This document shows, piece by piece, positions 1 through 64,000 of a stretch of DNA of 64,000 bases; positions within the stretch are counted from its first letter, which is position 1; every line of letters begins with the position of its first letter. Source of the DNA: a phage. The translations under genes and the position numbers were made by a program. The stretch is taken from sequence record PX880103.1, one strand, 5' to 3'. The notes below the pieces were generated by a model, which worked only from the letters and a program-made list of their open reading frames with translations, did not search any database and had not been told where the DNA came from.

Positions 1-361
1 CCATGGCATCTTCAACGTATTGAATCAATTCATAGAACTGTTCACGAGTTAATTGATTAACTTTATCCACACAACGACGATCATCTCGTTTTCGCATTGA
101 ACTCATACGAATAGTAGTATCATCGTCAATCATCCAGATTCGTTGACCTGCATACATATCAGTAATTGCTTTACGAGTACCGGCAATTCCGTTTACATCA
201 TCAGGAATAGTTATAATTTTAGCTCTAGACCCATAGGCATCATAATAAGCTTTTTCTTCATGTTCACGCACTACAATATGCGGTTCATAATCAGTCGGAA
301 ACATATCAAGGGCAGAAACTGCCCCTACGCGCTGATAACTTGGAATTACAAATTGAATCAT
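1..361 (-). CDS. Glycosyltransferase, 5' part only (gene runs off window start); GT-A-like DxD motif
   Basis: Hand translation of minus strand from ATG at 361: MIQFVIPSYQRVGAV...QRIWMIDDDTTIRM...; start overlaps gene 42 stop (ATGA); sits at the T4 beta-gt position but does not match T4 beta-gt sequence as remembered. Confidence 0.5.
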   Translation of the reverse strand, partial: MIQFVIPSYQRVGAVSALDMFPTDYEPHIVVREHEEKAYYDAYGSRAKIITIPDDVNGIAGTRKAITDMYAGQRIWMIDDDTTIRMSSMRKRDDRRCVDKVNQLTREQFYELIQYVEDAM

Positions 362-1098
362 TTCCACTCACCGTTATAATCTTTTTTCACAATATGAGTT
401 TCGCCAGTATTCCACCAATGATCAACCAAGTAAAAATGACGAGAATATACATGAAGACTTCCAACATTCCATATAATAGAACCTGCTTTATACTGACGAG
501 TTGAATCGCCTGCATTCAAATCAGATACTAATTTATCTAATACGTATTTTTGCCATGCATAATCATTACGGAATCCGAAGACTACGTCATTTGAACGCAT
601 GCTTACTACTGCATTGACTTTCTTATCACGAATCAGGTACTGTACTGTATTCGTACACATGAAATCTGACATACCATCTTTATTGTAGTCAAACTGCATG
701 GATGGACGAGTATAAATCATGATACCGCGTCGAGAATCAGGATTTTGACCAAGTTCAGCTAAACACATATCATACTGGGCATAGTTATCTTCTGACCAGA
801 TAGCCCAACCATAATTCGAGTTAATTTCACCTTTAGAAGATGCTACTTGTTGCCAAATCTTCGGTGTTTCACCCGGAATATCTTTAACGAACAAGCTCTT
901 AGATTTATACCATTCAAGTTCACGCTGAATGTATTCATCATTAAGAGCGCCAAAAATAAACGGTTCATCTGCTATAAATGATGCGCCAATAATTTCAATA
1001 GTTTTAACACCAGTTTTATCAACTACGAAATCTTTTTCTTTTAATGCAAGCCCCAAATGAAGACGGATTTCTTCAACTGTCATAGAGTCACTAATCAT
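358..1098 (-). CDS. 42: dCMP hydroxymethylase
   Basis: 246 aa ORF, length and sequence match T4 gp42 as remembered; synteny imm-42. Confidence 0.92.
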   Translation of the reverse strand: MISDSMTVEEIRLHLGLALKEKDFVVDKTGVKTIEIIGASFIADEPFIFGALNDEYIQRELEWYKSKSLFVKDIPGETPKIWQQVASSKGEINSNYGWAIWSEDNYAQYDMCLAELGQNPDSRRGIMIYTRPSMQFDYNKDGMSDFMCTNTVQYLIRDKKVNAVVSMRSNDVVFGFRNDYAWQKYVLDKLVSDLNAGDSTRQYKAGSIIWNVGSLHVYSRHFYLVDHWWNTGETHIVKKDYNGEWK

Positions 1099-1105
1099 TT
1101 AAACC

Positions 1106-1255
1106 TCAATTGATACATTCATATTTAACTTGTAACAGTAATAAACTCCAACCTAAAATAATAGTTGGAATCATAAGAGGAACCGTTACACTATAGTATA
1201 TACTTATTATAACCATCAAGATTAAAAGCAACACTGCTATAATTTTGCTTTTCAT
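1106..1255 (-). CDS. Small hydrophobic peptide (49 aa), translationally coupled to imm
   Basis: Hand-found ORF below track threshold; ATG overlaps imm stop (ATGA); strongly hydrophobic. Confidence 0.3.
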   Translation of the reverse strand: MKSKIIAVLLLILMVIISIYYSVTVPLMIPTIILGWSLLLLQVKYECIN

Positions 1256-1503
1256 TCCTTCTCTCTGATGATAATTACTTGATTTGGCTGTGCAGACTTT
1301 TTAGTTTCACCCGCAATTGACCAAATAAATGTAATAAACCAACCAATAATTGACCAGTTAAACAGTAAAGACGTGAAAAAGATTCCTACTGTCGATTTTG
1401 ACCCACGCATCAAGGCGATAAACCACGGAAGCATGTATATAATAATAGCCAACACACCTGAAACTAAAACCATAAAAATTGAACCTGCTATTAAAGTTTC
1501 CAT
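1252..1503 (-). CDS. imm: Superinfection immunity membrane protein Imm
   Basis: 83 aa two-helix membrane protein at the T4 imm position between genes 43 and 42. Confidence 0.65.
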   Translation of the reverse strand: METLIAGSIFMVLVSGVLAIIIYMLPWFIALMRGSKSTVGIFFTSLLFNWSIIGWFITFIWSIAGETKKSAQPNQVIIIREKE

Positions 1504-1510
1504 GTTTTCC

Positions 1511-1891
1511 TCACTTAATCAAATTTTTTACACATGAATTATAAGAATTCACTACATACTCCATCGGAGCATTTTTACCAGTACGCCACTGGTAATTATT
1601 AGCCCAATTTGCCCAAAGTTCTGCGCAGTAGTTTTCAATTTTTTCTTCGCGTGTAATTACATCAGAATTACGATATGCTTGAGCAGATTCATCTGGACGA
1701 ATAGCTTCGTCAAAATTCGCCTGCATTTGTTCTACTGTCTGTTTTGGAGCTTCTTTATAACACTTGACATTAGGATTATAAAATTTGCTTGAACAGTTTA
1801 CAATTTTTCCTACATCAGACTGATTTATTACCGGTCCTTGAGCTACACAACCAGTAAGACCTAATGCAATAACCAAAATAGCGATTTTCAT
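1511..1891 (-). CDS. Putative lipoprotein (signal peptide with LTGC lipobox)
   Basis: Start moved to internal Met preceded by GGAGA SD; the longer track N-terminus runs into the early promoter; N-terminal hydrophobic segment plus Cys. Confidence 0.45.
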   Translation of the reverse strand: MKIAILVIALGLTGCVAQGPVINQSDVGKIVNCSSKFYNPNVKCYKEAPKQTVEQMQANFDEAIRPDESAQAYRNSDVITREEKIENYCAELWANWANNYQWRTGKNAPMEYVVNSYNSCVKNLIK

Positions 1892-1917
1892 TTCATTCTC
1901 CAAATCCGTATCAGTTG

Positions 1918-1958
1918 ATAGTTATATAGTACCATAGAAGAACAGTCTTGTAAACAGT
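1918..1958 (-). promoter_or_regulatory. Early promoter (T4 early consensus: AT-rich upstream, -35 GTTTAC, -10 TAtAAT-like)
   Basis: Minus strand ...TTTTTCACAAAACTGTTTACA-N17-TACTATATAAC; one of 11 copies of the same ~50 nt motif in this window. Confidence 0.6.
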
Positions 1959-2035
1959 TTTGTGAAAAAATTTTTTAGGGAATTCTAAAGGTCCAGAATC
2001 ATCTGTTTTTCATAAGTATAGATTTATATTACTTG

Positions 2036-2060
2036 TATGAAAAAGGGACCCGGAGGTCCC
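2036..2060 (-). terminator. Rho-independent terminator after gene 43
   Basis: Minus strand GGGACCUCCGGGUCCC followed by UUUUUCAUAC. Confidence 0.6.
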
Positions 2061-2073
2061 TAGATTTATTCTA

Positions 2074-4770
2074 TCAGCCAAACAGGAAGTCTAACGAAGC
2101 TTTTTCCTCATAGTCCATACCCGCCGATTCACACATACCCGCAAGCGGTTTAACAAACGATTTTTGGAACAAAGTTGAGTAGTCAATCCAAGACAGTACG
2201 TCAGAACGAATTTCCTTTGGAAGTTCTGTACCCGACGGCCAAGCAATACACTTGTCACCAAATGGATTTCCTTCACGTAATGGAAGAACCATTACTTTAT
2301 TTCCATCCAAAATTGGAGCTACACCTAAACCACTAACAGCTCGACGATAAGTTAGCACACCACGAATATGGAACGGGCATTTAAATCCTGGCCAACCTTT
2401 ATCATCATATTTCGCTATATCGTTCGCAGTTTTTACTTCAGCAATAACTTTATAGTCAAGTTGACGATATTCTTTCTCGAAGTTCTTGTAATATTCTTGG
2501 ACAGACTCTTCACCTTCCTGAAGAATACGACGAATACTTTCTTCGAGAGCTTCTTGCACTGCCTTTGGTGTTGAACTCTGCTGAGTTTCCATACCCATGA
2601 TTTTTAGATGCGGTTCAGCAAATCGCTTATCTTCCATATCATAAACGTTCAGAGCATAACGCTTTTTCGCTTTCCAAAATCCACCAACACCCTTTGAACC
2701 AAGTGGAGGGCAAGAAATAGCTTCACGGTCCATATGCATCAGATGCTCGCGGTTATTCATATAATCACATAACTCACGATATGCAACATCAATCATAGGT
2801 TCCATCTTTTTCTTACCGAACTGATTCATGAATTCAACCAAATCGTTCTGCTCTTTGAATCGGTCAAGACCTACTTTTTCAATAACTTTATCTACGCAAA
2901 CATATACCGAATCAGTATCACCTGCTGCAATGAAATCTTCACCATTAGTTCCGCATACTTTATTCAGATATTCATTAATTTTACGAGCAATCCACTGAAT
3001 ACCAACTTGGCCGAAAATTGTGATAGCAGTAGCATTTCGCAAATCATAGTAACGGAAATGAATATTACCAAGAGCACCATAAAGACTGTTAATAAGAATT
3101 TTACGGTTCAGCTGATTTGTGTTAGCAAGTGTAGCTGCTTTTTCACATTCCTCAATCAGACTATTGAGAACAGATTCAGTATAATTCGATAGCTCATTTA
3201 AGAAATCATCACTGAACTTAACATATCGTTCAACTTCTGGTTTAGTTGAACAGGACCCTGCGCCTTTCATAATAATCTTTTTAATAGCTTCGGCATTCAT
3301 TTCTTCAGCGAACATTTTCTTTTTCCAATCTTTACGCTGGAAAAATACTTTAGCAATTTCCTTTGGAATGATACCTTCTTGATGCTTATCATACATCCAT
3401 CCATTCGGAGAACAAGAATATTCATCACTCGGTTTAGGAGCTGTTCCTGCGATATATTCATGAATTGGATGAACTTTAAACTGCCCACGAATAGTCTCAG
3501 GACTAATGTTAACCTGACGAATAATGCTCGGATACAGAGACGTCAAGTCAAAACTCATAATATATCGACGAGCAATTGGTTTAGGTTCAAATACAAATGC
3601 ACCCGGAAAACTTTGTTTAACGTGCGAACCTTGTTGAGGAATAACCTTATGTTCACCTTTCAATGAGTTAAAAATAATAGCATCCCAAGTTTTAATAGGA
3701 CTCATTACACCAGAAAAAGGCATTTTAGCATAATAAGACATACTTAAAACTAGATCGATAAACCCGCGAATTTTATCAATTGCTTGAACTGATTCTACGT
3801 CAATGATGTTATAACTAATGTATCGTTGATGATTAGTCTCACGAAGTTTATTAATAGGGCCATCATATGGTAATTTACCTTTTTTGGTTTCATGTTGAGC
3901 AACTGATTCCAAAGAGAATGACGGCAAATTAGTAAAAGCGAATTTCTTGTATAAATCTAAATAATCAAGAATAGATACGCCATCAATAGAATAAATTTCT
4001 TTGCTACCGTACATATTTTGAATTAGTTTAGATTTTACTCGACCGATTGGAGAGAAGCGTTTCATACTGCGTTCACCTAGAATCATTTTAACACGATTCA
4101 TGATATATGGAACGTCAAATCCCTCAATATTCCAACCAGTAAAAATAGCAGGTCGTTTCTGTTCCCAGAGATTGATATATTCCATGAGCATATCACGCTC
4201 ATTATCGAATGGCATATAAATTACTCGGTCAAGAATTTCTTGAGGAACTTCATCACCACCTTCACAGTCAAGCTTAGCAGCTAACTTTGCATCCCATTTT
4301 GATACTGAGCCGTACATTGAATTCAAAAGGTCGAAAACATAAAAACGGTCGTCAATTGAATCATAATGAGTGATAGCATCAATTTCATATTCTGCTTTCA
4401 TTGGGTCAGGAAATTTATCACCAGTAACCTCAATGTCACAGTTAGCTACACGAACAAATTTTCGGTCATAAACAATTTCTGAACCATATGTATCACTGAT
4501 ATAAGCGAGTTTAAAATCGTTCATACCGAGAGCTTCGAGACCGATGTCTTCCATTCGCTTCATCCAATCTCGAGCATCTTTCATTGATGGAAATTTTTGA
4601 GGAGCGCAGTTTTTACCATAGATGTCTTTGTATTTTGACTCTTCCTTACAATGCCTAAACATAGTTGGAAGATATTCTACTTCACGAGTACGTTCCTTTC
4701 CATTTTCATCAATATAGCGTTCAACAATATTATTTCCGACTGTTTCGATAGAGATATAAAATTCTTTCAT
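2074..4770 (-). CDS. 43: DNA polymerase (family B) with 3'-5' exonuclease
   Basis: 898 aa, matches T4 gp43 length and sequence as remembered. Confidence 0.95.
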   Translation of the reverse strand: MKEFYISIETVGNNIVERYIDENGKERTREVEYLPTMFRHCKEESKYKDIYGKNCAPQKFPSMKDARDWMKRMEDIGLEALGMNDFKLAYISDTYGSEIVYDRKFVRVANCDIEVTGDKFPDPMKAEYEIDAITHYDSIDDRFYVFDLLNSMYGSVSKWDAKLAAKLDCEGGDEVPQEILDRVIYMPFDNERDMLMEYINLWEQKRPAIFTGWNIEGFDVPYIMNRVKMILGERSMKRFSPIGRVKSKLIQNMYGSKEIYSIDGVSILDYLDLYKKFAFTNLPSFSLESVAQHETKKGKLPYDGPINKLRETNHQRYISYNIIDVESVQAIDKIRGFIDLVLSMSYYAKMPFSGVMSPIKTWDAIIFNSLKGEHKVIPQQGSHVKQSFPGAFVFEPKPIARRYIMSFDLTSLYPSIIRQVNISPETIRGQFKVHPIHEYIAGTAPKPSDEYSCSPNGWMYDKHQEGIIPKEIAKVFFQRKDWKKKMFAEEMNAEAIKKIIMKGAGSCSTKPEVERYVKFSDDFLNELSNYTESVLNSLIEECEKAATLANTNQLNRKILINSLYGALGNIHFRYYDLRNATAITIFGQVGIQWIARKINEYLNKVCGTNGEDFIAAGDTDSVYVCVDKVIEKVGLDRFKEQNDLVEFMNQFGKKKMEPMIDVAYRELCDYMNNREHLMHMDREAISCPPLGSKGVGGFWKAKKRYALNVYDMEDKRFAEPHLKIMGMETQQSSTPKAVQEALEESIRRILQEGEESVQEYYKNFEKEYRQLDYKVIAEVKTANDIAKYDDKGWPGFKCPFHIRGVLTYRRAVSGLGVAPILDGNKVMVLPLREGNPFGDKCIAWPSGTELPKEIRSDVLSWIDYSTLFQKSFVKPLAGMCESAGMDYEEKASLDFLFG

Positions 4771-4806
4771 AGATATTCCTTAGTTTATAGCCCGAGTTAT
4801 TAGGCT
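4771..4806 (-). promoter_or_regulatory. Gene 43 translational operator (RNA hairpin bound by DNA polymerase)
   Basis: Minus strand AGCCUAAUAACUCGGGCU then AUAAACUAAGGAAUAUCUAUG; loop AAUAACUC matches the T4 gp43 operator loop as remembered. Confidence 0.55.
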
Positions 4807-4820
4807 TTGATATATTATAC

Positions 4821-4843
4821 TCCAAATAAGGGGCCGAAGCCCC
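4821..4843 (-). terminator. UUCG-tetraloop hairpin after regA (terminator or RNA stability element)
   Basis: Minus strand GGGGCUUCGGCCCC then UUAUUUGG. Confidence 0.4.
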
Positions 4844-4847
4844 TTGC

Positions 4848-5216
4848 TTAATTACCAATCGTATATTTAGGAACAAGTTTCCATTCATGTTTTTGTTTAA
4901 AAGAAATAACTCGGAAGTTATTAGTTAAATCTTTCATAAAAGTTCTTTGACCAGGAACGATTTCAATCAGTCCCCAATCTTCTAATAGCCATGCAATCGA
5001 ATCACGACGAACTTCATCTTCTTCTGTCATTTCAACTTGGCGACCATCCATACGAAGCATTTCTTTAAAATGAACGATATAGTATAGTCCTTTTTTCTGA
5101 AGAATATGACAGGACTGATACAGAACTTTATCTTTATTATTAGCAATTCCCATACGAGTCAAAGTTTCTTTTACTTTCAGAAAATCTTCAGGTTTTTTAA
5201 GAGTAATTTCAATCAT
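4848..5216 (-). CDS. regA: Translational repressor RegA
   Basis: 122 aa, matches T4 RegA; synteny 43-regA-62. Confidence 0.9.
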   Translation of the reverse strand: MIEITLKKPEDFLKVKETLTRMGIANNKDKVLYQSCHILQKKGLYYIVHFKEMLRMDGRQVEMTEEDEVRRDSIAWLLEDWGLIEIVPGQRTFMKDLTNNFRVISFKQKHEWKLVPKYTIGN

Positions 5217-5217
5217 T

Positions 5218-5781
5218 TTACCATTCCAATGCTAGTTTTTTGAGTTGTTTCTGTTCTTTTACGTTCTTAGTCACTTCTTTCAAAAAATCATCCGTGACTA
5301 AACCTTTTAGTTCTTTTAATACTAAAGGTAGTTTTCCGTTTTTAGTAAGAATTGATTTATAGTTAATTGCATCATTTGTATTAACTTGATACCGCTTAGC
5401 AAGTAACTTAATAATCAATACTTCGGTGGAATCTTCAACCAGTTTTGCCCATTTACCATATCTTTTACCACGAGGAACTGCAGCCATTAGATAATTAAAA
5501 TGAGCTTCATCACTTAAGCCTGATCCAATTAAATTCATAGCATATACAGCTGGCATGCACTCTGGAAATTGTGATAATGCATTTTCAACCATGAATTTTG
5601 AATAATCCTTTTGAGCAATAGAGCATTTAGTTTTATTATTGATAGCTCCAATTATTTCAAAAAATTCATTTTCAGCTTTTTCTTTAAAAGAATCAGCAGC
5701 GGATTGGACAGCTGTCCAATCTTTTGAATACCAAGCAACTTGATGCTCGTTTAATTGAATATCATCTTCAAATAAGCTCAT
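5218..5781 (-). CDS. 62: Clamp loader small subunit
   Basis: 187 aa from MSLFEDD start, which overlaps gene 44 stop; T4 gp62 is 187 aa. Confidence 0.85.
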
Positions 5782-5782
5782 A

Positions 5783-6742
5783 TCACTTCCACTGCATTTC
5801 ACATGCTAATTGAATGAAAAGATAAACTAAATGCAATTCAGTATTAGCTGCAATACCATGATACTGATTATTTTCGCCAACAATTTCGTACATACGAATA
5901 ATACTCTGTGGAGTTACACGTGAATAGATTTCTTCGGCAAGTTTACCCACGAACCACGAATAATCAGCCGCATATTTTGGTGCTAAAGCTCTGAGTTGTT
6001 TAACATCTTTATTTTTGAGAGACTCAAGAACATCATCAATAGCACCACGATCGTTAGTAACCAGTGATAAAATACCAGCATCCAAAACACCTTTAGATGA
6101 ATAACTATCGAGCTCGCCAATAGTTTTACGAAAATCAGGAAAATTCTTTTTAACCAAAGCTGCTACAACTTTCATATCAGCTATAGCAATTCCTTCATGC
6201 TTACAGATTTCAGTCAATCGACGAATCATCTGCTTCATCATTTCAATTTTATCTTCATCGGTCGGTTGACCGAATGTAATAACTCGACAGCGTGACTGAA
6301 GTGGTTTAATAATACCATCAATATTGTTAGCAGTAATAATAATACTACAGTTTGAACTATAAGCTTCCATAAAGGAACGAAGATGTCGCTGAGACTCTGC
6401 TAACCCTGAGCGGTCAAATTCATCAATAACGATTACTTTTTGACGACCATCAAATGAAGCGGCGCTGGCAAAATTAGTCAAAGGACCACGAACGAAATCA
6501 ATTTTACAATCTGATCCATTCACAAACATCATATCAGCATTTACATCATGACACAATGCTTTTGCTACAGTTGTTTTACCTGTTCCTGGAGAAGGAGAAT
6601 GAAGAATAATATGTGGAATCTTACCTTTACTTGTAATAGATTTAAAGGTTTCTTTATCAAAGGCGGGAAGAATACATTCATCGATAGTAGATGGACGATA
6701 TTTCTGTTCAAGAATGTGTTCTTTTTCATTTACGGTAATCAT
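5783..6742 (-). CDS. 44: Clamp loader large subunit (AAA+ ATPase)
   Basis: Walker A GTGKTT; 319 aa from internal Met matches T4 gp44 length. Confidence 0.9.
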
Positions 6743-6774
6743 AATTTCCTCATTCAAGTTTTAGTGTAAATTAT

Positions 6775-6793
6775 AAAGGGCCGAAGCCCTTTA
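6775..6793 (-). other. UUCG-tetraloop hairpin between genes 45 and 44
   Basis: Minus strand AAAGGGCUUCGGCCCUUU. Confidence 0.4.
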
Positions 6794-7480
6794 TTAAAAA
6801 TCGTGGGTAGAATCAGCTTCAAGAGCTACTACATAATTCGCGTGTTCACCTTCAAATTTAGCAGCACCTTGTTTACCTTTTGCCCAGAGCAGAAGTTTAT
6901 AATTTCCTGGTTGCATTTTCATATTTGCCATATTGATAATGAAATTAAATGTATTTTCACCATCATAATCACCAAGAGTCAAAGAATATTTAACACGGGT
7001 CAGAGCAGAATCTTCTACTTTATTAAAACCGTTAATTACGATTTTACCTTCTTTTACCGTGATAGCAATTGTATCAATTTGCAGACCACGAGATACACGC
7101 AACAGTTGTTGAAGGTCTTCAGCTTTAATTTCAGTAACAACAGATGCTACTGGGAATGGAATTGGTTTATTAGGAGCAACTACTGTACTCGGATCGGCTG
7201 CTGGCCAAAAAATTGTTGAGCGGGCATCAGCAATTTTAATATTTCCATCTTCTGACTGGGAAATTTCTGCATCATCATTAACTAGAGACAGAATACCGAG
7301 AAAACCGTTCAAATCGTAAATTGCTACATCAAAATCAATAACGTCAGAAATATTTGCTTCCGCGTAAGTTGTACCATTAACTGCGCGAGTCATAATAAAT
7401 TGACCGGATTTAAGCATAATGCCAGAGTTAATAGTAGCGAAATTTTTAAGCAGAGCAGTAGTATCTTTAGACAGTTTCAT
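6794..7480 (-). CDS. 45: Sliding clamp
   Basis: 228 aa, T4 gp45 length and position. Confidence 0.9.
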   Translation of the reverse strand: MKLSKDTTALLKNFATINSGIMLKSGQFIMTRAVNGTTYAEANISDVIDFDVAIYDLNGFLGILSLVNDDAEISQSEDGNIKIADARSTIFWPAADPSTVVAPNKPIPFPVASVVTEIKAEDLQQLLRVSRGLQIDTIAITVKEGKIVINGFNKVEDSALTRVKYSLTLGDYDGENTFNFIINMANMKMQPGNYKLLLWAKGKQGAAKFEGEHANYVVALEADSTHDF

Positions 7481-7507
7481 GTAATTTCCTTCAATTCAAA
7501 TGAGATT

Positions 7508-7536
7508 TAATTTTATAACTAATTTAATAAAGCAAT
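7508..7536 (-). promoter_or_regulatory. Candidate MotA-dependent middle promoter for gene 45
   Basis: Minus strand AATTGCTTTA (MotA-box-like TGCTT) then ~10 nt then TATAAAAT, upstream of gene 45 start. Confidence 0.4.
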
Positions 7537-7925
7537 TAACGATTAAAATCAGCCGCAATTGTTTCCGCAACAATTTGAGCAGCAACAATTAGACGTTCAT
7601 CTGCATTACCGCAATAATCATCTTCAAGGCGTTCACCACATGAAGTCATAATAAATTTAGCACCGGCGTTTAGGGATTCTGCAGTATGTTTGCGCATTAG
7701 TTCAATCCATTTATTACTTACTTCACGATCGATAGCTTCATAATACGCATGACGAGCAGGTGCAGATTTAATTTTGTTCTGAATAACTTCCATCGCGTTA
7801 TCAGAAAGAGACAAAACCCACGCTCGACGAATTTTATTTTGGTTTTGTGGATTTGATTCAGAACGCACGTGTTTTGGCTGAATATCTTTTACATCAACAG
7901 TATAATTCACAGTAATTTTAGTCAT
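7536..7925 (-). CDS. rpbA: RNA polymerase binding protein RpbA
   Basis: 129 aa, T4 RpbA length and position between 45 and 46. Confidence 0.75.
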
Positions 7926-7934
7926 AATACACCT

Positions 7935-8123
7935 TTAGTCATAATAATCAGTAACAGTCCAAGCTTCATTTCTATTGGACATTATTTTTGTATATTCTGC
8001 TTTAAATGCATTCCTAAGCATAGATTCAGTAACTATATGCTCTTCATTAGAAAAATTATTTCTCAGAATATATCGTTTTATTTCAGGAATAGTTAATAGA
8101 TGCTGTCCAGTTGAATATTCCAT
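7935..8123 (-). CDS. Hypothetical protein (45.2-like)
   Basis: 62 aa ORF at the T4 45.2 position. Confidence 0.45.
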   Translation of the reverse strand: MEYSTGQHLLTIPEIKRYILRNNFSNEEHIVTESMLRNAFKAEYTKIMSNRNEAWTVTDYYD

Positions 8124-8178
8124 GTTTTTCCTCCATAGAGATTATACTCTAATAAATTAAAGCATAATCTCTTATAAA

Positions 8179-9861
8179 TTAAACCATTACAGTAAATCGA
8201 CCAACTTTCTTCATTTGAAGATGCTGACCGTATGCTTGCGGGTCATGGTCTCTATGCGAAATAACAAAAACGTTAGTATTTTTTAAACTATCTAAAATAG
8301 TTGAAATAGCTTTTACACCTTCAACGTCGGTCGCTGAATCAAAAACTTCGTCAAGAATTAGCGTGTTTATTTTAACACCTGAAACTTTTTCAGCAATATC
8401 ACGCCAAGTAAATAAAAGAGCAATATCAATTCGTGCTTTTTCACCTTGACTGAATGAAGCATAACTAAAATCTTCACGACCACGGGATTTAATTGTCTCA
8501 TTAAATTCTTCATCTAATGTAAACACATAATCCGCTTCCATTATTTTAAGATAATGGTTAATCTGCTTATTAAATAATGGAATGTACTTTTTAATAATAG
8601 CACCTTTAATACCAGAATCTTTGAGCATATCAGTCAAAATTCCTCGGTGGTATTTTTCCATTACTAAATTAGTTTTTGTCTTAACAATTTTATCAAGTTC
8701 TTCTTGAAGCAGTGCTATTTCATCAGCATGGTCAATAAACTCAGAAGATGCTTTTTCTATAGCCGCTTTAACTTTTTTAGCTTTATCTACCGTCGTGATT
8801 AGAGATTGCTTTTTATTGCGAATATCATTTGCCAACGACTGTTGGGTTTTAATATTATCTCGGTATTCATCAACAAGAACTTTTAAATTATCACGGTGTG
8901 TTGAAAGCTGTTCAAACGAATACGTACATTCAGAAACTTTATCTTTAATTTTGGAAACAACTTTATCACCGGAACTCAATTGCGACAAACAGGTTGGACA
9001 TAATCCACCTTCGTGATACATATTAATGACTTTATTATACGAGTCAATTTTTGATTTAATTAAAACTGCTTCTTGACCGATTTTATTAAATGCATCAGTC
9101 GGGTCTTCATCTAAAACAATATTAACTAATCTTTCATTAGCTTCTTCTATTTCCGATTTTAGCGTTCTAGCTTCTTTTGCCAAATCATCATACATATTTT
9201 GCAGACGAGTAAGGTTGTCACCAGTTAATTTTTTCTGGCGTTCAACATTATCATTATATATTTTAATTTGTTGGATAATACTATCTTTTTTAACATCAAG
9301 CACTTGGTTCTGTGAATTTAATTCACGTATTAGTGCTTTGTTAAGCTTATCCATTTCAGCTAATGTTCCTACCTCAAGCAGGTCTTCCACAAGCTTTCTT
9401 CGCACAGGGGTCGACAAACCCATGAAAGGGGTATACCCTGCTGTACCAAGGACAACAATCTGCTTGAAACTGGCATATGACATTCCGATAAGCTGTTCAA
9501 ATTCTGCTTGGAAATCTTTACTGCTGGCAGATTCATTAAGACGTGTACCGTTAACGGTGATTTCGAAAACGTTTGGTTTTTGTCCTCTTTTGATATAGTA
9601 CTTTTTCTCATCATATTCCATCCACAGTTCAACTAAAAGTTCTTTCTTATTTGTGCTGTTTATTAATTGACCTTTCTTTACATCACGAAATGGCTTGCCA
9701 AAAAGCCCAAATGTGATGGCTTCTAACATAGTAGACTTACCACCGCCATTTCGTCCAGTAATAAGAGTTTTTTGAACCTTATCTAATTGAATGTCAACTC
9801 CATTTTGACCAACTGACATTATATTTTTATATTTTACTCTATTAAGTTTAAATGATTTCAT
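8179..9861 (-). CDS. 46: Recombination endonuclease subunit (Rad50-like SMC ATPase)
   Basis: 560 aa; Walker A GRNGGGKST, zinc-hook CPTC, long coiled coil; T4 gp46 length. Confidence 0.9.
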   Translation of the reverse strand: MKSFKLNRVKYKNIMSVGQNGVDIQLDKVQKTLITGRNGGGKSTMLEAITFGLFGKPFRDVKKGQLINSTNKKELLVELWMEYDEKKYYIKRGQKPNVFEITVNGTRLNESASSKDFQAEFEQLIGMSYASFKQIVVLGTAGYTPFMGLSTPVRRKLVEDLLEVGTLAEMDKLNKALIRELNSQNQVLDVKKDSIIQQIKIYNDNVERQKKLTGDNLTRLQNMYDDLAKEARTLKSEIEEANERLVNIVLDEDPTDAFNKIGQEAVLIKSKIDSYNKVINMYHEGGLCPTCLSQLSSGDKVVSKIKDKVSECTYSFEQLSTHRDNLKVLVDEYRDNIKTQQSLANDIRNKKQSLITTVDKAKKVKAAIEKASSEFIDHADEIALLQEELDKIVKTKTNLVMEKYHRGILTDMLKDSGIKGAIIKKYIPLFNKQINHYLKIMEADYVFTLDEEFNETIKSRGREDFSYASFSQGEKARIDIALLFTWRDIAEKVSGVKINTLILDEVFDSATDVEGVKAISTILDSLKNTNVFVISHRDHDPQAYGQHLQMKKVGRFTVMV

Positions 9862-9876
9862 TTTGTATCCAATTGT

Positions 9877-10731
9877 TCACAATGAAGAAAATTCTTTAAC
9901 TAAAGCCTGTAATGAAGCCTCTATTGGATATCCATTCTTAACTAACATTTTTCTAAACATCACATGTTTAGGACGATTATATGATATCCACAATTCATAC
10001 AATTTATCTTTATTATCCCAATGATAGCCTTTTCGTCGAGACGCTATATGAGCTTTTCTAATCTCCGGATTTTTCCAACTAGCAGCTACTGAATTTGATA
10101 TAGCTATTTTATATTCAGGTTTTGATAAAGCAGCACGAACAGCCTTTTGGTGTTTAATTTTATTTTCTTCGTTATTAAACCATTCCCTTGAAGCCATTGA
10201 AATTTTTTGTTTTGTTTTAAAATTATTTAATCTTTCTTTGTTATCTTTCCTATTTTTTGCTACTGAAAAATATTTTAATGCCCTTTCTCTAGCAGCATTT
10301 CTATTTTGTGGATTTGAATAATACTGTTGAAGCCTTTTTGATATTGTGTCACTTACATCCTGTCTTATAAAACTATATTCAGCAGCTATTAAATCAACTT
10401 CGGCTAAAGATAAATTTTTATATGTTTTTCCTGACATCATTCTATTTAAAGCATTTAGCATTTTTCCATTTTTACCTTTTGCTAATAAGAAATGTGCTTT
10501 GAAATGATTAAAATGACTTAAATTAACTAAATTCCATGTAGATTTTAAATATTCAGGAAATATTGATTTAGGAAGCACGTGGTGTGCTTCCGTTTTACCT
10601 GGAGTTTTAACAGTTGAATTCATAGAAATAAAATTAATGTAAGACTTGGCGTCTTCTTCACTCAACGCTAATTTTTCAACTAATTCCTTTATTAAAAATT
10701 CATCATTAATATCAAGTTTAAAATTCTTCAC
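9877..10731 (-). CDS. Putative HNH homing endonuclease with NUMOD-like C-terminal DNA-binding repeats
   Basis: GTG start with AAGGAA SD; HH...NLVNL...H motif near N-terminus; repeated KxPEIRK-type modules; free-standing ORF between genes 46 and 47. Confidence 0.6.
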   Translation of the reverse strand: MKNFKLDINDEFLIKELVEKLALSEEDAKSYINFISMNSTVKTPGKTEAHHVLPKSIFPEYLKSTWNLVNLSHFNHFKAHFLLAKGKNGKMLNALNRMMSGKTYKNLSLAEVDLIAAEYSFIRQDVSDTISKRLQQYYSNPQNRNAARERALKYFSVAKNRKDNKERLNNFKTKQKISMASREWFNNEENKIKHQKAVRAALSKPEYKIAISNSVAASWKNPEIRKAHIASRRKGYHWDNKDKLYELWISYNRPKHVMFRKMLVKNGYPIEASLQALVKEFSSL

Positions 10732-10934
10732 AAAAGATTCCTTTTAATGTATCTTTTAGACCATTCTATCATATCATCATAATCTAAAAAGTATTCATCA
10801 AATTCAGCCATGCAAACAACGCCTTGTGCTGTTTTTGATGTAATATAAATTATTCCAACATATCTAGAATCTTCTTCGGTATAATCAATGTTTGCTATGA
10901 ATTCATCATTAATGTCAAATGTCGAAAACTTCAC
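10728..10934 (-). CDS. Hypothetical protein
   Basis: Start set at in-frame GTG whose surrounding ~50 nt resemble the HNH gene start; acidic small protein. Confidence 0.35.
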   Translation of the reverse strand: MKFSTFDINDEFIANIDYTEEDSRYVGIIYITSKTAQGVVCMAEFDEYFLDYDDMIEWSKRYIKRNLL

Positions 10935-11178
10935 AGTATGCATCCTTAATACAAGATACAGCCATATCTCGCAATGATTTAGGTGTGTCATTATCTAAAA
11001 TGTTGAAGTTAAAGGATACAGCCCAGTCAGTGCAGACCGTAACTTTTTTAATACAATTATCTTCAACTTCTAGTGGTTCAAACCAGTATTCAATAATTTC
11101 TTTATGACCAATATCATCTTTTACTTCACATTCAAAATGCTGACTCATCATAACATTTTTAAATTCATCAAAAGTCAT
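10915..11178 (-). CDS. Hypothetical protein
   Basis: 87 aa ORF directly downstream of gene 47. Confidence 0.45.
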   Translation of the reverse strand: MTFDEFKNVMMSQHFECEVKDDIGHKEIIEYWFEPLEVEDNCIKKVTVCTDWAVSFNFNILDNDTPKSLRDMAVSCIKDAYCEVFDI

Positions 11179-12194
11179 TGTGTTGCCTCTACATATAACT
11201 GATTTGCATATTGAATAAGTGCTTCACGGTCAGAATCAGTGATGTCTGGAATTGCATTAATGTATTCTTCCATCAATGTCTGAAGCGATTGAACTTCAAC
11301 TTCTTCACTGTCATCTGACTCGACAGAGTTATCAATCTTTGACACAACTCGTAATGAATGCACAACTTTCTCTAGTTCAGATTCGAACTTCGTCAGATTT
11401 TTGTCTACTTCAGTTACTATAACACGTACTGATAGATTTGTAAAATCTTTATAGTCAATTTTTCCTTTAAATGGATAATGAATTCTACGATGCCAAGTAG
11501 TATTGTTTGGAATAAATTCCATTCGTTCTGTTTCTGTATCAAACATCCAGAACCCGCGGGGGTCATTCTCGTCACCTGCAGTTAGTGTCCATGGTGTCCC
11601 AATATATCTGACGTTAGCAGCCTCAGAGATAGTATGGAAGTGACCAGACCACACTTCTTTGTAAGTCTTAAGGAAATCAGGTTCAAGACCGTGAGATTTC
11701 ATTCCTTTATAAAAATAAAATCCATTCAGTTCCCAGTGACCGACACAATAAGAAGCAGATGAAGTTTTGATATGCTCAAGAATTTCACCAGTATTTTCTT
11801 CGCACATCCAAGGAATCAAATCAATCAAACATCCGTCAAAATCTACTGTAGTAGGCTTATCATATACTTTAACATTAGGATATTTAGCCAAAAGCTCAGT
11901 AGAGGCATTTGGAGTTAAAGTATTTTTAAAGTGCATATCATGGTTTCCTACAACAGTATGTAGGGTAATACCAGCATCATCAAGCATTTGAACTATTTCA
12001 CGGGCGAACTCCATAGTTTTATGCGTGATTGCTTTTCGCACATCAAAAATATCGCCGTATTGAATCCAGGTAGTAATTCCATTTTTCTTAGAATATTCTA
12101 TCGCTTGCTTAATTCCATCCAACTGAATGGATTGAACCCACTCGTCATCGGCTTTAACGCCTAAATGCCAATCACCTAAATTTAAAATTTTCAT
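11175..12194 (-). CDS. 47: Recombination endonuclease subunit (Mre11-like phosphoesterase)
   Basis: 339 aa; LGDWHLG metallophosphatase motif; T4 gp47 length. Confidence 0.9.
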   Translation of the reverse strand: MKILNLGDWHLGVKADDEWVQSIQLDGIKQAIEYSKKNGITTWIQYGDIFDVRKAITHKTMEFAREIVQMLDDAGITLHTVVGNHDMHFKNTLTPNASTELLAKYPNVKVYDKPTTVDFDGCLIDLIPWMCEENTGEILEHIKTSSASYCVGHWELNGFYFYKGMKSHGLEPDFLKTYKEVWSGHFHTISEAANVRYIGTPWTLTAGDENDPRGFWMFDTETERMEFIPNNTTWHRRIHYPFKGKIDYKDFTNLSVRVIVTEVDKNLTKFESELEKVVHSLRVVSKIDNSVESDDSEEVEVQSLQTLMEEYINAIPDITDSDREALIQYANQLYVEATQ

Positions 12195-12331
12195 ATATCA
12201 AGAACCGTCATTGAAATGCAAAATAAAATTATTGAAATAAATCCATCTGGAGTGCTAAAGAACCCAATCCAACATGCTCTAGTGAATAGATAAAATGCAA
12301 GAAAAAGTATCACATATCCAAGAAATATCAT
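12191..12331 (-). CDS. Small hydrophobic peptide (46 aa)
   Basis: Hand-found ORF; stop overlaps gene 47 ATG (ATGA). Confidence 0.3.
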   Translation of the reverse strand: MIFLGYVILFLAFYLFTRACWIGFFSTPDGFISIILFCISMTVLDI

Positions 12332-12354
12332 TATATCAAACTCTGTATAAAGCT

Positions 12355-12372
12355 AAAGGGCCGAAGCCCTTT
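12355..12372 (-). other. UUCG-tetraloop hairpin at the alpha-gt stop
   Basis: Minus strand AAAGGGCUUCGGCCCUUU. Confidence 0.4.
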
Positions 12373-13573
12373 ATTTTGTAATAATGTCAAACTGTTCTTT
12401 AAAGCAGAAGCTTGAATCTTGATGCTGATACAAAAATTCATATGCTTTTTCTCGCTCACGGTCATAAAGAGCTCGGTCAGATGACAGTTCTTTAATACGT
12501 TCAAATGTTGATTCCATATCATTTTCATCAAACCAAATGATACCGCTATCATGCGAGGTCAAAGGAGTATTATCAACACGGAATTTTAAATTTTCGCCAG
12601 TAGATTTCCAAAATACTGGAATTGTTCCACATGCACCAAGCTCGAGGTGAGTATATTCTAAAGAACGTTGTAGATATTTTTTATCCAACTTACTCAACTG
12701 ATAACCAAATCCGGATTTACTCATGCGTTCAAGCATTTCGCTATTTACATAGCGATCGAGAATTTGCGTTGGCAAATTAGGAGCAATTTTAATTTGGTCT
12801 ACTTGATGAAGACGATAATACTCGTATGGAATTCCTTTTTCTTTAATAGGAATGAACGCTGGAGAACGTTCCAGACCTTCCATAATAGTACTTAGTCCTG
12901 CAGGTTTAAGATGTTTTTCGTGAAAATCAAACATCTGATAAAAACCTTTCCATGTAGTCGTACGACCAATCCAACGGTTGACATTCATGTTAATTTCAGA
13001 AACATCTTTCCAGTAGGTTGACCGAACCTTCGCAATATCCATAGGAGGCTGAAAGTTATATACTGTCGGCGCTTCTTCAATATCATCAAACAAAGAAACT
13101 GTTTCAGGATACCATTCTTTCATCAGAACTTTATTAAAATCACCATTATCAGAATGGCTAAAAATAACATCAGCTCGACGAACAGTTTCTTCTAATCCCA
13201 AATTTCGGCGCAAAGAAAGAGAAGAATGGTCATGCTGATAAACTACAACACGAACAGAAGGTTTAATGTTATCAATAATTTTTTTATAGTTATTAATAGT
13301 GTCTTCTTCAACTGAAGTAGCAGGAACTGAATTGATAATTAGAATATCACAATCATTTACCAGCTTAAGTGTTTTATCGTATTCTTTTGCCAATAAAACC
13401 GGAATTGAAAATGATTTATAATCATGCGCACAGTTACGAGTAAATGATTTATCTTTGGCATAAACCAAAGTTACTTCATGACCATTTTTAATAAACCAAT
13501 CACGTTGCTCAAGAGAAAATTTAGTTACACCACAACCTTCAAGACCTCGAGCCATAAAAATACATACTTTCAT
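12371..13573 (-). CDS. a-gt: DNA alpha-glucosyltransferase
   Basis: 400 aa, matches T4 alpha-gt sequence as remembered. Confidence 0.9.
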   Translation of the reverse strand: MKVCIFMARGLEGCGVTKFSLEQRDWFIKNGHEVTLVYAKDKSFTRNCAHDYKSFSIPVLLAKEYDKTLKLVNDCDILIINSVPATSVEEDTINNYKKIIDNIKPSVRVVVYQHDHSSLSLRRNLGLEETVRRADVIFSHSDNGDFNKVLMKEWYPETVSLFDDIEEAPTVYNFQPPMDIAKVRSTYWKDVSEINMNVNRWIGRTTTWKGFYQMFDFHEKHLKPAGLSTIMEGLERSPAFIPIKEKGIPYEYYRLHQVDQIKIAPNLPTQILDRYVNSEMLERMSKSGFGYQLSKLDKKYLQRSLEYTHLELGACGTIPVFWKSTGENLKFRVDNTPLTSHDSGIIWFDENDMESTFERIKELSSDRALYDREREKAYEFLYQHQDSSFCFKEQFDIITK

Positions 13574-13623
13574 TTAATATCCTCATTGTTTTGGTTTATT
13601 TTACCAAAAATTTATAAAGCAAT

Positions 13624-13643
13624 ATAGGAGCCGAAGCTCCTAT
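13624..13643 (-). other. UUCG-tetraloop hairpin upstream of alpha-gt
   Basis: Minus strand AUAGGAGCUUCGGCUCCUAU. Confidence 0.4.
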
Positions 13644-13816
13644 CCGCATAATACGCCATACAAAGGCTCATTAGAGCTTCTAAATTTTATGCGCTTATAT
13701 GTTATAGTTCCTTCTGCTTTAGCTTTATCATGAGACTCTTTAAAGCGTCTCATCATTTCCTCTTTAGAGGAACGAATTTTATTATAATCTATTTCAGAAG
13801 TCTGGGTGTTCATCTT

Positions 13817-14023
13817 TCATAACTGCCACCATTTTTTAACTTGATAAGAATCAACCCACACTTTCATATTAGGGTCTGCTCTTACAATAGGAGGATTAAC
13901 TTCTTTAATTGAACTATCATGGTATTCTTTTTCAGAAATTTTCACACAAAGATGACCATTCAAAGATTCAGTAAATCCTGCATTAATTTTAAGACGCTTG
14001 AATTTTACGTGTGTAAGCATCAA
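13817..14023 (-). CDS. Hypothetical protein
   Basis: 68 aa ORF between 55 and a-gt. Confidence 0.4.
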   Translation of the reverse strand: MMLTHVKFKRLKINAGFTESLNGHLCVKISEKEYHDSSIKEVNPPIVRADPNMKVWVDSYQVKKWWQL

Positions 14024-14306
14024 TCATATCCTCAATCTGCGATCTAGTAGTCTTCCAAAGAATACTGATGAGTTCATCGTTATATGGCTGTTTTAGAATA
14101 TCCCGACTTTTCTTGATAGCATATTCGTATTGAGCAAAATTATTGTTTTCAGCTGCAATCTGAGCGTGCTTATAAAGACGGTTCAGTTCGCGTTTGTTTT
14201 TAGATAATAACTTATTTGCTTTTCTTTCTGCTTCAAGACGGTTCTTTTCTTCAATAGAAGAAATAAGCTTTTCCACTTCATCATTAATTTCGGGTTTATC
14301 AGTCAT
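13989..14306 (-). CDS. Hypothetical protein
   Basis: 105 aa ORF, charged and helical. Confidence 0.45.
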   Translation of the reverse strand: MTDKPEINDEVEKLISSIEEKNRLEAERKANKLLSKNKRELNRLYKHAQIAAENNNFAQYEYAIKKSRDILKQPYNDELISILWKTTRSQIEDMIDAYTRKIQAS

Positions 14307-14307
14307 A

Positions 14308-14526
14308 TTATTTCTCTAATATAAAATAAAAATCATCATCTGTTAAATGATACCGATAGTTTAATTCTACACCATTAGATTTAAAAGCGGTATCATACGG
14401 ATTTTCTGGATCAATATCAATGTCAAGAGCTAAAACTTCCCTGAGATACATTTTAAGTAAATAGGGAATAGCTTCAACTTCAGGTATTTCTTCCAAGAAT
14501 CCGGAGAGGTTAATCGTTAGCCTCAT
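14308..14526 (-). CDS. Hypothetical protein
   Basis: 72 aa ORF immediately downstream of gene 55. Confidence 0.45.
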
Positions 14527-15073
14527 ATAAAAAATCCAAACTAGGAGAATCGTCTACAACACTTTTCTTTTCAGCCCCCGGTGTTCTATAGGTTGATTCT
14601 TCGTAATGCGTCATTTTATCGTAGATGTCTTGAATAAAAGTTTCATCTACTAACGCAACCATATCGTCGTCACGGCTGTCATAGACATTGTGAACGAAGT
14701 AACTATATTTCTTTGCAACTTCCTTACGTTCTTTTTTAATACGTTGGACGAATGCATTAAAACAAGCTTGAGTTATATACGCATGTGGGTTTTTATATTT
14801 CGTTTCATCAAAATTGTGAAGCCCCTTAATAGAAGCTTCTATACCATCTGCAATCATTTCTTGTTTCCAAGACTGGGTGTATCCTGAAAAGTTGAAACGT
14901 TTAGATAAGCCTTCTGCAATAAGCATAATGGCTAATCCGATAGTATCATTCTGACGAACTACTTTATTTGGGTCTTTATTATTTGCTAATTCTGTTTTCC
15001 AATCAATAATAGCTTGTAAAAGCTCTTTATTGTTTACGTAATTATATTTAGGCTTAGTTTCTGACATTTTCAC
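14510..15073 (-). CDS. 55: Late-transcription sigma factor
   Basis: 187 aa, matches T4 gp55 size and sequence as remembered. Confidence 0.9.
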
Positions 15074-15149
15074 CTCTTAGCTCAATTCATAGATCTATTA
15101 TATCATAATATTTGAAGATCTATCTTAAAGCACAGAGGATGAATCAATT

Positions 15150-15365
15150 TCAAGCATTCATCAGCTTAGCTGCTCCAAGAGCTGCATCTAGTGAATCAAA
15201 TTGGTCAACATATTCAATCAATTCGCCGTAATTAGCATATAACCACCATTGGCTAAATTCATACTCAAGGATGAATCCGTTTCCTTCAATTTGAGTTAAA
15301 CCAATGCCATTTGTATTTACTTCATATCCAGCAAGACGTAAATCGTTAATAAGAGCTTCGTTCAT
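15150..15365 (-). CDS. Hypothetical protein (55.1-like position)
   Basis: 71 aa ORF. Confidence 0.45.
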   Translation of the reverse strand: MNEALINDLRLAGYEVNTNGIGLTQIEGNGFILEYEFSQWWLYANYGELIEYVDQFDSLDAALGAAKLMNA

Positions 15366-15367
15366 AA

Positions 15368-15694
15368 TTATACCTTAGTAATTTTCAGGTCTGCAAATTT
15401 TTTCTTGCGTTGATTTTTCATGCGACGAATAGTTTTATCGGAAATTTCATGCTTTTGATAAGCTTTAGATTCTACACCAAAAGCTTTAACATCAAATTCT
15501 GACAAGATATATTGAACCAGCAATTCACGGACAGTATTGCGTCCAATCTTCTGATCATTCTGTTTCATCATCTGATGAAGCTCTTTTTCCCATTTATCCA
15601 AAATTTGAGGAGTTACAATATCGCCTTTTTCTAACAAAGAAACTACTTTATCATATGCGTAAGAATTGATGGCGTTTTTAATTTGAATAGTCAT
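15368..15694 (-). CDS. Hypothetical protein (55.2-like position)
   Basis: 108 aa ORF. Confidence 0.5.
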   Translation of the reverse strand: MTIQIKNAINSYAYDKVVSLLEKGDIVTPQILDKWEKELHQMMKQNDQKIGRNTVRELLVQYILSEFDVKAFGVESKAYQKHEISDKTIRRMKNQRKKKFADLKITKV

Positions 15695-15721
15695 ACATTA
15701 TCCTCAATTACGTTAAAATTT

Positions 15722-15748
15722 TATTATCCAAAAAGGGCCGAAGCCCTT
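15722..15748 (-). terminator. UUCG-tetraloop hairpin with U-run (candidate terminator)
   Basis: Minus strand GGGCUUCGGCCCUUUUUGGAUAAUAAAAUUUU. Confidence 0.5.
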
Positions 15749-15947
15749 AGCTAAACTTTTTGGCACCCTTCCAGCCTTCATACATCATTGCGGCTGATAT
15801 TAATATTGCTCCTGAGCAACTTGAATATTTGTGATTCCAAAACCAGTTCAGAAAAACTTCGTCATCAATACCTTGGGCTATCATATTTTCAAAGAACTGA
15901 CGACGAGCTTCAGCAATTCGCTGCGATAATTTAGATTCAGGATTCAT
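15747..15947 (-). CDS. Hypothetical protein
   Basis: 66 aa ORF. Confidence 0.4.
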   Translation of the reverse strand: MNPESKLSQRIAEARRQFFENMIAQGIDDEVFLNWFWNHKYSSCSGAILISAAMMYEGWKGAKKFS

Positions 15948-16082
15948 TTAAATTTCCCACCAATTGCCATTTTCATCAATAAATTTAATCCAGTCATTTA
16001 CTGACCACTTAGTTGTATCGCCTTTTGGAGTAACATTTAAAGTGTATAACCCTTGTTTAAAAAGCATTCGTTTAATATTCAT
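15948..16082 (-). CDS. Hypothetical small protein
   Basis: Start moved to internal ATG preceded by GAGGAA SD; longer track version overlaps the upstream gene. Confidence 0.3.
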   Translation of the reverse strand: MNIKRMLFKQGLYTLNVTPKGDTTKWSVNDWIKFIDENGNWWEI

Positions 16083-16089
16083 ATTTTCC

Positions 16090-16383
16090 TCAGCTGTAAC
16101 GATAACACTCGTTTGATTTACGTTTAGCAACTCGTTGAGAAGTATTATAATCAAAATCATCGTCAATGTAAACTGATTTTTTCAACTTTCTTACTTCACC
16201 GCGTAATTGACGATTTAGCTCATCTTTAACTTCTGAATCAATGCCTTTCATTCTACGCCATTTATCTGAGCGAAAAATGTTTTCAACCATATCTTTATGA
16301 CTTACCCCATCAGGAGCTTTACGCTTTCCGAAATAGTCATAATCACGCACTTTTAAGTCTTTACGACGATACGTTTTACCCAT
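16090..16383 (-). CDS. Hypothetical basic protein
   Basis: Start moved to internal Met (MGKTYRRK); Lys/Arg rich. Confidence 0.4.
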   Translation of the reverse strand: MGKTYRRKDLKVRDYDYFGKRKAPDGVSHKDMVENIFRSDKWRRMKGIDSEVKDELNRQLRGEVRKLKKSVYIDDDFDYNTSQRVAKRKSNECYRYS

Positions 16384-16580
16384 GGAGTTTAATTTCCTTA
16401 GCAACTGAACTAAATACAGCACGATCACAAATCATACGTTTGTTCCATTTAATCACAGTATAATGAACATCTAGATCATCGACTGCTGTAACAATAACGA
16501 TATGTCCGTTAACACGATAATACTGGTCAATTTTAATCTCTTTATCAACCATATCAATTCCTCAAAGGTAATTCATATGT

Positions 16581-16614
16581 TAATAATACCATAGTTTGAA
16601 CTTGTTGTAAACAA
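16581..16614 (-). promoter_or_regulatory. Early promoter
   Basis: Minus strand CACAAAGTTGTTTACA ... GGTATTATTA. Confidence 0.55.
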
Positions 16615-16680
16615 CTTTGTGAAAAATATTTTAGGGAATGATAAGAAAGGAACGATAGCTTAGAATGGTAATATACAGAA

Positions 16681-16706
16681 TGCGAGAAAGAAAGGCCCAG
16701 AGGGCC
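16681..16706 (-). terminator. Hairpin with U-rich tail after nrdH
   Basis: Minus strand GGCCCUCUGGGCC then UUUCUUUCUC. Confidence 0.4.
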
Positions 16707-16710
16707 CGTC

Positions 16711-17019
16711 TTAATCTTCTATGATATCTCTATCATATCCAAGTGAAATGAGAGTTTCTTTGAAGTGTTTAATGTTCTTTTGTCTAGAATCATTAATGAA
16801 AATGACTGGATAACGAATGTTAAGAGATGTGAATCCAGCGCGTTTAGCAAGAGATACAATCAGCGGACGATCATACTCAATCTTACCATTATTTGTAAGA
16901 ACTTTATAGAAAGTAAAAGGAGCATTGAGCTCCTTTAGAAGTTTTGTAACTGATTGACATCCAGGACAACGACCTACTTCATCTGGAATTCCATAGACTT
17001 CAATCTTATTTTGTTTCAC
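16711..17019 (-). CDS. nrdH: Glutaredoxin-like protein NrdH
   Basis: 102 aa with CPGC redox motif; position upstream of 55. Confidence 0.7.
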   Translation of the reverse strand: MKQNKIEVYGIPDEVGRCPGCQSVTKLLKELNAPFTFYKVLTNNGKIEYDRPLIVSLAKRAGFTSLNIRYPVIFINDSRQKNIKHFKETLISLGYDRDIIED

Positions 17020-17021
17020 AA

Positions 17022-17234
17022 CTATTCCTTACTAAGAGCAGCATTCAACTTGTTAGTAATTTTATCCAGACGCTCATTGAACTCGCTAGAAGATAAACCC
17101 TTTTCTGGAGAAATCAAACTAATCACGAAAAATATAGCAATAAAAGGAATAAGGAAAATAGCTCCAACTGCCATAAACAGAAAGAATGTTACAGTTGTAA
17201 GAAAATCAGCTAAACCTTTACGAAATTTATACAT
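17022..17234 (-). CDS. Small membrane protein
   Basis: 70 aa with one long hydrophobic segment. Confidence 0.4.
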   Translation of the reverse strand: MYKFRKGLADFLTTVTFFLFMAVGAIFLIPFIAIFFVISLISPEKGLSSSEFNERLDKITNKLNAALSKE

Positions 17235-17352
17235 TTACATTTACCCTTAATTGATTAACCAAGCATTGATAAGCACTAAACTATACTGTGAATAAAATTC
17301 TGGACCAAAATGAAAAATCATATCATTTATAGTATCCATAATATAATTCAAT

Positions 17353-17823
17353 TTAATCATGTTTCCACACCCCATCGGTATTTGACCAAAGTCGCTGATT
17401 ATCTGATCCTCGCCACAGCTTTTTAGTCGGAAGATTTTTCTCATACTTCCCATCAATAATAACATCAACATATTTAAGCATTTCTAGTTGTTTAATATCT
17501 TCAAACTTATATCCTGTCCACAACCAAATGCTTTTATTGGGATAAAGATTTTTTACTGTTTGAACAATGCAATGAATAACATCTCGGTTATCAGGATAGA
17601 GAGGGTCTCCTCCAGTTATAGTTAATCCTTCTATATAATCATTATCCAAACATTCAATTAATTGTTCTAGTGTTTCACCGGTGAATGGAATACCATTTCT
17701 AGCATTCCATGTTGATTTATTATAACACCCTTCGCATTTATGCAAACAACCTGTAACGAAAAGAACGACCCTGCAACCAGGGCCATTCACAAAATCGCAA
17801 GGATAAAATCTATCATAATTCAT
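17353..17823 (-). CDS. nrdG: Anaerobic ribonucleotide reductase activating protein (radical SAM)
   Basis: 156 aa; cysteine-cluster CLHKCEGC near N-terminus; overlaps nrdD stop. Confidence 0.85.
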   Translation of the reverse strand: MNYDRFYPCDFVNGPGCRVVLFVTGCLHKCEGCYNKSTWNARNGIPFTGETLEQLIECLDNDYIEGLTITGGDPLYPDNRDVIHCIVQTVKNLYPNKSIWLWTGYKFEDIKQLEMLKYVDVIIDGKYEKNLPTKKLWRGSDNQRLWSNTDGVWKHD

Positions 17824-19637
17824 TGGTGTTTAACCCTATGCATGATTTCTTTATTTTTACCGAGATTAAATCCGCGCTCGTTCGGATTTCCCAAATAACC
17901 ACATGTTCTTCTTATGGTATTCATCTTTTTAGGATCAGTTTCTCCACAAATAGAACAAACAAATCCATTTTCAGTAGGAGTCATTTCATGGGTACTTCCA
18001 CATGTAAAACATTTATCTACTGGCATATTAACACCAAAATAATCTAAATGTTGTGCAGCATAATCCCATACGGCCTCAAGACCTTTTAAGTTATTTTTCA
18101 TATCAGGAAGTTCAACATAAGAAATGTGACCACCTGTCGCAATGAAATGATACGGCGCTTCACGAGAAATCTTTTCAAACGGAGTAATATTTTCTTCTAC
18201 TGAAACATGGAAACTGTTAGTGTACCAGCCTTTATCGGTAACATCTTTTACACTTCCATATTTTTCTGTATCAAGTTTACAGAAGCGATAACAAAGGTTT
18301 TCAGCAGGAGTCGAATATAAACTAAAAGCAAATCCGGTTCTTTCAGTCCACTGTTTAAGATGAGCATTCATTTTAGTTAAAATTTCTCGTCCAATATCAC
18401 GACCGACAAGAATATTCAATTCGTGAATACCAATGTATCCTAAAGACACTGAACTTCTACCGTTTTTAAATAACTCAATTATGTCGTCATCAGGTTTAAG
18501 ACGAACCCCGAATGCACCTTCTTGGTAAAGAATAGGAGCAACAGTTGCTTTAACTCCTTTTAAGGAACTAATTCTACACATCAAAGCTTCAAAACACAAA
18601 TCCATTCGTTCATTGAATAATTCAACAAATTTCTGTTCATTGAACTGTGTTCCAATATAAGAATCTAACGCAATGCGAGGAAGATTCAGTGTTACAACAC
18701 CAAGATTATTACGTCCATCAAGAATTTCATTGCCAGTCGAATCTTTCCATACGCTCAAAAAACTACGGCAACCCATTGGAGAAACAGGAACAGATGAACC
18801 AGTGATAGCTTTATTGTTCTTAGCTGAAATAATATCAGGATACATCCTTTTGCTTGCACACTCTAGAGCAAGCTGCTTAATATCATAGTTCGGATCGTCT
18901 TTATAAAGATTAACACCTTCTTCAACGAACATAACAAGCTTAGGGAAAATAGGAGTTATTCCATCACGACCAAGACCTTTAATACGATTTTTCAGAATTG
19001 CTTTCTGAATCATTCGTTCAGTCCAGTCAGTTCCCGTACCAAATGTAATTGTTACAAAAGGAGTCTGTCCGTTTGAACTAAAGAGAGTATTTACTTCATA
19101 TTCATAAGCTTGGAATGCATCGTATACGTCTTTTTCTGTTTTAGATTGAGCATAATTCAACGCATCAGCGATTTGCCATTTTTCTGCATCCTCAATATGT
19201 TTTGCATAGGTGCGTTTAACATAAGGAGAAAGTACTTTATCTACATTCGCAAAAGTCGTTCCGCCATATTGGTGAGAAGCAACTTGTGCAGTAATTTGTG
19301 CCATAATTGCAGTAGCAACGCCAATTGATTTAGGAGTTTCAATCTGTGCATTACCTAGCTTAAATCCGTTCTCAAGCATTCCTTTTAAATCTACTAAACA
19401 GCAATTAGTAAATGGAAGAGCAGGGGAATAATCAATATCATGGAAATGAATAATTCCGCTTTCATGCGCTTTCATAATAAAAGACGGGACCATATTTTTG
19501 GCAATGTGTTTAGACACAATACCAGCCATAAGGTCCCGTTGAGTTGGAAAAACACGAGAATCTTTATTAGCATTCTCGTTTAAAAGGTCTTTATTAGTTT
19601 TATGAATCAATCCTTCAATTTCTTTTTCAATTGTCAT
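17820..19637 (-). CDS. nrdD: Anaerobic ribonucleoside-triphosphate reductase (class III), uninterrupted
   Basis: 605 aa continuous ORF; C-terminal glycyl-radical motif RTCGYLG and Cys-rich zinc site. Confidence 0.92.
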   Translation of the reverse strand: MTIEKEIEGLIHKTNKDLLNENANKDSRVFPTQRDLMAGIVSKHIAKNMVPSFIMKAHESGIIHFHDIDYSPALPFTNCCLVDLKGMLENGFKLGNAQIETPKSIGVATAIMAQITAQVASHQYGGTTFANVDKVLSPYVKRTYAKHIEDAEKWQIADALNYAQSKTEKDVYDAFQAYEYEVNTLFSSNGQTPFVTITFGTGTDWTERMIQKAILKNRIKGLGRDGITPIFPKLVMFVEEGVNLYKDDPNYDIKQLALECASKRMYPDIISAKNNKAITGSSVPVSPMGCRSFLSVWKDSTGNEILDGRNNLGVVTLNLPRIALDSYIGTQFNEQKFVELFNERMDLCFEALMCRISSLKGVKATVAPILYQEGAFGVRLKPDDDIIELFKNGRSSVSLGYIGIHELNILVGRDIGREILTKMNAHLKQWTERTGFAFSLYSTPAENLCYRFCKLDTEKYGSVKDVTDKGWYTNSFHVSVEENITPFEKISREAPYHFIATGGHISYVELPDMKNNLKGLEAVWDYAAQHLDYFGVNMPVDKCFTCGSTHEMTPTENGFVCSICGETDPKKMNTIRRTCGYLGNPNERGFNLGKNKEIMHRVKHQ

Positions 19638-20107
19638 TTTAAACTCTTTCTAAGCTGCTTCTTAAATGAAGCTATTAACTGTGTTTTGGTGTCAGATTCA
19701 TTATATTCAAATCCTCTTTGAAGCATCTCGGCCATCATTTCCTCTTTTCCTAAACGAGAAAATTCCTTTGATTTATCTCCAACAAAGTTAGGGTGAATAT
19801 TATTTTGGGTGTAATCGGATTTTAAATAAGTAAGTAAATTTTCTAACCATTCAAGATAATCAACACCTTGTCCCTTTAAGCCAGAACGATTAAATTTGTG
19901 CTTCATTTGACCTTCTGCAGCATTGCAGAGATTACAAAGCAATCCACGCACCTTTCCTGCTTTTGGTCCATTTAATTCATGGTCATGGTCGAGGTGATTA
20001 GCTTGAACATCAGGATTTAGTTCTCGTTGGCAAATTAAGCATTTACCGTTTTGTGCATCATAAAATTTCTGTTTTTCTTCTTTATATAATTTGCCAGTCA
20101 ATAACAT
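19634..20107 (-). CDS. 49: Endonuclease VII (Holliday junction resolvase)
   Basis: 157 aa; CxxC zinc motifs and HLDHDHE; T4 gp49 length. Confidence 0.85.
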   Translation of the reverse strand: MLLTGKLYKEEKQKFYDAQNGKCLICQRELNPDVQANHLDHDHELNGPKAGKVRGLLCNLCNAAEGQMKHKFNRSGLKGQGVDYLEWLENLLTYLKSDYTQNNIHPNFVGDKSKEFSRLGKEEMMAEMLQRGFEYNESDTKTQLIASFKKQLRKSLK

Positions 20108-20148
20108 AATAAACCCTTACCTTAAATAGATAAGGGTATTTATTATTT

Positions 20149-20634
20149 TCAAGTATTGTAAAACATTTGATGCAATCGCTTATATTGCCGAATCTTTTGG
20201 TCAGAAAAAGAAATTTGAGTTTCAAGCCATTCAATGTACTCTGCGGCAGCTTGCATCAGGTTACCTTCATAGCCATCGTTATTTTCTTGTGCAGCTAATT
20301 TAGCTAATGCGTATGAAATGCGTTCACCTTGAAAATCGGCTTTAGGCTTCTGAACAACTTGATTAGTTCGCTCTACAACTTCTTCAATTTCGCCATTTTC
20401 GACTGATTCAGTATTCCACAAACACCAGTACGTAATTGGCTTATCGTAGATGTTAATAATCTTTCCGTCGGAAAGTTCAATTTCAATAATTCCAGTGTCA
20501 GGCTCTATATCATCTTCGCATTCTTTTGCAAGTTCACGAACTTTAAAGACAGTACCTGCACTAAGTTCTGGCCAGTAATTACACAGCCCTGTATCAACAC
20601 GATTAATTCTAAACCACTTATCTACTGTAATCAT
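20149..20634 (-). CDS. Hypothetical protein (161 aa; same size and position as T4 Pin protease inhibitor)
   Basis: Start set to internal Met; identity with Pin is by size and position only. Confidence 0.4.
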   Translation of the reverse strand: MITVDKWFRINRVDTGLCNYWPELSAGTVFKVRELAKECEDDIEPDTGIIEIELSDGKIINIYDKPITYWCLWNTESVENGEIEEVVERTNQVVQKPKADFQGERISYALAKLAAQENNDGYEGNLMQAAAEYIEWLETQISFSDQKIRQYKRLHQMFYNT

Positions 20635-20757
20635 GTCCCATCTCCATATCAATTAAGTCATTTATCGTTGGTTCATTATATACTGTTTCTTCATCAGTGT
20701 AAACCGGTTCTTCCGGCTCTGGCTCTACAGTTTCCCATCTAGCCGCCCACCAAGGTT

Positions 20758-21078
20758 TTATAGCGTAATCCATTCTCGTACTGTCTGAGTTACTACACGT
20801 TCTCGAAGCTCAACCAGTTCAACGGTAGGAACTGCATAATACCAGTCAGAATGATAAGAACCTGAGCGAGATTCATTTACAGCCACATGTACATTATGTT
20901 TTGGACTAAAATAAACACACTGACGATATTGGCATTTACCATCTTGCACCCAGTCTTCTATTTCGATAGGTTTAAGATAATCGGAAAAATCGAAATCATA
21001 GTTTTCTGAAAATGCATCGTGGTCTTCGATGATTTCGCTCAGAACTGCATCAACATCTAATTTATTTTCAATAGTCAT
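20758..21078 (-). CDS. Hypothetical protein
   Basis: 106 aa acidic ORF. Confidence 0.45.
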   Translation of the reverse strand: MTIENKLDVDAVLSEIIEDHDAFSENYDFDFSDYLKPIEIEDWVQDGKCQYRQCVYFSPKHNVHVAVNESRSGSYHSDWYYAVPTVELVELRERVVTQTVREWITL

Positions 21079-21089
21079 TTTTTCACCAA

Positions 21090-21299
21090 TTAATTTCGCA
21101 ATTTATTAAGTTCTTCATAATCAATCCAGGATTCTAATCCTGATGGCAAATCAGATTCAATTTCCCAAAGAAGTTCTTCAATTTTATGAAGACGATCTAG
21201 TTCTTCAGCTGGAATAGTAACCATTGATGGAGTTCTTGATACACTAATATCGTAAATCATATTTACCCCAGTTTGACCATACAATCGCCGTATTTCCAC
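21090..21299 (-). CDS. Hypothetical protein
   Basis: 69 aa ORF. Confidence 0.4.
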   Translation of the reverse strand: MEIRRLYGQTGVNMIYDISVSRTPSMVTIPAEELDRLHKIEELLWEIESDLPSGLESWIDYEELNKLRN

Positions 21300-21478
21300 T
21301 TAGAAATAGACTTTTCGCCATTAGAATAATAAACTTCAAGTTTAGCACGGTTATTTTTAATTTGAATAACCTTTGCTGTCATCAAAGTTCCATACCCATA
21401 ATAAACTGCAACTTCATCACCTACATATACCGCGCTTCCGCGGTAGTCATGGATATAATCAGTTCCTTCGAGCATCAT
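21263..21478 (-). CDS. Hypothetical protein
   Basis: 71 aa ORF directly downstream of nrdC. Confidence 0.4.
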   Translation of the reverse strand: MMLEGTDYIHDYRGSAVYVGDEVAVYYGYGTLMTAKVIQIKNNRAKLEVYYSNGEKSISKWKYGDCMVKLG

Positions 21479-21738
21479 TTAAAGTATTCCCGCAATTGGT
21501 CAAATCCACCAATATGACTTCCATCAGGAGCAAATACCTGAGGCATTGTCAAGCCGATTTGAGTATCACGACCTAGTTTAGTCAGAAGCTCAGCGATTTT
21601 TTCATCATCAAAAACACCTTTTTCCGGCATAATGTTGATAAATTCAAACGGCTGTTTCTTCACGGTCAAAAGACGTTTTGCATTATCACAATACACACAT
21701 TTATGGATGTTGCTATCATAACCATATACTTTAAACAT
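21475..21738 (-). CDS. nrdC: Thioredoxin/glutaredoxin
   Basis: 87 aa with CVYC active site; T4 NrdC length. Confidence 0.85.
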   Translation of the reverse strand: MFKVYGYDSNIHKCVYCDNAKRLLTVKKQPFEFINIMPEKGVFDDEKIAELLTKLGRDTQIGLTMPQVFAPDGSHIGGFDQLREYFK

Positions 21739-21739
21739 A

Positions 21740-21985
21740 TTATTCCTTAATTCCTAGTACTTGTTTAAAAGTCTCATCGTAATCAAGACTTTGGCCCGTC
21801 TGTTCTTTATGTTTGTATATAATATCACTTACTTCTGATAGCATATTTTTATATGAACGAGTTAAAGCAGATTTAAGCACGCTGTATCTATCAGGAAATT
21901 TACCATGTTCATTATAATACGCTATTGCTAATTCACGGACTGCCTTTTCAGCAGTCTCCATATATTCTTTACGCTTTGTCATTTT
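21740..21985 (-). CDS. Hypothetical protein
   Basis: Internal Met start chosen to limit overlap with the upstream zinc-ribbon ORF. Confidence 0.3.
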
Positions 21986-22283
21986 CTTCTCGGTCAAATC
22001 GGTGTTTACAATGGCGGCATTTATAACGAAGATTACTAGTCTGCCAATGGACCAATTGCACCTGTTCAGTTCCACATTCAGGGCAATTAGGAACGTTTTT
22101 AGAAGCACGTTCGCGACGTTCAACCATAACCATTACAGAATCCCAATTAACAGGAGGGCTATAATCATCACAACCATGAATCTTTCCACGCATTTCCAGA
22201 TCGTCTTCTTCACCAGCCATAATAATTTTAATTAGACTAGAATTACTTGAAGCTGCAATGTCTTCTAATAAACGCTTTTTCAT
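21969..22283 (-). CDS. Zinc-ribbon protein
   Basis: 104 aa with CPECG...CRHC pattern. Confidence 0.45.
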
Positions 22284-23206
22284 TTCAATACCTCAATAGC
22301 ATTACGTAAACCATTTGCTTTGGCGGTTAAAGCCTTGAGAACTTTAGTATGCTCTTCAATTTGTTTTTCAACTTCAACCAAACGAGCATTGAGATATTCG
22401 CGTTCTTCTTTCATAGTATCATTCCCATGATTGGATTTTGGCGTAGGTTTAAATTCACTAGGGTCCTTTAACTTAATAACAAATTTAGTTTCAAACAGTG
22501 AAAGACCATAATTCGTATTATCATCAAAGGATTTGACTACATCCATATCAGATAATAACACGCGCAAATTATAAGCCAAAGAACTAATAGTTTCATTGTG
22601 TTTATTAGCTTCGCGGGGTTTCATATACGGAAGATTTTTATATATCTCGTGCGGAGCGCAAATTATAATTGACAATTCAAATTGCCCATTCTGGGACGAT
22701 GGAGTGAATTTAGCTGTAACCCAGTCTTTTACATTCACATTAATAGTACGGTTATCACCATGACAAAACAGTCTACGAGAATGCTTAAAAAGCATATTCA
22801 CGTTATTATTGAATTCGTGTGAAAATTCACTAGCAAATTTTTCTTTACTATCTTTAGAAAACCATTCTTCTAAATAAGTTCTTTTCACGTCGTTAATAAT
22901 ATTAAATGTAACAACACTAGCATTTGATACATTAGTCTCAATGTAGCTTGGATACATAAATTTTTTAACATTATTAACAGCTATCACAGAAGATAGTAAT
23001 CGGGAACGTTTGAACCACTCGAGCAAAGAACCAAGAGAATGTGAATACGCATTTTGTGTATCTTTACAAATATGGTTTTCCCATCCAATATAGTCTAAAA
23101 AATCACGAAGAATATTATTGATTACTGCTCTGTGTCCTATCTGATAATTACGATGTTTAGTAATAAGACTGTCAAAATAATCAATATAATGTTTACGAGT
23201 TTTCAT
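22280..23206 (-). CDS. Paralog family member A (N-terminal globular region, C-terminal coiled coil)
   Basis: 308 aa; heptad-like C-terminus [31 protein letters not shown]; same architecture as the next three ORFs. Confidence 0.55.
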   Translation of the reverse strand: MKTRKHYIDYFDSLITKHRNYQIGHRAVINNILRDFLDYIGWENHICKDTQNAYSHSLGSLLEWFKRSRLLSSVIAVNNVKKFMYPSYIETNVSNASVVTFNIINDVKRTYLEEWFSKDSKEKFASEFSHEFNNNVNMLFKHSRRLFCHGDNRTINVNVKDWVTAKFTPSSQNGQFELSIIICAPHEIYKNLPYMKPREANKHNETISSLAYNLRVLLSDMDVVKSFDDNTNYGLSLFETKFVIKLKDPSEFKPTPKSNHGNDTMKEEREYLNARLVEVEKQIEEHTKVLKALTAKANGLRNAIEVLK

Positions 23207-23257
23207 GTTCTTCTCACTTGTTAATGATTTATACTCCGAGCCATCCTTGGCTTTAAA

Positions 23258-24259
23258 TTACTTAATTAACTGTAAAGCTTGTTCAAGACGATCCAAGCGA
23301 TTAACAGATTCTTCCCAAATCCTTTTAGCCTGCTCATATTCTTTCTGCGCTTTATTAGAAATTTCTAGAACTTCTTTATAAGCTTTTTCTAGTGCAATAA
23401 CTTCTGGACGAATTTCTACCGATTCAGGTGAATCGTCAAGACATTCCATTAGTTCCTCAAGGGTAGTTTCTTCTTTAGGAGTATTCACAATTTCATCACA
23501 TTTTTGTTGATAAATTTCTTTATCAGTAGGTGAGTACGCGCACTTTACTTCACGAAGACTAATTACAATTTTATATCCTTCCCAACCGCATATATTCTTA
23601 AAAGGATATGTATGAATATTTTCTACTGTTTCCATACAAAGTAATGCGGTCTCTAATTGACGAGTTATAGTGCTAGCAATTGAGAAAAATTTATTAATAT
23701 TCTTTTGGTTAGTTTCTGGTGTAAAAAATCCATAATTCACAAAAATAGCTACTTTATTTTTATCAAGCTCATATTCTTTTATGATAATCATATCAGAAGC
23801 CAAAGGATGAATTTGACGATAATCGCCATAACATAATTTAGAAGCTGATTTTAGAATTTGCTTCTTAAAAAGTCTGAAATTACTAATCCAACGACGAGTA
23901 AAAATATTCTCAGGGTCTTCTTTGACATTAAGATGATAAGAATTAACATCACCGAACCAATTATATCCTACTACATCTTTGGTTCGTTTAATTTCTTTCC
24001 CAAAATTACCAAGAATATCCCGATTAACCAAATATGAAAGAAGACGAGACTCTTTAAAGGTTTTCTTGATATTATCTTTATCTACACGGCTAGAAATTTT
24101 ACGAATTTCATGAATAAATTTAGCAGAAGAAACAATACCTGCATCAACACTATTGAGCCATTGATTGATAATAGAAAGAACGCTATTTTGGCCAAACATC
24201 GGTATAGCTTTATCATCAATAACGCTATTGAATGATTTGATATATTCGTTACGAGTCAT
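23258..24259 (-). CDS. Paralog family member B
   Basis: Start at internal MTRNEY; segment WISNFRLFKKQILKSASKL aligns with member C; C-terminal coiled coil. Confidence 0.55.
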   Translation of the reverse strand: MTRNEYIKSFNSVIDDKAIPMFGQNSVLSIINQWLNSVDAGIVSSAKFIHEIRKISSRVDKDNIKKTFKESRLLSYLVNRDILGNFGKEIKRTKDVVGYNWFGDVNSYHLNVKEDPENIFTRRWISNFRLFKKQILKSASKLCYGDYRQIHPLASDMIIIKEYELDKNKVAIFVNYGFFTPETNQKNINKFFSIASTITRQLETALLCMETVENIHTYPFKNICGWEGYKIVISLREVKCAYSPTDKEIYQQKCDEIVNTPKEETTLEELMECLDDSPESVEIRPEVIALEKAYKEVLEISNKAQKEYEQAKRIWEESVNRLDRLEQALQLIK

Positions 24260-24316
24260 AATAATCTCCTCAGTAGAAAGTAAGAACATTATACCACATC
24301 CTTGTGGCAAAGTAAA

Positions 24317-25336
24317 CTAGTTCAGTGCATTTAGTGCATTGTTCAGTTTAGAACGTTGCTTTGTCAGATTTTGAACCCTTGACTGAGCTTGTTCTAACAC
24401 CTTTTCAGCTTCTAGCACTTCATTGGTCGCTTTAATGAGTTCAGCATCTACTGCCTTAAGAGACTTCTCAATCGCGTCAGCGTGCCATTTTTCTACAGGT
24501 TTAAAATTTGAATTTTCAGTAGGAAGAAAACTCACTTTATTAAGTTTACATGCATCTATATTGCTTGAGCTATACATCCAAAATTTAGGATCGTTTGATG
24601 AGTAATTGGATAAATTTAAGATATCTTGCACTTCCTGCTTTTTCTCTCGCGGGACTTCGTCCTTTCTCAAAAAATCGTATTTAAATGAAACGATCATATC
24701 AAGTTCATATGTTGTTGTGTCTAATTTAAATCGCTCAAAACGAGGTAAAATCTTAGACTGAACAGCGGCAACAACATCCATATACTTAAATGCTTCTGTC
24801 AACTGCGATTTAAGGCATTCGCAAATTGAAAGAGAATTTTTTGTATTAGGTTTAAAGCTAATTCGTGCAGTTCTGTTATTTTCTTTTAATGGTCTTACTT
24901 CCATCTGAAGAGTATAACCATCAAATTTCAGATTCTTTAAGTTAATATCAGAACCTTTTAATCGACTAGCCGTCGACAAAATTTGCTTTAATTGTTTACG
25001 GAATAGAGCAATAAATCTCCATTCAATACGATAATGATTTGGATTGAAAAATCCAGATGATAAATCGACCTTACTCTGACCAACACCTTGAACAAATAGA
25101 GGATTTTTATAATCAATAGTTTTACAGAAATCAACGAGCTGCTCACGAGCCGTCATTTGTGTAATATACCCTGCTTCGTTAAAATGACGTAACCATTCAC
25201 TGCTATTCATATACTTAAAGTGAATGGAACTATTAACTCTATCAGGGTCTAAATTATTTTCACACAAAAATGTCATAACATCACGAGTATAACTGGCATT
25301 ACGAACCATATCTTCAATTTGAGAACGAGTTTTCAT
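24317..25336 (-). CDS. Paralog family member C
   Basis: 339 aa; EWRFIALFRKQLKQILSTASRL aligns with member B; C-terminal coiled coil. Confidence 0.55.
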   Translation of the reverse strand: MKTRSQIEDMVRNASYTRDVMTFLCENNLDPDRVNSSIHFKYMNSSEWLRHFNEAGYITQMTAREQLVDFCKTIDYKNPLFVQGVGQSKVDLSSGFFNPNHYRIEWRFIALFRKQLKQILSTASRLKGSDINLKNLKFDGYTLQMEVRPLKENNRTARISFKPNTKNSLSICECLKSQLTEAFKYMDVVAAVQSKILPRFERFKLDTTTYELDMIVSFKYDFLRKDEVPREKKQEVQDILNLSNYSSNDPKFWMYSSSNIDACKLNKVSFLPTENSNFKPVEKWHADAIEKSLKAVDAELIKATNEVLEAEKVLEQAQSRVQNLTKQRSKLNNALNALN

Positions 25337-25344
25337 GGTGTTCC

Positions 25345-26259
25345 TTAAGATTTAAGTAAATCAACAATTTTAATTAACTTTTCACGCTCAGATTTAGCTT
25401 TACTACTCAGTCCAGATAGTCTGAAAATTTCATCATCATATTGCTGAATAGAAATATTCAGCTCTTCAATCTGCTTATTAAAATAATCAATTTGTTCAGA
25501 ATGTTTTTCGTTACTACGAAATGGTACAGGTTTTGTAGGCAATTTAGTTAAACTGGATTCATCCGGGCGATAAATTAAAATACAATTTGAACCAATCGGG
25601 CATTTTGCCCCAGATGAATATTCTAATGTTCCAGCTTCTTTTAAAATTTCAAAAGCTAAACAGAGATGATGCCCCATATTAACATAATCTGTAGAGTGAG
25701 CTCTGACGTAATAATCATCTCCACGAGTGCTAAATTTAAAGCATTTAAGGTCTTCTGTATTATTGGTCTTAAAAATCATTTGTTTATCTAGACCTTTAGC
25801 TAATCGAGCGCCTAATGCTAATAATCGTCGTTGATTTTCCCACAAATCCGCAATCATTTGATCGAATGATAATTTCGGCATTAGTCGACCATAAAGGTCA
25901 TATCCTTTATTATAATTGCGAAGGATTTCACTCGCATTAATACGAGACAACGCTCCAATTTTATTAAGGGCTTTCATGATGCGATTAGATAAACTCATTC
26001 CAGACCCATTTGTTCGCTGTAAATGTTTTTCTAATCCAAATCCAATATCAACTTTAAATTTATCTAAAATTTTGGCATGAACATCTCTGTCAATAACATT
26101 CAAATCCAAAGTTGGGTTAAATCTATGAAAAAATTTATCTGGCTCTCCACGACGAAGTACAGTCCATTCATTCATCATTTTTTTATTAACTAAGGATTTA
26201 ATTACTGCATTGACATTATTAATTACTACTGACATATTTTCCTCACTCAATTTTACCAA
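25345..26259 (-). CDS. Paralog family member D
   Basis: 304 aa; DLWENQRRLLALGARLAKGL matches the family segment; C-terminal coiled coil. Confidence 0.55.
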   Translation of the reverse strand: MVKLSEENMSVVINNVNAVIKSLVNKKMMNEWTVLRRGEPDKFFHRFNPTLDLNVIDRDVHAKILDKFKVDIGFGLEKHLQRTNGSGMSLSNRIMKALNKIGALSRINASEILRNYNKGYDLYGRLMPKLSFDQMIADLWENQRRLLALGARLAKGLDKQMIFKTNNTEDLKCFKFSTRGDDYYVRAHSTDYVNMGHHLCLAFEILKEAGTLEYSSGAKCPIGSNCILIYRPDESSLTKLPTKPVPFRSNEKHSEQIDYFNKQIEELNISIQQYDDEIFRLSGLSSKAKSEREKLIKIVDLLKS

Positions 26260-26644
26260 TTACGCGGAATAAGATTGAACAAACTATATAAGTACCACAT
26301 ATAGATTGAACTAATGCCATTCCAAAGAACCAAACAATATTATCAAACCATGTCTGTTTTACGTCGAAAGGACGTAAACTTACAGTAATATTATCGCCTT
26401 TTTCTATTGAAGAATACATCTCCGGTGAAATATATTCGCTAAATCTATAACCGTCTTTGAGTTCATATACAGCAATAAACGATAAACTAGACCCCTTTCC
26501 TTGAGTTCCTGTAAGGGTATTAACTACAGTAACATCATAATCTTTATAATGCATATAATCATTAATAGCATAATAACCATATGCAACTACTATACATAAA
26601 CAACATATCAATAAATTCAATCTTTTAATTATCAACTGTTTCAT
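26243..26644 (-). CDS. Membrane protein (N- and C-terminal hydrophobic helices)
   Basis: 133 aa; hydrophobic termini flanking a polar middle. Confidence 0.45.
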   Translation of the reverse strand: MKQLIIKRLNLLICCLCIVVAYGYYAINDYMHYKDYDVTVVNTLTGTQGKGSSLSFIAVYELKDGYRFSEYISPEMYSSIEKGDNITVSLRPFDVKQTWFDNIVWFFGMALVQSICGTYIVCSILFRVIGKIE

Positions 26645-26699
26645 AATAATCTCAATTAAAAGGGCTTAGAACCATTATACCATCCTTGGTATAAAGCGG

Positions 26700-27227
26700 T
26701 TATGCGAGTACCGTCTTTAACCGTTCTTCAAACTTCCGAAGAGTATTCTGGCGTTCAGCTCTTTGCTTTTTGTAAGTTTCAATACGCTCTGAAATGAGAG
26801 TGTATCGTTCATTTACTGATTCTTTCATAAAATCAGGAATTTCACGAGAAGCTTTAATCTCATCAAATTTATCAATAACAGCTTGCTCTTCAGCAATTAA
26901 GTTATCATACATCAAAATATCTTTCTTGATGAACTCAATATCTTCTTGAGTTACACGAGATAATTTAGATGCTTTATCCTTTTTGTACTGTTCGTTAGTA
27001 TCACGAGACCAGTGTAATGTACGATTTTTATTCGTATTCTTGTAAATTTCTACAATACCAATCTCATCAATAATAACGATCCAATTCCAACGGGATTTGT
27101 AAATTTGTCCTCCATCAACCGTGATTTCACCTCCGATTGAGATGTCATTAAAGAACTTGCTTTGTGCTTCTGATTTAAATTTACCATCGTTGTAATTTAC
27201 CAGGTTGAAAATATCTTTAGCGTTCAT
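26700..27227 (-). CDS. Hypothetical protein with C-terminal coiled coil
   Basis: Start moved to MNAKD with GGAGGAACA SD; track N-terminus reads through the early promoter. Confidence 0.5.
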   Translation of the reverse strand: MNAKDIFNLVNYNDGKFKSEAQSKFFNDISIGGEITVDGGQIYKSRWNWIVIIDEIGIVEIYKNTNKNRTLHWSRDTNEQYKKDKASKLSRVTQEDIEFIKKDILMYDNLIAEEQAVIDKFDEIKASREIPDFMKESVNERYTLISERIETYKKQRAERQNTLRKFEERLKTVLA

Positions 27228-27248
27228 TTTGTGTTCCTCCGTAGTTGA

Positions 27249-27287
27249 TAGTTGTATAGTACCACAGAGGAACGGTCTTGTAAACAA
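27249..27287 (-). promoter_or_regulatory. Early promoter
   Basis: Minus strand GTTGTTTACAAGACCGTTCCTCTGTGGTACTATACAACT. Confidence 0.6.
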
Positions 27288-27590
27288 CTAAAAGAAACTT
27301 CTTTCACAATTTTTTCCACTGAACCACGCGCTCACTGCTTTCTTAGTCTCAGGAGCAGTGTTATCCATAAACCATTCAAAAGCAGCCTTTTTATGATTCT
27401 GGAGGGCTTCTCGGGCTTTAATCTGCTCACGGTCTATTAACACTAACATATGAGCCTTTCTTGTCACCAGGGGCTTCTTATGATTTTTTGAATACTCCCA
27501 ATCATTTGTCCATCGCATCGTTGTTGCGAATTGAAGTACAGCTTCTTTAATCTTAGTTTCGTAAATTTCACGAGCCTTTGAGTATAACAT
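27288..27590 (-). CDS. Hypothetical protein
   Basis: Start at Met following GGAGG SD. Confidence 0.4.
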   Translation of the reverse strand: MLYSKAREIYETKIKEAVLQFATTMRWTNDWEYSKNHKKPLVTRKAHMLVLIDREQIKAREALQNHKKAAFEWFMDNTAPETKKAVSAWFSGKNCERSFF

Positions 27591-27691
27591 CATTACCTCC
27601 ATTTACCAGTTTAATTTTAGTCATCTTTTTGATGGCAGTCCATATAATCTATTTCTGAACTGCCTTTTTGTCATAGAAGTCCTCTTATGAA

Positions 27692-28660
27692 TTATTTCAG
27701 AAGAGTAACCTCAGCAATTTCTTCCCAACCGTTTTTGTCGGTCATAATAAAGTCAGCAAGATAAAGAGCGGTACGCAGTGAAACATTGCGTAAACGGTTA
27801 ACATTGACTTTCATCCATGATAATGCTTTATAAGTTTCTTCATCAGAAAGACCGCGCTTTTGCATCATGTCGGTTGAAAGAATAACATCTTCAACCCTGA
27901 CCATAATTTCTTCATTAGTGTGAACACCCAAATCTAAATAAACTGAGCGGGACACTAATGCTTGTAAATGTGGAGCAAGTTTAGTACCACGGTCTAATTC
28001 GCGGTCAATATCAACGTTTGTGATAAAAACAATTGTTCCTTTAAATTCAAACTCACGATCAATGCCTTTTTCTTCTAAGTAAGAAGATGCAGTGCTCCAG
28101 CAGACTTTACGGGTCTCTCCAGTGTCCAGAGCAGCTTTCAGAAGATTAAGAATGTCCATATCAGAAAAAACATCCACATCATCAATCAAAAGGACAGAAT
28201 TCTCTTCACGATTATTCCAAAGCTGCTCATAAAGACCGATACCAGAGATTTTACCATTAATGCTTTTATACTCAATGTATCCAATATCATTTGCTTTATT
28301 CAAAGCTTTATCTAAAGAATACGTTTTACCAATACCCGCCGCACCAGAGATAATTAATGAACGAATATTTCCGTTAATAATACCATTCGTCATCATTCCC
28401 ATAACATTAAATCTTTTATTAATGCGGGTTTTCATATCTTCATATGATTCTTTAACTTCTTCAACTTTTACACCATCATATGAAATGTCTGATTTATAAA
28501 CCCAAACACCGCGACGTTTACCATCAATTTCAACAAAAACTTTACCGTCTCCTTGTGCATCTACCGGAGCATTATCTGGGAACCATTCGCCTAAGAGTTC
28601 AAAGGTTCCAGAGATTTCTTTACCGAAGTAGATACCCTTATTGATAGTTACAGTTTTCAT
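27692..28660 (-). CDS. P-loop NTPase (AAA-like ATPase) with N-terminal extra domain
   Basis: Walker A GAAGIGKTY, Walker B VLLIDDVD; start moved to MKTVTINK with GGAGAA SD. Confidence 0.6.
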   Translation of the reverse strand: MKTVTINKGIYFGKEISGTFELLGEWFPDNAPVDAQGDGKVFVEIDGKRRGVWVYKSDISYDGVKVEEVKESYEDMKTRINKRFNVMGMMTNGIINGNIRSLIISGAAGIGKTYSLDKALNKANDIGYIEYKSINGKISGIGLYEQLWNNREENSVLLIDDVDVFSDMDILNLLKAALDTGETRKVCWSTASSYLEEKGIDREFEFKGTIVFITNVDIDRELDRGTKLAPHLQALVSRSVYLDLGVHTNEEIMVRVEDVILSTDMMQKRGLSDEETYKALSWMKVNVNRLRNVSLRTALYLADFIMTDKNGWEEIAEVTLLK

Positions 28661-28684
28661 TTTATTCTCCAAATCCGTATCAGT

Positions 28685-28725
28685 TGATAGTTGTATAGTA
28701 CCATAAAGCTTTATGCTTGTAAACA
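28685..28725 (-). promoter_or_regulatory. Early promoter
   Basis: Same motif, upstream of the P-loop ATPase gene. Confidence 0.6.
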
Positions 28726-28740
28726 ACTTTGTGAAAAATT

Positions 28741-28772
28741 TTTGAAATAAAAAAGGGAGCCCGAAGGCTCCC
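28741..28772 (-). terminator. Rho-independent terminator after the nucleotidyltransferase gene
   Basis: Minus strand GGGAGCCUUCGGGCUCCC then UUUUUUAUUUC. Confidence 0.55.
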
Positions 28773-28774
28773 TA

Positions 28775-29788
28775 TCATTTATAATAACTTCGATGGTTTT
28801 CAAGATAGACCTTCTCAAGGAAGTCATCCCAGAAACTCATGTCTACTTTTTGCTGCATACCGTTCTTAGAAGCTTCAGTAGATGCTGCTTCTACTTGATC
28901 GACCACATCTTCCAAAAACTCTTGAACCGTTTTAAATGGATGTTTACCCAACTTCACGTCGAGAATAAATGGAGCATCTTGGAGTGGATAAATCAAGTCG
29001 CCAGTTTTGTAAATTTCCAATAGTTGGAGTCCACCACGACAAGCATGGCTCAGAGCTTTCCAGTCAATACCTTCGTTGGCTTCGGCCTTACGAGCACGTT
29101 CACCATATTCAGCATCTAATTTGTTCAGTGACTGCTTAAGCTCAATAAGAGAAAGCGTTGTCTGATATTTACGACCCAACACAGTGTAGAACGTTTGTGG
29201 GCCTGTTTTCTCATGATTATGGAACACCCATTCACAGAATTCGTTTTCTGGAAGACGATGCTTAATATCTTCAACTTTAGTGCGACGCTGCTTAATAGAA
29301 CCATCTTCTTGGTAATCAACCCATTGCTCAGGGATTTGATTAACTACTTTCAATACATCACGTAATGCAGCCAAACGAGAACCCTTGACACCGTATTTAG
29401 AAGCTTGCTTGCGGACATATCCTAAATATGATTTCATGTTAGTCGTATAAAAACGAGAACGGTTGTCTTGAATAAACTTCCACACATCAGGCAAATCAGA
29501 TTTAACCACTAGTTCAGGTGGAGTGTGAAGCATATCTAATGCTACGGTTTCACCATCTGCTGCTAATTTAAAGAAATATTTAAGACTGTATAGTTCATGG
29601 TCAATATCATCTTTAGTGTTTTTAGATGATGTGTTGTTAGTGTTTTTACTCATGTGCTCTTTGACATTTCCGATAAGAATATCACGAGCAGGAGGAACAA
29701 AAATTTCTTTAAAATCTACATCAGATTCTGGGGTAGAAGTTCCATAAAGATGACTACCAAAATAGCTTTTCATTACTGTTTTCATCAT
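28775..29788 (-). CDS. Putative Pol-beta-fold nucleotidyltransferase
   Basis: N-terminal GS-x10-DVD signature (FGSHLYGTSTPESDVDF), then an alpha-helical region; 337 aa. Confidence 0.5.
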   Translation of the reverse strand: MMKTVMKSYFGSHLYGTSTPESDVDFKEIFVPPARDILIGNVKEHMSKNTNNTSSKNTKDDIDHELYSLKYFFKLAADGETVALDMLHTPPELVVKSDLPDVWKFIQDNRSRFYTTNMKSYLGYVRKQASKYGVKGSRLAALRDVLKVVNQIPEQWVDYQEDGSIKQRRTKVEDIKHRLPENEFCEWVFHNHEKTGPQTFYTVLGRKYQTTLSLIELKQSLNKLDAEYGERARKAEANEGIDWKALSHACRGGLQLLEIYKTGDLIYPLQDAPFILDVKLGKHPFKTVQEFLEDVVDQVEAASTEASKNGMQQKVDMSFWDDFLEKVYLENHRSYYK

Positions 29789-30246
29789 TCAGCCTTATAT
29801 TCAATAACAGGACATACTTTAGCTTTACGAGCTTTTAAAAATTCGACGATAATCGATTTCTTGGGTTGAATAGGAGGTAAACCTTTATACGCTCTATCAA
29901 TATTTTCTACGTGTAAAGCATAATCCTTTTTCCATTTATAATCTTTATATTTTTCATGCAAATGTGCAGGAATAACAAATGAACCGATAATAAGTAAAAC
30001 AACCAAAAGCGCAAGTATAAATGCCGATGGAAGAAGAGTCCATAAACTACCGAAAATAAGCCAACGTTGTAGGCTTTCTGCACAAATAATTGTTAGCCCT
30101 ACGAGTATAGCACATCCAAAAATAGAAACGAAAAATGTAGGAATGGCAATAGACCAAAAATATGCGCATAGTGTCTTAGGTCGTTGCCATTCATCGTTAA
30201 ACAATTTGAATAATTTATAATGCCAAGAGTTTTCATTAATAATCAT
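29785..30246 (-). CDS. Membrane protein (2 to 3 TM helices)
   Basis: 153 aa; two long hydrophobic stretches; stop overlaps nucleotidyltransferase start. Confidence 0.5.
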   Translation of the reverse strand: MIINENSWHYKLFKLFNDEWQRPKTLCAYFWSIAIPTFFVSIFGCAILVGLTIICAESLQRWLIFGSLWTLLPSAFILALLVVLLIIGSFVIPAHLHEKYKDYKWKKDYALHVENIDRAYKGLPPIQPKKSIIVEFLKARKAKVCPVIEYKAE

Positions 30247-30248
30247 AA

Positions 30249-30770
30249 TTATCCTTTCATTGAAGGCGTAACGGTTGTTAAATACTTAATCATAGCTTCA
30301 GCTTCTGATTTTGATAATGAAATTTCTCCATTGTTTTGACGAATAGAAATAAAATCCGGATGACGGTCACCACCAGCTTTTAAAACACACATATAAGTAT
30401 CAGTTTCACCTTCAATATTTGAAATGATTGAAGCAGTTCCACATGAATGCGGTTTTTGATAAATCAATGCAGCTTTTCTTCCGCCATTTGACTGCTCATA
30501 GGCTTTTAATACATCAAGCAAATCAGTTCTTTTATCAATAGCTAAAATGTTATTTTCATCTTCAATGTTAAATCCTTCGGATACTTCATAAAGTGTTACC
30601 CATAAATCACTAATGTCAATAACAGCATTTACTTTTCCACGGCTTTCAAGAGTATGACAAATTTTCTTGATTTCGTCATAACTCATTTTAATAATATCAT
30701 CTCCTTGACTAAGGAAGATGTCATTTTTAAATTCAACACGAATTAAACCGCTTCCACTTGAAATAAACAT
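30249..30770 (-). CDS. Hypothetical protein, paralog of 30777..31322
   Basis: Shares EGFNIEDE and C-terminal KSEAEAMIKYLTTVTPSM with the neighbour's PGFNIESE and KDEAIALKTYLDSVIPTM. Confidence 0.5.
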   Translation of the reverse strand: MFISSGSGLIRVEFKNDIFLSQGDDIIKMSYDEIKKICHTLESRGKVNAVIDISDLWVTLYEVSEGFNIEDENNILAIDKRTDLLDVLKAYEQSNGGRKAALIYQKPHSCGTASIISNIEGETDTYMCVLKAGGDRHPDFISIRQNNGEISLSKSEAEAMIKYLTTVTPSMKG

Positions 30771-30776
30771 ATTTCC

Positions 30777-31322
30777 TCACTTTGAAATCATAGTTGGAAT
30801 AACAGAATCAAGATAAGTTTTTAGTGCAATAGCTTCGTCTTTGGTAAATGTGACAATATGTGCTCGAAAATCGTCAATTTGACGAATAGTTAAGACATCT
30901 CCATCTTCATAACATTTTGATACGTTTAAAACAGTTTCATCATTCTGATTGCAAGCGTTAGTAATAATAGCATTGCAATTTTTAAACCATTTTAAACTAT
31001 GTTTTCTTTCATTAGAATAATAAAAATATTTAATCTTATCTATAAAACTATCCCAATGGATAACTGATAAGCATATTGACTCGCTTTCAATATTAAATCC
31101 TGGGCATGAAGAATAAAAATGAATTTTATGCTCATCATTAATGCTTACAATTTTATCAGTATAAGGATTTTCAATTTTGGTTAAATGAATGATTTCACTA
31201 GGCGTAAAATACAGCATATCGTCTTCTTGTGTCAAACGATACATATTATTTACTTTTTCTATAGCCAATTCACCAAAAAGTGAACTAACTTCTAATACTA
31301 ATCGTTTCGCCGCTACCGTCAT
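30777..31322 (-). CDS. Hypothetical protein, paralog of 30249..30770
   Basis: See neighbour; 181 aa. Confidence 0.5.
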   Translation of the reverse strand: MTVAAKRLVLEVSSLFGELAIEKVNNMYRLTQEDDMLYFTPSEIIHLTKIENPYTDKIVSINDEHKIHFYSSCPGFNIESESICLSVIHWDSFIDKIKYFYYSNERKHSLKWFKNCNAIITNACNQNDETVLNVSKCYEDGDVLTIRQIDDFRAHIVTFTKDEAIALKTYLDSVIPTMISK

Positions 31323-31649
31323 TACATACTCCTCTGAATCATATCAATAATGTTGTTCACCAAATTATAAGTAAACATTGGGTAATTATATTGAATCATC
31401 ACATACACAACAAACAAAACTTTCATTCTCTTCTCCTTGGCAGTTGACAAGATTACTATATCATAACCTTGCCAACTTGTAAACCATTAAATGACGTTTT
31501 CAATAAAATTCTGAAGCTTTGTGTGAGCATCAACCATGATTTTCATTTCTTCTTTGGCGAAAGCTGTACCTCTTTCCCGAGAAGAACATTCATAGTCAGA
31601 AACTGCGTTAGCATATTCTTCAATTAGTTTCATTAAAAACATCTGCTTT

Positions 31650-31844
31650 TCAGTTTTCATTATTCCACCTAATCATTTCAAGATATTGAACTAACTTAGC
31701 TTTAGATTTATCCAAATCCTTTTTAGCTGCTTCTATACCGTCGTATGAATATCCTTCACAATGCTCAACTGCTAATTGATATGAATCTATTTCAATATCA
31801 CGTGCTAATTTAATGATTTTTTCAAACTGTTCGCGTGTTAGCAT
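31650..31844 (-). CDS. Hypothetical protein
   Basis: 64 aa ORF. Confidence 0.35.
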   Translation of the reverse strand: MLTREQFEKIIKLARDIEIDSYQLAVEHCEGYSYDGIEAAKKDLDKSKAKLVQYLEMIRWNNEN

Positions 31845-31846
31845 AC

Positions 31847-32065
31847 TTAAACTCTCGTATTATGATCGATAATTTCATCAAGAAACATATCTAACGCTTC
31901 TAAAGCATTATCAACTTTAGCTTCAAATTCTTCAATACCTGATAAGGCAAAGTTAATGCGCTCCTCATCTGCTTTACGAATTAAAGCTACCAATTCCTTA
32001 ATTTTATCAGCTTGTTCGATACTAATCATTATTCCACCACATATGAAAGAGAGAATATTGCACAC
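31847..32065 (-). CDS. Hypothetical protein
   Basis: 72 aa acidic helical ORF. Confidence 0.35.
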
Positions 32066-32217
32066 GCCATGTGAGTTGCAACTTCATCACACATATTATA
32101 ACGTTTCTTAAGAAGTTCTACAAGTTCTTCACTAGTAACTTCATCCATGTCGACGAAAAAATCACCATTAATGATGACGTAGATATTTCCTTCTTGATTG
32201 AGTGCTTCAATTTTCAT
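32029..32217 (-). CDS. Hypothetical protein
   Basis: Start moved to MKIEAL with AGGAGA SD; track N-terminus reads through the early promoter. Confidence 0.35.
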
Positions 32218-32240
32218 GATGTTCTCCTCTTTATCCGATG

Positions 32241-32277
32241 GTTGTATAGTACCACAGCTCAAACGGAAAGTAAACCG
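32241..32277 (-). promoter_or_regulatory. Early promoter
   Basis: Minus strand GGTTTACTTTCCGTTTGAGCTGTGGTACTATACAACC. Confidence 0.55.
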
Positions 32278-32280
32278 GTA

Positions 32281-32308
32281 AAATGAAAAAAGTCTCCCGA
32301 AGGAGACT
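32281..32308 (-). terminator. Rho-independent terminator after rI.-1
   Basis: Minus strand AGUCUCCUUCGGGAGACU then UUUUUUCAUUUU. Confidence 0.6.
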
Positions 32309-32312
32309 AATG

Positions 32313-32699
32313 TTATTCGAGGGAAAGAAGATACTTACTCTGGTAAAACATTCCAGTAATATCATCTATCGTGCTTTGGATGGCTGGAGGCATTTCTTTA
32401 TAAATGCTGTTAGATTGGTCTAGTATGCGATCAATCATTTTAATTGTGTCGGTAGGAAGTTTACTGGCATCTGGAATTGAAGGTGTGTATTTTCGACCAG
32501 AATACCCCAAATATTGCTCACCAAATTTATCAATCAAATCTGGCAACTCGGAGAAAATAAAATCGTATGCTTTGTGTCTAGCATAACTTTTAGTTTCAAA
32601 ATGTGCAGAATGAAAATAAGCTTGTGCAGCCATTAATAAACCTAAGTATTCATCTGCCTTTGAAGGTTTTCCACTTTGTGAAAAGTCGCTGAATTTCAT
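32313..32699 (-). CDS. Hypothetical protein (rI.-1-like position)
   Basis: 128 aa ORF immediately downstream of rI. Confidence 0.5.
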
Positions 32700-32989
32700 T
32701 CAGTCTCCAATTTAATGTTCATAATTCTAGCGTATGATTGTGCCATCTCCGCGCCTCGTTCTATACATTCAAAATCAGAAGAGCACGGGTCATTTTTATA
32801 GGTCGTTCTCATAAAACTATAGAATTGTTCAGACGATTCTACGCTTTTATTTTCAAAAAGTGTATAAACGTGCCTAATACCAGATTCCATAAATTTATCA
32901 AAATGAGGATCGACATTCGCTTCAATTGATGGAGATAAAACAAATGACAATCCTAGCATGGCAAAAAGTGCCGTTGCTTTTAAGGCCAT
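32696..32989 (-). CDS. rI: Lysis inhibition regulator RI (secreted antiholin)
   Basis: 97 aa; matches T4 RI sequence as remembered (MALKATALFAMLGLSFVLSPSIEA...). Confidence 0.85.
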   Translation of the reverse strand: MALKATALFAMLGLSFVLSPSIEANVDPHFDKFMESGIRHVYTLFENKSVESSEQFYSFMRTTYKNDPCSSDFECIERGAEMAQSYARIMNIKLETE

Positions 32990-33001
32990 AAAGGCCTCCT
33001 A

Positions 33002-33214
33002 TCATTTTTGTCCTGTATTTACTTTATGCCGATGCACGGCCTTAACTTTATCAAGGTATTTTTCAAAATTTCGCAATCTAGTATAGTCTGCCAGAGATTG
33101 GTTGAGTGATACTTCTCGACGCAAAGCTGAAATGATATTTCCAACTTCCCTACGAATTTCATCTAATTGAAGCACAGTAAGATTGCGAAGTTGCTTTTCA
33201 GTTAATTGTAGCAT
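33002..33214 (-). CDS. Hypothetical protein (rI.1-like position)
   Basis: 70 aa ORF between tk and rI. Confidence 0.45.
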
Positions 33215-33242
33215 ATATACCCCTTTAGTTAGATAAACCTAT

Positions 33243-33839
33243 TTATAACTTTTGCACTAACCGAGTTTTTTTAGTTAATTCATTCCAATGTTTTCTACAC
33301 AAAGAAACATAAATTTCATCACCAATACAGATTTGATTACCTTCTTTAACAGGTGTTCCATCTTCCATTAATCGAGCTGTCATAATCGCTTTTTTACCGC
33401 AATGACAAACCGCCTTTAGTTCAATAAGTTTATCTGCAATCGCTAAAAGTTCTTTAGAACCTTCAAACAATTTTCCAGCGAAATCAGTCCTTAATCCATA
33501 AGCCATAACAGGAACATTATATGTATCAACAATTCGGCTCAATTGATGCACTTGTTCAGTTTTTAAAAACTGAGCTTCATCTACAAATACGCAATGAATA
33601 TCTTTTTGTGCTTCAGCCCATTTATAGAACTCGAAAATATCCATATCATCTGTAATAATATTCGCTTCCTGCTTAATTCCAATGCGAGAAACGACTTCAC
33701 AGACAGAATCGCGAGTATCAATAGCAGGCTTAAGAACTAATACACTCATTCCACGTTCTTTATAATTATGTGCAGCAGTCAAAAGAGAAGCAGATTTTCC
33801 AGCATTCATTGCTGCATAAGTAAAAATTAAACTCGCCAT
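33243..33839 (-). CDS. tk: Thymidine kinase
   Basis: 198 aa; P-loop AMNAGKS; zinc-ribbon cysteines; T4 tk synteny. Confidence 0.9.
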   Translation of the reverse strand: MASLIFTYAAMNAGKSASLLTAAHNYKERGMSVLVLKPAIDTRDSVCEVVSRIGIKQEANIITDDMDIFEFYKWAEAQKDIHCVFVDEAQFLKTEQVHQLSRIVDTYNVPVMAYGLRTDFAGKLFEGSKELLAIADKLIELKAVCHCGKKAIMTARLMEDGTPVKEGNQICIGDEIYVSLCRKHWNELTKKTRLVQKL

Positions 33840-33840
33840 C

Positions 33841-34029
33841 TTAGTCCTTAGTTAAATTTTCTAAATATGTTTCTAAATCATTTTCAGCTTTATCGATAGA
33901 TTTTACTAATTCGTAATATGTTTCGGCATCTCCATAATCAGAAGATAATTCAAAAGACAAATCCTTTTCTAAACTAACAATTTCACCAACTAAAAATAAT
34001 ATTTCGTTCTTTTGTTCGCGAGTAATCAT
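33841..34029 (-). CDS. Hypothetical protein (tk.1 position)
   Basis: 62 aa ORF. Confidence 0.4.
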   Translation of the reverse strand: MITREQKNEILFLVGEIVSLEKDLSFELSSDYGDAETYYELVKSIDKAENDLETYLENLTKD

Positions 34030-34217
34030 AAGGAATTTATATAATTAATAAGTTCTTGTTCTTTATTATCGAATTCTTTAGAAAGTTCTTCGTATTCATT
34101 TACGTTAAAAGGACCGCATTCATTACAAACTCTTTCTAATTCACTATTTTTATCCATAACTTCGTGGATAAGAGAAAAGAGTTTGTCTTTTTGTTCTTTA
34201 CTTAAACTCATAACCAT
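34026..34217 (-). CDS. Hypothetical protein (tk.2 position)
   Basis: 63 aa ORF. Confidence 0.4.
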   Translation of the reverse strand: MVMSLSKEQKDKLFSLIHEVMDKNSELERVCNECGPFNVNEYEELSKEFDNKEQELINYINSL

Positions 34218-34435
34218 GTCACCTTTAAGCAGTATTCTTCTACATGCTGTTTACGACCTTTCTTATCAATAAAGGTATATTCAACGAATGTTCCAATGTA
34301 GTCTTTATCTACATCATGTGGACTATTAATTGGACATTTAGTACGGCAAATGCGTTCCCATTGACGAATAATTACTGCCTTATTCTTTGGGTCATATGGA
34401 TGTGGATAATGTATATTCATAATAACGGTTCCCAA
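34208..34435 (-). CDS. Hypothetical protein (tk.3 position)
   Basis: 75 aa ORF. Confidence 0.4.
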   Translation of the reverse strand: MGTVIMNIHYPHPYDPKNKAVIIRQWERICRTKCPINSPHDVDKDYIGTFVEYTFIDKKGRKQHVEEYCLKVTWL

Positions 34436-34884
34436 TCAACAATCACAATTTCTAATTTAGAGGAATACGTATCTAAAATATCTTCAATAATATCCCAGTT
34501 CCCTTTACCTATGCCTGCACCAATCCTAGGCATATAGATTGTAGGTTTAATCAGTTTATTTTCACCAAACTCATTTAATTCTAACATACAATTCATTAAA
34601 GCGGAATACTCAAAATTTGGCCCTGGTTGAAATTGAGTATAAAGGTTGAAGCAATACGCTTTATGAGTCCTAAAGTATTTTTCATAGACTGAGTAAGAAC
34701 CGAGTTTAGTTACATCACCCCATTCAGTCTGTAATTTATCAGCTTCCAAAATTTTAGGGAAAGCTTTGGTTAATTGACCCGCTACGCCTGAACCCATAGT
34801 ATGAAAACAATTGCATCCATGCGCAATATTTTTACCTTCAGCGAAAAGGGCGACAATATCGCCCTTGATATATTTTACAATCAT
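34417..34884 (-). CDS. Macro-domain protein (ADP-ribose binding or processing)
   Basis: HGCNCFHTMGSGVAGQL and MPRIGAGIGKG resemble the two glycine-rich macro-domain motifs; 155 aa. Confidence 0.55.
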   Translation of the reverse strand: MIVKYIKGDIVALFAEGKNIAHGCNCFHTMGSGVAGQLTKAFPKILEADKLQTEWGDVTKLGSYSVYEKYFRTHKAYCFNLYTQFQPGPNFEYSALMNCMLELNEFGENKLIKPTIYMPRIGAGIGKGNWDIIEDILDTYSSKLEIVIVDWEPLL

Positions 34885-35228
34885 CTAGTACTCAATCCTC
34901 GATTATAAGAATCTACCAAACGGTCAACCATTGAATGACAAGCGGCTTTATCTTTCTCCTCCGCAACTGAACATTCTAAAGTATTCCACTTTTTAGCATA
35001 TCGTTTTAACAATGTATAGTTTTTGTATCTGCTTGATTTATCCCTTTCTCCGTCTTTATATGCATATATTAATTTCTGTGCAAATTCAGCTTGGCATGCT
35101 TTATTTTTCCCACAATAATCTGCCGCAGTGCGGTTTACATATTCTCTAATTTCAGTATATGATGTATCTGCTGACGCAGAAGCAGAAAATGAAATTAATC
35201 CTATACATAAAACCAAAATTTTAGTCAT
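34881..35228 (-). CDS. Secreted small protein (vs locus position)
   Basis: 115 aa with N-terminal signal peptide; same size and position as T4 vs. Confidence 0.45.
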   Translation of the reverse strand: MTKILVLCIGLISFSASASADTSYTEIREYVNRTAADYCGKNKACQAEFAQKLIYAYKDGERDKSSRYKNYTLLKRYAKKWNTLECSVAEEKDKAACHSMVDRLVDSYNRGLSTR

Positions 35229-35766
35229 TTACTATTTCCAAAAGTTTATTATTTTTAAGGTAATTAGCCTTTTCTAGGACTTCAGAAGCATATTTAGAAC
35301 CTGCTTTAACATTCCATCCCGAATTATAAGAGGATATTGCTTTTCTTATATCGCCCTTATGTATATTTAACCAATAAGAAAGTTCAATGTACGCCCAGGA
35401 AGCTGAATTGGATCGTTTATTCAACATTCTTTTTATTTCAGCATCGGTCATATTATAACCAAGTTCCTTAACTCTTGCTCGCATAGTAGGCAAATAATTT
35501 TGGAACATTCCGTAGGCGTGATGCTTTGGTTTAGATTTTAAATTAACTCCGCCAGAGCTTTCTTGCCATAAAATGGCTGCCATTATATGACCTAATCCGC
35601 TCTTGTGGATATTTTTATGTGTTTTATATTTTCCATCCTTAGAAAATTGTTCCCCGAATTGATACGCGTAACGCATGTTATCGAGTTGGACATTACTGAA
35701 AGTATGCTCGGAGCTATGTGCCATCATTGAAATGGCCAATAGACCAGCGAGTAGTGCTTTTCTCAT
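35221..35766 (-). CDS. Secreted lytic transglycosylase-like protein (lysozyme-like fold)
   Basis: Signal peptide; LWQESSGG resembles the SLT catalytic ES-G motif; 181 aa. Confidence 0.55.
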   Translation of the reverse strand: MRKALLAGLLAISMMAHSSEHTFSNVQLDNMRYAYQFGEQFSKDGKYKTHKNIHKSGLGHIMAAILWQESSGGVNLKSKPKHHAYGMFQNYLPTMRARVKELGYNMTDAEIKRMLNKRSNSASWAYIELSYWLNIHKGDIRKAISSYNSGWNVKAGSKYASEVLEKANYLKNNKLLEIVND

Positions 35767-35773
35767 GCTTACC

Positions 35774-36235
35774 TCATTGAGTTTTAATTACTGCTTTAGA
35801 AGCCTTTCCTGGTAAACGACGACTGTTAATAATTGCCATCCTACATTGAAGTGACGGGTCTTTGAACTTCTCGTTAGGTTTACAAACTGTAAATCCGAGC
35901 CAAAGATTTCCATCTGTGATTTCTAAACGTCCAGGACGATATTCAACCCCATCAATAAAATCCTCGTCAATGTCAGGACGCGGAGGCATACTCAGGAATT
36001 CATTAACTTCTAAAACATGGTCTTTTATTTTATGGAATAATTCAAAAACGTATGTCTCATCAATCTCCCGTTGAATTGCACGATCAAGAAGATGTTGAGA
36101 ATATTTTAGATGAAACGATGAGACCCCTGCTGCTTTTGATGCCTCACGAATCTCATTGTTAATTTGACGAAACTCCGACTCAAAGTGACGACGAAGCTTA
36201 TTTCGACGGATAAAAACTTCAGTGTTGATAGTCAT
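35774..36235 (-). CDS. regB: Endoribonuclease RegB
   Basis: 153 aa matching T4 RegB as remembered. Confidence 0.85.
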   Translation of the reverse strand: MTINTEVFIRRNKLRRHFESEFRQINNEIREASKAAGVSSFHLKYSQHLLDRAIQREIDETYVFELFHKIKDHVLEVNEFLSMPPRPDIDEDFIDGVEYRPGRLEITDGNLWLGFTVCKPNEKFKDPSLQCRMAIINSRRLPGKASKAVIKTQ

Positions 36236-36260
36236 GTTATTCTCCTCTTAACTGATAGAA

Positions 36261-36294
36261 AAATTATACCACAGTCAAGAGGAAAAGTAAACAG
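36261..36294 (-). promoter_or_regulatory. Early promoter
   Basis: Minus strand CTGTTTACTTTTCCTCTTGACTGTGGTATAATTT, upstream of regB. Confidence 0.55.
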
Positions 36295-36573
36295 TTATTC
36301 TTTAAATCTAATCAATTTATTCATAGACTTTGAAACTTCTGCACGGACCTCATGTAGGTTTTTAAGTTGTTCAAGACGTTGCTCATAGTAAGCAATTTCA
36401 TCTTCTTCGAGACAGTCCTGCGAATCTTCTTTAAGATACCGTGCATAGTCCTGGAAAGCGTTACGGACTACTTCCTGGAAGTCATCAAGACTTTGAATTT
36501 TCTTAGGAGCAACAGATACACGACGAGGGGCAGTATAATACTCGTAACCAAACCCTGCGCTTAATTGAGCCAT
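36295..36573 (-). CDS. Hypothetical protein (vs.3 position)
   Basis: Start set at internal Met MAQLSAG. Confidence 0.4.
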
Positions 36574-36839
36574 TAGTATTTTTCCTCTGGTTGGAACACT
36601 GCACGACAAGCCCACATACTGGCTTCTTTGAGTTTCGTTTTAGCAATAGTTAACTGATCGAGGCTTTCAGCATAATTCTTCGCGAATTCACAGTCTTCAC
36701 AATTATCTAGTGCTTCCCAGAATTCATCATATAAAGCATCAAAGATAAGTCCTAAACGAACTTCAGCGTCTTTGATAGCATTTACTTTACCGATTTTCTC
36801 TTCAGTATGTGGCTTATAACCCTTAATATCTTCAATCAT
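36573..36839 (-). CDS. Hypothetical small protein at the vs.4 position (candidate Acb2-like cyclic-nucleotide sponge)
   Basis: Start at ATG preceded by GAGGAAG SD; assignment by position and size only. Confidence 0.35.
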
Positions 36840-37053
36840 ATTTGACTTCCTCACCAGTACATAAATCATATTCAACTAAACGAATGGGTTCATGAATGCC
36901 ATATCCCTGAACAGAAATTTCTGTTGTAGGATAAATTCCATCAATATCACCCATATTCCACGCTTCATTAAATTGCTGTTCGCCTGAATTACTAAACCAC
37001 TCGGCGAAAGCATTTAGCACATCTTCAGAACCTTCAATAATTATCTTTGCCAT
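36832..37053 (-). CDS. Hypothetical protein
   Basis: 73 aa acidic ORF. Confidence 0.4.
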   Translation of the reverse strand: MAKIIIEGSEDVLNAFAEWFSNSGEQQFNEAWNMGDIDGIYPTTEISVQGYGIHEPIRLVEYDLCTGEEVKYD

Positions 37054-37415
37054 TACAAACTCTCGGTAAAGGTACGAGCGATAACGTCGCGCTGCTGTTC
37101 CGGAGTCAGAGAGTTAAAGCGAACTGCATAACCGGATACACGGATGGTCAGCTGCGGATATTTTTCCGGATGCTTAACTGCATCTTCCAGAGTTTCACGA
37201 CGCAGAACGTTAACGTTCAGGTGTTGACCACCTTCAATTTTAACTGTAGGTTGTGTTTCAATTTCAATTTCACGGGCATGCAAACCATAGAAAATTTCTG
37301 GGTCTACAAAAGAGTCCTCTTTAAAGGTTTTAGAAACAATAATTCGCGCTTGAATACCATCTTCAAAATAAATAGTACCTTTATGCGTGCCTTCAAGAAT
37401 TTGATATGCTTTCAT
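37053..37415 (-). CDS. Autonomous glycyl radical cofactor (GrcA/YfiD-like)
   Basis: 120 aa with C-terminal glycyl-radical motif RVSGYAVRF typical of PFL C-terminus and GrcA. Confidence 0.7.
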
Positions 37416-37421
37416 ATAACC

Positions 37422-37751
37422 TCAATTAGAAAATAAATTTATCCAAGATTGTTCTTTAATTAAAAATGGCTCAGAATCATATGCCATTAAACTTTGGGTG
37501 ATTAGTCCTTTAAAAGGCCCATCAATAAATTCCATGGTAAAATATGGAATTTTATTCATTAACTTTGCATTAGGAGCAGTACACAAAACTCTACATCCTT
37601 TGAATACACCTTTTTGTAATTTGTATTGCTTAGGATAAAATTCGCTCAAGACGTTGTTATTTGCCAAAATTTCAAAATGATTCACCAATTTATTTTTAAT
37701 AGTTTTTGGCGAAAAATAAAGATATTCGAAAAGTTGTGTGTCTGTCATCAT
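37422..37751 (-). CDS. Hypothetical protein
   Basis: 109 aa ORF. Confidence 0.45.
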   Translation of the reverse strand: MMTDTQLFEYLYFSPKTIKNKLVNHFEILANNNVLSEFYPKQYKLQKGVFKGCRVLCTAPNAKLMNKIPYFTMEFIDGPFKGLITQSLMAYDSEPFLIKEQSWINLFSN

Positions 37752-38335
37752 TGCATTCCAATTACGAAAAACTGTGGACGAGTAATACCATCAATGCAAC
37801 ATTTACTGTTGCAGCAGTGTTGTACAGTTTCAATATGAATATCGTAAATTTTATCCATATCAGGAGATTTAACAGGCTCATCGATTATATACAAAATCCG
37901 CGAAAGCGATAAACCTCTGAACTTGCTACCTCTATTACCAACAAAACTACGGACAGAATCAGTAAATAAACGGAATCGAATATCATCGCTAGAATAACGA
38001 GAAAATTCTTTTTTAATGTTGCCAGCAGAAATTTTAGCATAAGCTGAAGTATTAGAAAGAACAATAACTGTTCCGCCGTCATACAGCCAATTAGCAGCGA
38101 AGTTAGTCACAGCAGTTGATTTACCAGATTGACGTCCACCATCTAGTCGAAGTGTGCAATACTGCTTAAGTAAGTCTTCAAATGGCGGGATATAATCATT
38201 TTTACAAATTTCTTCTACTCTAGCATCAGAATGGTGTGTAAAAGCATTCATCAGGGATAGATAAGGACCAGTTAAAAATGTTCTCATTTTGTTCTCTCTA
38301 AATTTGGGCCATTCCGTGGCGCATGAATTGTCCAT
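37748..38335 (-). CDS. Small P-loop NTPase
   Basis: Walker A GGRQSGKST and Walker B ILYIIDEP; true start may be the internal Met at 38287. Confidence 0.5.
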   Translation of the reverse strand: MDNSCATEWPKFRENKMRTFLTGPYLSLMNAFTHHSDARVEEICKNDYIPPFEDLLKQYCTLRLDGGRQSGKSTAVTNFAANWLYDGGTVIVLSNTSAYAKISAGNIKKEFSRYSSDDIRFRLFTDSVRSFVGNRGSKFRGLSLSRILYIIDEPVKSPDMDKIYDIHIETVQHCCNSKCCIDGITRPQFFVIGMQ

Positions 38336-38506
38336 TTCTGTATTTACCCATTACCGCACTTGGGCTCGACCTTATTACAGGTTGGCGGGAATCCCTCACA
38401 GAATCATGAGGTCCAGCTTGTTCCCATGTTATTTGAATGTAAATATTTTTGCCTTAATACTTATACCAGTGTGGCTTCATTAAAATTTTTTCATCGAGTC
38501 ATTTTA
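38336..38506 (-). pseudogene. Possible remnant of the denV (endonuclease V) locus: promoter, SD and a 3-codon ORF (MTR-stop) followed by non-coding, relatively GC-rich sequence
   Basis: Minus strand reads GGAGAGG-N5-ATGACTCGATGA just downstream of an early promoter; T4 endonuclease V begins MTR; no ORF of 60 aa or more in 38336..38559. Confidence 0.3.
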
Positions 38507-38523
38507 CCTCTCCAAGTAATTAT

Positions 38524-38559
38524 GAATATACTATCACAATTTTAGGAGAAAGTAAACTG
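38524..38559 (-). promoter_or_regulatory. Early promoter
   Basis: Minus strand AACAGTTTACTTTCTCCTAAAATTGTGATAGTATATTC, directly after ipII stop. Confidence 0.55.
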
Positions 38560-38862
38560 TTATTTACCTTTAATTACTTTAGCTGCTTCGATAGCCGCTT
38601 GCTGAAGGTCATCCATAGACATACCGAATTTAGAAGCAAAGTTATCAATTTTCTTTTCGACAGCATTCAAAGGCTTGGCCTGTTTACCTTCATTAGCGCC
38701 AGGAAGAGCGAGAATACGCTCTTTGTCAATATAAAGGCTTACAAGTTTCTTACGGTCTTTATCGGACAAATCATGAAATGAATGGGCCTTTTTATTTATA
38801 GCGGCTTCTAATTTACCTGCACTCACTCGCGCTTCAGTAATAAATTCTTGATATGTTTTCAT
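38560..38862 (-). CDS. ipII: Internal protein (IPII-like) with capsid-targeting leader
   Basis: Starts MKTYQEFITEA (cleavable capsid targeting sequence); 100 aa; position downstream of ipIII. Confidence 0.6.
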   Translation of the reverse strand: MKTYQEFITEARVSAGKLEAAINKKAHSFHDLSDKDRKKLVSLYIDKERILALPGANEGKQAKPLNAVEKKIDNFASKFGMSMDDLQQAAIEAAKVIKGK

Positions 38863-38903
38863 ATGTTTCCTTTAAATGTAAATAGGCCTAAGTATCGGCC
38901 TTA

Positions 38904-39482
38904 TTAATTACCACGGGCTGCATTAGCAACGGCATAAGCGTACTGAACATTAGCGTCCTTAAACGTACCTTTAGAGGTATCTATTTCTGCCTTAAAGCCG
39001 CCTTTAGCCATAACATCGGCAAATTCTTTACGGAAAGCCATTGCATCAAGACCTTTCCATGATGATTTGTGCTTGGCGAATTCAAGACCAGCGTAGTTGA
39101 CAGCCTTAGCTAATTTATTATCAATGACCCATTTACCGGCTTTAGGCACAAACTTCGGACCTTTTTGTTTAGAGAACAGTTTTAAATTCCAGCGACGAAG
39201 ATCACTGTCGGCTTTAACAAAAGCTGCGTCTAAGTTACTAGCAACAACATCTTCAATATGAGCAAATTTAAGTCCGTCAACTTCAATATTTAAATCGGTA
39301 CGCCAGCGAAGTCCTTCCCAAGCGAAAGCTTTAAAATCGGAAGCTTTTGTAGCTAAGTATCGTTCAATAGGGGCTGTTTTAGGGTCAAAGCCGTTTCCAC
39401 CACGATAGTTCCACTCATCTTTATTAATGCCTTTGGCCTTTACTACAGAAGCTTCAGCGATAAATTCTTTATACGTTTTCAT
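38904..39482 (-). CDS. ipIII: Internal protein (IPIII-like) with capsid-targeting leader
   Basis: Starts MKTYKEFIAEA; 192 aa. Confidence 0.6.
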   Translation of the reverse strand: MKTYKEFIAEASVVKAKGINKDEWNYRGGNGFDPKTAPIERYLATKASDFKAFAWEGLRWRTDLNIEVDGLKFAHIEDVVASNLDAAFVKADSDLRRWNLKLFSKQKGPKFVPKAGKWVIDNKLAKAVNYAGLEFAKHKSSWKGLDAMAFRKEFADVMAKGGFKAEIDTSKGTFKDANVQYAYAVANAARGN

Positions 39483-39498
39483 GTGTTTCCTTTAATTT

Positions 39499-39816
39499 TT
39501 ATTCTTTAGGGAAGTTTTTAGAATATGCATCATAAAGCTTATTTCCAATACGGCGGAAAACTCTAGCCGCAAAACGATTTTCTGGGTTTTTAATCATGAT
39601 TTGCATCATATAAGTACCCGCGTCAGAAAGAGCTTCTTCATAGTACCCGTTAATTTCTTTAAGAGTCCTACGTTTACCACCAGGACCATCAACAGTGATT
39701 TTCCATTTACCCGTAGAAGTGCGACTTGGCGGCTCAACTTGTTCAATCCAGATATAACCGCCTTCTACACGTTGTCCTGCAGCAGATTCTGCAATAAATT
39801 CTTGATATGTTTTCAT
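39499..39816 (-). CDS. Additional internal protein with capsid-targeting leader
   Basis: Starts MKTYQEFIAES; 105 aa; lies between e and ipIII. Confidence 0.55.
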   Translation of the reverse strand: MKTYQEFIAESAAGQRVEGGYIWIEQVEPPSRTSTGKWKITVDGPGGKRRTLKEINGYYEEALSDAGTYMMQIMIKNPENRFAARVFRRIGNKLYDAYSKNFPKE

Positions 39817-39866
39817 GTGTTTCCTTTAAATATTTTAATTAGTAATTTATCTATTCAAGTAACTGT

Positions 39867-39902
39867 GAATATACTATCACAATTCCAAGAGAAAGTAAAC
39901 AG
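39867..39902 (-). promoter_or_regulatory. Early promoter
   Basis: Near-identical to the 38524..38559 copy; upstream of the extra ip gene. Confidence 0.55.
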
Positions 39903-39904
39903 CT

Positions 39905-40873
<969 letters not shown>

Positions 40874-40892
<19 letters not shown>

Positions 40893-41236
40893 TCACTCAC
40901 AAACTCTTTCATTGACTCATTTTCAATATAAGACATGTAGCTATTATATTCCTTTAATTGTATTTTGTAATCCTTTTTTCTTTGCCAATTTATTTTAAAA
41001 TTATCATAATGAAAATATAAAATGATACCAAAGAATGAAAACAATGAAATAATTTTAGTATAACAAAGCTCACTCCAAACTTCTGTTATATTTACTGTGC
41101 CGTCGATGTTTAAAATAAGACAGTCAATTAACAATCCAAAAAGACTACCCGCAAGAGCTGCAGCCAACGCCACAGCAAAAATTAAAAATGACTCAGGAAA
41201 CGAATATTTGACTTTATTTAGTTTTGGCTTTTGCAT
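40874..41236 (-). CDS. Membrane protein
   Basis: 120 aa with two hydrophobic helices. Confidence 0.4.
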
Positions 41237-41631
41237 CGTGATTCCTTAACAAATTTCATAATTTCATCAAATTCATACGCAGCAAGTTTAAGCTGATGTT
41301 CCTTTTTAATCTTTTTACACTGTGCTTTCCAATCACATACGCGTTTACGATAATGTCTTCCTTGATACCAGTATCCTACCCAATTTACGGGTACTAATAA
41401 AAGTGGAACTATTAATGGAAGAATTAGCATTAACACAAGTATTTCGCCAGAATCAATATCAGTCATAACATCTAAAACACCTCCAATAATCAATAGAATT
41501 ACAAATGATATAAGTATAACAGGACCTATTAATACATCAGTAGAAATTATCTGACGCTTTAATTCATACTTCAACGGTTTACTTGGAAGGTATAGTGATG
41601 GTTTTGACATATTCTCTACATTCCTTAACAA
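41218..41631 (-). CDS. Membrane protein
   Basis: 137 aa with two hydrophobic helices. Confidence 0.4.
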   Translation of the reverse strand: MLRNVENMSKPSLYLPSKPLKYELKRQIISTDVLIGPVILISFVILLIIGGVLDVMTDIDSGEILVLMLILPLIVPLLLVPVNWVGYWYQGRHYRKRVCDWKAQCKKIKKEHQLKLAAYEFDEIMKFVKESRCKSQN

Positions 41632-42187
41632 ATTTTTCTAGTAATAAATCACTTTCAAAATTAGGATTTTCCACTAATTTATCAAAAAGATCATCAACAA
41701 TATTCAAGATATTTCTTTTACTAAGAATACGTTTATTTTCATGCTTCGTTTCAGAATCAACTATAAGAGTAAAGAAATATTTCTTTCCCTGAAATTTTAC
41801 TGTAGTATCAATATAGAATAAATTTGACTTTTGTAAATTACGTTTAAACCATGCGTCACTTAAACTATAAACACCGAGATAATCAAAATCGTCGTTTAAA
41901 TAACATACTGTCCATTCAGGAGAAATGAAATCAGTAAATTCAACATCAAAATCACATGTCAATGAATAAATTGATTCAATACTGTTAATAAGTATTCCAG
42001 GACGTATTAAAGACTTTTTACCTCTGGAAAATCTTCCAGAAAGACTTTCATCAGTTTCATATGAAGAACCCCAATAATAATTACGTCCTTCTGCCATACG
42101 TTTAAGAGCATTTAATAATTGGTCTGGAACATCAACCTGTCTTTGGAACTCTTCAAACATTGAATTGAAATCACTTTGCATTTTCAT
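41579..42187 (-). CDS. Hypothetical protein
   Basis: 202 aa ORF. Confidence 0.45.
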   Translation of the reverse strand: MKMQSDFNSMFEEFQRQVDVPDQLLNALKRMAEGRNYYWGSSYETDESLSGRFSRGKKSLIRPGILINSIESIYSLTCDFDVEFTDFISPEWTVCYLNDDFDYLGVYSLSDAWFKRNLQKSNLFYIDTTVKFQGKKYFFTLIVDSETKHENKRILSKRNILNIVDDLFDKLVENPNFESDLLLEKFVKECREYVKTITIPSK

Positions 42188-42207
42188 TCCTATTTACTCC
42201 AAGTAAT

Positions 42208-42223
42208 AGGGGCCGAAGCCCCT
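42208..42223 (-). other. UUCG-tetraloop hairpin after the coiled-coil gene
   Basis: Minus strand AGGGGCUUCGGCCCCU. Confidence 0.4.
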
Positions 42224-42228
42224 TATCA

Positions 42229-42822
42229 TTATTTCAGAGAATTAATGTATTCCTGAACATCGGCAGAGGTAGTTTCAACCCCAGAAATATTACCATTAAA
42301 GGTTTCAACTCGAGCAAGAGTATCTTCAATATCAACCTTAGTCAGCGCTGCAATTTCAACTACATCATCGGCAGTACTAATTCCAAGGGCATTTGCTGCA
42401 CGAGTTTCACGGATATATTCCAATTTAACTGCAAGTTCTTGGCGAGCATCATCTAACTCAACTACTTTCTTAGCGATTTCAATTCGCATTTCAGCATACC
42501 CATCAGCTTTAGTAGTCAGCTGTTCAGCTGTTCGACGATATAGCAAACCGAGTTTAGCATGCATTGTTACATCTTGACCTTCGGAAAGAAGCTTGCGAAT
42601 TTCACGCTCTTTTGATTCGGCCTGTTTATTCTTTTCAATAACAAGTTCACGAATACGTTTTTCTTCATTAATAGATTTAATAGAAGCAGTTTTTAGATCT
42701 TTAATTTTATCAAGTAGTTTTGCTGCCGCAGCAGTATACTGTTCTTCAACAGATAGATTTTTAGCCATAGCAGAACCGAGTTTAGTGCGAATAAACTCAA
42801 CAATTTTCTTCAGTGTGTTCAT
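42229..42822 (-). CDS. Coiled-coil protein
   Basis: 197 aa, largely helical heptad-like sequence. Confidence 0.45.
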
Positions 42823-43110
42823 AGTATTTCCTTAGGTTAATTAAGATTTAAAATCCATGAGAGTATTATACTCCGGATAGTTTGTAAACTATTTCAACAT
42901 CGCCTTTTGCTGCTTTATAACCTTCAGCCCAAGATACAACCGAGTTTTTATCTGAAGATTCAAATTCTGGCATTGGGCTTTCTCCAATGTTCACGCAGTA
43001 TGTTTCTTCATTTTCGTCGAACCAAATAATTAAAGTAGTCATTTATTTCTCCGTTTCTGTATTTGTTTTGATAAGTCTATAATAACACCGTCCTTGGTGT
43101 TTGTACACAA

Positions 43111-43386
43111 TTATTTCATATTATTGAAATATTCTTCTGCGATTTCGTCATTATCATGGTAAACTTTAGAAGACAGTTTAACATAACCTTCTGCCGTGAA
43201 CATATTAATCACAACCTTTACAGTATACCACTGACCATCTTCATTACCCATTACTGCGTAAGTTTCAAACATCGGATGGTCAGGACCGATAACTTTAATA
43301 TCATTCACTGTACGACCAAAATCTTCTGAAACGCATTTCATAAAGAAGTTGAACAGTTCGCCGTAATTATCCATTTTATTCTCCAA
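43111..43386 (-). CDS. Hypothetical protein
   Basis: 91 aa ORF downstream of an early promoter. Confidence 0.45.
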   Translation of the reverse strand: MENKMDNYGELFNFFMKCVSEDFGRTVNDIKVIGPDHPMFETYAVMGNEDGQWYTVKVVINMFTAEGYVKLSSKVYHDNDEIAEEYFNNMK

Positions 43387-43408
43387 GTTGTTTTCTGTAT
43401 CAGTAGTT

Positions 43409-43449
43409 GATAGTTTTATAGTACCATGGAAGAACAGGGATGTAAACAG
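43409..43449 (-). promoter_or_regulatory. Early promoter
   Basis: Minus strand CTGTTTACATCCCTGTTCTTCCATGGTACTATAAAACT. Confidence 0.6.
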
Positions 43450-43567
43450 TTTTGTGAAAAATTTTTAGGGAATTCTAGGGGCAGGGAGGGGCAATTAAAA
43501 GATAGGATAATATATTATAAAGGGTATAAACTAAATGATGCCTAGAGAGGTCTGGAAAGGCCTAGAT

Positions 43568-43598
43568 ACCAAAAATCCCTATCATTTAGATAGGGATT
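43568..43598 (-). terminator. Rho-independent terminator after the leader-bearing gene 43604..44167
   Basis: Minus strand AAUCCCUAUCUAAAUGAUAGGGAUU then UUUUGG. Confidence 0.55.
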
Positions 43599-43603
43599 TA
43601 AAA

Positions 43604-44167
43604 TTATTTACCTAGTTTAGTTATTATAGCTTCGGCAGCAGCTTTTAGCTTAGATGCAGTGTTAATACGATTTTTAATTTCAGTATAAGCATCGCCAAGA
43701 ACATCAAGGCTATCAGAATAAACACTTACACTATTGCGTTCGCTATTTGAAATAGAACCTTTAGTTTTACGATCAAAATCAGTGTACACATCTTGAAGAT
43801 CGCGGGCTGCCTTCTTTGCATCATCTAACGCATCAAGAGCTTTATTCAAAGCATTGACATATTTTTTAGTATCAAACATATTCTTAGAAATTTTGACAGG
43901 TGCGCGTTCAGGAGTAGCTAAGGCAGATTTAGGAACCTGAGCGCCTGATGCTAATTTCTTAGAAATTTTGAAAAATGCTTTATTGAATTTATTTTCTTGA
44001 CTCATCGTAAAAGAACTATTATCAATGTTATACATTTCAATAGCTTTAGCTTTCCACTTAAGAAAATCGCCACGGTCTTTTGGGTCCAATTGGAAGAATA
44101 CTTTAGTAAGATCTGCTTCAGATGGTAATTTTGCTGCTTCGGTTAAAAATTCGGCATAGGTTTTCAT
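43604..44167 (-). CDS. Candidate internal protein with capsid-targeting-like leader
   Basis: Starts MKTYAEFLTEA, same leader pattern as the ip genes; 187 aa; followed by a terminator. Confidence 0.5.
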   Translation of the reverse strand: MKTYAEFLTEAAKLPSEADLTKVFFQLDPKDRGDFLKWKAKAIEMYNIDNSSFTMSQENKFNKAFFKISKKLASGAQVPKSALATPERAPVKISKNMFDTKKYVNALNKALDALDDAKKAARDLQDVYTDFDRKTKGSISNSERNSVSVYSDSLDVLGDAYTEIKNRINTASKLKAAAEAIITKLGK

Positions 44168-44249
44168 TTAAAATCCTTGAAATAATTTATCGGTTGGTTA
44201 TTAATTATTTATTACTTTGTTATTATCCGTAACAGCATTCTCTATGTGA

Positions 44250-44287
44250 TTCAAACTAAAAAGCCCCAACCTTTCGGTCGGGGCTAA
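44250..44287 (-). terminator. Rho-independent terminator closing the tRNA/stable-RNA cluster
   Basis: Minus strand AGCCCCGACCGAAAGGUUGGGGCU followed by UUUUU. Confidence 0.6.
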
Positions 44288-44290
44288 GCC

Positions 44291-44601
44291 TTGCGGCAAC
44301 CTTGTCGGGGTTCCACCTGCTAAGGCAAGTGTTTGTACGAAACGCCGGGATTCGAACCCGGTTATTAAGCAGTTGACGCTACTCAATATTTTTAAAAGGC
44401 CATATCTCGACCATATCCGAACGTTCCGTCAAAAACGCTACTCGGCTTACGGCAAAGATATTTCCTCGAATCGATAATTCTGTGCGCCGTTTCTGCTGTG
44501 ATGTAAGGGGACATTAACAGATCGTAAAGATTTGATAATGTCAGTCCTTACTCAGGGAACATCAGTCCGACGACTTACCGGTAGCGACCCGGTTTCTTGT
44601 T
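44291..44601 (-). ncRNA. Structured non-coding RNA region downstream of tRNA-Arg, with a tRNA-like 3' domain (possible small stable RNAs)
   Basis: No credible ORF; canonical T-arm CCGGGUUCGAAUCCCGG at 44345..44361 with a 7 bp acceptor-like pairing (44338..44344 with 44422..44428); D and anticodon arms could not be folded. Confidence 0.35.
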
Positions 44602-44677
44602 TGGTCGAGGCAGTAGGGATCGAACCTACGACCTAGGACTTAGAAGGTCCTTGCTCTTCCTTCTGAGCTATGCCTCG
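44602..44677 (-). tRNA. tRNA-Arg (anticodon UCU)
   Basis: Hand fold: 7 bp acceptor CGAGGCA/UGCCUCG, anticodon loop CUUCUAA, T-loop UUCGAUC, encoded CCA; 76 nt. Confidence 0.85.
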
Positions 44678-44681
44678 GATT

Positions 44682-44756
44682 TGGCGGACGTGATAGGATT
44701 CGAACCTATAACCAATCGCTTAACAGGCGATCGCTCTGCCATTGAGCTACACATCC
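44682..44756 (-). tRNA. tRNA-Asn (anticodon GUU)
   Basis: Hand fold: acceptor GGAUGUG/CACGUCC, anticodon stem AUCGC/GCGAU with loop CUGUUAA, T-loop UUCGAAU, encoded CCA; 75 nt. Confidence 0.75.
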
Positions 44757-44760
44757 AAAT

Positions 44761-44847
44761 TGGTGGGGAGTGATGGAGTCGAACCACCCGAGTCGCAATG
44801 ACAATGGATTTACAGTCCACACCGCTACCTCTACGGGATAACTCCCC
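44761..44847 (-). tRNA. tRNA-Tyr (anticodon GUA), class II with long variable arm
   Basis: Acceptor GGGGAGU/ACUCCCC, anticodon loop CUGUAAA, variable arm resembles bacterial tRNA-Tyr, encoded CCA; 87 nt. Confidence 0.75.
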
Positions 44848-44856
44848 AAATTAATT

Positions 44857-44931
44857 TGGTGGCCCTGGGTGGAATTGAACCACCATCTGGCGATTATGAG
44901 TCGCTTGCTTGAACCTTCCAGCTACAGGGCC
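44857..44931 (-). tRNA. tRNA with anticodon CAU (Met, or Ile if lysidine-modified)
   Basis: Acceptor GGCCCUG/CAGGGCC, anticodon loop CUCAUAA, T-loop UUCAAUU, encoded CCA; 75 nt. Confidence 0.8.
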
Positions 44932-44939
44932 AAATTTTC

Positions 44940-45425
44940 TTATTTTATGTAATATTTATTTAAAAACTTTCTAGCTTGAGTATGGCTAACATTTATAGCG
45001 TTTGCATAATTTTTAATAAAACCTCGTTCATCCATATTAAAATTTTCTAATATTTTTAATCGTCTAGTTATCTCATCTTGACTTAAGGTACTTGCATTAT
45101 TTTTAGAAATTTTTTCTAAGGACTGTGCCGAGTGTTTTCGACCATTAAAATTAAAATTTTTAGATTTTGGAGGAAATCTAGCATTTAATCTCGCATCTTT
45201 TGTATTTTGATTATTAGTTGCGCAATATATGTTATTTAATGAATATGGTCCTTTATCGCCGAAACGGCACATGCAGTATTCATGACCCTTTCTTCCACGC
45301 TTATCATAATTTCCCGTTGATTTCCACCAATGCAACCATTCATCAAAAGTTAAATTCCATTCAATGTTTCTACGTATAGCAGAATTCCGCTGAGAAATAT
45401 ATTTTGCATAATCTTCTTTCATCAC
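44940..45425 (-). CDS. Putative HNH-family homing endonuclease-like protein embedded in the tRNA cluster
   Basis: 161 aa; GHEYCMCRFGDKGPYSLNNIYCATNNQN cysteine/Asn-rich nuclease-like core plus C-terminal helix-turn-helix-like tail; free-standing between tRNA sub-clusters. Confidence 0.45.
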   Translation of the reverse strand: MMKEDYAKYISQRNSAIRRNIEWNLTFDEWLHWWKSTGNYDKRGRKGHEYCMCRFGDKGPYSLNNIYCATNNQNTKDARLNARFPPKSKNFNFNGRKHSAQSLEKISKNNASTLSQDEITRRLKILENFNMDERGFIKNYANAINVSHTQARKFLNKYYIK

Positions 45426-45469
45426 AAATTTCTCTACTTATTCAATACACTGAGCTAAATCAGCAAAAC

Positions 45470-45559
45470 TGGCGGAGGCGATAGGATTTGAACCTATGAG
45501 TCGCCGGAGCGACTGCCGGTTTTCAAGACCGGTGCATTAAACCACTCTGCCACGCCTCC
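45470..45559 (-). tRNA. tRNA-Ser (anticodon UGA), class II
   Basis: Acceptor GGAGGCG/CGCCUCC, anticodon stem CCGGU/ACCGG with loop CUUGAAA, long variable arm, encoded CCA; 90 nt. Confidence 0.85.
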
Positions 45560-45561
45560 AG

Positions 45562-45635
45562 TCTCCGTGGCAGGATTTGAACCTACGACATTCTGCTCCC
45601 AAAGCAGACGCTCTACCAAACTGAGCTACACGGAG
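45562..45635 (-). tRNA. tRNA-Pro (anticodon UGG), CCA not encoded
   Basis: Acceptor CUCCGUG/CACGGAG, anticodon stem UCUGC/GCAGA with loop UUUGGGA, T-loop UUCAAAU; 74 nt. Confidence 0.8.
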
Positions 45636-45645
45636 TAAATTAAAT

Positions 45646-45719
<74 letters not shown>

Positions 45720-45724
45720 AAATT

Positions 45725-45811
45725 TGGTGCGAGAAGTGGGACTCGAACCCACAAGGAAATCATTCCGCAGCATTTTAAGTGCTGTGCCTTTACCAATTTG
45801 ACCATTCTCGC
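45725..45811 (-). tRNA. tRNA-Leu (anticodon UAA), class II
   Basis: Sequence GCGAGAAUGGUCAAAUUGGUAAAGGCACAGCACUUAAAAUGCUG...CACUUCUCGCACCA; matches T4 tRNA-Leu as remembered; 87 nt. Confidence 0.85.
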
Positions 45812-45817
45812 GCTATA

Positions 45818-46450
45818 TTATTTATTACGTGAAAAAGACTGTTCTATCAATTCTGGACACTTTCGTTCTATCCATTTTCTAGCTTTTTGTGGGCTTATAC
45901 CTATTATTTTAGCAGCTTTACTAACCCATCCAAATTTAGAATAATCGATTTTAACTAATTCTTCGTAAATTTCATCAGTTAAAATCTTTTCATTAATATT
46001 TACCAGTAAATGATATAATTTATTATCATTAGCAATTTTAATGAATCTTTTATAGTTTCCGCCTTTACTTAAACCTAATGAAGTAATTGCAGATGATATA
46101 GTAGCCGAATTTAATAGCGCGTTTAAAATTTCTTCATCACTAACATTATAACGCTTTTTATTATTTTTAATATTTTTACCAGCAAAAGTATCAGTTTGCG
46201 AATGGCAGTTTGGACATAATAATCTTAAATTAGATTTAAGATGATTTTTGTTATTTCCATCAATATGGTCTAATTGCAGAACAATATGCTTATTTTGCCA
46301 TTTTGAAATTTTACAAATTGCACACTCATATGGAAAAATATTTTCTTTTATTATTTTGTCTTTCAGCTTTCCTGTACTAAAATTTGGATGTTTTCCTTCA
46401 AAAATTTCAGCTAATTTAGTATCCATAATATAATTCCCAATTATTAACAA
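45818..46450 (-). CDS. HNH homing endonuclease
   Basis: CAICK...LQLDHIDGNNKNHLKSNLRLLCPNCH: classic zinc-bound HNH motif; lies immediately upstream of tRNA-Leu. Confidence 0.6.
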   Translation of the reverse strand: MLIIGNYIMDTKLAEIFEGKHPNFSTGKLKDKIIKENIFPYECAICKISKWQNKHIVLQLDHIDGNNKNHLKSNLRLLCPNCHSQTDTFAGKNIKNNKKRYNVSDEEILNALLNSATISSAITSLGLSKGGNYKRFIKIANDNKLYHLLVNINEKILTDEIYEELVKIDYSKFGWVSKAAKIIGISPQKARKWIERKCPELIEQSFSRNK

Positions 46451-46536
46451 AGGCTCTCAAACAAGAACCCTTGATGATAGAGGGTATTAATCAGTGCGGT
46501 ATGAGTTAATAATAACAAATAATTCTTAAAGCATAT

Positions 46537-46824
46537 TTACCATTTATGATGATACGTATTTACGATACATTCAAAACCCAAAGGATTCTTGAAAATATCA
46601 TATTCAAGAGGACCTTTTTCTGTTTCAATAAAGAAATCAAAATTTACTGTATTAAATTTACGGTCTTCCTTCACTAATTTAACCTGAGAAGATGAACGGT
46701 CAATGTAAACCTTTTCAACTTCAAAACATGTTAAAATGCCATAATCATCAATCAAGGCTTTAGCTGCTTCTTGATCATATTTATATCCATTTTCAATGGA
46801 TGATACTTTAGCATAAAGAATCAT
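46537..46824 (-). CDS. Hypothetical protein
   Basis: 95 aa ORF. Confidence 0.4.
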   Translation of the reverse strand: MILYAKVSSIENGYKYDQEAAKALIDDYGILTCFEVEKVYIDRSSSQVKLVKEDRKFNTVNFDFFIETEKGPLEYDIFKNPLGFECIVNTYHHKW

Positions 46825-46826
46825 TA

Positions 46827-47237
46827 TCAGCCTCTATCAACAATAGCATGAGTATGGGCATTTACGATTTGCCACCAGTCGAAACGATTGGAACCATAAT
46901 CTGGTTTATTTTCATTTTCTTTAATGATATCACGCAGTTTATCTTCTGTTTCAGCATACGCAATTAAATCATCATATCCACCACAAGGATAATAATTATC
47001 ACCTGCGAATAAAAGAAAATTTACCTTAGATGGATTTACGTAATAATGGTCTTTAGGATATTTAGTTCCTCTCCAATCAGTTACTTCAACATAACGATAA
47101 GAAAATCCATTTTTACTTTCAATCCAACTCCACGCTTCAAAAGGAGTATTAAAAACTTTATCAGGTATTAAATTACCTTCAAAATGAGAAGGATTTGCAT
47201 AATCCCCGGCATAAACATAATATTCGTTAATACTCAT
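46827..47237 (-). CDS. Hypothetical protein
   Basis: 136 aa ORF, aromatic-rich. Confidence 0.45.
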   Translation of the reverse strand: MSINEYYVYAGDYANPSHFEGNLIPDKVFNTPFEAWSWIESKNGFSYRYVEVTDWRGTKYPKDHYYVNPSKVNFLLFAGDNYYPCGGYDDLIAYAETEDKLRDIIKENENKPDYGSNRFDWWQIVNAHTHAIVDRG

Positions 47238-47423
47238 TTATTCACCTTTAGAAATTTTATCCATAACGATAGCGATTAAACCAATTAAAAATGCTACTAC
47301 AAGTGAAAACACATTTTCTGCTGTAGTTAATAATCCGCATATAAATCCAACAAACATTGAAAAACTAAAAGCGGAAGCAGAAATTGCAATAGCAACATTT
47401 CGAATTAATTCACAGCGTTTCAT
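47238..47423 (-). CDS. Small membrane protein
   Basis: 61 aa, two hydrophobic helices; downstream of an early promoter. Confidence 0.35.
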   Translation of the reverse strand: MKRCELIRNVAIAISASAFSFSMFVGFICGLLTTAENVFSLVVAFLIGLIAIVMDKISKGE

Positions 47424-47448
47424 TTTATTCTCCTCAGTAGTTGATAGG

Positions 47449-47483
47449 GTAATAGTATCACAACTAAAACCCTATGTAAACAA
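47449..47483 (-). promoter_or_regulatory. Early promoter with inverted repeat flanking the -10
   Basis: -35 GTTTACA; -10 region GATACTATTA bracketed by ATAGGG...CCCTAT. Confidence 0.5.
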
Positions 47484-47493
47484 CTTTGTGAAA

Positions 47494-47751
47494 TTATTTT
47501 AAATCTTCTAATCGTTTCTTCATCTTAGAACCGTTCTTAGCGATTTCGCCTGCATCAGAGCATAATGCTAAAAGTGCTTTAACTTTAGTTTGGTCTCCTT
47601 TAAAAGATGAAGGATCAACAGCAGCAGCAAGTTCTTTAATACGAGAGAAAAGACGCTCAGCTTCAGCTAAAGCCATTCCAAGCTTTACTTCCATACCGTG
47701 GGAAGATTCAGTGATAGTAGTTTTTGTAGCAAACTCTTTGAAAGTTTTCAT
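47494..47751 (-). CDS. Small protein with capsid-targeting-like leader at the ipI locus
   Basis: Starts MKTFKEFATK; 85 aa; immediately upstream of 57B. Confidence 0.5.
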   Translation of the reverse strand: MKTFKEFATKTTITESSHGMEVKLGMALAEAERLFSRIKELAAAVDPSSFKGDQTKVKALLALCSDAGEIAKNGSKMKKRLEDLK

Positions 47752-47778
47752 TTTTATTTTCCTAATTAATTCTGATGA

Positions 47779-47814
47779 GATAATAGTATCACTACCTCAT
47801 CAGTATGTAAACAA
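47779..47814 (-). promoter_or_regulatory. Early promoter with inverted repeat flanking the -10
   Basis: -35 GTTTACA; -10 region bracketed by CTGATGAG...CTCATCAG. Confidence 0.5.
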
Positions 47815-47824
47815 CTTTGTGAAA

Positions 47825-48521
<697 letters not shown>

Positions 48522-48522
<1 letters not shown>

Positions 48523-49247
48523 TATAGTACCTTTAGTGTATTTTTAATTTTAGAAAAAAGTTCTTCAAGAGAACCATCGTTTGTAATTACTAAATCGCCA
48601 TCACGAATTGGCAATCCAGCTTCTGTAATATGTGTATCATTGGATTTTTGACCAGGACGAACTACATGAATTACCGTAGCACCCATCGCCCTAGCCGCAT
48701 CCATTTCATGATCTTGACGGGTATCAGGAACGATATAATAATCATAACCTGAGTTAAATTTATCAAGATAATCTAAAGCAAATAATTTTACCCAGTACAT
48801 GCGGTCGAAGTTATTAACAATCAAATCCGTACCTAGGGCTTGCATCAGACGACGGACTGACCATTGATCTTCAATATTATTTATAACGTCAGTAATCTTA
48901 TTAAATGCTACGAAATTAACTGATTCTTTTCCTTCGTCATCAAAAACAAACACACCTTTAATTGGGCTTTTACCATTAAGATAGCAAAATGCTTGTTCCA
49001 TAATCGTGATTACTTCTAATTTAGTCAGATTTAAATTAGTCTCACGATCATAGTCAATTCCTTCAAACTCTTTACGAGTTAAGCAAGGATAATCGGTGTT
49101 TGCTGCAAATACTCCCCATGCATAAGCCAATGCATCCTTAATAGGACCAGCAAGTTGGTATTTAATTGCAGAATAATTGCTCATGATAAAATCAGCAGTA
49201 GTATCTTTTCCACTACGCTTTACACCGCTTAAAAAGATTAGTTTCAT
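48522..49247 (-). CDS. 1: Deoxynucleoside monophosphate kinase
   Basis: 241 aa from MKLIFLSGVKRSGKDTT (P-loop) with GAGGAGA SD; T4 gp1. Confidence 0.9.
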
Positions 49248-49296
49248 GTGTTTCTCCTCAAATTTAATTAAGATTATAACACACAAAACTGAAGCA

Positions 49297-49827
49297 TTAA
49301 ACTTCTGCTATAATTTTTCCATCTTTTTCTACTTGAAAATAGGTGTAAGGAATCGTTGCTGTACATACTAAAGCCGGGTCTGAATCTTCCGTGTAGCTAA
49401 ATTCTACTTCAGACAGGTCAGAAACCCAAGGCTTATAAAAATTTATTGACATCACGATTTCAGTTTTGCTATTATCTAAGATGTAAAGCGTAATGTACTC
49501 AGGACCTGTTTTTTGGGCAGTATTTTCACCTGTAAGATAGTTGCTAGTTCCTAGCATCCATTCATACATTCCTATCCACGACTTAAGTTCTTCATCAACT
49601 ATAAATCTCACGATGAGTGGATCGTACTCAAATGTAGCACCTGGACGTTGTGCTCGGCCCAGTCCAAACGGCCCAGTCACGGTATCAGTAACAGGTATTC
49701 TAATTCCTGGAATAGGAACTGACTGAGCATTTAAAGTAAAAGCAGATGTAGTATTACTATGTGGTATTGATACTACAAAGTTAGTTGTATTTGCTTGGTT
49801 AAAAATTTGTTGCAGAGCTTGCGACAT
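49297..49827 (-). CDS. 3: Tail completion and sheath stabiliser protein
   Basis: 176 aa from internal Met with GAGGAA SD; position between genes 1 and 2. Confidence 0.8.
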   Translation of the reverse strand: MSQALQQIFNQANTTNFVVSIPHSNTTSAFTLNAQSVPIPGIRIPVTDTVTGPFGLGRAQRPGATFEYDPLIVRFIVDEELKSWIGMYEWMLGTSNYLTGENTAQKTGPEYITLYILDNSKTEIVMSINFYKPWVSDLSEVEFSYTEDSDPALVCTATIPYTYFQVEKDGKIIAEV

Positions 49828-49933
49828 ATATTCCTCATAATGCTTTATAACTGTTGGTGGTATAATGGGTCTAAGTCCCTTCCATTCAATTCCATTTAGA
49901 ACAAACAACAGAAAAGAATGGAAGATAATAGAA

Positions 49934-50758
49934 TTAGATATTTGACCAGACTTTGTTTGCAGAGAAACGTTTTCCTTTTGAAACGAACTGCTGAAGTGGC
50001 ATTAACACAACGTTCGCCCAGTCTTTCGGGGCGATTTCAACAAGGCTACCCATAATATTACCAGGTATATATGCCTTAATCATTTGGTCTGCACCCCTAA
50101 ATCCTTTCACTTGACTCCAATCAATTTTTAATTTCGTTTTATTAGTAATAGTAGGTGTATTTGAATATTGCTTTAAAAGCTCTTCTAGAAACTGCTGACG
50201 AGCTTTAGGTGGAATATAGTGCAAGTTTAATCCGTACATTAAATTATGCTTACCTAAACCAAGGTAAATTATCAAAGGAAATTTATCCCAGTAAGGAAGA
50301 GTTTCCTTGTGTTTAGCATCATAAGCAAAAGCATATATTCGTCCCGGCTGCGGGCGAACAACTTTATGTCCTTTTACTTGCTTAATAGTTTCAGCAAACC
50401 ACTTTCTGGTTTTATTATTAATTGCTGCACCTTCATTACGAATTTTATCACGCAATGTTTGTCTGAATGAATTTATCATAAGCAGTTGTCTTTCTTGCTT
50501 ATTGAGTTTATTCATTGGTTTTGATTCAAGCTTTTGAATCTTTTCAGCCGTTTTAATTCCTGAAGCATATTTTGACATTGCTGAAGTAAACGTAGAGTAT
50601 TTGATTCCTCTTTCTTCAGCAAATTGCTTTCCTGTCATTCCTTTTGCTTTGGCCTTTTTATATTCAAGACCTATCTGAATCCATTTCTTTTCGTTTAATG
50701 ATTGCTTAACCTTTGGAACTTGGGGAGTGCTTTCATTAATTATTTGAAAAATAGCCAT
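49934..50758 (-). CDS. 2: DNA end protector protein
   Basis: 274 aa; T4 gp2 length and synteny. Confidence 0.85.
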
Positions 50759-51210
50759 TATGCCCCCTTAAAGCCAAGAGCTCGTAATCCATCTTCTGTT
50801 AGAATTCTAAATTTTATTCCACGCTTTTCAGCTAAAGATTGTGCTGCTTTCCATTTATCAGTGTTCACAGACCAGGTATAAATTTCATTCATAAATCTTT
50901 TCTTCGCTGCGGTTGTTAGATGTGCTGGTTTAACTGGTGGTTGTGTTTCTTTTTTAGGTTTTATTTCAATAAAAAATTCTTGTCCAGAAGAATCTTTCAT
51001 CCAAATATCCATGAAGTATCTACGTTTTTTCCCTTCTGCATTACAAAAATAAGGAATTACTGCTGTTTCACTACCCCATGCAATAATTTCTGGATTTTTA
51101 TCTAACCATTCAAAAAAGAATTTTTCCCAATTTGATCTATACGTAATTTTTTTAGGGTCACCTCTATATTTTGATATATTTTTAGGAACCCATTTTCCAG
51201 AATATGCCAT
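50758..51210 (-). CDS. 4: Head completion protein
   Basis: 150 aa; T4 gp4 length and synteny. Confidence 0.85.
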
Positions 51211-51214
51211 TGGA

Positions 51215-51236
51215 TTCTCCTTATAAATAGATAATA
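51215..51236 (+). promoter_or_regulatory. Late promoter for gene 53
   Basis: TATAAATA at 51222..51229, about 28 nt upstream of gene 53 ATG. Confidence 0.6.
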
Positions 51237-51250
51237 TATTTATAAACAGG
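51230..51250 (-). promoter_or_regulatory. Late promoter for gene 4 (divergent from the gene 53 promoter)
   Basis: Plus strand tatttata at 51237..51244 reads TATAAATA on the minus strand. Confidence 0.5.
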
Positions 51251-51257
51251 AGGGCCC

Positions 51258-51848
51258 ATGCTCTTTACATTTTTTGATCCGATTGAATATGCGGCCAAAA
51301 CGGTGAATAAAAACGCGCCGACTATTCCTATGACAGATATTTTTAGAAACTATAAAGACTATTTTAAACGCGCTCTTGCGGGATACCGCTTACGTACTTA
51401 TTATATCAAAGGTTCACCACGTCCGGAAGAATTAGCAAATACTATATATGGAAATCCACAGCTGTATTGGGTTTTATTGATGTGTAATGATAATTATGAT
51501 CCATATTATGGATGGATTACTTCGCAAGAAGCTGCTTATCAAGCATCTATACAAAAATATAAAAATATAGGTGGAGACCAAATAGTATATCATGTGAATG
51601 AGAACGGTGAAAAATTTTATAACTTAATATCATACGATGATAATCCACATATTTGGTACGATAAAGGTGATAAAGCTAGAAAATATCCTCAATATGAAGG
51701 AGCACTTGCTGCGGTCGATACGTATGAAGCGGCTGTTCTTGAAAATGAAAAACTTCGTCAAATAAAAATAATAGCAAAATCAGACATCAATTCATTTATG
51801 AACGACCTTATACGTATAATGGAGAAATCTTATGGAAATGATAAGTAA
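51258..51848 (+). CDS. 53: Baseplate wedge protein
   Basis: 196 aa; synteny; preceded by late promoter. Confidence 0.85.
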   Translation: MLFTFFDPIEYAAKTVNKNAPTIPMTDIFRNYKDYFKRALAGYRLRTYYIKGSPRPEELANTIYGNPQLYWVLLMCNDNYDPYYGWITSQEAAYQASIQKYKNIGGDQIVYHVNENGEKFYNLISYDDNPHIWYDKGDKARKYPQYEGALAAVDTYEAAVLENEKLRQIKIIAKSDINSFMNDLIRIMEKSYGNDK

Positions 51849-53559
51849 TAACCTCAATTGGTTTGTTGGTGTTGTTGAAGATAGAATGGACCCATTAAAA
51901 TTAGGTCGTGTTCGTGTTCGTGTGGTTGGTCTGCATCCACCTCAAAGAGCACAAGGTGATGTAATGGGTATTCCAACTGAAAAATTACCATGGATGTCAG
52001 TTATTCAACCTATAACTTCTGCAGCAATGTCTGGAATTGGAGGCTCCGTTACTGGTCCGGTAGAAGGAACTAGAGTTTATGGTCATTTTTTGGACAAATG
52101 GAAAACTAATGGAATTGTCCTTGGCACGTATGGTGGAATAGTTCGCGAAAAACCGAATAGACTTGAAGGATTTTCTGACCCAACTGGACAGTATCCTAGA
52201 CGTCTAGGAAATGATACTAACGTATTAAACCAAGGCGGAGAAGTAGGATATGATTCCTCTTCTAATATTATCCAAGATAGTAATCTAGACACTGCAATAA
52301 ATCCCGATGATAGACCACTATCAGAAATTCCAACTGATGATAATCCAAATATGTCAATGGCTGAAATGCTTCGCCGTGATGAAGGATTAAGACTAAAAGT
52401 TTATTGGGATACCGAAGGATATCCGACAATTGGTATTGGTCATCTTATCATGAAGCAGCCAGTTCGTGATATGGCTCAAATTAATAAAGTTTTATCAAAA
52501 CAAGTTGGTCGTGAAATTACAGGAAATCCAGGTTCTATTACAATGGAAGAAGCGACAGCTTTATTTGAGCGTGATTTGGCTGATATGCAACGTGACATTA
52601 AATCACATTCTAAAGTAGGACCAGTCTGGCAAGCTGTCAACCGTTCTCGTCAAATGGCGTTAGAAAATATGGCATTTCAGATGGGTGTTGGTGGTGTAGC
52701 TAAATTTAACACAATGTTAACTGCTATGTTAGCCGGAGATTGGGAAAAAGCATATAAAGCCGGTCGTGATTCATTGTGGTATCAACAAACAAAAGGTCGT
52801 GCATCCCGTGTTACCATGATTATTCTTACAGGGAATTTGGAATCATATGGTGTTGAAGTGAAAACCCCAGCTAGGTCTCTATCAGCAATGGCTGCTACTA
52901 TAGCTAAATCTTCTGACCCGGCTGACCCTCCTATTCCGAATGATTCGAGAATTTTATTCAAAGAACCTGTTTCTTCATATAAAGGTGAATATCCGTATGT
53001 TCACACAATGGAAACTGAAAGCGGTCATATTCAAGAATTTGATGATACCCCTGGGCAAGAACGATACAGATTAGTTCATCCGACAGGAACATATGAGGAA
53101 GTATCACCGTCAGGAAGAAGAACAAGAAAAACTGTTGATAATTTGTATGATATAACCAACGCTGATGGTAATTTTTTGGTAGCCGGTGATAAAAAGACTA
53201 ACGTCGGTGGATCAGAAATTTATTACAACATGGATAGTCGTCTTCACCAGATAGATGGAAGCAATACAATATTTGTACGTGGCGATGAAACTAAAACGGT
53301 TGAAGGTAATGGAACTATCCTAGTTAAAGGTAATGTTACTATTGTAGTTGAAGGTAATGCTGACATCACAGTTAAAGGAGATGCTACCACTTTAGTTGAA
53401 GGAAATCAAACTAATACAGTAAATGGAAATCTTTCTTGGAAAGTTGCTGGGACAGTTGATTGGGACGTTGGTGGTGATTGGACAGAAAAAATGGCATCTA
53501 TGAGTTCTATTTCATCTGGTCAATACACAATTGATGGATCGAGGATTGACATTGGCTAA
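51832..53559 (+). CDS. 5: Baseplate hub and tail lysozyme (cell-puncturing device)
   Basis: 575 aa matching T4 gp5 as remembered, including lysozyme domain and C-terminal VxGxxxxxV beta-helix repeats. Confidence 0.95.
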   Translation: MEMISNNLNWFVGVVEDRMDPLKLGRVRVRVVGLHPPQRAQGDVMGIPTEKLPWMSVIQPITSAAMSGIGGSVTGPVEGTRVYGHFLDKWKTNGIVLGTYGGIVREKPNRLEGFSDPTGQYPRRLGNDTNVLNQGGEVGYDSSSNIIQDSNLDTAINPDDRPLSEIPTDDNPNMSMAEMLRRDEGLRLKVYWDTEGYPTIGIGHLIMKQPVRDMAQINKVLSKQVGREITGNPGSITMEEATALFERDLADMQRDIKSHSKVGPVWQAVNRSRQMALENMAFQMGVGGVAKFNTMLTAMLAGDWEKAYKAGRDSLWYQQTKGRASRVTMIILTGNLESYGVEVKTPARSLSAMAATIAKSSDPADPPIPNDSRILFKEPVSSYKGEYPYVHTMETESGHIQEFDDTPGQERYRLVHPTGTYEEVSPSGRRTRKTVDNLYDITNADGNFLVAGDKKTNVGGSEIYYNMDSRLHQIDGSNTIFVRGDETKTVEGNGTILVKGNVTIVVEGNADITVKGDATTLVEGNQTNTVNGNLSWKVAGTVDWDVGGDWTEKMASMSSISSGQYTIDGSRIDIG

Positions 53560-53569
53560 TATACTTCCA

Positions 53570-54088
53570 ATGAGCGCTGATTTAGGAGAATCCATGGAAG
53601 GTTCTTCTATCGACGTCACCTTTACCGCTCAATTAGAAATAGGTGAAACGTTAGTATCTATAAATATAACTAGTTACGAAGAAACTCCTGGGGTTTTAGT
53701 AGAAGAAAATCGCTTATATGGAACATATGAATCTGTGTTTGGTTTCGGAAATGATGCATTGAAATATCGTTTAGGCGATGAATTTAAAACTGCTGCTTCA
53801 TGGGAAGAACTTCCTACTGATTCTAACACTCAGTTGTATTTGTGGAAAGCTCCTCAAAATCTCCAGAAGACATTCACTTACGAAGTAACATTAATATATG
53901 ACTACCAAGAACAAAGTGAATCTGGAGGTTCTGGTAGTAATTCTAGGTCATCTTCTGATACTACTGAACCGACGGATCCTCCTGCTCCAGTAAGAAAAAC
54001 TCTAGTTAAAAATTACACAAAAACTATAGTTGGAAATTGGAGTCGTTGGGCTAATAAATTGAGAAGCTATGTGTATGAGAGGCCATAA
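53570..54088 (+). CDS. Hypothetical baseplate-region protein (5.1-like)
   Basis: Start chosen at first ATG after gene 5 stop; the longer ORF from 53531 overlaps gene 5. Confidence 0.5.
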
Positions 54089-54382
54089 ATGTCAGGATTA
54101 AGTTATGATAAGTGTGTTACTGCTGGCCATGAAGCGTGGCCTCCAACAGTTGTGAATGCCACACAAAGTAAAGTATTCACCGGAGGAATTGCTGTTCTCG
54201 TAGCAGGTGATCCAATTACAGAACACACAGAAATTAAAAAGCCATATGAAACACATGGCGGAGTGACACAACCTAGAACTTCTAAGGTATATGTCACTGG
54301 AAAGAAAGCTGTTCAAATGGCTGATCCAATATCATGCGGTGATACTGTGGCTCAGGCATCATCTAAAGTATTCATTAAATAG
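54089..54382 (+). CDS. 5.4: PAAR-repeat spike tip protein
   Basis: 97 aa; T4 gp5.4 size and position. Confidence 0.7.
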
Positions 54383-54390
54383 GATTTAAA

Positions 54391-56373
54391 ATGGCAAATA
54401 CCCCTGTAAATTATCAATTAACAAGAACAGCAAATGCTATTCCCGAGATATTCGTCGGGGGTACGTTTGCTGAAATAAAGCAAAATCTCATTGAATGGCT
54501 TAATGGCCAAAATGAATTTTTGGATTATGATTTTGAAGGCTCAAGATTAAACGTTCTGTGTGACCTTTTAGCTTATAATACGCTGTACATTCAACAGTTT
54601 GGTAATGCTGCTGTGTATGAGAGCTTTATGCGTACTGCTAACTTACGAAGTTCAGTTGTTCAAGCTGCACAAGATAACGGATATTTACCTACTTCAAAAT
54701 CAGCTGCTCAAACTGAAATTATGCTAACTTGTACAGACGCGTTGAATAGAAATTACATTACAATTCCTCGTGGTACTCGCTTCTTAGCATACGCAAAGGA
54801 TACTTCTGTTAATCCATACAACTTCGTTTCTACCGAAGACGTTATTGCTATTCGTGATAAAAATAACCAATATTTTCCGCGTTTAAAATTGGCTCAGGGA
54901 CGTATAGTAAGAACTGAAATCATTTATGATAAATTAACGCCTATTATCATTTATGATAAAAATATTGATAGAAACCAGGTTAAATTATATGTTGATGGAG
55001 CGGAATGGATTAACTGGACGAGAAAGTCAATGGTTCATGCTGGTTCAACATCAACGATTTACTATATGCGTGAAACTATTGATGGAAACACTGAATTCTA
55101 TTTTGGTGAAGGTGAAATTTCTGTTAATGCTTCTGAAGGAGCTTTGACCGCTAATTATATCGGAGGTCTTAAACCTACTCAGAACTCTACGATTGTTATT
55201 GAGTACATTAGTACTAATGGCGCGGATGCGAACGGAGCAGTTGGATTTTCATACGCAGATACATTAACAAATATAACTATCATCAATATTAATGAAAATC
55301 CAAACGATGACCCAGATTTTGTTGGGGCAGATGGCGGCGGTGATCCAGAAGATATTGAGCGTATTCGCGAATTGGGTACTATTAAACGCGAAACACAACA
55401 ACGATGCGTAACTGCGACTGACTACGATACATTCGTTTCAGAGAGATTTGGTTCTATTATTCAAGCAGTTCAGACTTTCACTGATTCTACTAAACCTGGG
55501 TATGCATTTATTGCTGCTAAACCTAAATCAGGTCTGTATCTAACTACTGTACAACGTGAAGATATTAAAAATTATCTCAAAGACTATAATTTAGCTCCTA
55601 TTACGCCATCAATTATTTCTCCTAATTATCTTTTTATTAAGACTAATTTAAAAGTCACATATGCTTTAAATAAGCTGCAAGAATCCGAACAGTGGCTTGA
55701 AGGTCAAATAATTGATAAAATTGATCGCTATTATACCGAAGATGTAGAAATTTTTAACTCGTCTTTTGCCAAGTCTAAGATGTTGACATATGTAGATGAT
55801 GCAGATCATTCTATAATTGGCTCATCGGCGACAATTCAAATGGTACGTGAAGTACAAAACTTCTATAAAACGCCTGAAGCAGGTATTAAATACAATAATC
55901 AAATAAAAGATCGTTCTATGGAATCTAATACGTTTTCATTTAATTCTGGACGAAAGGTTGTAAATCCTGATACTGGTTTAGAAGAAGATGTATTATATGG
56001 CGTTCGTATAGTATCAACAGACCGAGATTCTAAAGGAATTGGTAAAGTTATTATTGGTCCATTTGCTTCTGGCGATGTTACAGAAAATGAAAACATTCAG
56101 CCATATACAGGCAATGATTTTAATAAATTAGCAAATTCTGATGGACGCGACAAATACTATGTTATCGGTGAAATAAATTATCCGGCTGACATGATTTATT
56201 GGAATATCGCTAAAATTAATTTAACATCTGAAAAATTTGAGGTTCAGACTATTGAATTATATTCTGACCCAACCGATGATGTTATCTTTACTCGCGATGG
56301 TTCACTGATTGTATTTGAAAATGACTTACGTCCACAATACTTAACTATCGATTTGGAGCCTATATCACAATGA
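54391..56373 (+). CDS. 6: Baseplate wedge protein
   Basis: 660 aa; T4 gp6 length and synteny. Confidence 0.9.
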   Translation: MANTPVNYQLTRTANAIPEIFVGGTFAEIKQNLIEWLNGQNEFLDYDFEGSRLNVLCDLLAYNTLYIQQFGNAAVYESFMRTANLRSSVVQAAQDNGYLPTSKSAAQTEIMLTCTDALNRNYITIPRGTRFLAYAKDTSVNPYNFVSTEDVIAIRDKNNQYFPRLKLAQGRIVRTEIIYDKLTPIIIYDKNIDRNQVKLYVDGAEWINWTRKSMVHAGSTSTIYYMRETIDGNTEFYFGEGEISVNASEGALTANYIGGLKPTQNSTIVIEYISTNGADANGAVGFSYADTLTNITIININENPNDDPDFVGADGGGDPEDIERIRELGTIKRETQQRCVTATDYDTFVSERFGSIIQAVQTFTDSTKPGYAFIAAKPKSGLYLTTVQREDIKNYLKDYNLAPITPSIISPNYLFIKTNLKVTYALNKLQESEQWLEGQIIDKIDRYYTEDVEIFNSSFAKSKMLTYVDDADHSIIGSSATIQMVREVQNFYKTPEAGIKYNNQIKDRSMESNTFSFNSGRKVVNPDTGLEEDVLYGVRIVSTDRDSKGIGKVIIGPFASGDVTENENIQPYTGNDFNKLANSDGRDKYYVIGEINYPADMIYWNIAKINLTSEKFEVQTIELYSDPTDDVIFTRDGSLIVFENDLRPQYLTIDLEPISQ

Positions 56374-59300
56374 CAGTAAAAGCACCTTCAGTCACTAGTC
56401 TCAGAATTTCCAAGTTATCCGCAAATCAGGTGCAAGTACGCTGGGATGACGTTGGTGCTAATTTCTACTATTTTGTAGAAATCGCTGAGACAAAAACAGA
56501 CTCGGGGGAAAATCTCTCGAGCGATCAATATCGTTGGATTAATTTAGGGTATACAGCAAATAATAGTTTCTTTTTTGATGATGCTGATCCACTAACATCA
56601 TACATCATTAGAGTAGCTACAGCTGCGCAAGATTTTGAGCAATCTGATTGGGTTTATACAGAAGAGTTTGAAACTTTTGCTACGAATGCTTACACATTTC
56701 AAAACATGATTGAAATGCAATTAGCCAATAAATTCATTCAGGAAAAATTTACTCTTAACAATTCTAATTATGTCAATTTTAATAATGACACTATAATGGC
56801 TGCATTGATGAATGAATCGTTCCAATTCAGCCCATCATATGTTGATGTTTCATCAATAAGTAATTTTATTATTGGTGAAAATGAGTATCATGAAATACAA
56901 GGTTCTATTCAACAAGTATGTAAGGATATTAACCGTGTTTATTTGATGGAATCAGAAGGGATTCTATATCTTTTTGAGCGCTATCAACCCGTAGTTAAAG
57001 TATCTAATGATAAAGGACAAACCTGGAAAGCTGTAAAGCTCTTCAATGACCGTGTAGGATATCCTTTATCTAAGACAGTATATTACCAATCTGCAAACAC
57101 AACATACGTTCTAGGATACGACAAGATTTTCTACGGCCGTAAATCTACTGATGTTAGATGGTCAGCTGATGATGTCAGATTTAGTTCACAGGATATAACA
57201 TTTGCTAAACTTGGTGACCAATTGCATCTAGGATTTGATGTAGAAATTTTTGCCACTTATGCGACTTTACCGGCGAATATATATCGCATTGCAGAAGCTA
57301 TTACTTGCACCGATGATTACATTTACGTTGTCGCCAGAGACAAAGTTAGATACATAAAAACGAATAATGCACCTATAGATTCTGATCCATTATCTCCAAC
57401 ATATTCGGAAAGACTTTTTGAACCTGATACCATGACTATAACTGGAAATCCCAAAGCAGTATGCTATAAAATGGATTCTATCGGTGATAAAGTTTTTGCT
57501 CTTATTATTGGTGAAGTTGAAACATTAAATGCTAATCCGAGGACTTCAAAAATAATTGATTCCGCTGATAAAGGAATATATGTTTTAAATCATGACGAAA
57601 AAACATGGAAAAGAGTTTTCGGTAATACCGAAGAAGAAAGAAGACGTATTCAACCCGGATATGCGAATATGTCAACTGACGGTAAATTAGTTTCTCTATC
57701 TTCGAGTAATTTTAAATTTTTAAGTGATAACATTGTTAATGACCCTGAAACTGCAGCAAAATATCAGTTAATCGGTGCTGTTAAATATGAATTTCCTCGT
57801 GAATGGTTAGCTGATAAGCATTATCATATGATGGCATTTATAGCGGATGAAAAATCCGATTGGGAGACTTTTACTCCTCAACCAATGAAATACTACGCAG
57901 AACCGTTCTTTAACTGGTCTAAAAAATCTAACACGCGTTGTTGGATAAACAACTCTGATAGAGCTGTTGTAGTTTATGCTGATTTAAAATACACCAAAGT
58001 TATAGAAAATATTCCGGAAACATCACCAGATAGATTAGTTCATGAATACTGGGATGATGGTGATTGCACTATAGTAATGCCAAATGTTAAATTCACTGGA
58101 TTTAAAAAATACGCATCTGGGATGCTTTTCTATAAAGCCTCCGGTGAAATAATTTCTTACTATGATTTTAACTATCGTGTTAGAGATACAGTAGAAATTA
58201 TTTGGAAGCCAACTGAAGTATTTTTAAAAGCATTTTTACAAAACCAAGAGCATGAGACTCCTTGGTCACCAGAAGAAGAGCGTGGATTAGCTGACCCTGA
58301 TTTAAGACCATTAATTGGCACAATGATGCCTGATTCTTATTTGTTACAGGATTCGAATTTTGAGGCATTTTGCGAAGCATATATTCAATATCTTTCTGAT
58401 GGATATGGAACTCAGTATAACAATTTACGAAATTTAATTCGTAACCAATATCCACGAGAAGAGCATGCGTGGGAATATTTGTGGTCAGAGATATATAAAA
58501 GAAACATTTATTTAAATGCTGACAAACGCGATGCTGTTGCAAGATTTTTTGAATCACGTAGCTATGATTTTTATTCTACTAAAGGAATTGAAGCATCATA
58601 CAAGTTTCTTTTTAAAGTTCTTTATAATGAAGAAGTTGAAATTGAAATTGAATCTGGGGCTGGTACTGAATATGACATAATCGTTCAATCTGATTCTTTG
58701 ACTGAAGACTTAGTAGGACAAACGATTTATACGGCAACAGGAAGATGTAATGTTACTTATATAGAAAGAAGCTATTCTAACGGTAAATTGCAATGGACCG
58801 TAACTATTCATAATCTTTTGGGAAGATTAATTGCTGGCCAAGAAGTTAAAGCAGAAAGACTTCCTAGTTTTGAAGGCGAAATTATTCGTGGGGTTAAAGG
58901 AAAGGATTTGCTTCAAAACAATATAGACTATATTAATAGAAGTAGATCATACTATGTAATGAAAATTAAATCCAATTTACCTTCTTCTCGTTGGAAATCT
59001 GACGTTATTCGTTTTGTTCATCCAGTAGGATTTGGATTTATAGCAATTACTCTTTTAACGATGTTTATTAATGTTGGTTTAACTCTTAAACATACAGAGA
59101 CTATAATTAATAAATACAAAAACTATAAATGGGATTCTGGATTGCCTACTGAATATGCCGATAGAGTAGCTAAATTGACTCCAACTGGTGAAATTGAGCA
59201 TGATTCAGTAACAGGCGAAGCAATTTATGAGCCTGGCCCAATGGCTGGTGTAAAATATCCTCTTCCTGATGACTATAATGCTGAAAATAATAATTCAATA

Positions 59301-59468
59301 TTTCAAGGTCAATTGCCGTCTGAGCGACGTAAATTAATGAGTCCTTTATTTGATGCATCTGGAACAACATTTGCGCAATTTAGGGATTTAGTTAATAAAC
59401 GTCTAAAAGATAATATAGGAAATCCAAGAGACCCTGAAAATCCAACACAGGTTAAAATAGATGAATGA
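56370..59468 (+). CDS. 7: Baseplate wedge protein
   Basis: 1032 aa; T4 gp7 length and synteny. Confidence 0.9.
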   Translation: MTVKAPSVTSLRISKLSANQVQVRWDDVGANFYYFVEIAETKTDSGENLSSDQYRWINLGYTANNSFFFDDADPLTSYIIRVATAAQDFEQSDWVYTEEFETFATNAYTFQNMIEMQLANKFIQEKFTLNNSNYVNFNNDTIMAALMNESFQFSPSYVDVSSISNFIIGENEYHEIQGSIQQVCKDINRVYLMESEGILYLFERYQPVVKVSNDKGQTWKAVKLFNDRVGYPLSKTVYYQSANTTYVLGYDKIFYGRKSTDVRWSADDVRFSSQDITFAKLGDQLHLGFDVEIFATYATLPANIYRIAEAITCTDDYIYVVARDKVRYIKTNNAPIDSDPLSPTYSERLFEPDTMTITGNPKAVCYKMDSIGDKVFALIIGEVETLNANPRTSKIIDSADKGIYVLNHDEKTWKRVFGNTEEERRRIQPGYANMSTDGKLVSLSSSNFKFLSDNIVNDPETAAKYQLIGAVKYEFPREWLADKHYHMMAFIADEKSDWETFTPQPMKYYAEPFFNWSKKSNTRCWINNSDRAVVVYADLKYTKVIENIPETSPDRLVHEYWDDGDCTIVMPNVKFTGFKKYASGMLFYKASGEIISYYDFNYRVRDTVEIIWKPTEVFLKAFLQNQEHETPWSPEEERGLADPDLRPLIGTMMPDSYLLQDSNFEAFCEAYIQYLSDGYGTQYNNLRNLIRNQYPREEHAWEYLWSEIYKRNIYLNADKRDAVARFFESRSYDFYSTKGIEASYKFLFKVLYNEEVEIEIESGAGTEYDIIVQSDSLTEDLVGQTIYTATGRCNVTYIERSYSNGKLQWTVTIHNLLGRLIAGQEVKAERLPSFEGEIIRGVKGKDLLQNNIDYINRSRSYYVMKIKSNLPSSRWKSDVIRFVHPVGFGFIAITLLTMFINVGLTLKHTETIINKYKNYKWDSGLPTEYADRVAKLTPTGEIEHDSVTGEAIYEPGPMAGVKYPLPDDYNAENNNSIFQGQLPSERRKLMSPLFDASGTTFAQFRDLVNKRLKDNIGNPRDPENPTQVKIDE

Positions 59469-60465
59469 TTCAAGTGTTATCTATCGTGCGATAGTTACTT
59501 CAAAATTTAGAACAGAAAAAATGTTGAATTTTTATAATTCAATTGGAAGTGGTCCGGATAAAAACACTATCTTTATCACATTTGGAAGATCAGAACCGTG
59601 GTCATCAAATGAAAATGAGGTGGGCTTTGCCCCACCTTATCCAACCGATTCTGTATTAGGCGTAACTGACATGTGGACGCATATGATGGGAACAGTAAAA
59701 GTTCTTCCATCAATGCTTGATGCAGTTATTCCTCGTAGAGATTGGGGAGATACTCGACATCCTGACCCATACACATTTAGAATTAATGACATTGTAGTAT
59801 GTAACTCAGCTCCTTACAACGCTACTGAATCCGGCGCAGGCTGGTTAGTATATCGTTGTTTAGACGTTCCTGATACTGGAATGTGCTCAATAGCATCTTT
59901 AACTGATAAGGATGAATGCCTTAAATTAGGCGGAAAATGGACACCTTCTGTTAGATCAATAACTCCTCCTGAAGGTCGAGGAGATGCTGAAGGAACAATT
60001 GAACCCGGAGACGGGTATGTGTGGGAATATCTATTTGAGATTCCGCCTGATGTATCTATAAATAGATGCACGAATGAATATATCGTGGTTCCTTGGCCTG
60101 AGGAATTAAAAGAAGACCCGACTAGATGGGGGTATGAAGATAATCTCACTTGGCAACAAGATGATTTTGGATTAATTTACCGTGTTAAGGCAAATACTAT
60201 CCGTTTTAAAGCATATTTAGATTCAGTTTATTTTCCTGAAGCTGCATTGCCAGGAAATAAAGGATTTAGACAAATATCAATAATCACGAATCCTCTTGAA
60301 GCTAAAGCTCATCCAAATGACCCAAACGTTAAAGCTGAAAAGGATTATTATGACCCGGAAGATTTAATGAGGCATTCGGGTGAAATGATTTATATGGAAA
60401 ATAGGCCACCTATTATTATGGCAATGGATCAAACAGAAGAAATCAATATTCTGTTTACATTTTAA
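59461..60465 (+). CDS. 8: Baseplate wedge protein
   Basis: 334 aa; T4 gp8 length and synteny. Confidence 0.9.
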   Translation: MNDSSVIYRAIVTSKFRTEKMLNFYNSIGSGPDKNTIFITFGRSEPWSSNENEVGFAPPYPTDSVLGVTDMWTHMMGTVKVLPSMLDAVIPRRDWGDTRHPDPYTFRINDIVVCNSAPYNATESGAGWLVYRCLDVPDTGMCSIASLTDKDECLKLGGKWTPSVRSITPPEGRGDAEGTIEPGDGYVWEYLFEIPPDVSINRCTNEYIVVPWPEELKEDPTRWGYEDNLTWQQDDFGLIYRVKANTIRFKAYLDSVYFPEAALPGNKGFRQISIITNPLEAKAHPNDPNVKAEKDYYDPEDLMRHSGEMIYMENRPPIIMAMDQTEEINILFTF

Positions 60466-60470
60466 ATTAA

Positions 60471-60494
60471 GGGAGCCCATGGGCTCCCTTTTTC
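60471..60494 (+). terminator. Rho-independent terminator after gene 8
   Basis: GGGAGCCCAUGGGCUCCC hairpin followed by UUUUU. Confidence 0.6.
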
Positions 60495-60510
60495 TTTATA
60501 AATACTATAA
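60490..60510 (+). promoter_or_regulatory. Late promoter for gene 9
   Basis: TATAAATA at 60497..60504 immediately after the gene 8 terminator. Confidence 0.6.
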
Positions 60511-60528
60511 ACTCATAAGGAAACCGCT

Positions 60529-61395
60529 ATGTTCATTCAAGAACCAAAGAAATTGATTGATACCGGCGAAATTGGTAACGCTTCTACTGGTGATATCTTA
60601 TTCGACGGTGGTAATAAAATTAATAGTGATTTTAACGCAATTTATAATGCGTTTGGCGATCAGCGTAAAATGGCAGTAGCAAATGGCACTGGAGCAGATG
60701 GTCAAATTATCCATGCTACTGGATATTATCAAAAACACTCTATTACAGAGTACGCAACTCCAGTGAAAGTTGGCACTAGACATGATATTGATACCTCTAC
60801 TGTAGGTGTTAAAGTTATCATTGAAAGAGGCGAACTCGGCGATTGTGTTGAATTCATTAACTCTAATGGATCAATATCAGTTACTAATCCTTTGACAATT
60901 CAAGCTATTGATTCAATTAAAGGTGTTTCAGGTAATTTAGTAGTAACTAGCCCATATAGTAAAGTTACTTTACGCTGTATTTCATCTGATAATTCTACGT
61001 CGGTTTGGAATTATTCTATTGAAAGTATGTTTGGACAAAAGGAATCACCAGCTGAAGGTACATGGAATATTTCTACATCCGGATCAGTTGATATTCCACT
61101 ATTTCATCGCACTGAATATAATATGGCTAAATTGCTAGTTACGTGTCAATCGGTAGATGGAAGAAAAATTAAAACAGCAGAAATAAATATTCTTGTGGAT
61201 ACTGTTAATTCAGAGGTAATTTCTTCTGAATATGCTGTCATGCGAGTTGGGAATGAAACCGAAGAAGACGAAATCGCTAATATTGCATTTAGTATTAAAG
61301 AAAATTATGTAACGGCGACTATAAGTTCTTCAACTGTCGGTATGAGAGCAGCAGTTAAAGTTATCGCTACGCAGAAAATCGGGGTGGCTCAATAA
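60529..61395 (+). CDS. 9: Baseplate wedge protein, long tail fiber socket
   Basis: 288 aa; T4 gp9 length and synteny; late promoter upstream. Confidence 0.9.
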   Translation: MFIQEPKKLIDTGEIGNASTGDILFDGGNKINSDFNAIYNAFGDQRKMAVANGTGADGQIIHATGYYQKHSITEYATPVKVGTRHDIDTSTVGVKVIIERGELGDCVEFINSNGSISVTNPLTIQAIDSIKGVSGNLVVTSPYSKVTLRCISSDNSTSVWNYSIESMFGQKESPAEGTWNISTSGSVDIPLFHRTEYNMAKLLVTCQSVDGRKIKTAEINILVDTVNSEVISSEYAVMRVGNETEEDEIANIAFSIKENYVTATISSSTVGMRAAVKVIATQKIGVAQ

Positions 61396-63203
61396 TGAAA
61401 CAAAATATTAATATCGGTAATGTTGTAGATGATGGTACCGGTGACTACCTGCGTAAAGGTGGTATAAAAATAAATGAAAACTTTGATGAGCTTTATTATG
61501 AACTTGGTGATGGTGATGTTCCATATTCAGCCGGTGCCTGGAAAACTTATAATGCTTCATCAGGACAAACATTAACAGCAGAATGGGGAAAATCATACGC
61601 TATTAATACATCTTCTGGAAGAGTGACTATAAATCTTCCAAAGGGTACAGTTAATGATTACAACAAGGTAATTAGAGCCAGAGACGTATTTGCTACATGG
61701 AACGTTAATCCAGTTACACTAGTAGCTGCTTCCGGCGATACGATTAAAGGGTCTGCAGTACCAGTTGAAATTAATGTTCAATTCAGCGATTTAGAACTAG
61801 TGTATTGTGCCCCAGGACGTTGGGAATATGTCAAAAATAAACAAATTGACAAAATTACCAGTTCAGACATTAGTAATGTAGCTCGTAAAGAATTTTTAGT
61901 TGAAGTTCAAGGACAAACGGACTTTTTAGATGTTTTCCGTGGAACTAGTTATAATGTAAACAACATCAGAGTAAAACACCGCGGTAACGAATTGTATTAC
62001 GGTGATGTATTTAGCGAAAACAGCGATTTTGGCTCTCCGGGCGAAAATGAAGGAGAACTAGTTCCTCTTGATGGATTTAATATTCGATTAAGACAGCCTT
62101 GTAATATTGGTGACACTGTTCAAATTGAAACATTTATGGATGGTGTATCACAGTGGAGAAGTTCATATACAAGACGTCAAATTAGATTGTTAGATTCAAA
62201 ATTAACGTCAAAAACTTCTTTAGAAGGAAGCATTTACGTTACTGATTTATCAACAATGAAATCAATTCCATTTTCTGCTTTTGGATTAATTCCAGGAGAA
62301 CCTATTAATCCTAACTCTCTTGAGGTTCGTTTTAACGGGATTTTGCAGGAATTGGCTGGCACAGTTGGAATGCCATTATTTCATTGTGTTGGTGCCGATT
62401 CAGACGATGAAGTAGAATGCTCTGTTTTAGGTGGAACTTGGGAACAATCTCATACCGATTATTCAGTTGAAACTGATGAAAACGGCATACCGGAAATTTT
62501 ACATTTCGATAGAGTATTTGAGCATGGTGACATTATCAATATCACATGGTTTAATAATGATTTGGGTACATTATTAACAAAAGATGAGATTATTGATGAA
62601 ACTGATAATCTTTATGTATCGCAAGGACCGGGAGTAGATATTTCTGGTGATGTAAATTTAACAGACTTCGATAAAATTGGTTGGCCAAATGTAGAAGCAG
62701 TTCAATCTTATCAACGCGAATTTAATGCTGTTTCAAATATCTTTGATACGATTTATCCTATTGGAACTATATATGAAAACGCTGTTAATCCAAACAACCC
62801 TGTTACATATATGGGATTCGGCTCATGGAAATTATTTGGGCAAGGAAAAGTTTTAGTTGGATGGAATGAAGATATTTCGGACCCTAACTTTGCTCTAAAT
62901 AACAACGATTTAGATTCCGGTGGAAATCCTTCGCATACTGCAGGTGGAACAGGTGGTTCTACTTCTGTTACATTGGAAAATGCTAATCTTCCTGCAACTG
63001 AAACAGATGAAGAAGTTCTAATAGTTGATGAAAATGGATCAGTCATTGTTGGTGGATGTCAATACGATCCAGATGAATCCGGTCCAATTTACACTAAATA
63101 CCGTGAAGCTAAAGCATCTACTAACTCTACTCACACTCCGCCAACATCAATAACTAACATTCAACCATATATTACAGTTTATCGTTGGATAAGGATTGCA
63201 TAA
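61395..63203 (+). CDS. 10: Baseplate wedge protein
   Basis: 602 aa; T4 gp10 length and synteny. Confidence 0.9.
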
Positions 63204-63862
63204 TGAGTTTACTTAATAATAAAGCGGGAGTTATTTCCCGCTTAGCCGATTTTCTTGGTTTTAGACCTAAAGCTGGTAATATAGATGTAATGAATCATCA
63301 ATCAGTTGGGTCAGTGACAATTTCTCAATTAGCGAAAGGATTTTATGAACCAAACGTAGAATCAGCTATTAATGACGTTCATAATTTTTCTATAAAAGAC
63401 GTTGGTACAATTATTACTAATAAAACTGGTGTTTCTCCTGAGGGTGTTTCTCAAACTGATTATTGGGCATTTTCTGGAACTGTAACAGACGATTCTCTTC
63501 CTCCGGGTTCTCCTGTTACGGTATTAGTATTTGGTCTTCCAGTTTCAGCAACTACTGGAATGACGGCAATTGAGTTTGTTGCAAAAGTTCGTGTTGCCCT
63601 TCAAGAAGCTATTGCGTCATTTACTGCTATCAACTCATATAAAGACCATCCAACAGATGGTAGTAAATTAGAAGTTACTTATTTAGATAATCAAAAACAT
63701 GTATTAAGCACATATTCTACATATGGAATAACTATTTCGCAGGAAATTATTTCTGAGTCTAAACCTGGCTACGGTACATGGAATTTATTGGGCGCACAAA
63801 CAGTAACTTTAGATAATCAGCAGACTCCTACAGTATTTTATCATTTTGAGAGAATAGCATGA
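63203..63862 (+). CDS. 11: Baseplate wedge protein, short tail fiber attachment
   Basis: 219 aa from [21 protein letters not shown]4 gp11 N-terminus as remembered. Confidence 0.9.
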
Positions 63863-64000
63863 GTAATAATACATATCAACACGTTTCTAATGAATCTCGT
63901 TATGTAAAATTTGATCCTACCGATACGAATTTTCCACCAGAGATTACTGATGTTCAGGCTGCTATAGCAGCCATTTCTCCTGCTGGCGTAAATGGAGTTC
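63859..64000 (+). CDS. 12: Short tail fiber protein, 5' part (runs off window end)
   Basis: [47 protein letters not shown] matches T4 gp12 N-terminus as remembered; ATG overlaps gene 11 stop. Confidence 0.85.

What the first reader, a model, noticed from the sequence alone, without database searches (positions are those of the whole stretch)
34417..34884. Macro-domain protein in the tk-to-regB early gene cluster
The 155 aa protein carries both glycine-rich macro-domain motifs (HGCNCFHTMGSGVAGQL and MPRIGAGIGKG). Macro domains bind or hydrolyse ADP-ribose derivatives. In a phage this could reverse host ADP-ribosylation-based defence or remove NAD-derived immune signals.
Basis: partly seen in the sequence, partly recalled or inferred. 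Interest (0 to 1): 0.5.

Follow-up and report, generated by a model that had tools for sequence, protein, structure and literature searches.

The report
T4 Tk.4/AdfM anti-DarT2 macrodomain gene
This is the T-even phage gene tk.4, a small macrodomain enzyme already shown genetically in phage T4 to protect against the bacterial DarTG2 defence, which blocks phage replication by attaching ADP-ribose to DNA; the finding is real but already known.

Summary
The ORF is real: 34417..34884, minus strand, 155 aa, with both quoted motifs. The window is a T4-like phage (Tequatrovirus). The protein is 154/155 identical to T4 Tk.4 and 100% identical to RB14 Tk.4.

A 2025 preprint (HIDEN-SEQ) found tk.4 as the only T4 transposon hit under DarTG2. 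A clean knockout sensitised T4 to DarTG2, and the authors named the gene adfM. The "immune signal" idea remains untested.

What this analysis adds:
- Tk.4 is not a DarG-type enzyme. The catalytic lysine of DarG and TARG1 is an invariant Gln84 (motif N-x-Y-T-Q, 200/200 relatives), as in Streptomyces SCO6735. SCO6735 cleaves thymidine-ADP-ribose on DNA without a lysine.
- PhiKZ "AdfM" (gp104) is a different, lysine-bearing DarG-type protein.
- Bacterial relatives are stand-alone ~150-aa genes with no adjacent DarT.

Enzymatic activity of Tk.4 itself has not been shown. Novelty: already known. Interest: low.

The parts
34417..34884 (-). tk.4 / adfM coding sequence, 155-aa single macrodomain protein
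   Evidence: ORF. 154/155 identical to T4 Tk.4. Pfam Macro. AF2 pLDDT 94.9. Fold matches to TARG1, Poa1p, BT1257 and DarG.
34771..34821 (-). Residues 22-38, HGCNCFHTMGSGVAGQL: macrodomain loop 1 with near-invariant H22, G23, N25, C26, G33, A35. N25 aligns with TaqDarG N22 and PhiKZ gp104 N23.
   Evidence: Translation. Conservation. Alignment A2. DarG N22A and gp104 N23A reduce activity.
34633..34647 (-). Residues 80-84, NLYTQ: Q84 occupies the position of the catalytic Lys of TARG1 (K84) and DarG (K80). The motif is invariant in the family.
   Evidence: Profile alignment to TARG1. MAFFT A2. Q84 in 200/200 relatives. SCO6735 Gln85 precedent.
34501..34533 (-). Residues 118-128, MPRIGAGIGKG: glycine-rich loop 2 (diphosphate/distal-ribose loop). 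G126 sits where TARG1 has D125.
   Evidence: Translation. Alignments. DarG G117/G119/G121 contact ADPr.
34881..34884 (-). ATGA overlap: the vs stop codon overlaps the tk.4 start codon, suggesting translational coupling. SD-like GAGGA/GAG lies upstream.
   Evidence: Read from sequence.
34417..34420 (-). ATGA overlap: the tk.4 stop codon overlaps the tk.3 start codon.
   Evidence: Read from sequence. T4 annotation of tk.3.
36263..36291 (-). Sigma-70-like promoter (TTTACT-17-TATAAT with TG) just upstream of regB. It is the likely early promoter of the regB-vs.1-vs-tk.4-tk.3-tk.2-tk.1-tk unit (tentative).
   Evidence: Consensus scan only. The number of sites in the region is not above shuffles.

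Best explanation
The ORF is the T-even phage early gene tk.4 (adfM). It encodes a stand-alone macrodomain of the ALC1/TARG1-like class that protects the phage from the host DarTG2 toxin-antitoxin defence. On infection, DarT2 uses NAD+ to ADP-ribosylate thymidines in single-stranded phage DNA and so blocks replication. Tk.4, made early from the regB-tk transcription unit, most likely binds the ADP-ribose through its two glycine-rich loops and hydrolyses the thymine-ribose bond, restoring normal DNA and releasing free ADP-ribose. Unlike DarG and TARG1 it has no catalytic lysine. An invariant Gln84 (N-x-Y-T-Q) sits there, as in Streptomyces SCO6735, so catalysis is probably water-mediated, with Gln84 and Asn25 positioning the distal ribose.

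Shown: gene identity, macro fold, active-site make-up, and (in the literature, for the 99%-identical T4 protein) the anti-DarTG2 phenotype.

Inferred: hydrolase activity, the substrate (T-ADPr on ssDNA), the Gln-type mechanism and early expression.
For: Identity:
- 154/155 identical to T4 Tk.4, 100% to RB14 Tk.4, same synteny.

Fold:
- Pfam Macro above cut-off.
- AF2 pLDDT 94.9, pTM 0.90.
- Foldseek top hits are TARG1, Poa1p, BT1257 and DarG, E 4e-10 to 1e-7.
- The PADLOC DarG model matches its macro part, E=5.7e-10.

Function:
- tk.4 is the single significant HIDEN-SEQ hit with DarTG2, and a clean knockout sensitises T4.
- T4 lacking adfA and adfN stays DarTG2-resistant, which pointed to another factor.
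- A DarG macrodomain alone suffices as antitoxin.

Mechanism:
- Q84 aligns with TARG1 K84 and DarG K80 and is invariant in 200/200 relatives.
- SCO6735 has Gln85 at that position, cleaves thymidine-ADPr DNA, protects from DarT, and Q85A is dead.
- H22, N25 and both Gly loops are conserved, as expected for an active enzyme.
- TNTC motifs are not depleted in the window, 2394 against 2376 expected. This is consistent with reliance on an eraser.
Against: - No biochemical assay of Tk.4 exists in the held literature. The anti-DarTG2 result is a preprint with one DarTG2 system at 30 C in minimal medium.
- The canonical catalytic Lys, and the Asp of TARG1, are missing. Activity therefore cannot simply be transferred from DarG.
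- Catalytically dead SCO6735 still inhibits DarT in vitro, so a non-catalytic contribution is possible.
- Residue-level alignment to SCO6735 itself could not be obtained. The equivalence is transitive through TARG1 and DarG.
- T-even DNA carries glucosyl-hydroxymethyl-C (background knowledge). How DarT2 recognises its motif there is unknown.
Confidence: 0.75

Rival explanations
1. Tk.4 neutralises DarT2 mainly without catalysis. It would either bind and mask ADP-ribosylated DNA or inhibit DarT2 directly, and hydrolysis would be dispensable.
For: The canonical catalytic Lys is absent. Catalytically inactive SCO6735 Q85A inhibits DarT in vitro more strongly than DarG K80A or TARG1 K84A.
Against: - Tk.4 lacks the C-terminal DarT-binding domain of DarG. 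It matches only positions 2-147 of the 338-position DarG model, 31 bits against a cut-off of 250.
- DarG-macro K80A alone does not inhibit DarT.
- H22, N25, Q84 and both loops are invariant in bacteria and phages, which fits an enzyme.
- Masking DNA lesions stoichiometrically would not restore replication.
Confidence: 0.1
2. Tk.4 is primarily a small-molecule or protein ADP-ribose enzyme: an ADP-ribose-1''-phosphate phosphatase (Poa1p-like, the source of the 'phosphatase' annotation), an O-acetyl-ADP-ribose deacetylase, or an eraser of protein ADP-ribosylation, including that made by the phage's own Alt/ModA/ModB. Anti-DarT2 activity would be a side effect.
For: Poa1p is among the top structural and sequence matches. 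Databases annotate the family as phosphatase or OAADPr deacetylase. SCO6735 and TARG1 also act on Glu/Asp-linked protein ADPr.
Against: - The only phenotype found in a genome-wide screen is DarTG2-specific, and the gene is dispensable on K-12.
- Poa1p F152 is not conserved: Tk.4 has G126 there.
- T4 ARTs modify arginine, which ALC1-class macrodomains are not known to reverse (background knowledge).
- No Tpt1-type source of Appr-1''-p is known in T4 (background knowledge).
Confidence: 0.1
3. Tk.4 degrades or sequesters NAD-derived immune signalling molecules such as Thoeris gcADPR or His-ADPR.
Against: There are no data. The closest structural class is the TARG1/DarG/Poa1p hydrolases, not signal-binding macro domains. 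Thoeris was not among the conditions reported in the HIDEN-SEQ screen.
Confidence: 0.03

Closest known systems
Phage T4 Tk.4 = AdfM (anti-DarT factor Macrodomain), bioRxiv 10.1101/2025.11.20.689424
   Same: 154/155 residues identical. Same position between vs and tk.3. Same length and motifs.
   Different: One substitution, D135 here against G135 in T4. The window is a different, mosaic Tequatrovirus.
Streptomyces coelicolor SCO6735 (PDB 5E3B), a lysine-less ALC1-class macrodomain that cleaves thymidine-linked ADPr on ssDNA
   Same: Stand-alone macrodomain. Sequence homologue: E=2.4e-4 with the single sequence and 2.4e-13 with the profile. Gln at the position of the DarG/TARG1 catalytic Lys, and neither Lys nor Asp of the TARG1 dyad. 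Protects against DarT although not encoded next to it.
   Different: It is a cellular gene inducible by DNA damage, not a phage gene. It is no closer to Tk.4 than TARG1, Poa1p or BT1257 are. Residue-level alignment was not obtained here.
DarG antitoxin macrodomain (Thermus aquaticus 5M31/5M3E, M. tuberculosis 5M3I)
   Different: Catalytic K80 is replaced by Q84. There is no C-terminal DarT-binding domain and no DarT partner gene. Sequence similarity is weak, E about 3e-4 with the single sequence.
PhiKZ gp104 'AdfM' (Cell Rep 2026, PMC13309987)
   Same: Phage-encoded single macrodomain that counters DarTG2. It was given the same name independently.
   Different: gp104 is a true DarG-type protein: E=9.4e-25 to Mtb DarG and it keeps the FPTK lysine. 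It is only 20% identical to Tk.4, pairwise E=0.047. It is biochemically proven and found in 276 phage records, mostly jumbo phages, against 2768 for the Tk.4 type.
Human TARG1/OARD1 and yeast Poa1p; Bacteroides BT1257 (2FG1/2AFC)
   Same: Best structural and sequence matches. BT1257 shares the N-x-x-x-Q arrangement.
   Different: TARG1 uses the K84/D125 dyad, which is Q84/G126 here. Poa1p is an Appr-1''-p phosphatase whose F152 is not conserved. BT1257 has no known function.

Membership tests
Macro domain (Pfam PF01661) | Profile match above the curated gathering score | tested here: met
   28.4 bits against a cut-off of 22, residues 22-136 on profile positions 2-117 of 118.
Macro domain (Pfam PF01661) | Three-layer alpha/beta/alpha macro fold | tested here: met
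ALC1/TARG1-like macrodomain class | Closest structural neighbours are TARG1, DarG and Poa1p rather than MacroD, PARG or macroH2A types | tested here: met
T4 Tk.4 / AdfM orthologue group | High identity to T4 Tk.4 and conserved vs-tk.4-tk.3 synteny | tested here: met
   99% identity. Synteny confirmed.
T4 Tk.4 / AdfM orthologue group | Loss of the gene sensitises the phage to DarTG2 | not testable with these tools
   Reported for T4 in a preprint. Not tested for this phage.
DarG antitoxin (NCBIfam NF048014, PADLOC DarG) | Full-length match including the C-terminal DarT-binding domain | tested here: not met
   31.4 bits against a cut-off of 250. Only profile positions 2-147 of 338 match, and 2-145 of 329 in PADLOC. 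The protein is 155 aa.
DarG antitoxin (NCBIfam NF048014, PADLOC DarG) | Catalytic lysine (TaqDarG K80) in the P-T-K motif | tested here: not met
   Q84 aligns with K80 of DarG and K84 of TARG1. Gln is present in 200/200 relatives.
DarG antitoxin (NCBIfam NF048014, PADLOC DarG) | Encoded next to a DarT toxin gene | tested here: not met
   No DarT2-like sequence in the window or beside 80 bacterial homologues. No recurrent neighbour family. The test is of limited sensitivity because it used a single DarT2 query.
SCO6735-type lysine-independent DNA-ADPr hydrolases | Gln at the position of the TARG1/DarG catalytic Lys, and no Asp125 equivalent | tested here: met
   Q84 and G126. The equivalence to SCO6735 Gln85 is transitive, through the paper's own statement.
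SCO6735-type lysine-independent DNA-ADPr hydrolases | Hydrolysis of thymidine-linked ADP-ribose on ssDNA | not testable with these tools
   Needs an enzyme assay. Only the T4 genetics is available.
Poa1p-type ADP-ribose-1''-phosphate phosphatase (the 'phosphatase' annotation, PHROG 335) | Poa1p residues probed by mutation (H23, S30, F152) | tested here: inconclusive
   H22 matches H23 and T29 aligns with S30, but F152 is G126 here. The PHROG 335 label is an annotation, not a tested function.

The most novel reading that the evidence does not exclude
Tk.4-type macrodomains would be a distinct, lysine-independent (Gln-type) lineage of nucleic-acid ADP-ribose erasers. Phages would have recruited them from stand-alone bacterial repair-type enzymes (SCO6735/BT1257-like) rather than from the DarG antitoxin. 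They are about ten times more common in sequenced phages than the DarG-type 'AdfM'. Like SCO6735 and TARG1 they might have a broader substrate range (Asp/Glu-protein ADPr, uridine-ADPr RNA), so they could disarm ADP-ribosyltransferase defences beyond DarTG2.
Probability: 0.35. Interest if true: 0.45.

Novelty: already known. Interest (0 to 1): 0.2.

Why it matters
The gene shows how T-even phages layer erasers against DNA ADP-ribosylation: AdfN/30.3 against guanine-modifying DarT1 and AdfM/Tk.4 against thymine-modifying DarT2. That is already in the literature.

The useful residue of this analysis is a caution and a testable point. Two unrelated-in-detail proteins now share the name AdfM. The T4-type one lacks the DarG/TARG1 catalytic lysine, so its presumed hydrolase activity should be demonstrated rather than assumed. 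Q84, N25, H22 and the family-specific invariant D49 are obvious mutagenesis targets.

The family is present in about 5% of sequenced phage genomes. Its true substrate range therefore bears on phage host-range prediction and phage-therapy design.

Tried and rejected

2. Search for a DarT partner or any conserved neighbour of bacterial homologues. All-against-all clustering of ORFs within 2.5 kb in 80 genomes gave only lineage-specific housekeeping synteny: ArgC-like, M23 peptidase, ABC transporter, SecA, IleRS. Each occurred in at most 10 of the 80 loci. phmmer and tblastn with P. aeruginosa DarT2 found nothing. The idea that Tk.4 derives from an operonic DarG antitoxin was rejected, with the caveat of single-query sensitivity.

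3. Direct Tk.4 against PhiKZ gp104 comparison. The pair is only 20% identical, E=0.047. "Same family as PhiKZ AdfM" was rejected below the class level.

4. mRNA structure around the start codon. The fold z-score is -1.36, not significant.

5. Avoidance of the DarT2 motif. TNTC is not depleted.

6. A strict Nudix-box regular expression found nothing. Pfam then identified the Nudix gene.

7. Overlapping plus-strand ORFs (34244..34537 and 34801..34908) were treated as shadows of the conserved minus-strand genes, without a separate test.

8. Searches (term too short; query one base too long) were tool errors.

Full report
**Observation**

The window carries an ORF at 34417..34884 on the minus strand. 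It has an ATG start and a TGA stop and encodes 155 aa.
HGCNCFHTMGSGVAGQL is residues 22-38 (nt 34771-34821) and MPRIGAGIGKG is residues 118-128 (nt 34501-34533).
- The start codon overlaps the stop of the upstream gene vs (ATGA at 34881-34884). The stop overlaps the start of tk.3 (ATGA at 34417-34420).
- The gene is therefore embedded in a tightly packed, co-oriented block.
- The neighbours are thymidine kinase, two DUF7438 paralogues (tk.1, tk.2), DUF7202 (tk.3), Vs, an SLT-domain protein (vs.1) and RegB.
- A sigma-70-like site with an extended -10 lies just upstream of regB (36291..36263, minus strand). This is a consensus match only.

**Where it comes from**

- Megablast places the region in Tequatrovirus: 660 phage records match, with T4 collinear at 98.3%.
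- Over 25 kb the best record covers 94% at 96.8% identity, so the window is a mosaic T-even phage.
- The protein is 154/155 identical to T4 Tk.4, differing by D135 here against G135 in T4. It is 100% identical to RB14 Tk.4.

**What the protein is**

- Pfam Macro matches above its gathering score: 28.4 bits against 22, covering 116 of the 118 profile positions.
- PHROG 335 ("phosphatase") matches at E=6.8e-66.
- The PADLOC and NCBIfam DarG models match only through their N-terminal macro part. NCBIfam gives 31 bits against a cut-off of 250.
- An AlphaFold2 model built on 45 homologues has mean pLDDT 94.9 and pTM 0.90.
- Foldseek against the PDB returns TARG1, Poa1p, BT1257 and the DarG macrodomains first, with E from 4e-10 to 1e-7 and TM 0.70-0.80.
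- The protein is thus a single-domain member of the ALC1/TARG1-like macrodomain class.

**What is already known**

- The HIDEN-SEQ preprint (bioRxiv 10.1101/2025.11.20.689424) reports that tk.4 was the single significant hit when a T4 transposon library infected E. coli expressing DarTG2.
- In the same preprint, a clean tk.4 knockout sensitised T4 to DarTG2. The authors named the gene adfM (anti-DarT factor Macrodomain).
- They state that enzymatic removal of ADP-ribose from DNA "seems likely". No biochemistry is given.
- This fits earlier work showing that T4 lacking adfA and adfN (30.3, a NADAR enzyme against guanine-modifying DarT1) remained resistant to DarTG2.
- No other paper in the held library links Tk.4 to a function.
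- The second hypothesis, destruction of NAD-derived immune signals, has no supporting or opposing data.

**How it most likely works, and what is new here**

DarG and TARG1 depend on a catalytic lysine, TaqDarG K80 and TARG1 K84. K80A is inactive and fails to rescue DarT toxicity.

Active-site comparison:
- In a profile alignment to TARG1 and in a MAFFT alignment with TARG1, two DarG macrodomains, BT1257 and PhiKZ gp104, the Tk.4 motif N80-L-Y-T83-Q84 aligns with I-T-K84 of TARG1 and P-T-K of DarG and gp104.
- Tk.4 G126 aligns with TARG1 D125. Tk.4 therefore has neither residue of the TARG1 dyad.
- Gln84 is invariant in 200 of 200 relatives examined: 80 bacterial genome loci and 120 metagenomic proteins.
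- H22, G23, N25, C26, G33, A35, D49, N80 and Y82 are invariant or nearly so in the same set.

Precedent from SCO6735:
- Streptomyces coelicolor SCO6735 (PDB 5E3B) is a detectable homologue of Tk.4.
- It lacks the Lys and Asp and carries Gln85 at the lysine position.
- It nevertheless efficiently removes thymidine-linked ADP-ribose from ssDNA and protects cells from DarT.
- It loses all activity as Q85A. A water-mediated mechanism has been proposed (PMC9411070).

I therefore propose that Tk.4 is a Gln-type, lysine-independent thymidine-ADP-ribose glycohydrolase.
- N25 is equivalent to DarG N22 and gp104 N23, both of which are important for activity.
- N25 and Q84 would position the distal ribose. 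The two glycine-rich loops would hold the diphosphate.
- The macrodomain of DarG alone is sufficient as an antitoxin, so a 155-aa macrodomain is a plausible complete counter-defence.
- The steps from fold to hydrolysis are inferred, not shown.

**Two different proteins called AdfM**

- PhiKZ gp104 was independently named AdfM. It was shown biochemically to remove DarT2-made ADP-ribose from TNTC DNA (PMC13309987).
- gp104 is a genuine DarG-type macrodomain. It matches Mtb DarG at E=9.4e-25 and keeps the FPTK lysine.
- It is only 20% identical to Tk.4, with a pairwise E-value of 0.047.
- gp104 relatives occur in 276 phage records, mostly jumbo phages.
- Tk.4 relatives occur in 2768 of 50,697 phage records. 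These span T4-like phages and many other large phages of Escherichia, Klebsiella, Salmonella, Pseudomonas, Vibrio, Acinetobacter and Aeromonas.

**Origin**

- At least 518 stretches in bacterial genomes encode relatives. They come from Rhodobacteraceae, Desulfobacterales, Verrucomicrobia, Bacteroidota, cyanobacteria and other groups.
- In the 80 loci fetched, the gene is almost always a stand-alone ORF of about 150 aa.
- Its neighbours are lineage-specific housekeeping genes, and no family recurs in more than 10 of the 80 loci.
- No DarT2-like ORF lies nearby. This test used a single query, so its sensitivity is limited.
- The pattern argues that the Tk.4 lineage was recruited from free-standing cellular erasers such as SCO6735, not from an operonic DarG antitoxin.

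**Rivals**

- Non-catalytic neutralisation is possible, because dead SCO6735 inhibits DarT in vitro. It is disfavoured by the absence of a DarT-binding domain and by active-site conservation.
- A small-molecule or protein-ADPr role would explain the "phosphatase" and "OAADPr deacetylase" annotations. It is not supported by the only phenotype known. Poa1p F152 is not conserved.
- T4 carrying tk.4 is still restricted by the mRNA ADP-ribosyltransferase CmdTAC. Tk.4 is therefore not a universal eraser.

**Verdict**

The finding is already known at the level of gene, fold and biological role. The residual open points are the unproven enzymology and the lysine-less active site, so interest is low (0.2).

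Noticed in passing
window 44602-45811 (minus strand): A cluster of eight tRNA genes: Arg(tct), Asn(gtt), Tyr(gta), Met/Ile(cat), Ser(tga), Pro(tgg), Gly(tcc), Leu(taa). From memory, T4 itself has Thr and Gln instead of Asn and Tyr, so the tRNA set of this T-even phage differs.
   Followed up: no
window 40437-40892 (minus strand): A NUDIX-domain protein at the position of T4 e.1/NudE, next to lysozyme e, Pfam E=1.3e-13. NudE is reported to use ADP-ribose as a substrate. It could dispose of the ADP-ribose released by Tk.4. This link is speculative.
   Followed up: partly
window 34881-35228 and 35221-35766 (minus strand): Vs (the 'valyl-tRNA synthetase modifier') and Vs.1 (SLT transglycosylase domain) both begin with signal-peptide-like N-termini: MTKILVLCIGLISFSASASA/D and MRKALLAGLLAISMMAHS/S. 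That is unexpected for a protein said to modify a cytoplasmic synthetase. The HIDEN-SEQ preprint reports vs as the most depleted gene in minimal medium.
   Followed up: no
window 34846-34866: A perfect palindromic hairpin (AAGGGCGA-N5-TCGCCCTT) lies inside codons 7-13 of tk.4 and is followed by T-runs. The scan flagged it as terminator-like on the plus strand. It also forms in the sense mRNA, but the overall fold is not significant, z=-1.36.
   Followed up: partly
window 33841-34217 (minus strand): tk.1 and tk.2 are tandem 62-63-aa paralogues of DUF7438 / PHROG 653. T4 has two further PHROG 653 copies about 2 kb away in locus L001. Their function is unknown.
   Followed up: no
window 33000-36500 and 22001-47000: The window is a mosaic Tequatrovirus. 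RB14 has about 372 bp extra within 33000-36500 although its Tk.4 is identical. The best 25-kb match, phage VEc74, covers 94% at 96.8% in six pieces.
   Followed up: partly
whole window: The DarT2 target motif TNTC occurs 2394 times on both strands, against 2376 expected from base composition. There is no motif avoidance.
   Followed up: yes
Tk.4 residue 49 (nt 34738-34740): Asp49 is invariant in the Tk.4 family: 80/80 bacterial and 119/120 metagenomic relatives. It is not conserved in DarG, TARG1 or BT1257. It is a candidate family-specific catalytic or structural residue.
   Followed up: partly

Follow-up and report, generated by a model that had tools for sequence, protein, structure and literature searches.

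The window analysed here is a stretch of 64,000 nucleotides from a phage (sequence record PX880103.1). In the plus-strand direction, the region of interest reads tk.4, vs, vs.1, regB, vs.3, vs.4, vs.5, vs.6, vs.7 and vs.8, and T4 (reference NC_000866) likewise has regB-vs.3-vs.4-vs.5 in this order. regB (35774..36235) matches the Pfam family REGB_T4 (E 8e-69), and vs.6 is glycyl-radical, GrcA-like. The vs.4 ORF lies on the minus strand at 36573..36839, coordinates that include the stop codon, and comprises 88 codons, with its ATG start at 36839 and its TAA stop at 36575..36573. It is the acb2 gene, coding for a predicted cyclic-dinucleotide sponge of 88 aa. An 88-aa ORF had been reported at this position in the preliminary description of the window; the ORF is real, and the T4 gene order around it is kept. 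In the program-made ORF list it begins further upstream, with a TTG at 36875, and has 100 aa (36573..36875). We rejected this longer form as the real gene in favor of the ATG at 36839, because the crystallised protein and the T4 annotation both begin at this ATG, which is preceded by a GAGGAA Shine-Dalgarno. This Shine-Dalgarno-like element, read from the sequence, is located at 36847..36852 on the minus strand, 7 nt 5' of the ATG and within the vs.5 coding sequence.

Upstream of vs.4, vs.5 (36832..37053, minus strand) is a 73-aa ORF whose final 8 nt lie within the beginning of vs.4 (ATGATTGA). It matches phrog_1986 over its full length (E 9.6e-44), and in T2 and RB68, too, vs.5 is annotated with 73 aa. 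A single C is missing from vs.5 in the T4 reference, which reads TTTCGCGAG against TTTCGCCGAG in the window. Because the gene is 1 nt shorter there, a frameshifted 58-aa vs.5 is annotated. The T4 reference appears to be the outlier in vs.5, or it may carry a sequence error. A search for a solved relative of Vs.5 gave no significant one; its sole match at E up to 1 was SurE (E 0.0086), which we took as chance. In PHROGs, vs.5, vs.7 and vs.8 have no function assigned, and no informative family or structure match was obtained for them.

Downstream, vs.3 (36295..36573, minus strand) follows acb2 immediately, and its ATG at 36573..36571 shares one base with the vs.4 TAA (TAATG). Chen et al. (Nat Commun 2026, PMC13243611) identified T4 Vs.3 as TadIV-1, a dimer that acts as a sponge and sequesters the type IV Thoeris signal N7-cADPR, and found that TadIV-1 needs the long N-terminal form together with R17, R18 and K24. 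The 92-aa product in the window is identical to T4 Vs.3 at 91 of 92 positions, the single difference being T64E, and matches PDB 9WIW, the apo TadIV-1 of phage UPEC07, with E 5.6e-38. With 92 aa it exceeds the 80 aa that mark the long form, includes the N-terminal loop and has R17, R18 and K24. vs.3 is thus a predicted tadIV-1, a signal sponge beside acb2 that was absent from the preliminary description. With acb2 and vs.3 adjacent, two unrelated immune-signal sponges would therefore stand back to back. In some phage records vs.3 is labelled 'endoribonuclease', and PDB 9WIW bears the same molecule name.

The overlapping stop and start codons would allow vs.5, vs.4 and vs.3 to be translated as a tightly packed run, which would yield Acb2 and TadIV-1, the Thoeris IV sponge, together, and the two are probably translationally coupled. 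We consider it rather unlikely, though worth naming, that vs.5, vs.7 and vs.8 are also counter-defence genes, so that the compact run from vs.8 to vs.3 would form a small anti-defence cassette, or that coupled Acb2/TadIV-1 translation matters functionally. The tests of Vs.3 to Vs.8 by Chen et al. covered type IV Thoeris only, and expression of these genes from a plasmid can be driven by the vs.8 promoter (PMC13243611). In T4, acb1 and acb2 are expressed predominantly as middle/late genes according to a transcriptome atlas (10.64898/2026.03.30.715471). On the minus strand of the window between 35700 and 38700, we found neither the T4 late motif (TATAAATA) nor a full MotA-box middle-promoter pattern. 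A sigma-70 scan upstream of vs.4 gave nothing above shuffle expectation, and neither the motif search nor the scan found a convincing promoter consensus directly 5' of acb2. A tentative early-type promoter is located further upstream, at 38528..38557 on the minus strand just past the ipII stop, with GTTTACT and TAGTAT separated by a 17-nt spacer. It fits the consensus at 8 of 12 positions, which is under the scan threshold, and was not reported by the sigma-70 scan. This stretch has its homologue in T4 on the 5' side of denV and, with denV missing, stands directly upstream of vs.8, where it might tentatively serve as a promoter. Expression of acb2 in the window phage is likewise presumed.

The absence of denV is one of several differences from T4. 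The 5.4 kb around vs.4 has 97.0% nucleotide identity to T4, and the best phage record for 36000..37500 (1.5 kb) is 98.7% identical. On sequence comparison, the window belongs to a T4-like Tequatrovirus that is close to T4 and is not T4 itself, because the identity is about 97%, denV is absent and the IpI cargo is another one. denV (endonuclease V) is absent, and at 38426..38543 the window has 118 bp of unrelated AT-rich sequence in place of about 460 bp. T4 homology breaks off just upstream of vs.8 and picks up again upstream of T4 denV. Since about 34 other phage records share the denV-less junction, it is a known polymorphism, and it is the absence of denV that makes the region upstream of vs.4 unlike T4. 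The adjacent vs.8 is also altered. T4 vs.8 is annotated with 219 aa; in the window its N-terminal part falls into two ORFs in different frames, one of 33 aa and one of 195 aa (38298..38399 and 37748..38335, both minus strand). The real start is probably the internal Met of MRTFLTG in both phages, because the family profile begins near that point.

Further differences lie outside this region. The gene at the ipI position (47494..47751, minus strand, 85 aa) keeps the MKTFKEF N-terminal leader, followed by cargo unrelated to T4 IpI, and its product matches phrog_3499, internal head protein. T4 IpI inhibits the restriction enzyme GmrSD, and the window phage may differ from T4 in this respect. Between 42838 and 46431, the region of e.7/e.8, the small RNAs, the tRNAs and segB, the T4 alignment is only patchy, with gaps at about 42838..43111, 43579..44255, 44605..45449 and 45814..46431, which suggests a different tRNA and homing-endonuclease content. 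In addition, e.2 is apparently missing from the window, as the T4 segment 1094..1558 (locus L008) has no counterpart.

The assignment of the vs.4 ORF to Acb2 had been proposed on position only, with alignment to T4 Vs.4 named beforehand as the test and a lack of similarity as the refuting outcome. The guess holds because alignment now gives direct sequence evidence. A phmmer search of all PDB chains matched T4 Vs.4 of PDB 7UQ2 with 88/88 residues identical (E 1.9e-57), and PaMx33 Acb2 (p26; 8IXZ, 8H2J) as a weaker full-length match over residues 4-85 (E about 0.03). The product also matches Pfam PF24729, Acb2_Tad1_hairpin, over profile positions 1-58 of 58 with 71.4 bits (E 7.1e-20), the curated gathering cut-off being 27 bits. 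At the nucleotide level, the gene carries 4 substitutions in 267 nt relative to NC_000866, every one of them synonymous. A tblastn search with Vs.4 matched 1232 of 50,697 phage records, the T4 records at 100%. Every residue named in the literature is present, as the identity predicts: Y8, K23 and F82 of the cyclic-dinucleotide pocket, the proposed cA3-blocking residues Y37, A57, L60, D61 and T64, and T68.

T4 Vs.4 has been equated with Acb2 in several studies (PMC10449767, PMC10312549, PMC12657218). As summarised in PMC10449767, Jenson et al. 2023 found T4 Vs.4 in a mutagenesis screen as a protein giving resistance to type II CBASS without full Cap2 function. According to the same summary, Vs.4 binds cGAMP by ITC, crystallises as a hexamer with three cGAMP and, as a recombinant protein, stopped CapV activation as a sponge. 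Cao et al. (PMC10312549) reported a Kd of about 84 nM for 3'3'-cGAMP and a dinucleotide range equal to that of PaMx33 Acb2. In the PaMx33 protein, Y11 stacks on the bases and K26 makes salt bridges (PMC10312549); in our phmmer alignment, these residues correspond to Y8 and K23 of the window Vs.4. By analogy with the published work on the identical protein, Vs.4 would form an interlocked hexamer with three bound cyclic dinucleotides; each ligand would sit in a pocket to which two protomers contribute their N-terminal parts. Vs.4 would bind 3'3'-cGAMP and other cyclic dinucleotides made by CBASS CD-NTases and would not degrade them. Holding the signal would raise the firing threshold of effectors such as CapV, so that the phage can replicate. 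The same activity would be a liability in Panoptes hosts, because T4 Acb2 also binds the decoy 2'3'-c-di-AMP, and sequestering this decoy releases the toxic effector OptE (PMC12657218). In that system, T4 Acb2 Y8A does not trigger Panoptes, and the F82C escaper has diminished binding (PMC12657218).

Not every acb2 allele is intact. We aligned seven Acb2 sequences, the window protein and six homologues with identities as low as 51%. All seven keep K23 and a 15-residue C-terminal block, only T2 lacks the N-terminal KGY motif, and the middle helices are variable. T2 acb2 (PV648363.1, L002 283..543) has a 2-nt deletion that places a stop after codon 7 in the normal frame, and the annotated T2 Acb2 begins in another frame, without G7-Y8, where Y8 is the dinucleotide-stacking tyrosine. 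It is because of this deletion that T2 differs from the other aligned sequences, in agreement with the remark that T2 Acb2 probably has a disrupted dinucleotide site (PMC12657218). The window could in principle carry an inactivated allele of this type, which would have lost the dinucleotide-binding N-terminus and might thereby evade decoy sensing of the Panoptes kind. Such alleles exist, as T2 demonstrates, and phage record H65 matches Vs.4 residues 2-34 only by tblastn. But the 11-residue N-terminus is intact in the window, Y8, K23 and F82 are kept, and the whole protein equals the active T4 one. We therefore rejected a T2-type inactivation at the sequence level as very improbable, the window allele being of the intact T4 type. 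Among other homologues, Acb2 of Klebsiella phage ZCKP1, a Phapecoctavirus outside Straboviridae, is 77% identical (L007 295..564), which suggests horizontal spread of acb2 between phage families.

The ligand range of Acb2 proteins also varies, and the window protein might be imagined to bind trinucleotides as well as dinucleotides, as PaMx33 or JBD67 Acb2 does. It shares their family, and its T68 matches T74 of PaMx33 Acb2, which contacts cA3 (PMC10312549). However, neither ITC nor native gels showed binding of cA3 or cAAG to the identical T4 protein, and the D61R mutant did not bind them either. This failure was attributed to an unkinked helix and possible clashes at Y37, A57, L60, D61 and T64 (PMC10312549), all of which are kept in the window. 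The published data on the identical protein led us to reject trinucleotide binding, which now seems extremely improbable. The window Acb2 is thus expected to bind neither cA3 nor cAAG, like T4 Acb2 and unlike PaMx33 Acb2. That the ORF merely sits at the vs.4 position as an unrelated or chance small ORF is practically inconceivable and found no support, because the protein is 100% identical to T4 Vs.4, matches the Pfam family, differs in four synonymous nucleotides and recurs in the 1232 matched phage records.

Our preferred reading, to which we assign a probability of about 0.97, is that the vs.4 ORF is the acb2 gene of a T4-like Tequatrovirus and that its protein, identical to T4 Acb2, would also act like it. 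No evidence against the Acb2 assignment was found in the sequence. The function of Acb2 in the window phage is predicted from its identity to the tested T4 protein.

The preliminary description also listed a 57B ortholog at 47825..48283 with two H-x-T/S motifs and called it an Acb1 homolog. Both statements are confirmed. The gene (minus strand) codes for a 152-aa predicted 2H-phosphoesterase that would cleave cyclic oligonucleotides. As in T4, it is flanked by the ipI-position gene on one side and 57A on the other. All 152 residues are identical to T4 57B, with 4 nt differences between the genes. Pfam PF23474, Acb1, matches with 202.7 bits (E 2.7e-60) against a cut-off of 27 bits, and the solved Acb1 of Erwinia phage FBB1 (PDB 7T26) with E 4.2e-62. 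Hobbs et al. (PMC9117128) defined the HxT/HxT tetrad of Acb1 and showed that T4 57B is Acb1. The two motifs in the window, H44-S-T46 and H113-I-T115, make the catalytic tetrad H44/T46/H113/T115 complete. 57B would add a second, degradative anti-CBASS activity 11 kb from acb2.

As a discovery, these results carry little weight, since the structure, ligand range and infection role of Acb2 are already published. Their practical value lies in correct annotation, vs.4 being still a 'hypothetical protein' in most phage records. The window phage has the full T4 signal-neutralising set, comprising Acb1, TadIV-1 and an Acb2 that is intact where the T2 allele is not. Going by what is published for the identical or nearly identical T4 proteins, we predict resistance to cGAMP-type CBASS and to type IV Thoeris, and sensitivity to Panoptes.

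In relation to known systems, the window holds T4 Acb2 itself in a close T4 relative, already described and with no difference from the known protein. T4 Vs.4 (NP_049728; PDB 7UQ2) is the same protein, flanked by the same regB, vs.3, vs.5 and vs.6, and the vs.4-vs.3 junction is TAATG in both phages. The genes differ in the four synonymous nucleotides, and the upstream vs.5 and denV context differs as well. PaMx33 Acb2 (p26; 8H2J, 8IXZ) shares the family and fold, its stacking Tyr and its Lys align, and both proteins are hexameric cyclic-dinucleotide sponges (PMC10312549). It has only about 24% identity, however, and binds cA3/cAAG in two extra pockets, whereas the T4 type does not (PMC10312549). 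The neighbouring vs.3 product is nearly the same as T4 TadIV-1, sharing its long form and its R17/R18/K24. TadIV-1 belongs to a different family from Acb2, targets N7-cADPR and not CBASS nucleotides, and works as a dimer with a pocket of flexible N-terminal loops (PMC13243611). The 57B product equals T4 Acb1 (NP_049750); it shares the HxT/HxT tetrad and the match to Pfam Acb1 with FBB1 Acb1 (PDB 7T26). Acb2 holds the signal as a sponge, whereas Acb1 cleaves it enzymatically; the two sequences are unrelated, and their genes lie 11 kb apart in the window.

Follow-up and report, generated by a model that had tools for sequence, protein, structure and literature searches.

The window analysed here is the whole 64,000-nucleotide stretch of phage sequence record PX880103.1, which makes up about 38% of a genome of ~168 kb. 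It is Tequatrovirus-like, and 849 related phage records were retrieved with it by megablast. On its minus strand the genes follow the order e, a gene for a 105-aa internal-protein-like product, ipIII, ipII, the gap under study, vs.8, vs.7 and vs.6 (Table 1). T4 carries denV between ipII and vs.8, and the megablast alignment of the region to T4 falls into three pieces that together span 416 nt more than the query, which is the length of denV. The gap at 38336..38559 offers only a GTG-initiated ORF of 33 aa and plus-strand ORFs of 61-64 aa, in agreement with a sequence-only reading of this DNA, which had found no ORF in it and had taken all of its ~225 nt for the scar of a lost denV. Elsewhere in the window, a tRNA cluster at 44602..45811 (minus strand) holds eight genes (Arg, Asn, Tyr, Met, then Ser, Pro, Gly, Leu) and contains a gap of ~540 nt at 44932..45469.

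Table 1. Features of the region from e to vs.8, in coordinates of the 64,000-nt window
Feature	Position	Strand	Remarks
e	39905..40399	minus	
Second denV-type promoter cassette	39846..39914	minus	repeat family D2, 80% identity to 38503..38571
105-aa internal-protein-like gene	39499..39816	minus	driven by second denV-type promoter cassette
ipIII	38904..39482	minus	
ipII	38560..38862	minus	
denV-type early-promoter cassette, running into the SD	38503..38571	minus	aligned with the cassette of intact denV (G2540-3, T4)
GTTTAC	38557..38552	minus	-35 of the promoter cassette
TAGTAT	38533..38528	minus	18-nt spacer from GTTTAC
SD GGAGAGG	38513..38507	minus	
Mini-ORF ATG ACT CGA TGA (M-T-R-stop)	38491..38502	minus	ATG 38502..38500, TGA 38493..38491
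Junction repeat GACTCG, one copy left	38500..38495	minus	inside the mini-ORF
3' remnant of B-type denV allele	38433..38490	minus	~21 last codons, out of frame with the ATG
P1 hairpin	38387..38425	minus	GGGAA 38425..38421 pairs with UUCCC 38391..38387
P1 contents	38411..38394 (inner hairpin)	minus	internal loop CAAGCUGGA and inner hairpin CCUCA-N8-UGAGG
P2 domain GCCA-ACC ... GGU-AA-U-G-GGU	38346..38386	minus	invariant bulged G
P2 apical sequence CUGUAAUAAGGUCGAGC..AG.GCGGUAA	within 38346..38386	minus	nearly invariant
3' part	38306..38345	minus	tail AAAUACAG (possible pseudoknot strand) and block AUGGA..UGCGCCACGGAAUGGCCC
vs.8, terminase-ATPase-like protein	37748..38299	minus	179 aa; interval includes SD AGAGAGAA at 38299..38292

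The upstream part of the gap still carries the beginning of a denV gene. Its GTTTAC and TAGTAT hexamers align with the cassette that precedes the intact denV of T4 and of phage G2540-3, which bears out the early promoter proposed from the letters, and GTTTAC-N18-TAGTAT agrees with the T4 early promoter consensus (GTTTAC, with TAnnnT ~17 nt downstream). A generic sigma-70 scan placed this denV-type promoter below threshold and did not call it; its probable identity as a promoter (38557..38528) comes from homology to the denV cassette. The strong SD followed by M-T-R and a stop was likewise found as described, and reads GGAGAGG-TAAA-ATG ACT CGA TGA at 38513..38491 on the minus strand. What the sequence-only reading had overlooked is that the 21 last denV codons are also kept, at 38498..38436. 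A tblastn search with T4 DenV returned a C-terminal remnant of 20 residues at 38498..38439 (LDEKILMKPHWYKY*GKNIY, 70% identical, E 7e-5), and 20 of the 21 residues are identical to residues 118-138 of the DenV of G2540-3 (tblastn, E 5e-9). The latter is an intact protein of 138 aa, 78% identical to T4 DenV, and its gene is termed the B allele here. Within the remnant a TAC codon has become the nonsense codon TAA (38456..38454), and the former denV stop TAA is now CAA (38435..38433), two changes that are common to the phages SP1 and N2.

The event that produced this arrangement could be reconstructed. In a "distant" BLAST search with the 224 nt, phages were found, G2540-3 among them, that match both flanks at ~95% and have 347 extra bases between them. 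The denV ORF of G2540-3 contains GACTCG at nt 3 and at nt 350, and taking out in silico the 347 nt that separate these copies gives exactly the sequence of the window, so that a direct repeat stands at both ends of the lost segment in the parental allele and one copy is left at the junction, as in repeat-mediated deletions. Because 347 is not a multiple of three, the frame now reads M-T-R-stop. In the intact allele, residues 1-86 match Pyr_excise (Pfam PF03013), and residues 4-117 are lost in the deletion; in place of an uninterrupted Pyr_excise ORF of ~138 aa, the window has M-T-R-stop with 347 nt gone. Catalysis by T4 endonuclease V involves the N-terminal amine of Thr2 together with Glu23; Thr2 is still encoded in the window, and position 23 lies within the deleted residues. 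Compared to T4 denV (endonuclease V, a pyrimidine-dimer DNA glycosylase of PF03013), the window copy shares the ipII-vs.8 locus, the promoter position, the SD, the first 8 nt and the C-terminal 20 residues at the identity given above, while it lacks residues 4-117, has the rest out of frame and carries an extra nonsense codon. On this sequence evidence the stretch 38571..38433 is a denV pseudogene formed by repeat-mediated internal deletion, from which no enzyme can arise, and the proposed deletion scar at the T4 denV position is upheld by aligned flanks, C-terminal remnant and reconstructed deletion alike. An ancestor would have had a B-type denV with an early-promoter cassette of its own; loss of 347 bp between the GACTCG direct repeats then joined codon 3 to codon 117 out of frame, in the pattern expected of replication slippage or illegitimate recombination, and left 21 dead C-terminal codons along with the promoter, the SD and M-T-R-stop.

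The deletion junction is shared by other phages. A probe of 38 nt across the deletion point, on which intact alleles cannot seed, was matched by 15 records from 14 phages, namely HX01, PHB12, SP1, W143, ZQ3, N2, ECCR664, NHEP29, SH-2, RPN187, BYEP01 and AV112/113/117. In all six scar phages inspected, a second, intact denV lies between e and ipII. This second copy is annotated at full length in five of the six, being T4-like (91% identical) in W143, SP1, HX01 and RPN187 and of the B type in BYEP01; in N2 the gene is cut by the edge of the fetched locus. The scar is normally a redundant denV copy. The sequence-only reading had assigned the phage to a denV-lacking "T2/T6 type", and this part was not borne out, as neither T2 nor T6 is among the phages with the GACTCG junction. 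In T2 no DenV match at all was found, vs.8 is frameshifted and an ip-like gene directly abuts the GC-rich RNA element described below, with no denV remnant in between. In T6 regB abuts e, and the whole vs.3-ipIII block is missing. The architecture of the window locus is thus that of neither phage. The likeness to T2 and T6 lies in the predicted phenotype, the absence of a phage-encoded dimer glycosylase: both were reportedly described by Harm in 1963 as natural denV-less T-even phages with the classical v- phenotype.

A tblastn search with seven DenV proteins and a DenV HMM returned from the 64 kb only the remnant and a 14-bit match at 19649..19795, which lies in gp49 (endonuclease VII) and was rejected; no intact denV copy is present in the window. 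The C-terminal part of gp49 (19634..20107, minus strand) is DenV-like over 49 aa at 40% identity, probably by chance. At 36295..36573 (minus strand) lies a vs.3-like ORF, whose HX01 homologue (60% identical) bears the RefSeq label "pyrimidine dimer DNA glycosylase"; the ORF in the window matches neither Pyr_excise nor any NCBIfam model and is not similar to DenV. In T4, vs.3 has been described as TadIV-1, a Thoeris sponge (PMC13243611).

The place where relatives keep their second denV is occupied by other genes in the window. The 69-nt promoter cassette occurs in two copies in the window, which flank the ip genes. BYEP01 has its intact denV behind the same cassette next to e; in the window this place is taken by the 105-aa gene, and the synteny between the two phages is broken at window positions 39846/39831. 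The 5' end of the ip genes (MKTY(Q/K)EFI leader) is present in three copies, at 38823..38880, 39443..39500 and 39777..39834. The cassette and ip-gene repeats appear to be the lines along which this region is shuffled. In this respect the region resembles the promoter-early stem-loop (PeSL) cassettes that, according to what Arbiol, Comeau and Krisch are said to have described in 2010, shuffle genes in the hyperplastic regions of T4-type phages: two early-promoter copies flank the ip genes, and relatives carry denV behind either copy. It differs in that recombination at the window cassettes is deduced from synteny alone, and the likeness concerns the promoter part. The haplotype may have withstood the loss of denV at the scar thanks to another, intact copy of the gene between e and ipII, and in this phage cassette-mediated recombination would have placed the internal-protein-like gene behind the other cassette.

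Judged from 64 kb, we infer that the phage is denV-null. With roughly 38% of the genome visible, and with a second copy in its scar-bearing relatives, a functional denV or another pyrimidine-dimer glycosylase might be encoded outside the window. We consider this rather improbable: every inspected relative has the extra copy between e and ipII, an interval that the window covers and that is filled with other genes here, the tblastn and HMM searches gave only the remnant and the weak gp49 match, and the vs.3-like ORF is without a Pyr_excise match. With no denV where every examined relative keeps one, the phage is predicted to be UV-sensitive, like a natural v- phage.

The downstream half of the gap proved to be of a different nature. 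The sequence-only reading had pointed to a GC-rich stretch with a CCTCA-N8-TGAGG hairpin; both are present (GC 0.43-0.49 in 38300..38449 against 0.30-0.32 in 38400..38599; hairpin at 38411..38394), but they do not belong to the scar. The alignment to the T4 denV region that this reading had proposed gave the expected similarity to the denV flanks, and beginning at ~38425 the window matches the sequence that follows the intact denV of T4 with ~95% identity. The claim of a scar stands for 38571..38433 and fails for the GC-rich half (~38425..38306), a denV-independent structured RNA that lies under the vs.8 annotation in T4. That the whole 225 nt, GC-rich half included, is scar whose sole present role is that of a long 5' leader for the P-loop gene is hardly credible any more, real as the promoter, the SD and MTR-stop are and correct as the location upstream of vs.8 is: besides being refuted by the T4 alignment, it conflicts with the presence of the GC-rich half at ~95% identity downstream of the intact denV of G2540-3 too, in phages without denV at this locus, and in other viral families.

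The distribution of the element extends well beyond T4-like phages. Its 40-nt core CCAACCTGTAATAAGGTCGAGCCCAAGTGCGGTAATGGGT (38385..38346) is found with 92-100% identity in quite different phages, and a 55-nt query matched 1,051 phage records, in which the annotated feature under the match is almost always "none". It is carried by many genera of Tevenvirinae and by Vequintavirus, and also by Pylas, a phage of the Schitoviridae, and PsgM04F, an unclassified Pseudomonas phage. T4-like phages have it ahead of vs.8 with or without denV. Outside Tevenvirinae it lies within or beside a tRNA array, and no homologue of vs.8, vs.7 or vs.6 was found near it; in 11 of 11 further non-Tevenvirinae loci scanned, it is located 200-730 nt from the tRNA array and on the same strand. 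None of 5,426 E. coli genomes matched the element, and an origin by host mimicry or from a prophage was dropped. Pattern scans of metagenomes and bacterial genomes gave only phage-like contigs and a few chance matches, the latter in GC-rich bacterial contigs where the flanking motif is absent (L026, L033, L038, L040-L043). Within the window the 20-nt core pattern is unique, with 0 chance matches expected, and a covariance model built here (R1) has a single match (76 bits, 38390..38325). The 4,227 models of Rfam 15, which include twister, pistol, hatchet, HDV-like, tRNA, tmRNA, RNase P and riboswitch models, gave nothing over the element at E<=10 in the window and at E<=1 in the Vequintavirus and PsgM04F loci. 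ARAGORN reported no tRNA or tmRNA at the element, and a literature search on the sequence, vs.8 and T4 or Tevenvirinae non-coding RNAs found no description of it. It looks like an undescribed family.

Several variants were recorded along the way. Two IMG/VR contigs of ~172-178 kb (L073, L075) carry two tandem copies of the element, and in the second copy P1 is shorter and the core (GGCCAGUCCGCGACGGUAA or GGUCAGCCCGCGGCGGUAA) diverges. In Vequintavirus-like loci (L004, L061, L063, L065) the element is flanked by a repeated intergenic sequence, CCCTTAGAGGGCTTGATAGTGC..., and in PsgM04F/Pylas-like loci (L005, L067-L076) by another, GTGCTCTTATCGTTGTGA...; these group-specific repeats may be phage promoters or processing signals. 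RPN187 (L048, 4631 onward) has a chimeric element with a T4-type P1 and 5' core and a Mosigvirus-type 3' tail, and the crossover within the invariant core appears to reflect recombination. In T2 (L050, AP018813.1, ~61,750-62,430) the normally invariant core has AATG for AAGG, and only a 174-nt ORF is annotated in the frameshifted vs.8; this is one isolated case in which vs.8 and the RNA element decay together.

The fold of the element is supported by covariation. Upstream (5') of P2 there is in every phage group a hairpin of different sequence, P1, which occurs as GGGAG/CUCCC, AAAGG/CCUUU, AAAGC/GCUUU, AAAGA/UCUUU, GGGG/CCCC, GGAAC/GUUCC, GAAUGU/ACAUUC and GAGUG/CACUC; in alignment A6, its column pairs 9-56 and 18-54 covary. 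For P2, 93.9% of cells are paired over 40 distinct sequences, with two-sided changes at three column pairs (CG32/GC8; CG31/UA5/GC3/GU1; AU24/UA6/CG5/UG5). The P2 covariation score is 0.422 against 0.108 in shuffles, a value reached by 0 of 500, and at most 0.11 in slid registers. A multi-helix model that combines P2 with a P1 of three segments and two pairings of the tail reaches 92.8% pairing in 13 divergent Tevenvirinae sequences and scores 0.196 against 0.055 when shuffled (0 of 500) and at most 0.029 in slid registers; the sequences are related, and their kinship is ignored by the shuffle control and accounted for by the slid-register control. The changes are compensatory, as in structured RNAs, and the G-U pairs among them make the fold strand-specific.

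The tail was considered as a pseudoknot strand. In relatives that are not of the T4 type, the pairing of the P1 internal loop with the tail covaries (CCG/CGG, CAC/GUG or CGC/GCG), and one clade has an extra hairpin (CUAGC/GCUAG, CAUC/GAUG or CACC/GGUG). In the T4 type the tail is able to pair with three different partners, and in a generic longest-helix test P1-tail complementarity was at chance level (5.3 against 5.5 bp); a pseudoknot is therefore claimed only where aligned columns covary. Folding of the single window sequence was not better than that of shuffles (z = +1.0). The alignments point to two helices with strong covariation and to a pseudoknot in one subgroup; the fold of the apical core is beyond the reach of covariation, because the core hardly varies. 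An initial pseudoknot with CCGC/GCGG and GCCC/GGGU was dropped since CCGC is variable (L019, Dhakavirus type), and so were the apical pairs predicted by RNAalifold (A15-U33, GGU/GCC), whose partner columns vary freely without compensation. Mimicry of the CR-II region of RNase P RNA (GUGCGGUAA, AUAAGGU) was also abandoned, as the best local score of 18 against E. coli M1 was reached by 102 of 1,000 shuffles. The proposed architecture is a hairpin P1 that varies, followed by an irregular P2, highly conserved and with a bulged G, and supplemented by a pseudoknot in some lineages.

These results bear on the start of vs.8, a gene whose role has recently been addressed (bioRxiv 10.64898/2026.04.30.721860). 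Conservation of the protein begins at MRTFLTGPY / MKFLTPIY in all genera, and the spacers upstream differ in length and frame. The true start is probably the ATG at 38287..38285 and not the ATG at 38335, and given this conserved start the non-coding gap probably reaches 38288. In T4 records (NC_000866.4, 64253-64912) the annotated vs.8 CDS of 216-219 aa starts inside the RNA hairpin, and this annotated N-terminus is probably not real. In the window (38288..38399, minus strand) the T4-type vs.8 frame stops after 33 aa. Although its nucleotides are conserved across Tevenvirinae genera, the reading frame through the 3' block is lost by start loss, a stop codon or frameshifts, and a conserved micro-peptide in this block was discarded for want of a conserved frame.

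We put at roughly 80% the probability that the interval contains two unrelated things, the denV pseudogene and a conserved folded RNA element that precedes vs.8. Three other explanations address one part or the other. The GC-rich stretch could encode an N-terminal extension of Vs.8, as in the 216-219 aa of the T4 records, or a small upstream peptide (MDNSCATEWP...), given that these records start vs.8 at an ATG inside the hairpin, that the frame is open in T4 and that an ORF of 195 aa starts at 38335 in the window. We regard this as very unlikely, because in addition to the early stop of the T4-type frame in the window the spacer before the conserved ATG varies by lengths other than multiples of three, the upstream ATG is lost in three loci (L019, L036, L021), a stop occurs in another (L016) and a frameshift in two (L027, L055), and the core is nearly invariant, would-be wobble positions included, across genera with differing proteins. 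That the invariant core acts as DNA, as a recombination or cassette-shuffling site or as the target of a homing endonuclease, would suit its place in the hyperplastic e-vs region with its many shuffled promoter cassettes, and the crossover inside the core of the RPN187 chimera. It is nonetheless unlikely, since compensatory changes keep the helices paired, in part through G-U pairs, which the opposite strand would read as A-C, the element shares its strand with the adjacent tRNA genes at all 11 further loci scanned outside Tevenvirinae, and no endonuclease gene is consistently adjacent.

The remaining explanation concerns the pseudogene: selection might have retained the SD and the three-codon mini-ORF as an upstream ORF that regulates the RNA or vs.8. 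Of the 15 junction records, 9 have an identical SD-ATG-stop arrangement and the rest deviate at one of 38 bases, but this conservation says little because the haplotype is young (95-100% identity). The arrangement is moreover the automatic product of the repeat-mediated deletion, and T2 and several metagenomic T4-type contigs do without it, so that we find selection on the mini-ORF quite unlikely. In the preferred reading of pseudogene and RNA element, the surviving denV promoter may still fire, and its transcripts would cross the mini-ORF and the remnant into the RNA element and vs.8.

As to what the element does, our best guess is a stable RNA that stands alone and is probably processed, because outside Tevenvirinae it is found on the tRNA strand beside tRNA arrays with no vs.8 downstream. 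A translational operator specific to vs.8 is less likely; retention of the 3' block where vs.8 does not follow (L016 and L053 types) suggests that the element acts alone. A more far-reaching reading, for which we consider the balance to be even, is that the GC-rich half represents a previously undescribed functional class of pseudoknotted RNA that has moved horizontally between virulent phages of no fewer than four unrelated lineages (Straboviridae, with T4 included, Vequintavirus, Schitoviridae and a Pseudomonas phage), usually beside tRNA genes, and that its near-invariant core of ~35 nt is a binding pocket or catalytic centre. Examples would be a ribozyme that processes itself, a sensor for a ligand, or a decoy for host defences that target tRNA or RNA.

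Among known RNAs, close parallels include the stable RNAs C and D of T4, which are encoded in the tRNA cluster and have no known role (PMC3014915). Like these, the element would be a small non-coding RNA of virulent phages that is associated with tRNA genes: Vequintavirus, Pylas and PsgM04F have it inside their tRNA array or next to it. In T4-like phages, it differs in lying ~6 kb from the tRNA cluster. As the motif is single-copy in the window, the element is not RNA C or D itself. With pseudoknotted ribozymes and aptamers (twister, pistol, preQ1-II and SAM-II) it shares a size of ~110 nt, short helices, a near-invariant unpaired core and, in one subgroup, a loop-to-tail pseudoknot pairing. 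It differs from them in that no Rfam 15 model matches, and the CCCAAG-like string recalling twister and pistol is variable in the element; the want of a consistent downstream gene argues against a riboswitch. A review of 2010 noted that T4 had yielded no functionally characterised riboswitch or trans-acting small RNA (PMC3014915).

The scar itself is ordinary, and the element mistaken for scar is the notable part. As a clean and datable example of denV loss in T-even phages, the scar illustrates a route that would lead from duplication via promoter cassettes through a slip between 6-bp repeats to the later loss of the spare copy, and it predicts a natural UV-sensitive phage. The start of vs.8 in the T4 reference records is probably wrong, which touches groups that currently express vs.8 and use its "promoter" (bioRxiv 10.64898/2026.04.30.721860; PMC13243611). 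A covariation-backed RNA in T4 and in ~1,000 other phage genomes, next to tRNA arrays in unrelated families, would be a tractable new phage RNA.

Follow-up and report, generated by a model that had tools for sequence, protein, structure and literature searches.

The third leader-bearing gene of an internal-protein locus in a T4-like phage belongs, as judged from its sequence, to the known Ip10 family

Internal proteins are the first phage proteins in the host cytoplasm, and all three T4 representatives disarm different type IV restriction enzymes. The phage DNA studied here (hereafter the window, i.e., the whole 64,000-nt stretch that was analyzed) carries three adjacent ORFs that open with a leader of the internal-protein type, which the initial annotation had read as IpII, IpIII, and one gene extra relative to T4. 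What the third gene is, how it came to lie beside the other two, and what its product may do in an infected cell are the questions that this locus raises. In a megablast comparison, region 38300-40500 of the window matches 876 phage records, mostly Tequatrovirus, with ~95% identity to T4, which identifies the source of the window as a T4-like phage on sequence grounds. The minus strand carries the genes of the 37748-40399 region, which from high to low coordinates are e, a 105-aa ORF, ipIII, ipII, a remnant of denV, and vs.8. The principal features are as follows, with a slash marking the predicted cleavage site:

39905..40399, minus strand: e (lysozyme), conserved anchor on the upstream side of the locus
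39499..39816, minus strand: ip10, encoding a 105-aa precursor that begins MKTYQEFIAE/SAAGQR; 100% identical to PP01 Ip10; phrog_3966
38904..39482, minus strand: ipIII, encoding a 192-aa precursor that begins MKTYKEFIAE/A; 94.3% identical to T4 IpIII
38560..38862, minus strand: ipII, encoding a 100-aa precursor that begins MKTYQEFITE/A; 93.0% identical to T4 IpII
37748..38335, minus strand: vs.8 homologue, conserved anchor on the downstream side of the locus

All three leader-bearing ORFs are present side by side as had been annotated, and the naming of two of them as IpII and IpIII, originally made by size, is borne out by their sequence identity to the T4 proteins as well; their PHROG matches have E values of 4.5e-55 (IpII) and 1.8e-117 (IpIII). 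It was also correct to call the third gene one extra relative to T4, because the same locus in T4 has the order e-ipIII-ipII-denV-vs.8, without a third ip gene. BLASTP detected no mutual similarity among IpII, IpIII, and the 105-aa protein beyond residue 10 (E > 1), and a 58-nt block comprising the ribosome-binding site and the leader is found in three copies of 76-84% identity, one per ip gene (repeat family D1). The leader common to the three ORFs is evidently not due to chance.

The third gene proved to be one that already has a name. Its 105-aa product is 100% identical to the "Ip10 internal head protein" of phage PP01 (BBC14463.1) and matches phrog_3966 over residues 1-105 (E = 2.7e-34), while full-length homology extends to the other proteins named Ip10, i.e., those of VR25 (Gaprivervirus; AIZ02470.1, ~72% identical) and SP18 (71% identical in a sequence search). 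By tblastn, ip10 is present in 190 phage records from four Tevenvirinae genera, 132 of them at ≥95% identity (42 at ≥99% and 90 at 95-99%), which makes it one of the commoner orphan cassettes; T2, T4, and T6 do not appear among the matches listed. The RB69 (Mosigvirus) copy, RB69ORF124c, is 95% identical to the window protein and lies between e and vs.8, and Karamvirus-type copies from phages of Enterobacter, Klebsiella, and Cronobacter are ~52% identical. The position of the gene is equally characteristic. In Tequatrovirus, Mosigvirus (RB69), and Gaprivervirus (VR25), ip10 occupies the variable locus between e and vs.8 with different ip neighbors each time, and its location within the variable ip locus of the window (e to denV/vs.8) is also the one that it has in PP01, RB69, VR25, and LYE-01. 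In comparison with Ip10 of PP01, VR25, SP18, and RB69, the protein, the leader, and the e-vs.8 locus are all the same and only the neighbors differ, these being ipIII and ipII in the window, ipIV in PP01 (e-ip10-ipIV-vs.8), and an 87-aa leader-bearing ORF plus ip7 in VR25 (e-ip5-denV-ip10-ORF-ip7-vs.8). In the Karamvirus-type loci L008 and L009, ip10 lies within a row of leader-bearing ORFs, and e and vs.8 were not identified there. LYE-01 has the same gene order as the window (vs.8-ipII-ipIII-ip10-e, with every gene labelled hypothetical), the ip10-ipIII junction was found in at least 16 records, and the e-ip10-ipIII-ipII trio itself is already present in published genomes, LYE-01 being one example. 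Calling the third gene additional is consequently right with regard to T4, from which it is absent, and wrong as far as novelty is concerned: it can be assigned to the known Ip10 family, and there is no new element here, only a known gene that most of its records, LYE-01 included, label just "hypothetical protein". The diversity of ip genes was first described by Repoila et al. in 1994. We also observed a longer, leader-bearing variant of the Ip10 family in an IMG/VR contig of a 175-kb T4-like phage (L010, 3785-4234, plus strand), which encodes 149 aa, of which residues 73-148 are 33% identical to the Ip10 core and ~11-72 lie outside the match.

The sequences on either side of ip10 point to its arrival as a single unit beneath a promoter that was already in place. 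The relevant features are:

39846..39914, minus strand: early promoter and inverted repeat between e and ip10, near-identical to the T4 e-ipIII intergenic region (copy 2 of repeat D2)
38884..38901, minus strand: small G+C-rich hairpin AGGCCGATACTTAGGCCT between ipIII and ipII, taking the place of the T4 promoter and stem-loop there
38503..38571, minus strand: second copy of the promoter and inverted repeat, 69 nt and 80% identical to 39846..39914, just downstream of ipII and before the denV remnant (repeat D2)

The promoter upstream of ip10 is of the sigma-70 type, with a -35 element TTTACT at 39899-39894, a 17-nt spacer, a -10 element TAGTAT at 39876-39871, and a TG before the -10. A generic promoter scan made no call upstream of ip10 (score 8/12 at a threshold of 9); the promoter was identified via its identity with the T4 sequence. 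In a side-by-side comparison, the 88-nt e-ip10 intergenic region follows the T4 e-ipIII region nearly base for base and does so on through leader codon 10, the shared elements being the promoter GTTTACTTTCTCTTGGAATTGTGATAGTAT, the overlapping inverted repeat GAATTGTGA...TCACA(A/G)TTC, the ribosome-binding site AAAGGAAACA, and the ten leader codons. In the T4 record X04567, this region bears annotations of a stem-loop and of potential -10 regions. The initial annotation had credited the 105-aa ORF with its own early promoter, and a promoter is indeed present, but the same sequence precedes ipIII in T4; ip10 lies behind the T4 ipIII promoter, which is resident in the locus, and did not bring it along. 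Downstream, only 16 nt separate the ip10 stop codon from ipIII, and these carry just a ribosome-binding site. The start-to-start distance of the ip10 and ipIII leader repeats is 334 nt, i.e., the 318-nt gene plus the 16-nt spacer, marking ip10 as a one-unit insertion relative to T4 that is bounded by leader sequences. Judged by this spacing, ip10 is a 334-nt cassette whose insertion separates ipIII from the resident promoter, ribosome-binding site, and leader.

With respect to expression, the late signals closest to the ip genes on the upstream side are two perfect late promoters TATAAATA that lie ahead of e, with starts at 40433 and 40420. No perfect TATAAATA was found directly upstream of ip10, ipIII, or ipII, the only perfect intergenic sites nearby being those that precede e. 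Following T4 biology, early transcription of ip10 would start from the sigma-70-type promoter at 39871-39899 and late transcription would reach it via read-through from the e late promoters, and the late synthesis required for prohead assembly is probably supplied by this read-through from e.

Much of the arrangement recalls the PeSL cassettes (Arbiol 2010; Comeau 2014, PMC4122927), which mediate module shuffling in T4-like genomes and among whose early examples the authors count the ip locus (PMC4122927). As in PeSL, an inverted repeat overlaps with an early promoter that has the TTTACW-N17 pattern, two 69-nt copies of this block flank the ip genes, and the gene content between conserved anchors varies among phages; the two promoter copies around the trio appear consistent with promoter-stem-loop shuffling. 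Unlike PeSL, however, the edges of the ip10 indel are ribosome-binding site and leader repeats (58 nt, three copies) rather than promoter blocks, and the -10 element TAGTAT differs in its third base from TAYWAT, the published consensus. The two D2 69-nt direct repeats bracket the whole ip10-ipIII-ipII block, whereas the ip10 indel itself is bounded by leader repeats, and the likely crossover sites therefore lie in the coding leaders. By analogy with Ip1, Ip2, and Ip3, cassettes would be gained and lost whole by recombination at shared leaders and promoter blocks, and adaptation to the host would proceed in this manner rather than by rapid sequence change. Two side observations concern the outer repeats: recombination between the two D2 copies would remove ip10, ipIII, and ipII together, and the T4 promoter sequence at the position downstream of ipII differs from the D2 copy. 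Behind the intact promoter, denV (endonuclease V, UV-damage repair) is deleted at 38430-38502 on the minus strand, where its start ATG-ACT-CGA-TGA remains together with ~20 decayed C-terminal codons that include an internal stop. The same deletion junction is found in W143, SH-2, N2, SP1, and HX01, and an intact denV lies between e and ip10 in W143, RB69, and VR25.

The N-terminus of the Ip10 precursor carries what would be required for entry into the head:

39787..39816, minus strand: capsid-targeting leader of ip10 (codons 1-10), with the predicted gp21 site I-A-E/S; part of the 58-nt repeat D1

According to the mutational rules of the IpIII leader, residues 4 and 7 serve targeting and residues 8 and 10 processing, with gp21 cutting after the Glu of L/I-X-E, and the ten leader residues alone are enough to package foreign proteins (PMC9026906; PMC3012670). 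The Ip10 leader MKTYQEFIAE/S fits the general pattern MKTY-x-EF-(I/L)-x-E, with aromatic residues at 4 and 7, and has Tyr4 and Phe7 for targeting as well as Ile8 and Glu10 for cleavage, and the gp21 site that the initial annotation had proposed to look for after the leader is found at its end as I-A-E/S. Removal of the leader would yield a mature protein of 95 aa and 10.8 kDa with 16 Lys+Arg and a predicted pI of 9.60 (vs 9.66 for IpII and 9.65 for IpIII), i.e., a small basic protein like its neighbors. On the T4 model, the leader would attach the precursor to the scaffolding core of the prohead, gp21 (the prohead protease) would cleave after Glu10 to leave the 95-residue basic protein, and mature Ip10 would remain amid the packaged DNA and enter the host with it. 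Literature searches found no report of Ip10 in virions, cleaved or injected, nor on its function; from the leader and its site, packaging, cleavage, and injection are all strongly expected. The precursor has one more L-x-E motif, LKE at residues 52-54, which reads IKE in the VR25 type and IKD in the Karamvirus type. This motif falls in a predicted strand of the folded core, where it could be an additional gp21 site. Ip10 is therefore similar to T4 IpI, IpII, and IpIII in having a 10-residue leader with a gp21 site and a small basic mature part, and in sitting in the same variable loci with the same expression signals. It differs from them in that its mature part has no sequence similarity to theirs and no GmrSD variant has been reported as inhibited by it.

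A leader and an intact reading frame could also belong to a decaying passenger cassette that is neither packaged nor functional, and some copies of ip10 do show damage: the one in RB69 appears frameshifted, with a match in two pieces and an annotated ORF of only ~90 aa, and a truncated, frameshifted copy exists in the protein database (P0004). The window copy, however, is intact and 100% identical to many others, and the resident promoter is accompanied by a strong ribosome-binding site (AAAGGAAACAC-ATG). Moreover, we found ip10 to be under purifying selection, because synonymous changes far exceed non-synonymous ones. The window and W143 copies differ by 28.5 synonymous and 3.5 non-synonymous changes (dN/dS 0.02), the ratios against the 72% and 52% relatives are 0.25 and 0.21, respectively, and the full range across comparisons is 0.02-0.35. 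Such a predominance of synonymous change also speaks against a passenger, a reading that we regard as scarcely credible. As a side observation, the proteins of the window and W143 copies (the latter at L001 3780-4094) are ~99% identical at a dS of ~0.65, and Ip10 is unusually constrained for a presumed arms-race gene, its variation appearing as presence or absence of the cassette. This conservation fits cassette turnover, and it fits a housekeeping role equally well.

Ip10 might instead be mainly a structural component, a basic head filler that neutralizes DNA charge or aids core and prohead assembly, a role suggested for IpIII, with no specific host target. Its pI of 9.6, its 16 Lys+Arg, and its strongly conserved sequence would all suit such a role, and in T4 each internal protein is present in hundreds of copies with lysines touching DNA phosphates (PMC3012670), while polyheads accumulate in IpIII and triple-ip mutants (PMC9026906). 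On the other hand, ip10 is found in a minority of T4-like phages (190 records vs the 876 that match the region) and is freely exchanged with unrelated cassettes, which is unexpected for a structural need. The AlphaFold model of Ip10 is of moderate quality (mean pLDDT 63.7, but ~80 for residues 21-76) and consists of three strands followed by a long helix. It has a compact folded core, and of the conserved motifs GGYIWIE, KITVDGPGGKR, and FAAKVFRR, the first two suggest a specific binding surface in this model. A mainly structural function is accordingly something that we consider quite improbable.

Searches beyond the family returned little that could narrow the function of Ip10. Only four 90%-identity clusters were found among 5.8 billion proteins, and the family appears to be confined to Tevenvirinae. 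An exhaustive HMMER search with leaderless Ip10 against 1.84 billion representatives returned the Karamvirus-type member and five large repeat proteins only. The latter were rejected as homologues because their scores add up many weak matches to differing short Ip10 segments; four of the five were scanned and contain RTX, filamin, Calx-beta/CBM60, and SdrD-B repeats, and the fifth shows a short tandem repeat in pairwise alignment. Pfam gave sub-threshold noise only for Ip10 (e.g., CsgH at E = 0.088), PADLOC gave no match, and a sequence search of the PDB gave nothing below E = 0.1. Fold searches with the Ip10 model likewise found nothing specific and no likeness to known inhibitors, and mature Ip10 has neither sequence nor fold similarity to Ip1, Ip2, or Ip3.

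Beyond the e locus, the window has two more ORFs with a leader, the first of which was found in a six-frame scan:

43604-44167, minus strand: 187-aa ORF with the canonical leader MKTYAEFLTE/A (Tyr4, Phe7, Leu8, Glu10) and a mature pI of 9.5
47494-47751, minus strand: 85-aa Ip5 homologue, just downstream of 57B; phrog_3499 "internal head protein", named Ip5 in RB14

The 187-aa ORF corresponds to RB14ncORF136c (phrog_2280, unknown function) and lies between e.6/e.8-type genes and the tRNA cluster, outside both recognised ip loci. The ORF was matched in 165 phage records, with identities of 85-100%, is called "hypothetical protein" throughout among the matches listed, and, to judge from its leader and charge, has the appearance of a hitherto overlooked internal protein encoded at a third locus. 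The leader of Ip5 is atypical, MKTFKEFATKTTITE/S, in that the first L/I-X-E is at residues 13-15 instead of 8-10. A 48%-identical relative of Ip5 adjoins e in W143, and similar ORFs occupy that place in RB69 and VR25. Since relatives of Ip5 lie beside e as well as beside 57B, one cassette family is present in both ip loci. No T4-type ipI was found in the window, and an approximate T4 IpI sequence matched at the leader only.

As there are no homologues or specific folds outside the family, the function of Ip10 has to be approached by analogy. Ip1 inhibits the GmrSD of strain CT596, and a 2025 study showed that Ip2 and Ip3 block two further and highly divergent GmrSD enzymes, without cross-protection (PMC12373910). 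These three proteins are alike in their leader only, yet each blocks a different GmrSD, and a similar role against GmrSD variants has been proposed by the authors for the other ip genes at both loci (PMC12373910). IpIII is active in the cytoplasm even without its leader (PMC9391042). The suggestion that internal proteins include anti-restriction factors, so that an extra one may target a host defense, is by this analogy the leading hypothesis for the class. For Ip10 itself, we consider it probable that the protein is an injected inhibitor of one specific early-acting defense nuclease, most likely a GmrSD subtype outside the tested panel. In a new host it would, like Ip1, Ip2, and Ip3, bind and block this nuclease, which is most likely a type IV restriction enzyme of the GmrSD kind with glucosyl-hydroxymethylcytosine DNA as its substrate.

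The plating on type IV restriction hosts that had been suggested as a check has in essence been performed. When ip4-10 were assayed against representatives of 15 enterobacterial GmrSD groups, with ip10 equated there by name, no reproducible inhibition was obtained, and only eight of the 15 systems were active against T-even phages (PMC12373910). The same negative result would be expected if Ip10 were an injected anti-defense protein with a non-GmrSD target, i.e., another early-acting system that meets the modified DNA or the injection itself. Ip10 is also unlike Ip1-3 or any known inhibitor in sequence or predicted fold, and its gene is also carried by phages whose isolation hosts were Enterobacter, Klebsiella, and Cronobacter; its target should therefore be widespread in Enterobacteriaceae. 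Nevertheless, all three characterized internal proteins act on GmrSD variants, and the lack of a hit among 15 representatives carries little weight because the known Ip inhibitors are strictly specific, which leaves a non-GmrSD target as an unlikely alternative in our estimation. Only tentatively would we go along with a broader proposal, in which Ip10 blocks an early-acting defense other than the GmrSDs hit by Ip1-3. This defense would be either a GmrSD subtype outside the tested panel or an immune system of another class that attacks modified DNA on entry. The orphan fold of Ip10 would then represent a new inhibitor architecture, and the phage would inject five proteins (Ip5, ORF187, Ip10, IpIII, and IpII) from three loci. 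Once found, the target of Ip10 would add a matched pair of defense and counter-defense, and it would aid host-range prediction for T4-like therapeutic phages.

The tRNA cluster has two additional ORFs inside it or at its border, one at 44940-45425 (minus strand, 161 aa) and the other at 45818-46450 (minus strand, 210 aa). The former has no Pfam match and the latter a weak, sub-threshold HNH match (E = 0.0057). Both occupy the positions of tRNA-Thr and tRNA-Gln in RB14, and the window has 8 tRNA genes vs 10 in RB14, which suggests that homing-endonuclease-type insertions replaced tRNA genes.

Follow-up and report, generated by a model that had tools for sequence, protein, structure and literature searches.

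Internal proteins enter the host together with the phage DNA, ahead of any phage gene expression. T4 IPIII can be packaged by virtue of its first 10 residues alone; within this leader, targeting depends on residues 4 and 7 and processing on residues 8 and 10, the cut by the prohead protease gp21 falling after L/I-X-E (PMC9026906). The ip genes of T4 are described as occupying two loci and at least ten Ips are reported from related phages (PMC12373910), and IP loci are described as shuffling by way of the leader and 5′ sequences that they have in common (Repoila 1994, cited by PMC4122927 and PMC12373910). As for their activity, each of the three T4 proteins tested, Ip1-3, specifically inhibited a different type IV restriction enzyme (GmrSD; PMC12373910). 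For Ip4-10 no reproducible GmrSD inhibition was observed (PMC12373910), and the presence of a leader therefore does not guarantee this activity.

Two other groups of T4-type elements deserve comparison. Alt, gp67 and gp68 of T4 also enter the prohead core and are cut by gp21 after L/I-X-E, although they lack the MKTY.EF leader and are either an enzyme (Alt) or core components cut into fragments. PeSL cassettes, in turn, are single-ORF modules that lie between stem-loops and are gained or lost between near relatives, being bounded by a repeated stem-loop and a sigma-70 early promoter (Arbiol 2010; Comeau 2014).

Here we describe a 187-aa ORF found in 64,000 nucleotides of the phage record PX880103.1 (hereafter, the window), a Tequatrovirus segment. 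We consider it likely that this ORF is a genuine late gene for a new T4-type internal protein, i.e., one that would be packaged and injected. Its family, PHROG 2280, probably represents an additional group of internal proteins, located at a third IP locus.

The Locus and Its Neighbors

The ORF extends over 43604..44167 on the minus strand, stop codon included. It has an ATG start, begins MKTYAEFLTEAAKLPSEA and ends with a TAA at 43604..43606 (minus strand), as given by the ORF list and by direct reading of the sequence, which also revealed a Shine-Dalgarno element, AAGGA, at 44174..44178 of the same strand, 6 nt 5′ of the ATG.

Neighbor genes were located by BLAST of T4 genes onto the window, with e.6 mapping to 42229-42822, e.8 to 43111-43374, trna.2-4 to 46537-47423 and 57B to 47825-48283. 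Within 43000-48000 only tRNAs rose above the Rfam threshold, and rnaC (44336-44474) and rnaD (44482-44597) were therefore placed by the T4 BLAST as well. On the basis of this map and of the position of a tRNA-Arg (44602-44677), the ORF is placed between e.8 and the stable-RNA/tRNA cluster, in agreement with an earlier note on this DNA that had set it between the e-distal genes and the tRNA cluster.

An ORF listing is purely mechanical and small ORFs occur on the opposite strand too, which lends some substance to the suspicion that an AT-rich spacer merely happens to be open in this frame. Against it, the comparison with the orthologues of JB75, L004 and L005 shows 21-23 nucleotide differences, corresponding to 19-20 synonymous and 1-2 non-synonymous codon changes (a ratio of about 10-20:1), a substitution pattern that denotes purifying selection on the gene. 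Furthermore, the gene is present in 165 phage records and retains at least 95% identity in all but one of these genomes, the protein has a full-length PHROG match, and the frame possesses its own Shine-Dalgarno element, promoter box and terminator. The substitution pattern by itself already refutes a chance frame, to which we attach practically no credence; the 187-aa ORF is a real gene.

The Leader and the Predicted Mature Protein

The first ten codons (44138..44167, minus strand) encode a predicted capsid-targeting sequence, MKTYAEFLTE, with a predicted gp21 cut after Glu10, between L-T-E and A. The targeting determinants Y4 and F7 are both present, and the processing motif is found in L8-T9-E10 followed by Ala, so that at the sequence level the ORF has all that is known of capsid targeting in T4. 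By chance, the 1503 stop-free, ATG-started 11-mers in the window should yield 0.0001 matches to the full motif MK[TS][YF].[EQ]F[LI].E; for the four functionally mapped positions alone 0.09 matches are expected, and four ORFs, the ip-type ones, match.

The resemblance of the start MKTYAEFLTEA to the ip leader pattern, pointed out before, is borne out by the ORF list and by a motif scan of all ATG starts in the window, which found exactly five ORFs with MK[TS][YF].[EQ]F, the maximum number of candidate packaged proteins that had been proposed. Four of the five are named IPs, and only the 187-aa ORF comes from an unannotated family. The named ones, all on the minus strand, are an IpII homologue of 100 aa (38560..38862; phrog_7857, 'internal virion protein'), an IpIII homologue of 192 aa (38904..39482; phrog_5341, 'internal virion protein', E = 2e-117), an Ip10-like leader ORF of the ip cluster with 105 aa (39499..39816), which shares 71-72% identity with the Ip10 proteins of SP18 and VR25 and which some records label an internal head protein, and an Ip5-type internal protein of 85 aa, MKTFKEFATKTTITES (47494..47751; phrog_3499, 'internal head protein', E = 1e-49). 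The last one had been assigned to the ipI locus beside 57B, and it does lie directly downstream of 57B, at the ipI site of T4. Its leader is MKTFKEFATKTTITE followed by S, an identical protein in JB75 is noted as 'Ip5', and no similarity to mature T4 IPI was detected.

Cleavage of the 187-aa protein at its leader, which holds the only [LI]xE site of the molecule, would give a mature protein of 177 aa and 19.6 kDa with a pI of 9.5 (43607..44137, minus strand) and the predicted neo-N-terminal peptide AAKLPSEADLTK; the pI values predicted for the mature forms of the other four leader ORFs are 9.2-9.7. The mature protein is predicted to be all-helical, with a disordered linker at residues 75-92 and a C-terminal helical hairpin at residues 101-186. 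In the CT01 allele the linker has been removed by an in-frame deletion. Pfam returned only sub-threshold noise of coiled-coil type (Cytochrome b562, 17.7 bits against a cut-off of 30), and the NCBIfam search gave no match. An AlphaFold2 model built on a 10-sequence alignment reached a pLDDT of 65 and a pTM of 0.40, and its comparison with the PDB by Foldseek retrieved generic helical hairpins at E values of 0.3 or worse, from which no functional inference was drawn.

A Divergent Family at One Locus

The protein is assigned to PHROG 2280 (phrog_2280, "unknown function"), which matches the 187-, 157-, 153- and 205-aa alleles with E = 1e-52 to 1e-60. This is a small family, confined to T4-like phages of several genera, whose members always occupy the interval from e.8 to the stable-RNA/tRNA cluster, a third leader-ORF locus common to Tequatrovirus, Dhakavirus, Tegunavirus and Jiaodavirus. 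The earlier note had presented the ORF as standing outside the ip cluster; the separate locus holds, but the ORF is not the isolated oddity that this suggested, since it is an allele of a conserved third leader-ORF locus.

A profile search of 1.84 billion proteins recovered only 26 representatives, nearly all of them of 100-205 aa, of T4-like phage type and with a leader-like N-terminus, together with a few fragments; a 1080-aa repeat protein, P0039, was set aside as a spurious match. The single-sequence search of 5.8 billion proteins returned near-identical sequences only, and the profile searches, which widened the family to 25-26 members, yielded no bacterial or functionally annotated relative. 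The genes are all called "hypothetical protein" in the database records sampled. Leader ORFs at e.8/rnaC are not described in the literature searched, the coverage of which was incomplete, so that an earlier description may exist. T4, T2 and most Tequatrovirus genomes do without the 187-aa gene and are not visibly the worse for it; the gene is small, encodes a basic protein, is dispensable and is polymorphic among near relatives.

The alleles of the family are extremely divergent (15-26% identity) and their copy number varies. The leader is the best-conserved block of this otherwise very divergent family: over 159 distant pairs it is 52% identical, versus 25% for the body. F7 and E10 are the sole invariant columns of a 10-sequence alignment, with E6 and L8 among seven nearly invariant ones, and a 19-sequence alignment shows M1 and E10 in every member and a 95% conservation of F7. 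Many members carry a two-step leader (FLNE-SVLTE-A), which the long IPI leader resembles, and the family member of IME08 has a very long Lys/Pro/Ala-rich linker (KPAKPAKAPVAKP...). At the DNA level the leader of the 187-aa gene is nearest to that of its own paralogue rather than to the leaders of ipII/ipIII, pointing to an old vertical inheritance; the 5′ UTR common to the genes of the ip cluster (TTTAAAGGAAACAY-ATG) is also missing here. In Tegunavirus, positions 2-3 set the family leaders (ML[EQ]Y.EFLKE) apart from the leaders of the annotated IPs (MK[TS]Y.EFI.E), which counts against an internal protein, and a genus-by-genus comparison of family leaders with annotated IPs showed no clear co-variation.

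With respect to the named Ips (IpI, IpII, IpIII, Ip4-Ip10), no internal-protein PHROG was matched, in a comparison that consisted of the PHROG assignment and hhalign against IPIII. The 187-aa protein resembles IPIII of T4 in its length (187 versus 193 aa), in a 10-residue leader with Y4, F7, [I/L]8 and E10, in a single [LI]xE site, in the basic mature form (pI of about 9.6 for IPIII) and in being the product of a non-essential accessory gene. In contrast, the hhalign profile comparison aligns the leader only, over 16 columns, and the loci are different, e/denV for IPIII and e.8/rnaC for the 187-aa gene. T4 ipIII has an early promoter upstream and another 5′ UTR, whereas the gene described here has a late-promoter box, and the target of IPIII is GmrSD of ECOR17. 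IPI/IPI* and the polymorphic Ip4-Ip10 set of the ipI and ipII/III loci (Repoila et al. 1994) provide a parallel in principle, as unrelated small proteins that have only the N-terminal leader in common, come and go between near relatives and are presumed to counter restriction after injection. Unlike them, PHROG 2280 sits at a third locus, is conserved at that one locus across genera and does not appear as a named Ip in the records sampled. From Alt, gp67 and gp68 the 187-aa protein differs by its one predicted cleavage site and by having no recognisable catalytic domain.

Transcription Signals and Cassette Boundaries

Reading of the sequence disclosed a T4 late-promoter box, AATAAATA, at 44206..44213 (minus strand), ending 38 nt 5′ of the ATG. 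It corresponds to the A(-13) variant, seen in 9 of 50 T4 late promoters in a published list (PMC2988020), and the minus strand of the 64-kb window contains only 7 copies of TATAAATA and 4 of AATAAATA. A perfect TATAAATA lies 28-40 nt upstream, just past the terminator, in the other PHROG 2280 genes inspected (the 157-aa alleles of JB75, RB32, teqdroes and fD1, the 153-aa allele, the 205-aa gene of IME08 and KP1_122). In Tegunavirus it stands before the upstream gene of the gp154-gp153 pair, and in phage CT01 the box of the 187-aa allele is GATAAATA. Taken as sequence matches only, the AATAAATA box here and the perfect TATAAATA at the paralogues suggest late synthesis, with the variant form of the box in the 187-aa allele counting against a late gene.

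Just outside the cassette, in its flanking context, e.8 has a sigma-70-type early promoter homologous to the T4 sequence (TTTACA-N17-TACTAT with an upstream TG; 43418..43446, minus strand). For the 187-aa gene itself a sigma-70 early promoter was rejected, the sole match being a weak one of 9/12 (ATCACA-N17-GATAAT) at background frequency.

The gene is enclosed by two hairpins on the minus strand. Upstream lies the terminator of the tRNA/rnaD/rnaC stable-RNA unit (44262..44285; -21.7 kcal/mol, z = -3.9), the T-run of which constitutes both the upstream boundary of the cassette and its insertion point; in T4, the same stable-RNA terminator hairpin runs directly into GGTATCTA. Downstream, the terminator that the earlier note had attributed to the gene corresponds to an intrinsic hairpin, AAATCCCTATC-TAAAT-GATAGGGATTT, at 43573..43599 (-15.7 kcal/mol, z = -3.5), followed on the coding strand by TT-GG; none of 200 shuffles folds as well, and the JB75 annotation places a rho-independent terminator at this site. 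On its downstream side the cassette is bounded by the T-run of this second hairpin, and the junction there, ...GGGATTTTT joined to GGTATCTAGG, agrees with the empty site of T4, ...GGGGCTTTTT joined to GGTATCTAAG.

The number of cassettes at the e.8-to-tRNA locus is 0, 1 or 2. The terminator hairpin stands as a direct repeat on either side of the 157-aa cassette, and the RB32 annotation records a 34-bp imperfect direct repeat. These comparisons made use of the GenBank phage collection, a scan of IMG/VR with the terminator sequence having retrieved only six loci. In architecture the PHROG 2280 cassette resembles PeSLs, but it is not a member of that class because its internal promoter is the late TATAAATA box and not a sigma-70 early promoter. 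Moreover, and unlike in PeSLs, what is repeated is a true terminator, the one that closes the stable-RNA operon.

Virion Data from a Paralogue

In phage fD1, the paralogue g140, which occupies the same locus, was detected by LC-MS/MS in purified virions, and its neighbors g138 and g139 (e.8) are not among the virion proteins detected; the data set is of low specificity, with 113 of 277 phage proteins scored as particle-associated, including DenV, NudE and lysozyme, plus 672 host proteins. The N-terminal peptides predicted for mature g140 are AVLNEASSTEIQAVAK or ASSTEIQAVAK (fD1 data: PXD026812). Carriers of the 187-aa gene include RB14, JB75 and HP3. Regarding virion data for carriers of this allele, the fPS-65 paper reports no virion proteomics and the UFV13 paper identifies only four gel bands.

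Weighing the Explanations

In the reading that we favor, early and middle transcripts of the tRNA/rnaC unit would end at the upstream hairpin, and gp55-RNA polymerase would transcribe the 187-aa gene at late times, using the AATAAATA box. MKTYAEFLTE, all of whose mapped positions match, would act in capsid targeting by binding the protein to the prohead scaffolding core, where gp21 would cut after Glu10 and release the basic, helical 177-aa protein, which would stay in the head with the DNA. By analogy with Ip1-3, the mature protein may then be injected with the genome and be active before phage gene expression, its likeliest job being to neutralise a host defence; this last role is put forward purely by analogy, because the searches detected no functionally characterised relative for the mature part. 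The gene would represent one allele of PHROG 2280, a family occupying a third internal-protein locus across Tevenvirinae, where cassettes made up of promoter, leader ORF and terminator would be exchanged, going in at the T-run of the terminator hairpin. The earlier suggestion of a candidate packaged protein with an ip leader is supported by the mapped leader residues, the late box, the predicted basic mature form, the conservation of the leader and the detection of fD1 g140 in virions.

A leader that targets the prohead core could nevertheless serve head assembly or DNA condensation instead of delivering an effector, the product being an accessory core or charge-neutralising protein, as has been suggested for IPIII. 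IPIII mutants assemble heads more slowly and form more polyheads (PMC9026906), internal-protein lysines touch DNA phosphates (PMC3012670), and the Lys/Pro/Ala-rich linker and basic pI of the family would suit such a task, as would the one fixed locus across several genera, more conserved than is typical of an arms-race gene. The absence of the gene from T4, T2 and most Tequatrovirus speaks against a part in assembly, however, and the low identity between alleles and their variable copy number are what host-interaction genes would show. The in-frame loss of the linker in CT01 is also unfavorable, as is the fact that all three of the T4 IPs tested are GmrSD inhibitors (PMC12373910), and we regard an assembly role as unlikely. 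Still more improbable, in our judgment, is that the leader is a vestige, inherited or recombined from an ip gene, in an ordinary cytoplasmic late protein that never reaches the capsid. The recombination of IP loci through leader and 5′ sequences (Repoila 1994, as cited above) would offer a route to it and the "hypothetical" label of the sampled records would fit, but the leader is the most conserved segment across at least four genera, with invariant residues that are precisely the functionally mapped ones, its DNA is nearest to that of its own paralogue, the ip-cluster 5′ UTR is missing, and fD1 g140 was found in virions, albeit in the low-specificity set.

Implications

Three T4 internal proteins each inhibit a type IV restriction enzyme of their own (PMC12373910). 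PHROG 2280 adds another family with the leader, carried by several hundred sequenced T4-like phages that include many phage-therapy candidates. It would enlarge the catalogue of candidate injected anti-defence proteins and supply a defined set of alleles for screening against orphan defence systems. The capsid-targeting tag could likewise be used as a search key beyond the two classical loci, and the PHROG 2280 cassettes offer a clear example of insertion at a terminator hairpin. All this extends a known mechanism and reveals no new one.

A bolder proposal, which we hold as tentative and rather doubtful, is that PHROG 2280 is an unusually widespread and so far unrecognised packaged and injected family that defines a third internal-protein locus in Tevenvirinae. 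Its alleles (of 187, 157, 153 and about 170-205 aa) would travel in late-promoter cassettes entering at the stable-RNA terminator, and each would neutralise a different host defence. The T-even-active GmrSD groups for which Silas et al. found no Ip inhibitor are possible targets under such a proposal.

Genomic setting and status of the 187-aa gene

The window derives from a Tequatrovirus, closely related to T4. A 1-kb query around the 187-aa ORF (43604..44167, minus strand; start MKTYAEFLTEAAKLPSEA...) retrieves 689 phage records with 90-99% identity, mostly T4-like phages of Escherichia, Shigella and Yersinia. Every gene of the region is carried by the minus strand. [quoted passage not shown] The earlier note had placed the ORF between the e-distal genes and the tRNA cluster, with a terminator of its own. 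Both points are borne out: the ORF has e.8 on one side and the stable-RNA/tRNA cluster on the other, and its stop codon is followed by a hairpin, AAATCCCTATC/TAAAT/GATAGGGATTT, with a T-run (43573-43599; -15.7 kcal/mol, z = -3.5), at a site where the annotation of phage JB75 likewise has a terminator.

The ORF is a real gene. Compared with three orthologues it presents 21-23 nucleotide differences, which amount to 19-20 synonymous but only 1-2 non-synonymous codon changes, and a Shine-Dalgarno sequence, AAGGA, lies 6 nt 5' of the ATG. It occurs in 165 phage records and is labelled "hypothetical protein" in all 60 rows sampled (e.g., RB14ncORF136c, Shfl2p135).

The surroundings also differ from T4 in other respects. 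An unrelated 58-aa ORF (42866-43042, minus strand), of the type of fD1 g138 and RB14 ORF134, stands in place of e.7, to which no similarity is detectable there by tblastn. The tRNAs present (Arg, Asn, Tyr, Met, Ser, Pro, Gly, Leu) differ from the T4 set, and the cluster is broken at the T4 segB position by two ORFs (44940-45425 and 45818-46450, minus strand), segB itself being absent from the cluster according to tblastn. An HNH match below threshold (E = 0.006), with a CxxC...HxDG..N...CxxCH pattern, was obtained for the 210-aa ORF, and no Pfam match for the 161-aa one; both are probably homing endonucleases.

A conserved leader predicted to target the capsid

For packaging of IPIII its first 10 residues have been shown to be enough; targeting by the leader depends on residues 4 and 7 and its processing on residues 8 and 10, and the prohead protease gp21 cleaves after L/I-X-E (PMC9026906). 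The 187-aa ORF, which starts MKTYAEFLTEA, has Y4, F7, L8 and E10, with Ala next. Its leader sequence thus carries the residues mapped experimentally for capsid targeting and processing, which supports the earlier proposal of a packaged protein. Cleavage at E10 is predicted to yield a product of 177 aa, 19.6 kDa and pI 9.5, a pI in the range of its four leader-bearing companions in the window (9.2-9.7). Since a second [LI]xE site is lacking, the protease would leave the protein intact, as with IpII and IpIII. The start MK[TS][YF].[EQ]F is found in exactly five ORFs of the window, in agreement with the up to five candidates previously put forward, and only 0.0001 chance matches to the full leader motif are expected among its 1503 stop-free ATG-started 11-mers.

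Pfam and NCBIfam returned no family for the protein; it matches phrog_2280, of "unknown function" (E = 3e-53), as do three other proteins (E = 1e-52 to 1e-60). The family includes a 157-aa member (JB75_0134, RB32ORF133c, fD1 g140; start MKSYAQFLNEA), a 153-aa variant (start MKTYAQFLMTEA) and the 205-aa orf129 of Dhakavirus IME08 (start MKTYNEFLNESVLTEA). When 5.8 billion sequences and 1.84 billion cluster representatives were searched with profiles, only 25-26 members were recovered, nearly all of 100-205 aa and from phages of the T4-like type, with starts such as MKFKEFLAEA (Klebsiella Jiaodavirus), MLNFNEFLAES (Yersinia phage MHG19) and MLEYSEFLKEL or MLQYNEFLKES (Tegunavirus). Their bodies share 13-26% identity with the 187-aa protein, while the leader is kept. 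F7 and E10 are the only invariant columns of a 10-sequence alignment, whose seven nearly invariant columns include E6 and L8; with 19 sequences the invariant ones are M1 and E10, F7 reaching 95% conservation. Over 159 distant pairs, identity amounts to 52% in the leader columns vs. 25% elsewhere, and the alignment of T4 IPIII with the family profile is confined to the leader. With bodies so divergent, it is on the leader itself that selection bears, at the residues important for targeting and processing. In many members one [LIV]xE motif is followed by another, a feature reminiscent of the long T4 IPI leader.

In the Tegunavirus fHe-Yen9-01, tandem paralogues of this type, gp154 and gp153 (MLQYNEFLKES, MLEYSEFLKEL), occupy 15965-17080, and further small leader ORFs nearby (17644-17802, 20819-21037, 22056-22292) are annotated only as hypothetical. 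A 26-kb stretch of IME08 holds six leader ORFs, namely orf107, ipII, orf129, Ip9 and, between Ip9 and 57B, two unannotated ones of 74 aa (14936-15160, minus strand; MKTYQEFITEAKKHED...) and 69 aa (15239-15448, minus strand; MKTYNEFLTEAMES...).

Late-promoter boxes

All the 157-, 153- and 205-aa alleles that we inspected (JB75, RB32, teqdroes, fD1, an IMG/VR contig and IME08) have a perfect T4 late box, TATAAATA, which comes a few bases past the upstream terminator and ends 28-40 nt 5' of the ATG. A perfect TATAAATA in the equivalent place is also found upstream of KP1_122 of a Klebsiella Jiaodavirus and, as a single copy, 5' of the first gene of the Tegunavirus pair gp154-gp153. The 187-aa gene has a variant, AATAAATA (44206-44213), ending 38 nt 5' of its ATG; at the same position Shigella phage CT01 reads GATAAATA. 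Among 50 listed T4 late promoters, 32 are perfect and nine carry an A(-13) substitution, the in-vivo strength of variants being not known (PMC2988020); this substitution is exactly that of the 187-aa allele. Only seven TATAAATA and four AATAAATA occur on the minus strand of the 64 kb, and therefore a chance box within 90 nt 5' of a given gene is unlikely (roughly 1-2%, an estimate). Just upstream of the gene stands the strong terminator hairpin of the tRNA/rnaD/rnaC unit (44262-44285; -21.7 kcal/mol). Judged by these signals, the gene appears to be insulated from early transcription and turned on during prohead building.

A probable third internal-protein locus

In T4 there is no cassette at the e.8/rnaC site, the terminator directly abutting the e.8 upstream region (...GGTTGGGGCTTTTT joined to GGTATCTAAGCC...). 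In the window, a cassette consisting of late-promoter box, leader ORF and terminator is inserted exactly at the equivalent T-run, and ends 3' in its own hairpin and T-run (...GATAGGGATTTTT joined to GGTATCTAGGCC...). In JB75 (3864-4445) and many other phages, a second cassette, which holds the 157-aa gene, stands upstream of the 187-aa gene. Copies of the terminator hairpin, TTAGCCCCGACCGAAAGGTTGGGGCTTTTTAG, flank this second cassette as a direct repeat, which is also present in RB32 and two further comparison loci (L004, L005); around RB32ORF133c, the RB32 annotation mentions a "34 bp imperfect direct repeat" and does not comment on its function. The locus is thus found empty (T4, T2, RB10), with the 187-aa gene only (the window and a minority of carriers), with the 157-aa gene only (RB32, teqdroes, fD1) or with both (JB75 and most best matches of the 1-kb query). 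The 157-aa type and its relatives reach 512 phage records, Klebsiella and Yersinia phages among them. The design is similar to that of the PeSL modules of Comeau, Arbiol and Krisch (PMC4122927), whose promoter, however, is early, whereas that of the cassette is predicted to be late.

The ip genes of T4 occupy two loci, and related phages have been reported to encode at least ten Ips (PMC12373910). Our literature search, which covered the older T4 literature incompletely, so that an earlier description is possible, yielded no description of a leader-ORF locus at e.8/rnaC. The 187-aa gene is best described as a new member, and within the window the founder allele, of an unannotated and probable T4-type internal-protein family at a third conserved locus.

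Possible packaging and function

Virion proteomics of Yersinia phage fD1 placed g140 among the particle-associated proteins at the authors' strict threshold, its neighbours g138 and g139 (e.8) not being in the list (PMC8309999); g140 is the 157-aa allele of the e.8/rnaC locus. Also particle-associated was g129, a 157-aa "head protein" (PMC8309999), which adjoins denV, the classical ip cluster position. Nevertheless, the list comprises 113 of 277 phage proteins, including DenV, NudE and lysozyme, plus 672 host proteins (PMC8309999), and because the data set is so unspecific, the detection of g140 lends weak support. For phages with the 187-aa allele, a search for virion proteomics found no data set.

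The AlphaFold2 model of the 187-aa protein, of low to moderate confidence (pLDDT 65), shows helices in the N-terminal part (residues 17-73), followed by a Pro-, Ala- and Lys-rich disordered linker (75-92) and a better defined C-terminal helical hairpin (101-186); it finds no meaningful match among solved structures. In CT01 (701-1189), an in-frame loss of 75 nt, bounded by two copies of TCAAAATTTCTAAGAA (window 43956-43971 and 43881-43896), leaves a 162-aa protein lacking 25 residues (67-91), most of the predicted linker included; the linker is therefore dispensable.

Ip1, Ip2 and Ip3 are inhibitors of GmrSD-type restriction enzymes, each of a different one, and the ten ip genes tested included no inhibitor of another five GmrSD systems that act against T-even phages (PMC12373910). 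By analogy, an anti-defence role would be the best-supported guess for the mature protein. Late expression, packaging through the leader and a role after injection are, taken together, likely; we are far less confident of a specific anti-defence function. The main alternative, a packaged protein that serves head assembly or DNA condensation/charge neutralisation instead, seems to us improbable. For the injected protein that we favour, the route would be the known one of capsid targeting and gp21 processing, with no new mechanism, and a T4 specialist would not find the result surprising; it is nonetheless relevant to the current search for injected anti-defence proteins, and directly testable.

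The other leader ORFs of the window

Except for the 187-aa ORF, the leader ORFs of the window (four of five) are named internal proteins. The IpII (100 aa, 38560-38862) and IpIII (192 aa, 38904-39482) homologues fall in internal-virion-protein PHROGs; a 105-aa Ip10-like protein (39499-39816) has 71-72% identity to Ip10 of SP18 and VR25; and the 85-aa Ip5 (47494-47751) is identical to a JB75 protein noted "Ip5" and belongs to phrog_3499, "internal head protein". The latter does occupy the T4 ipI position, as the earlier note had it, and shares with T4 IPI the leader alone; the T4 ipIII position is taken by the Ip10-like gene.

T4-type early promoters and 5' UTRs (39817-39900 and 47752-47824), near-identical when compared with L001 upstream of ipIII and ipI, precede the first ip-cluster gene and the ipI-locus gene, and the coding sequences downstream differ. 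A leader/UTR-mediated exchange of ip genes was reportedly proposed by Repoila et al., and this combination of conserved promoters and UTRs with differing coding sequences would fit such an exchange.

Downstream of the ipII homologue, denV is seemingly deleted (38336-38559): the early promoter is followed by the frame ATG ACT CGA TGA, and of T4 DenV no more than about 20 C-terminal codons can still be detected (38439-38498, 70% identity), after which comes the vs.8 homologue (37748-38335).
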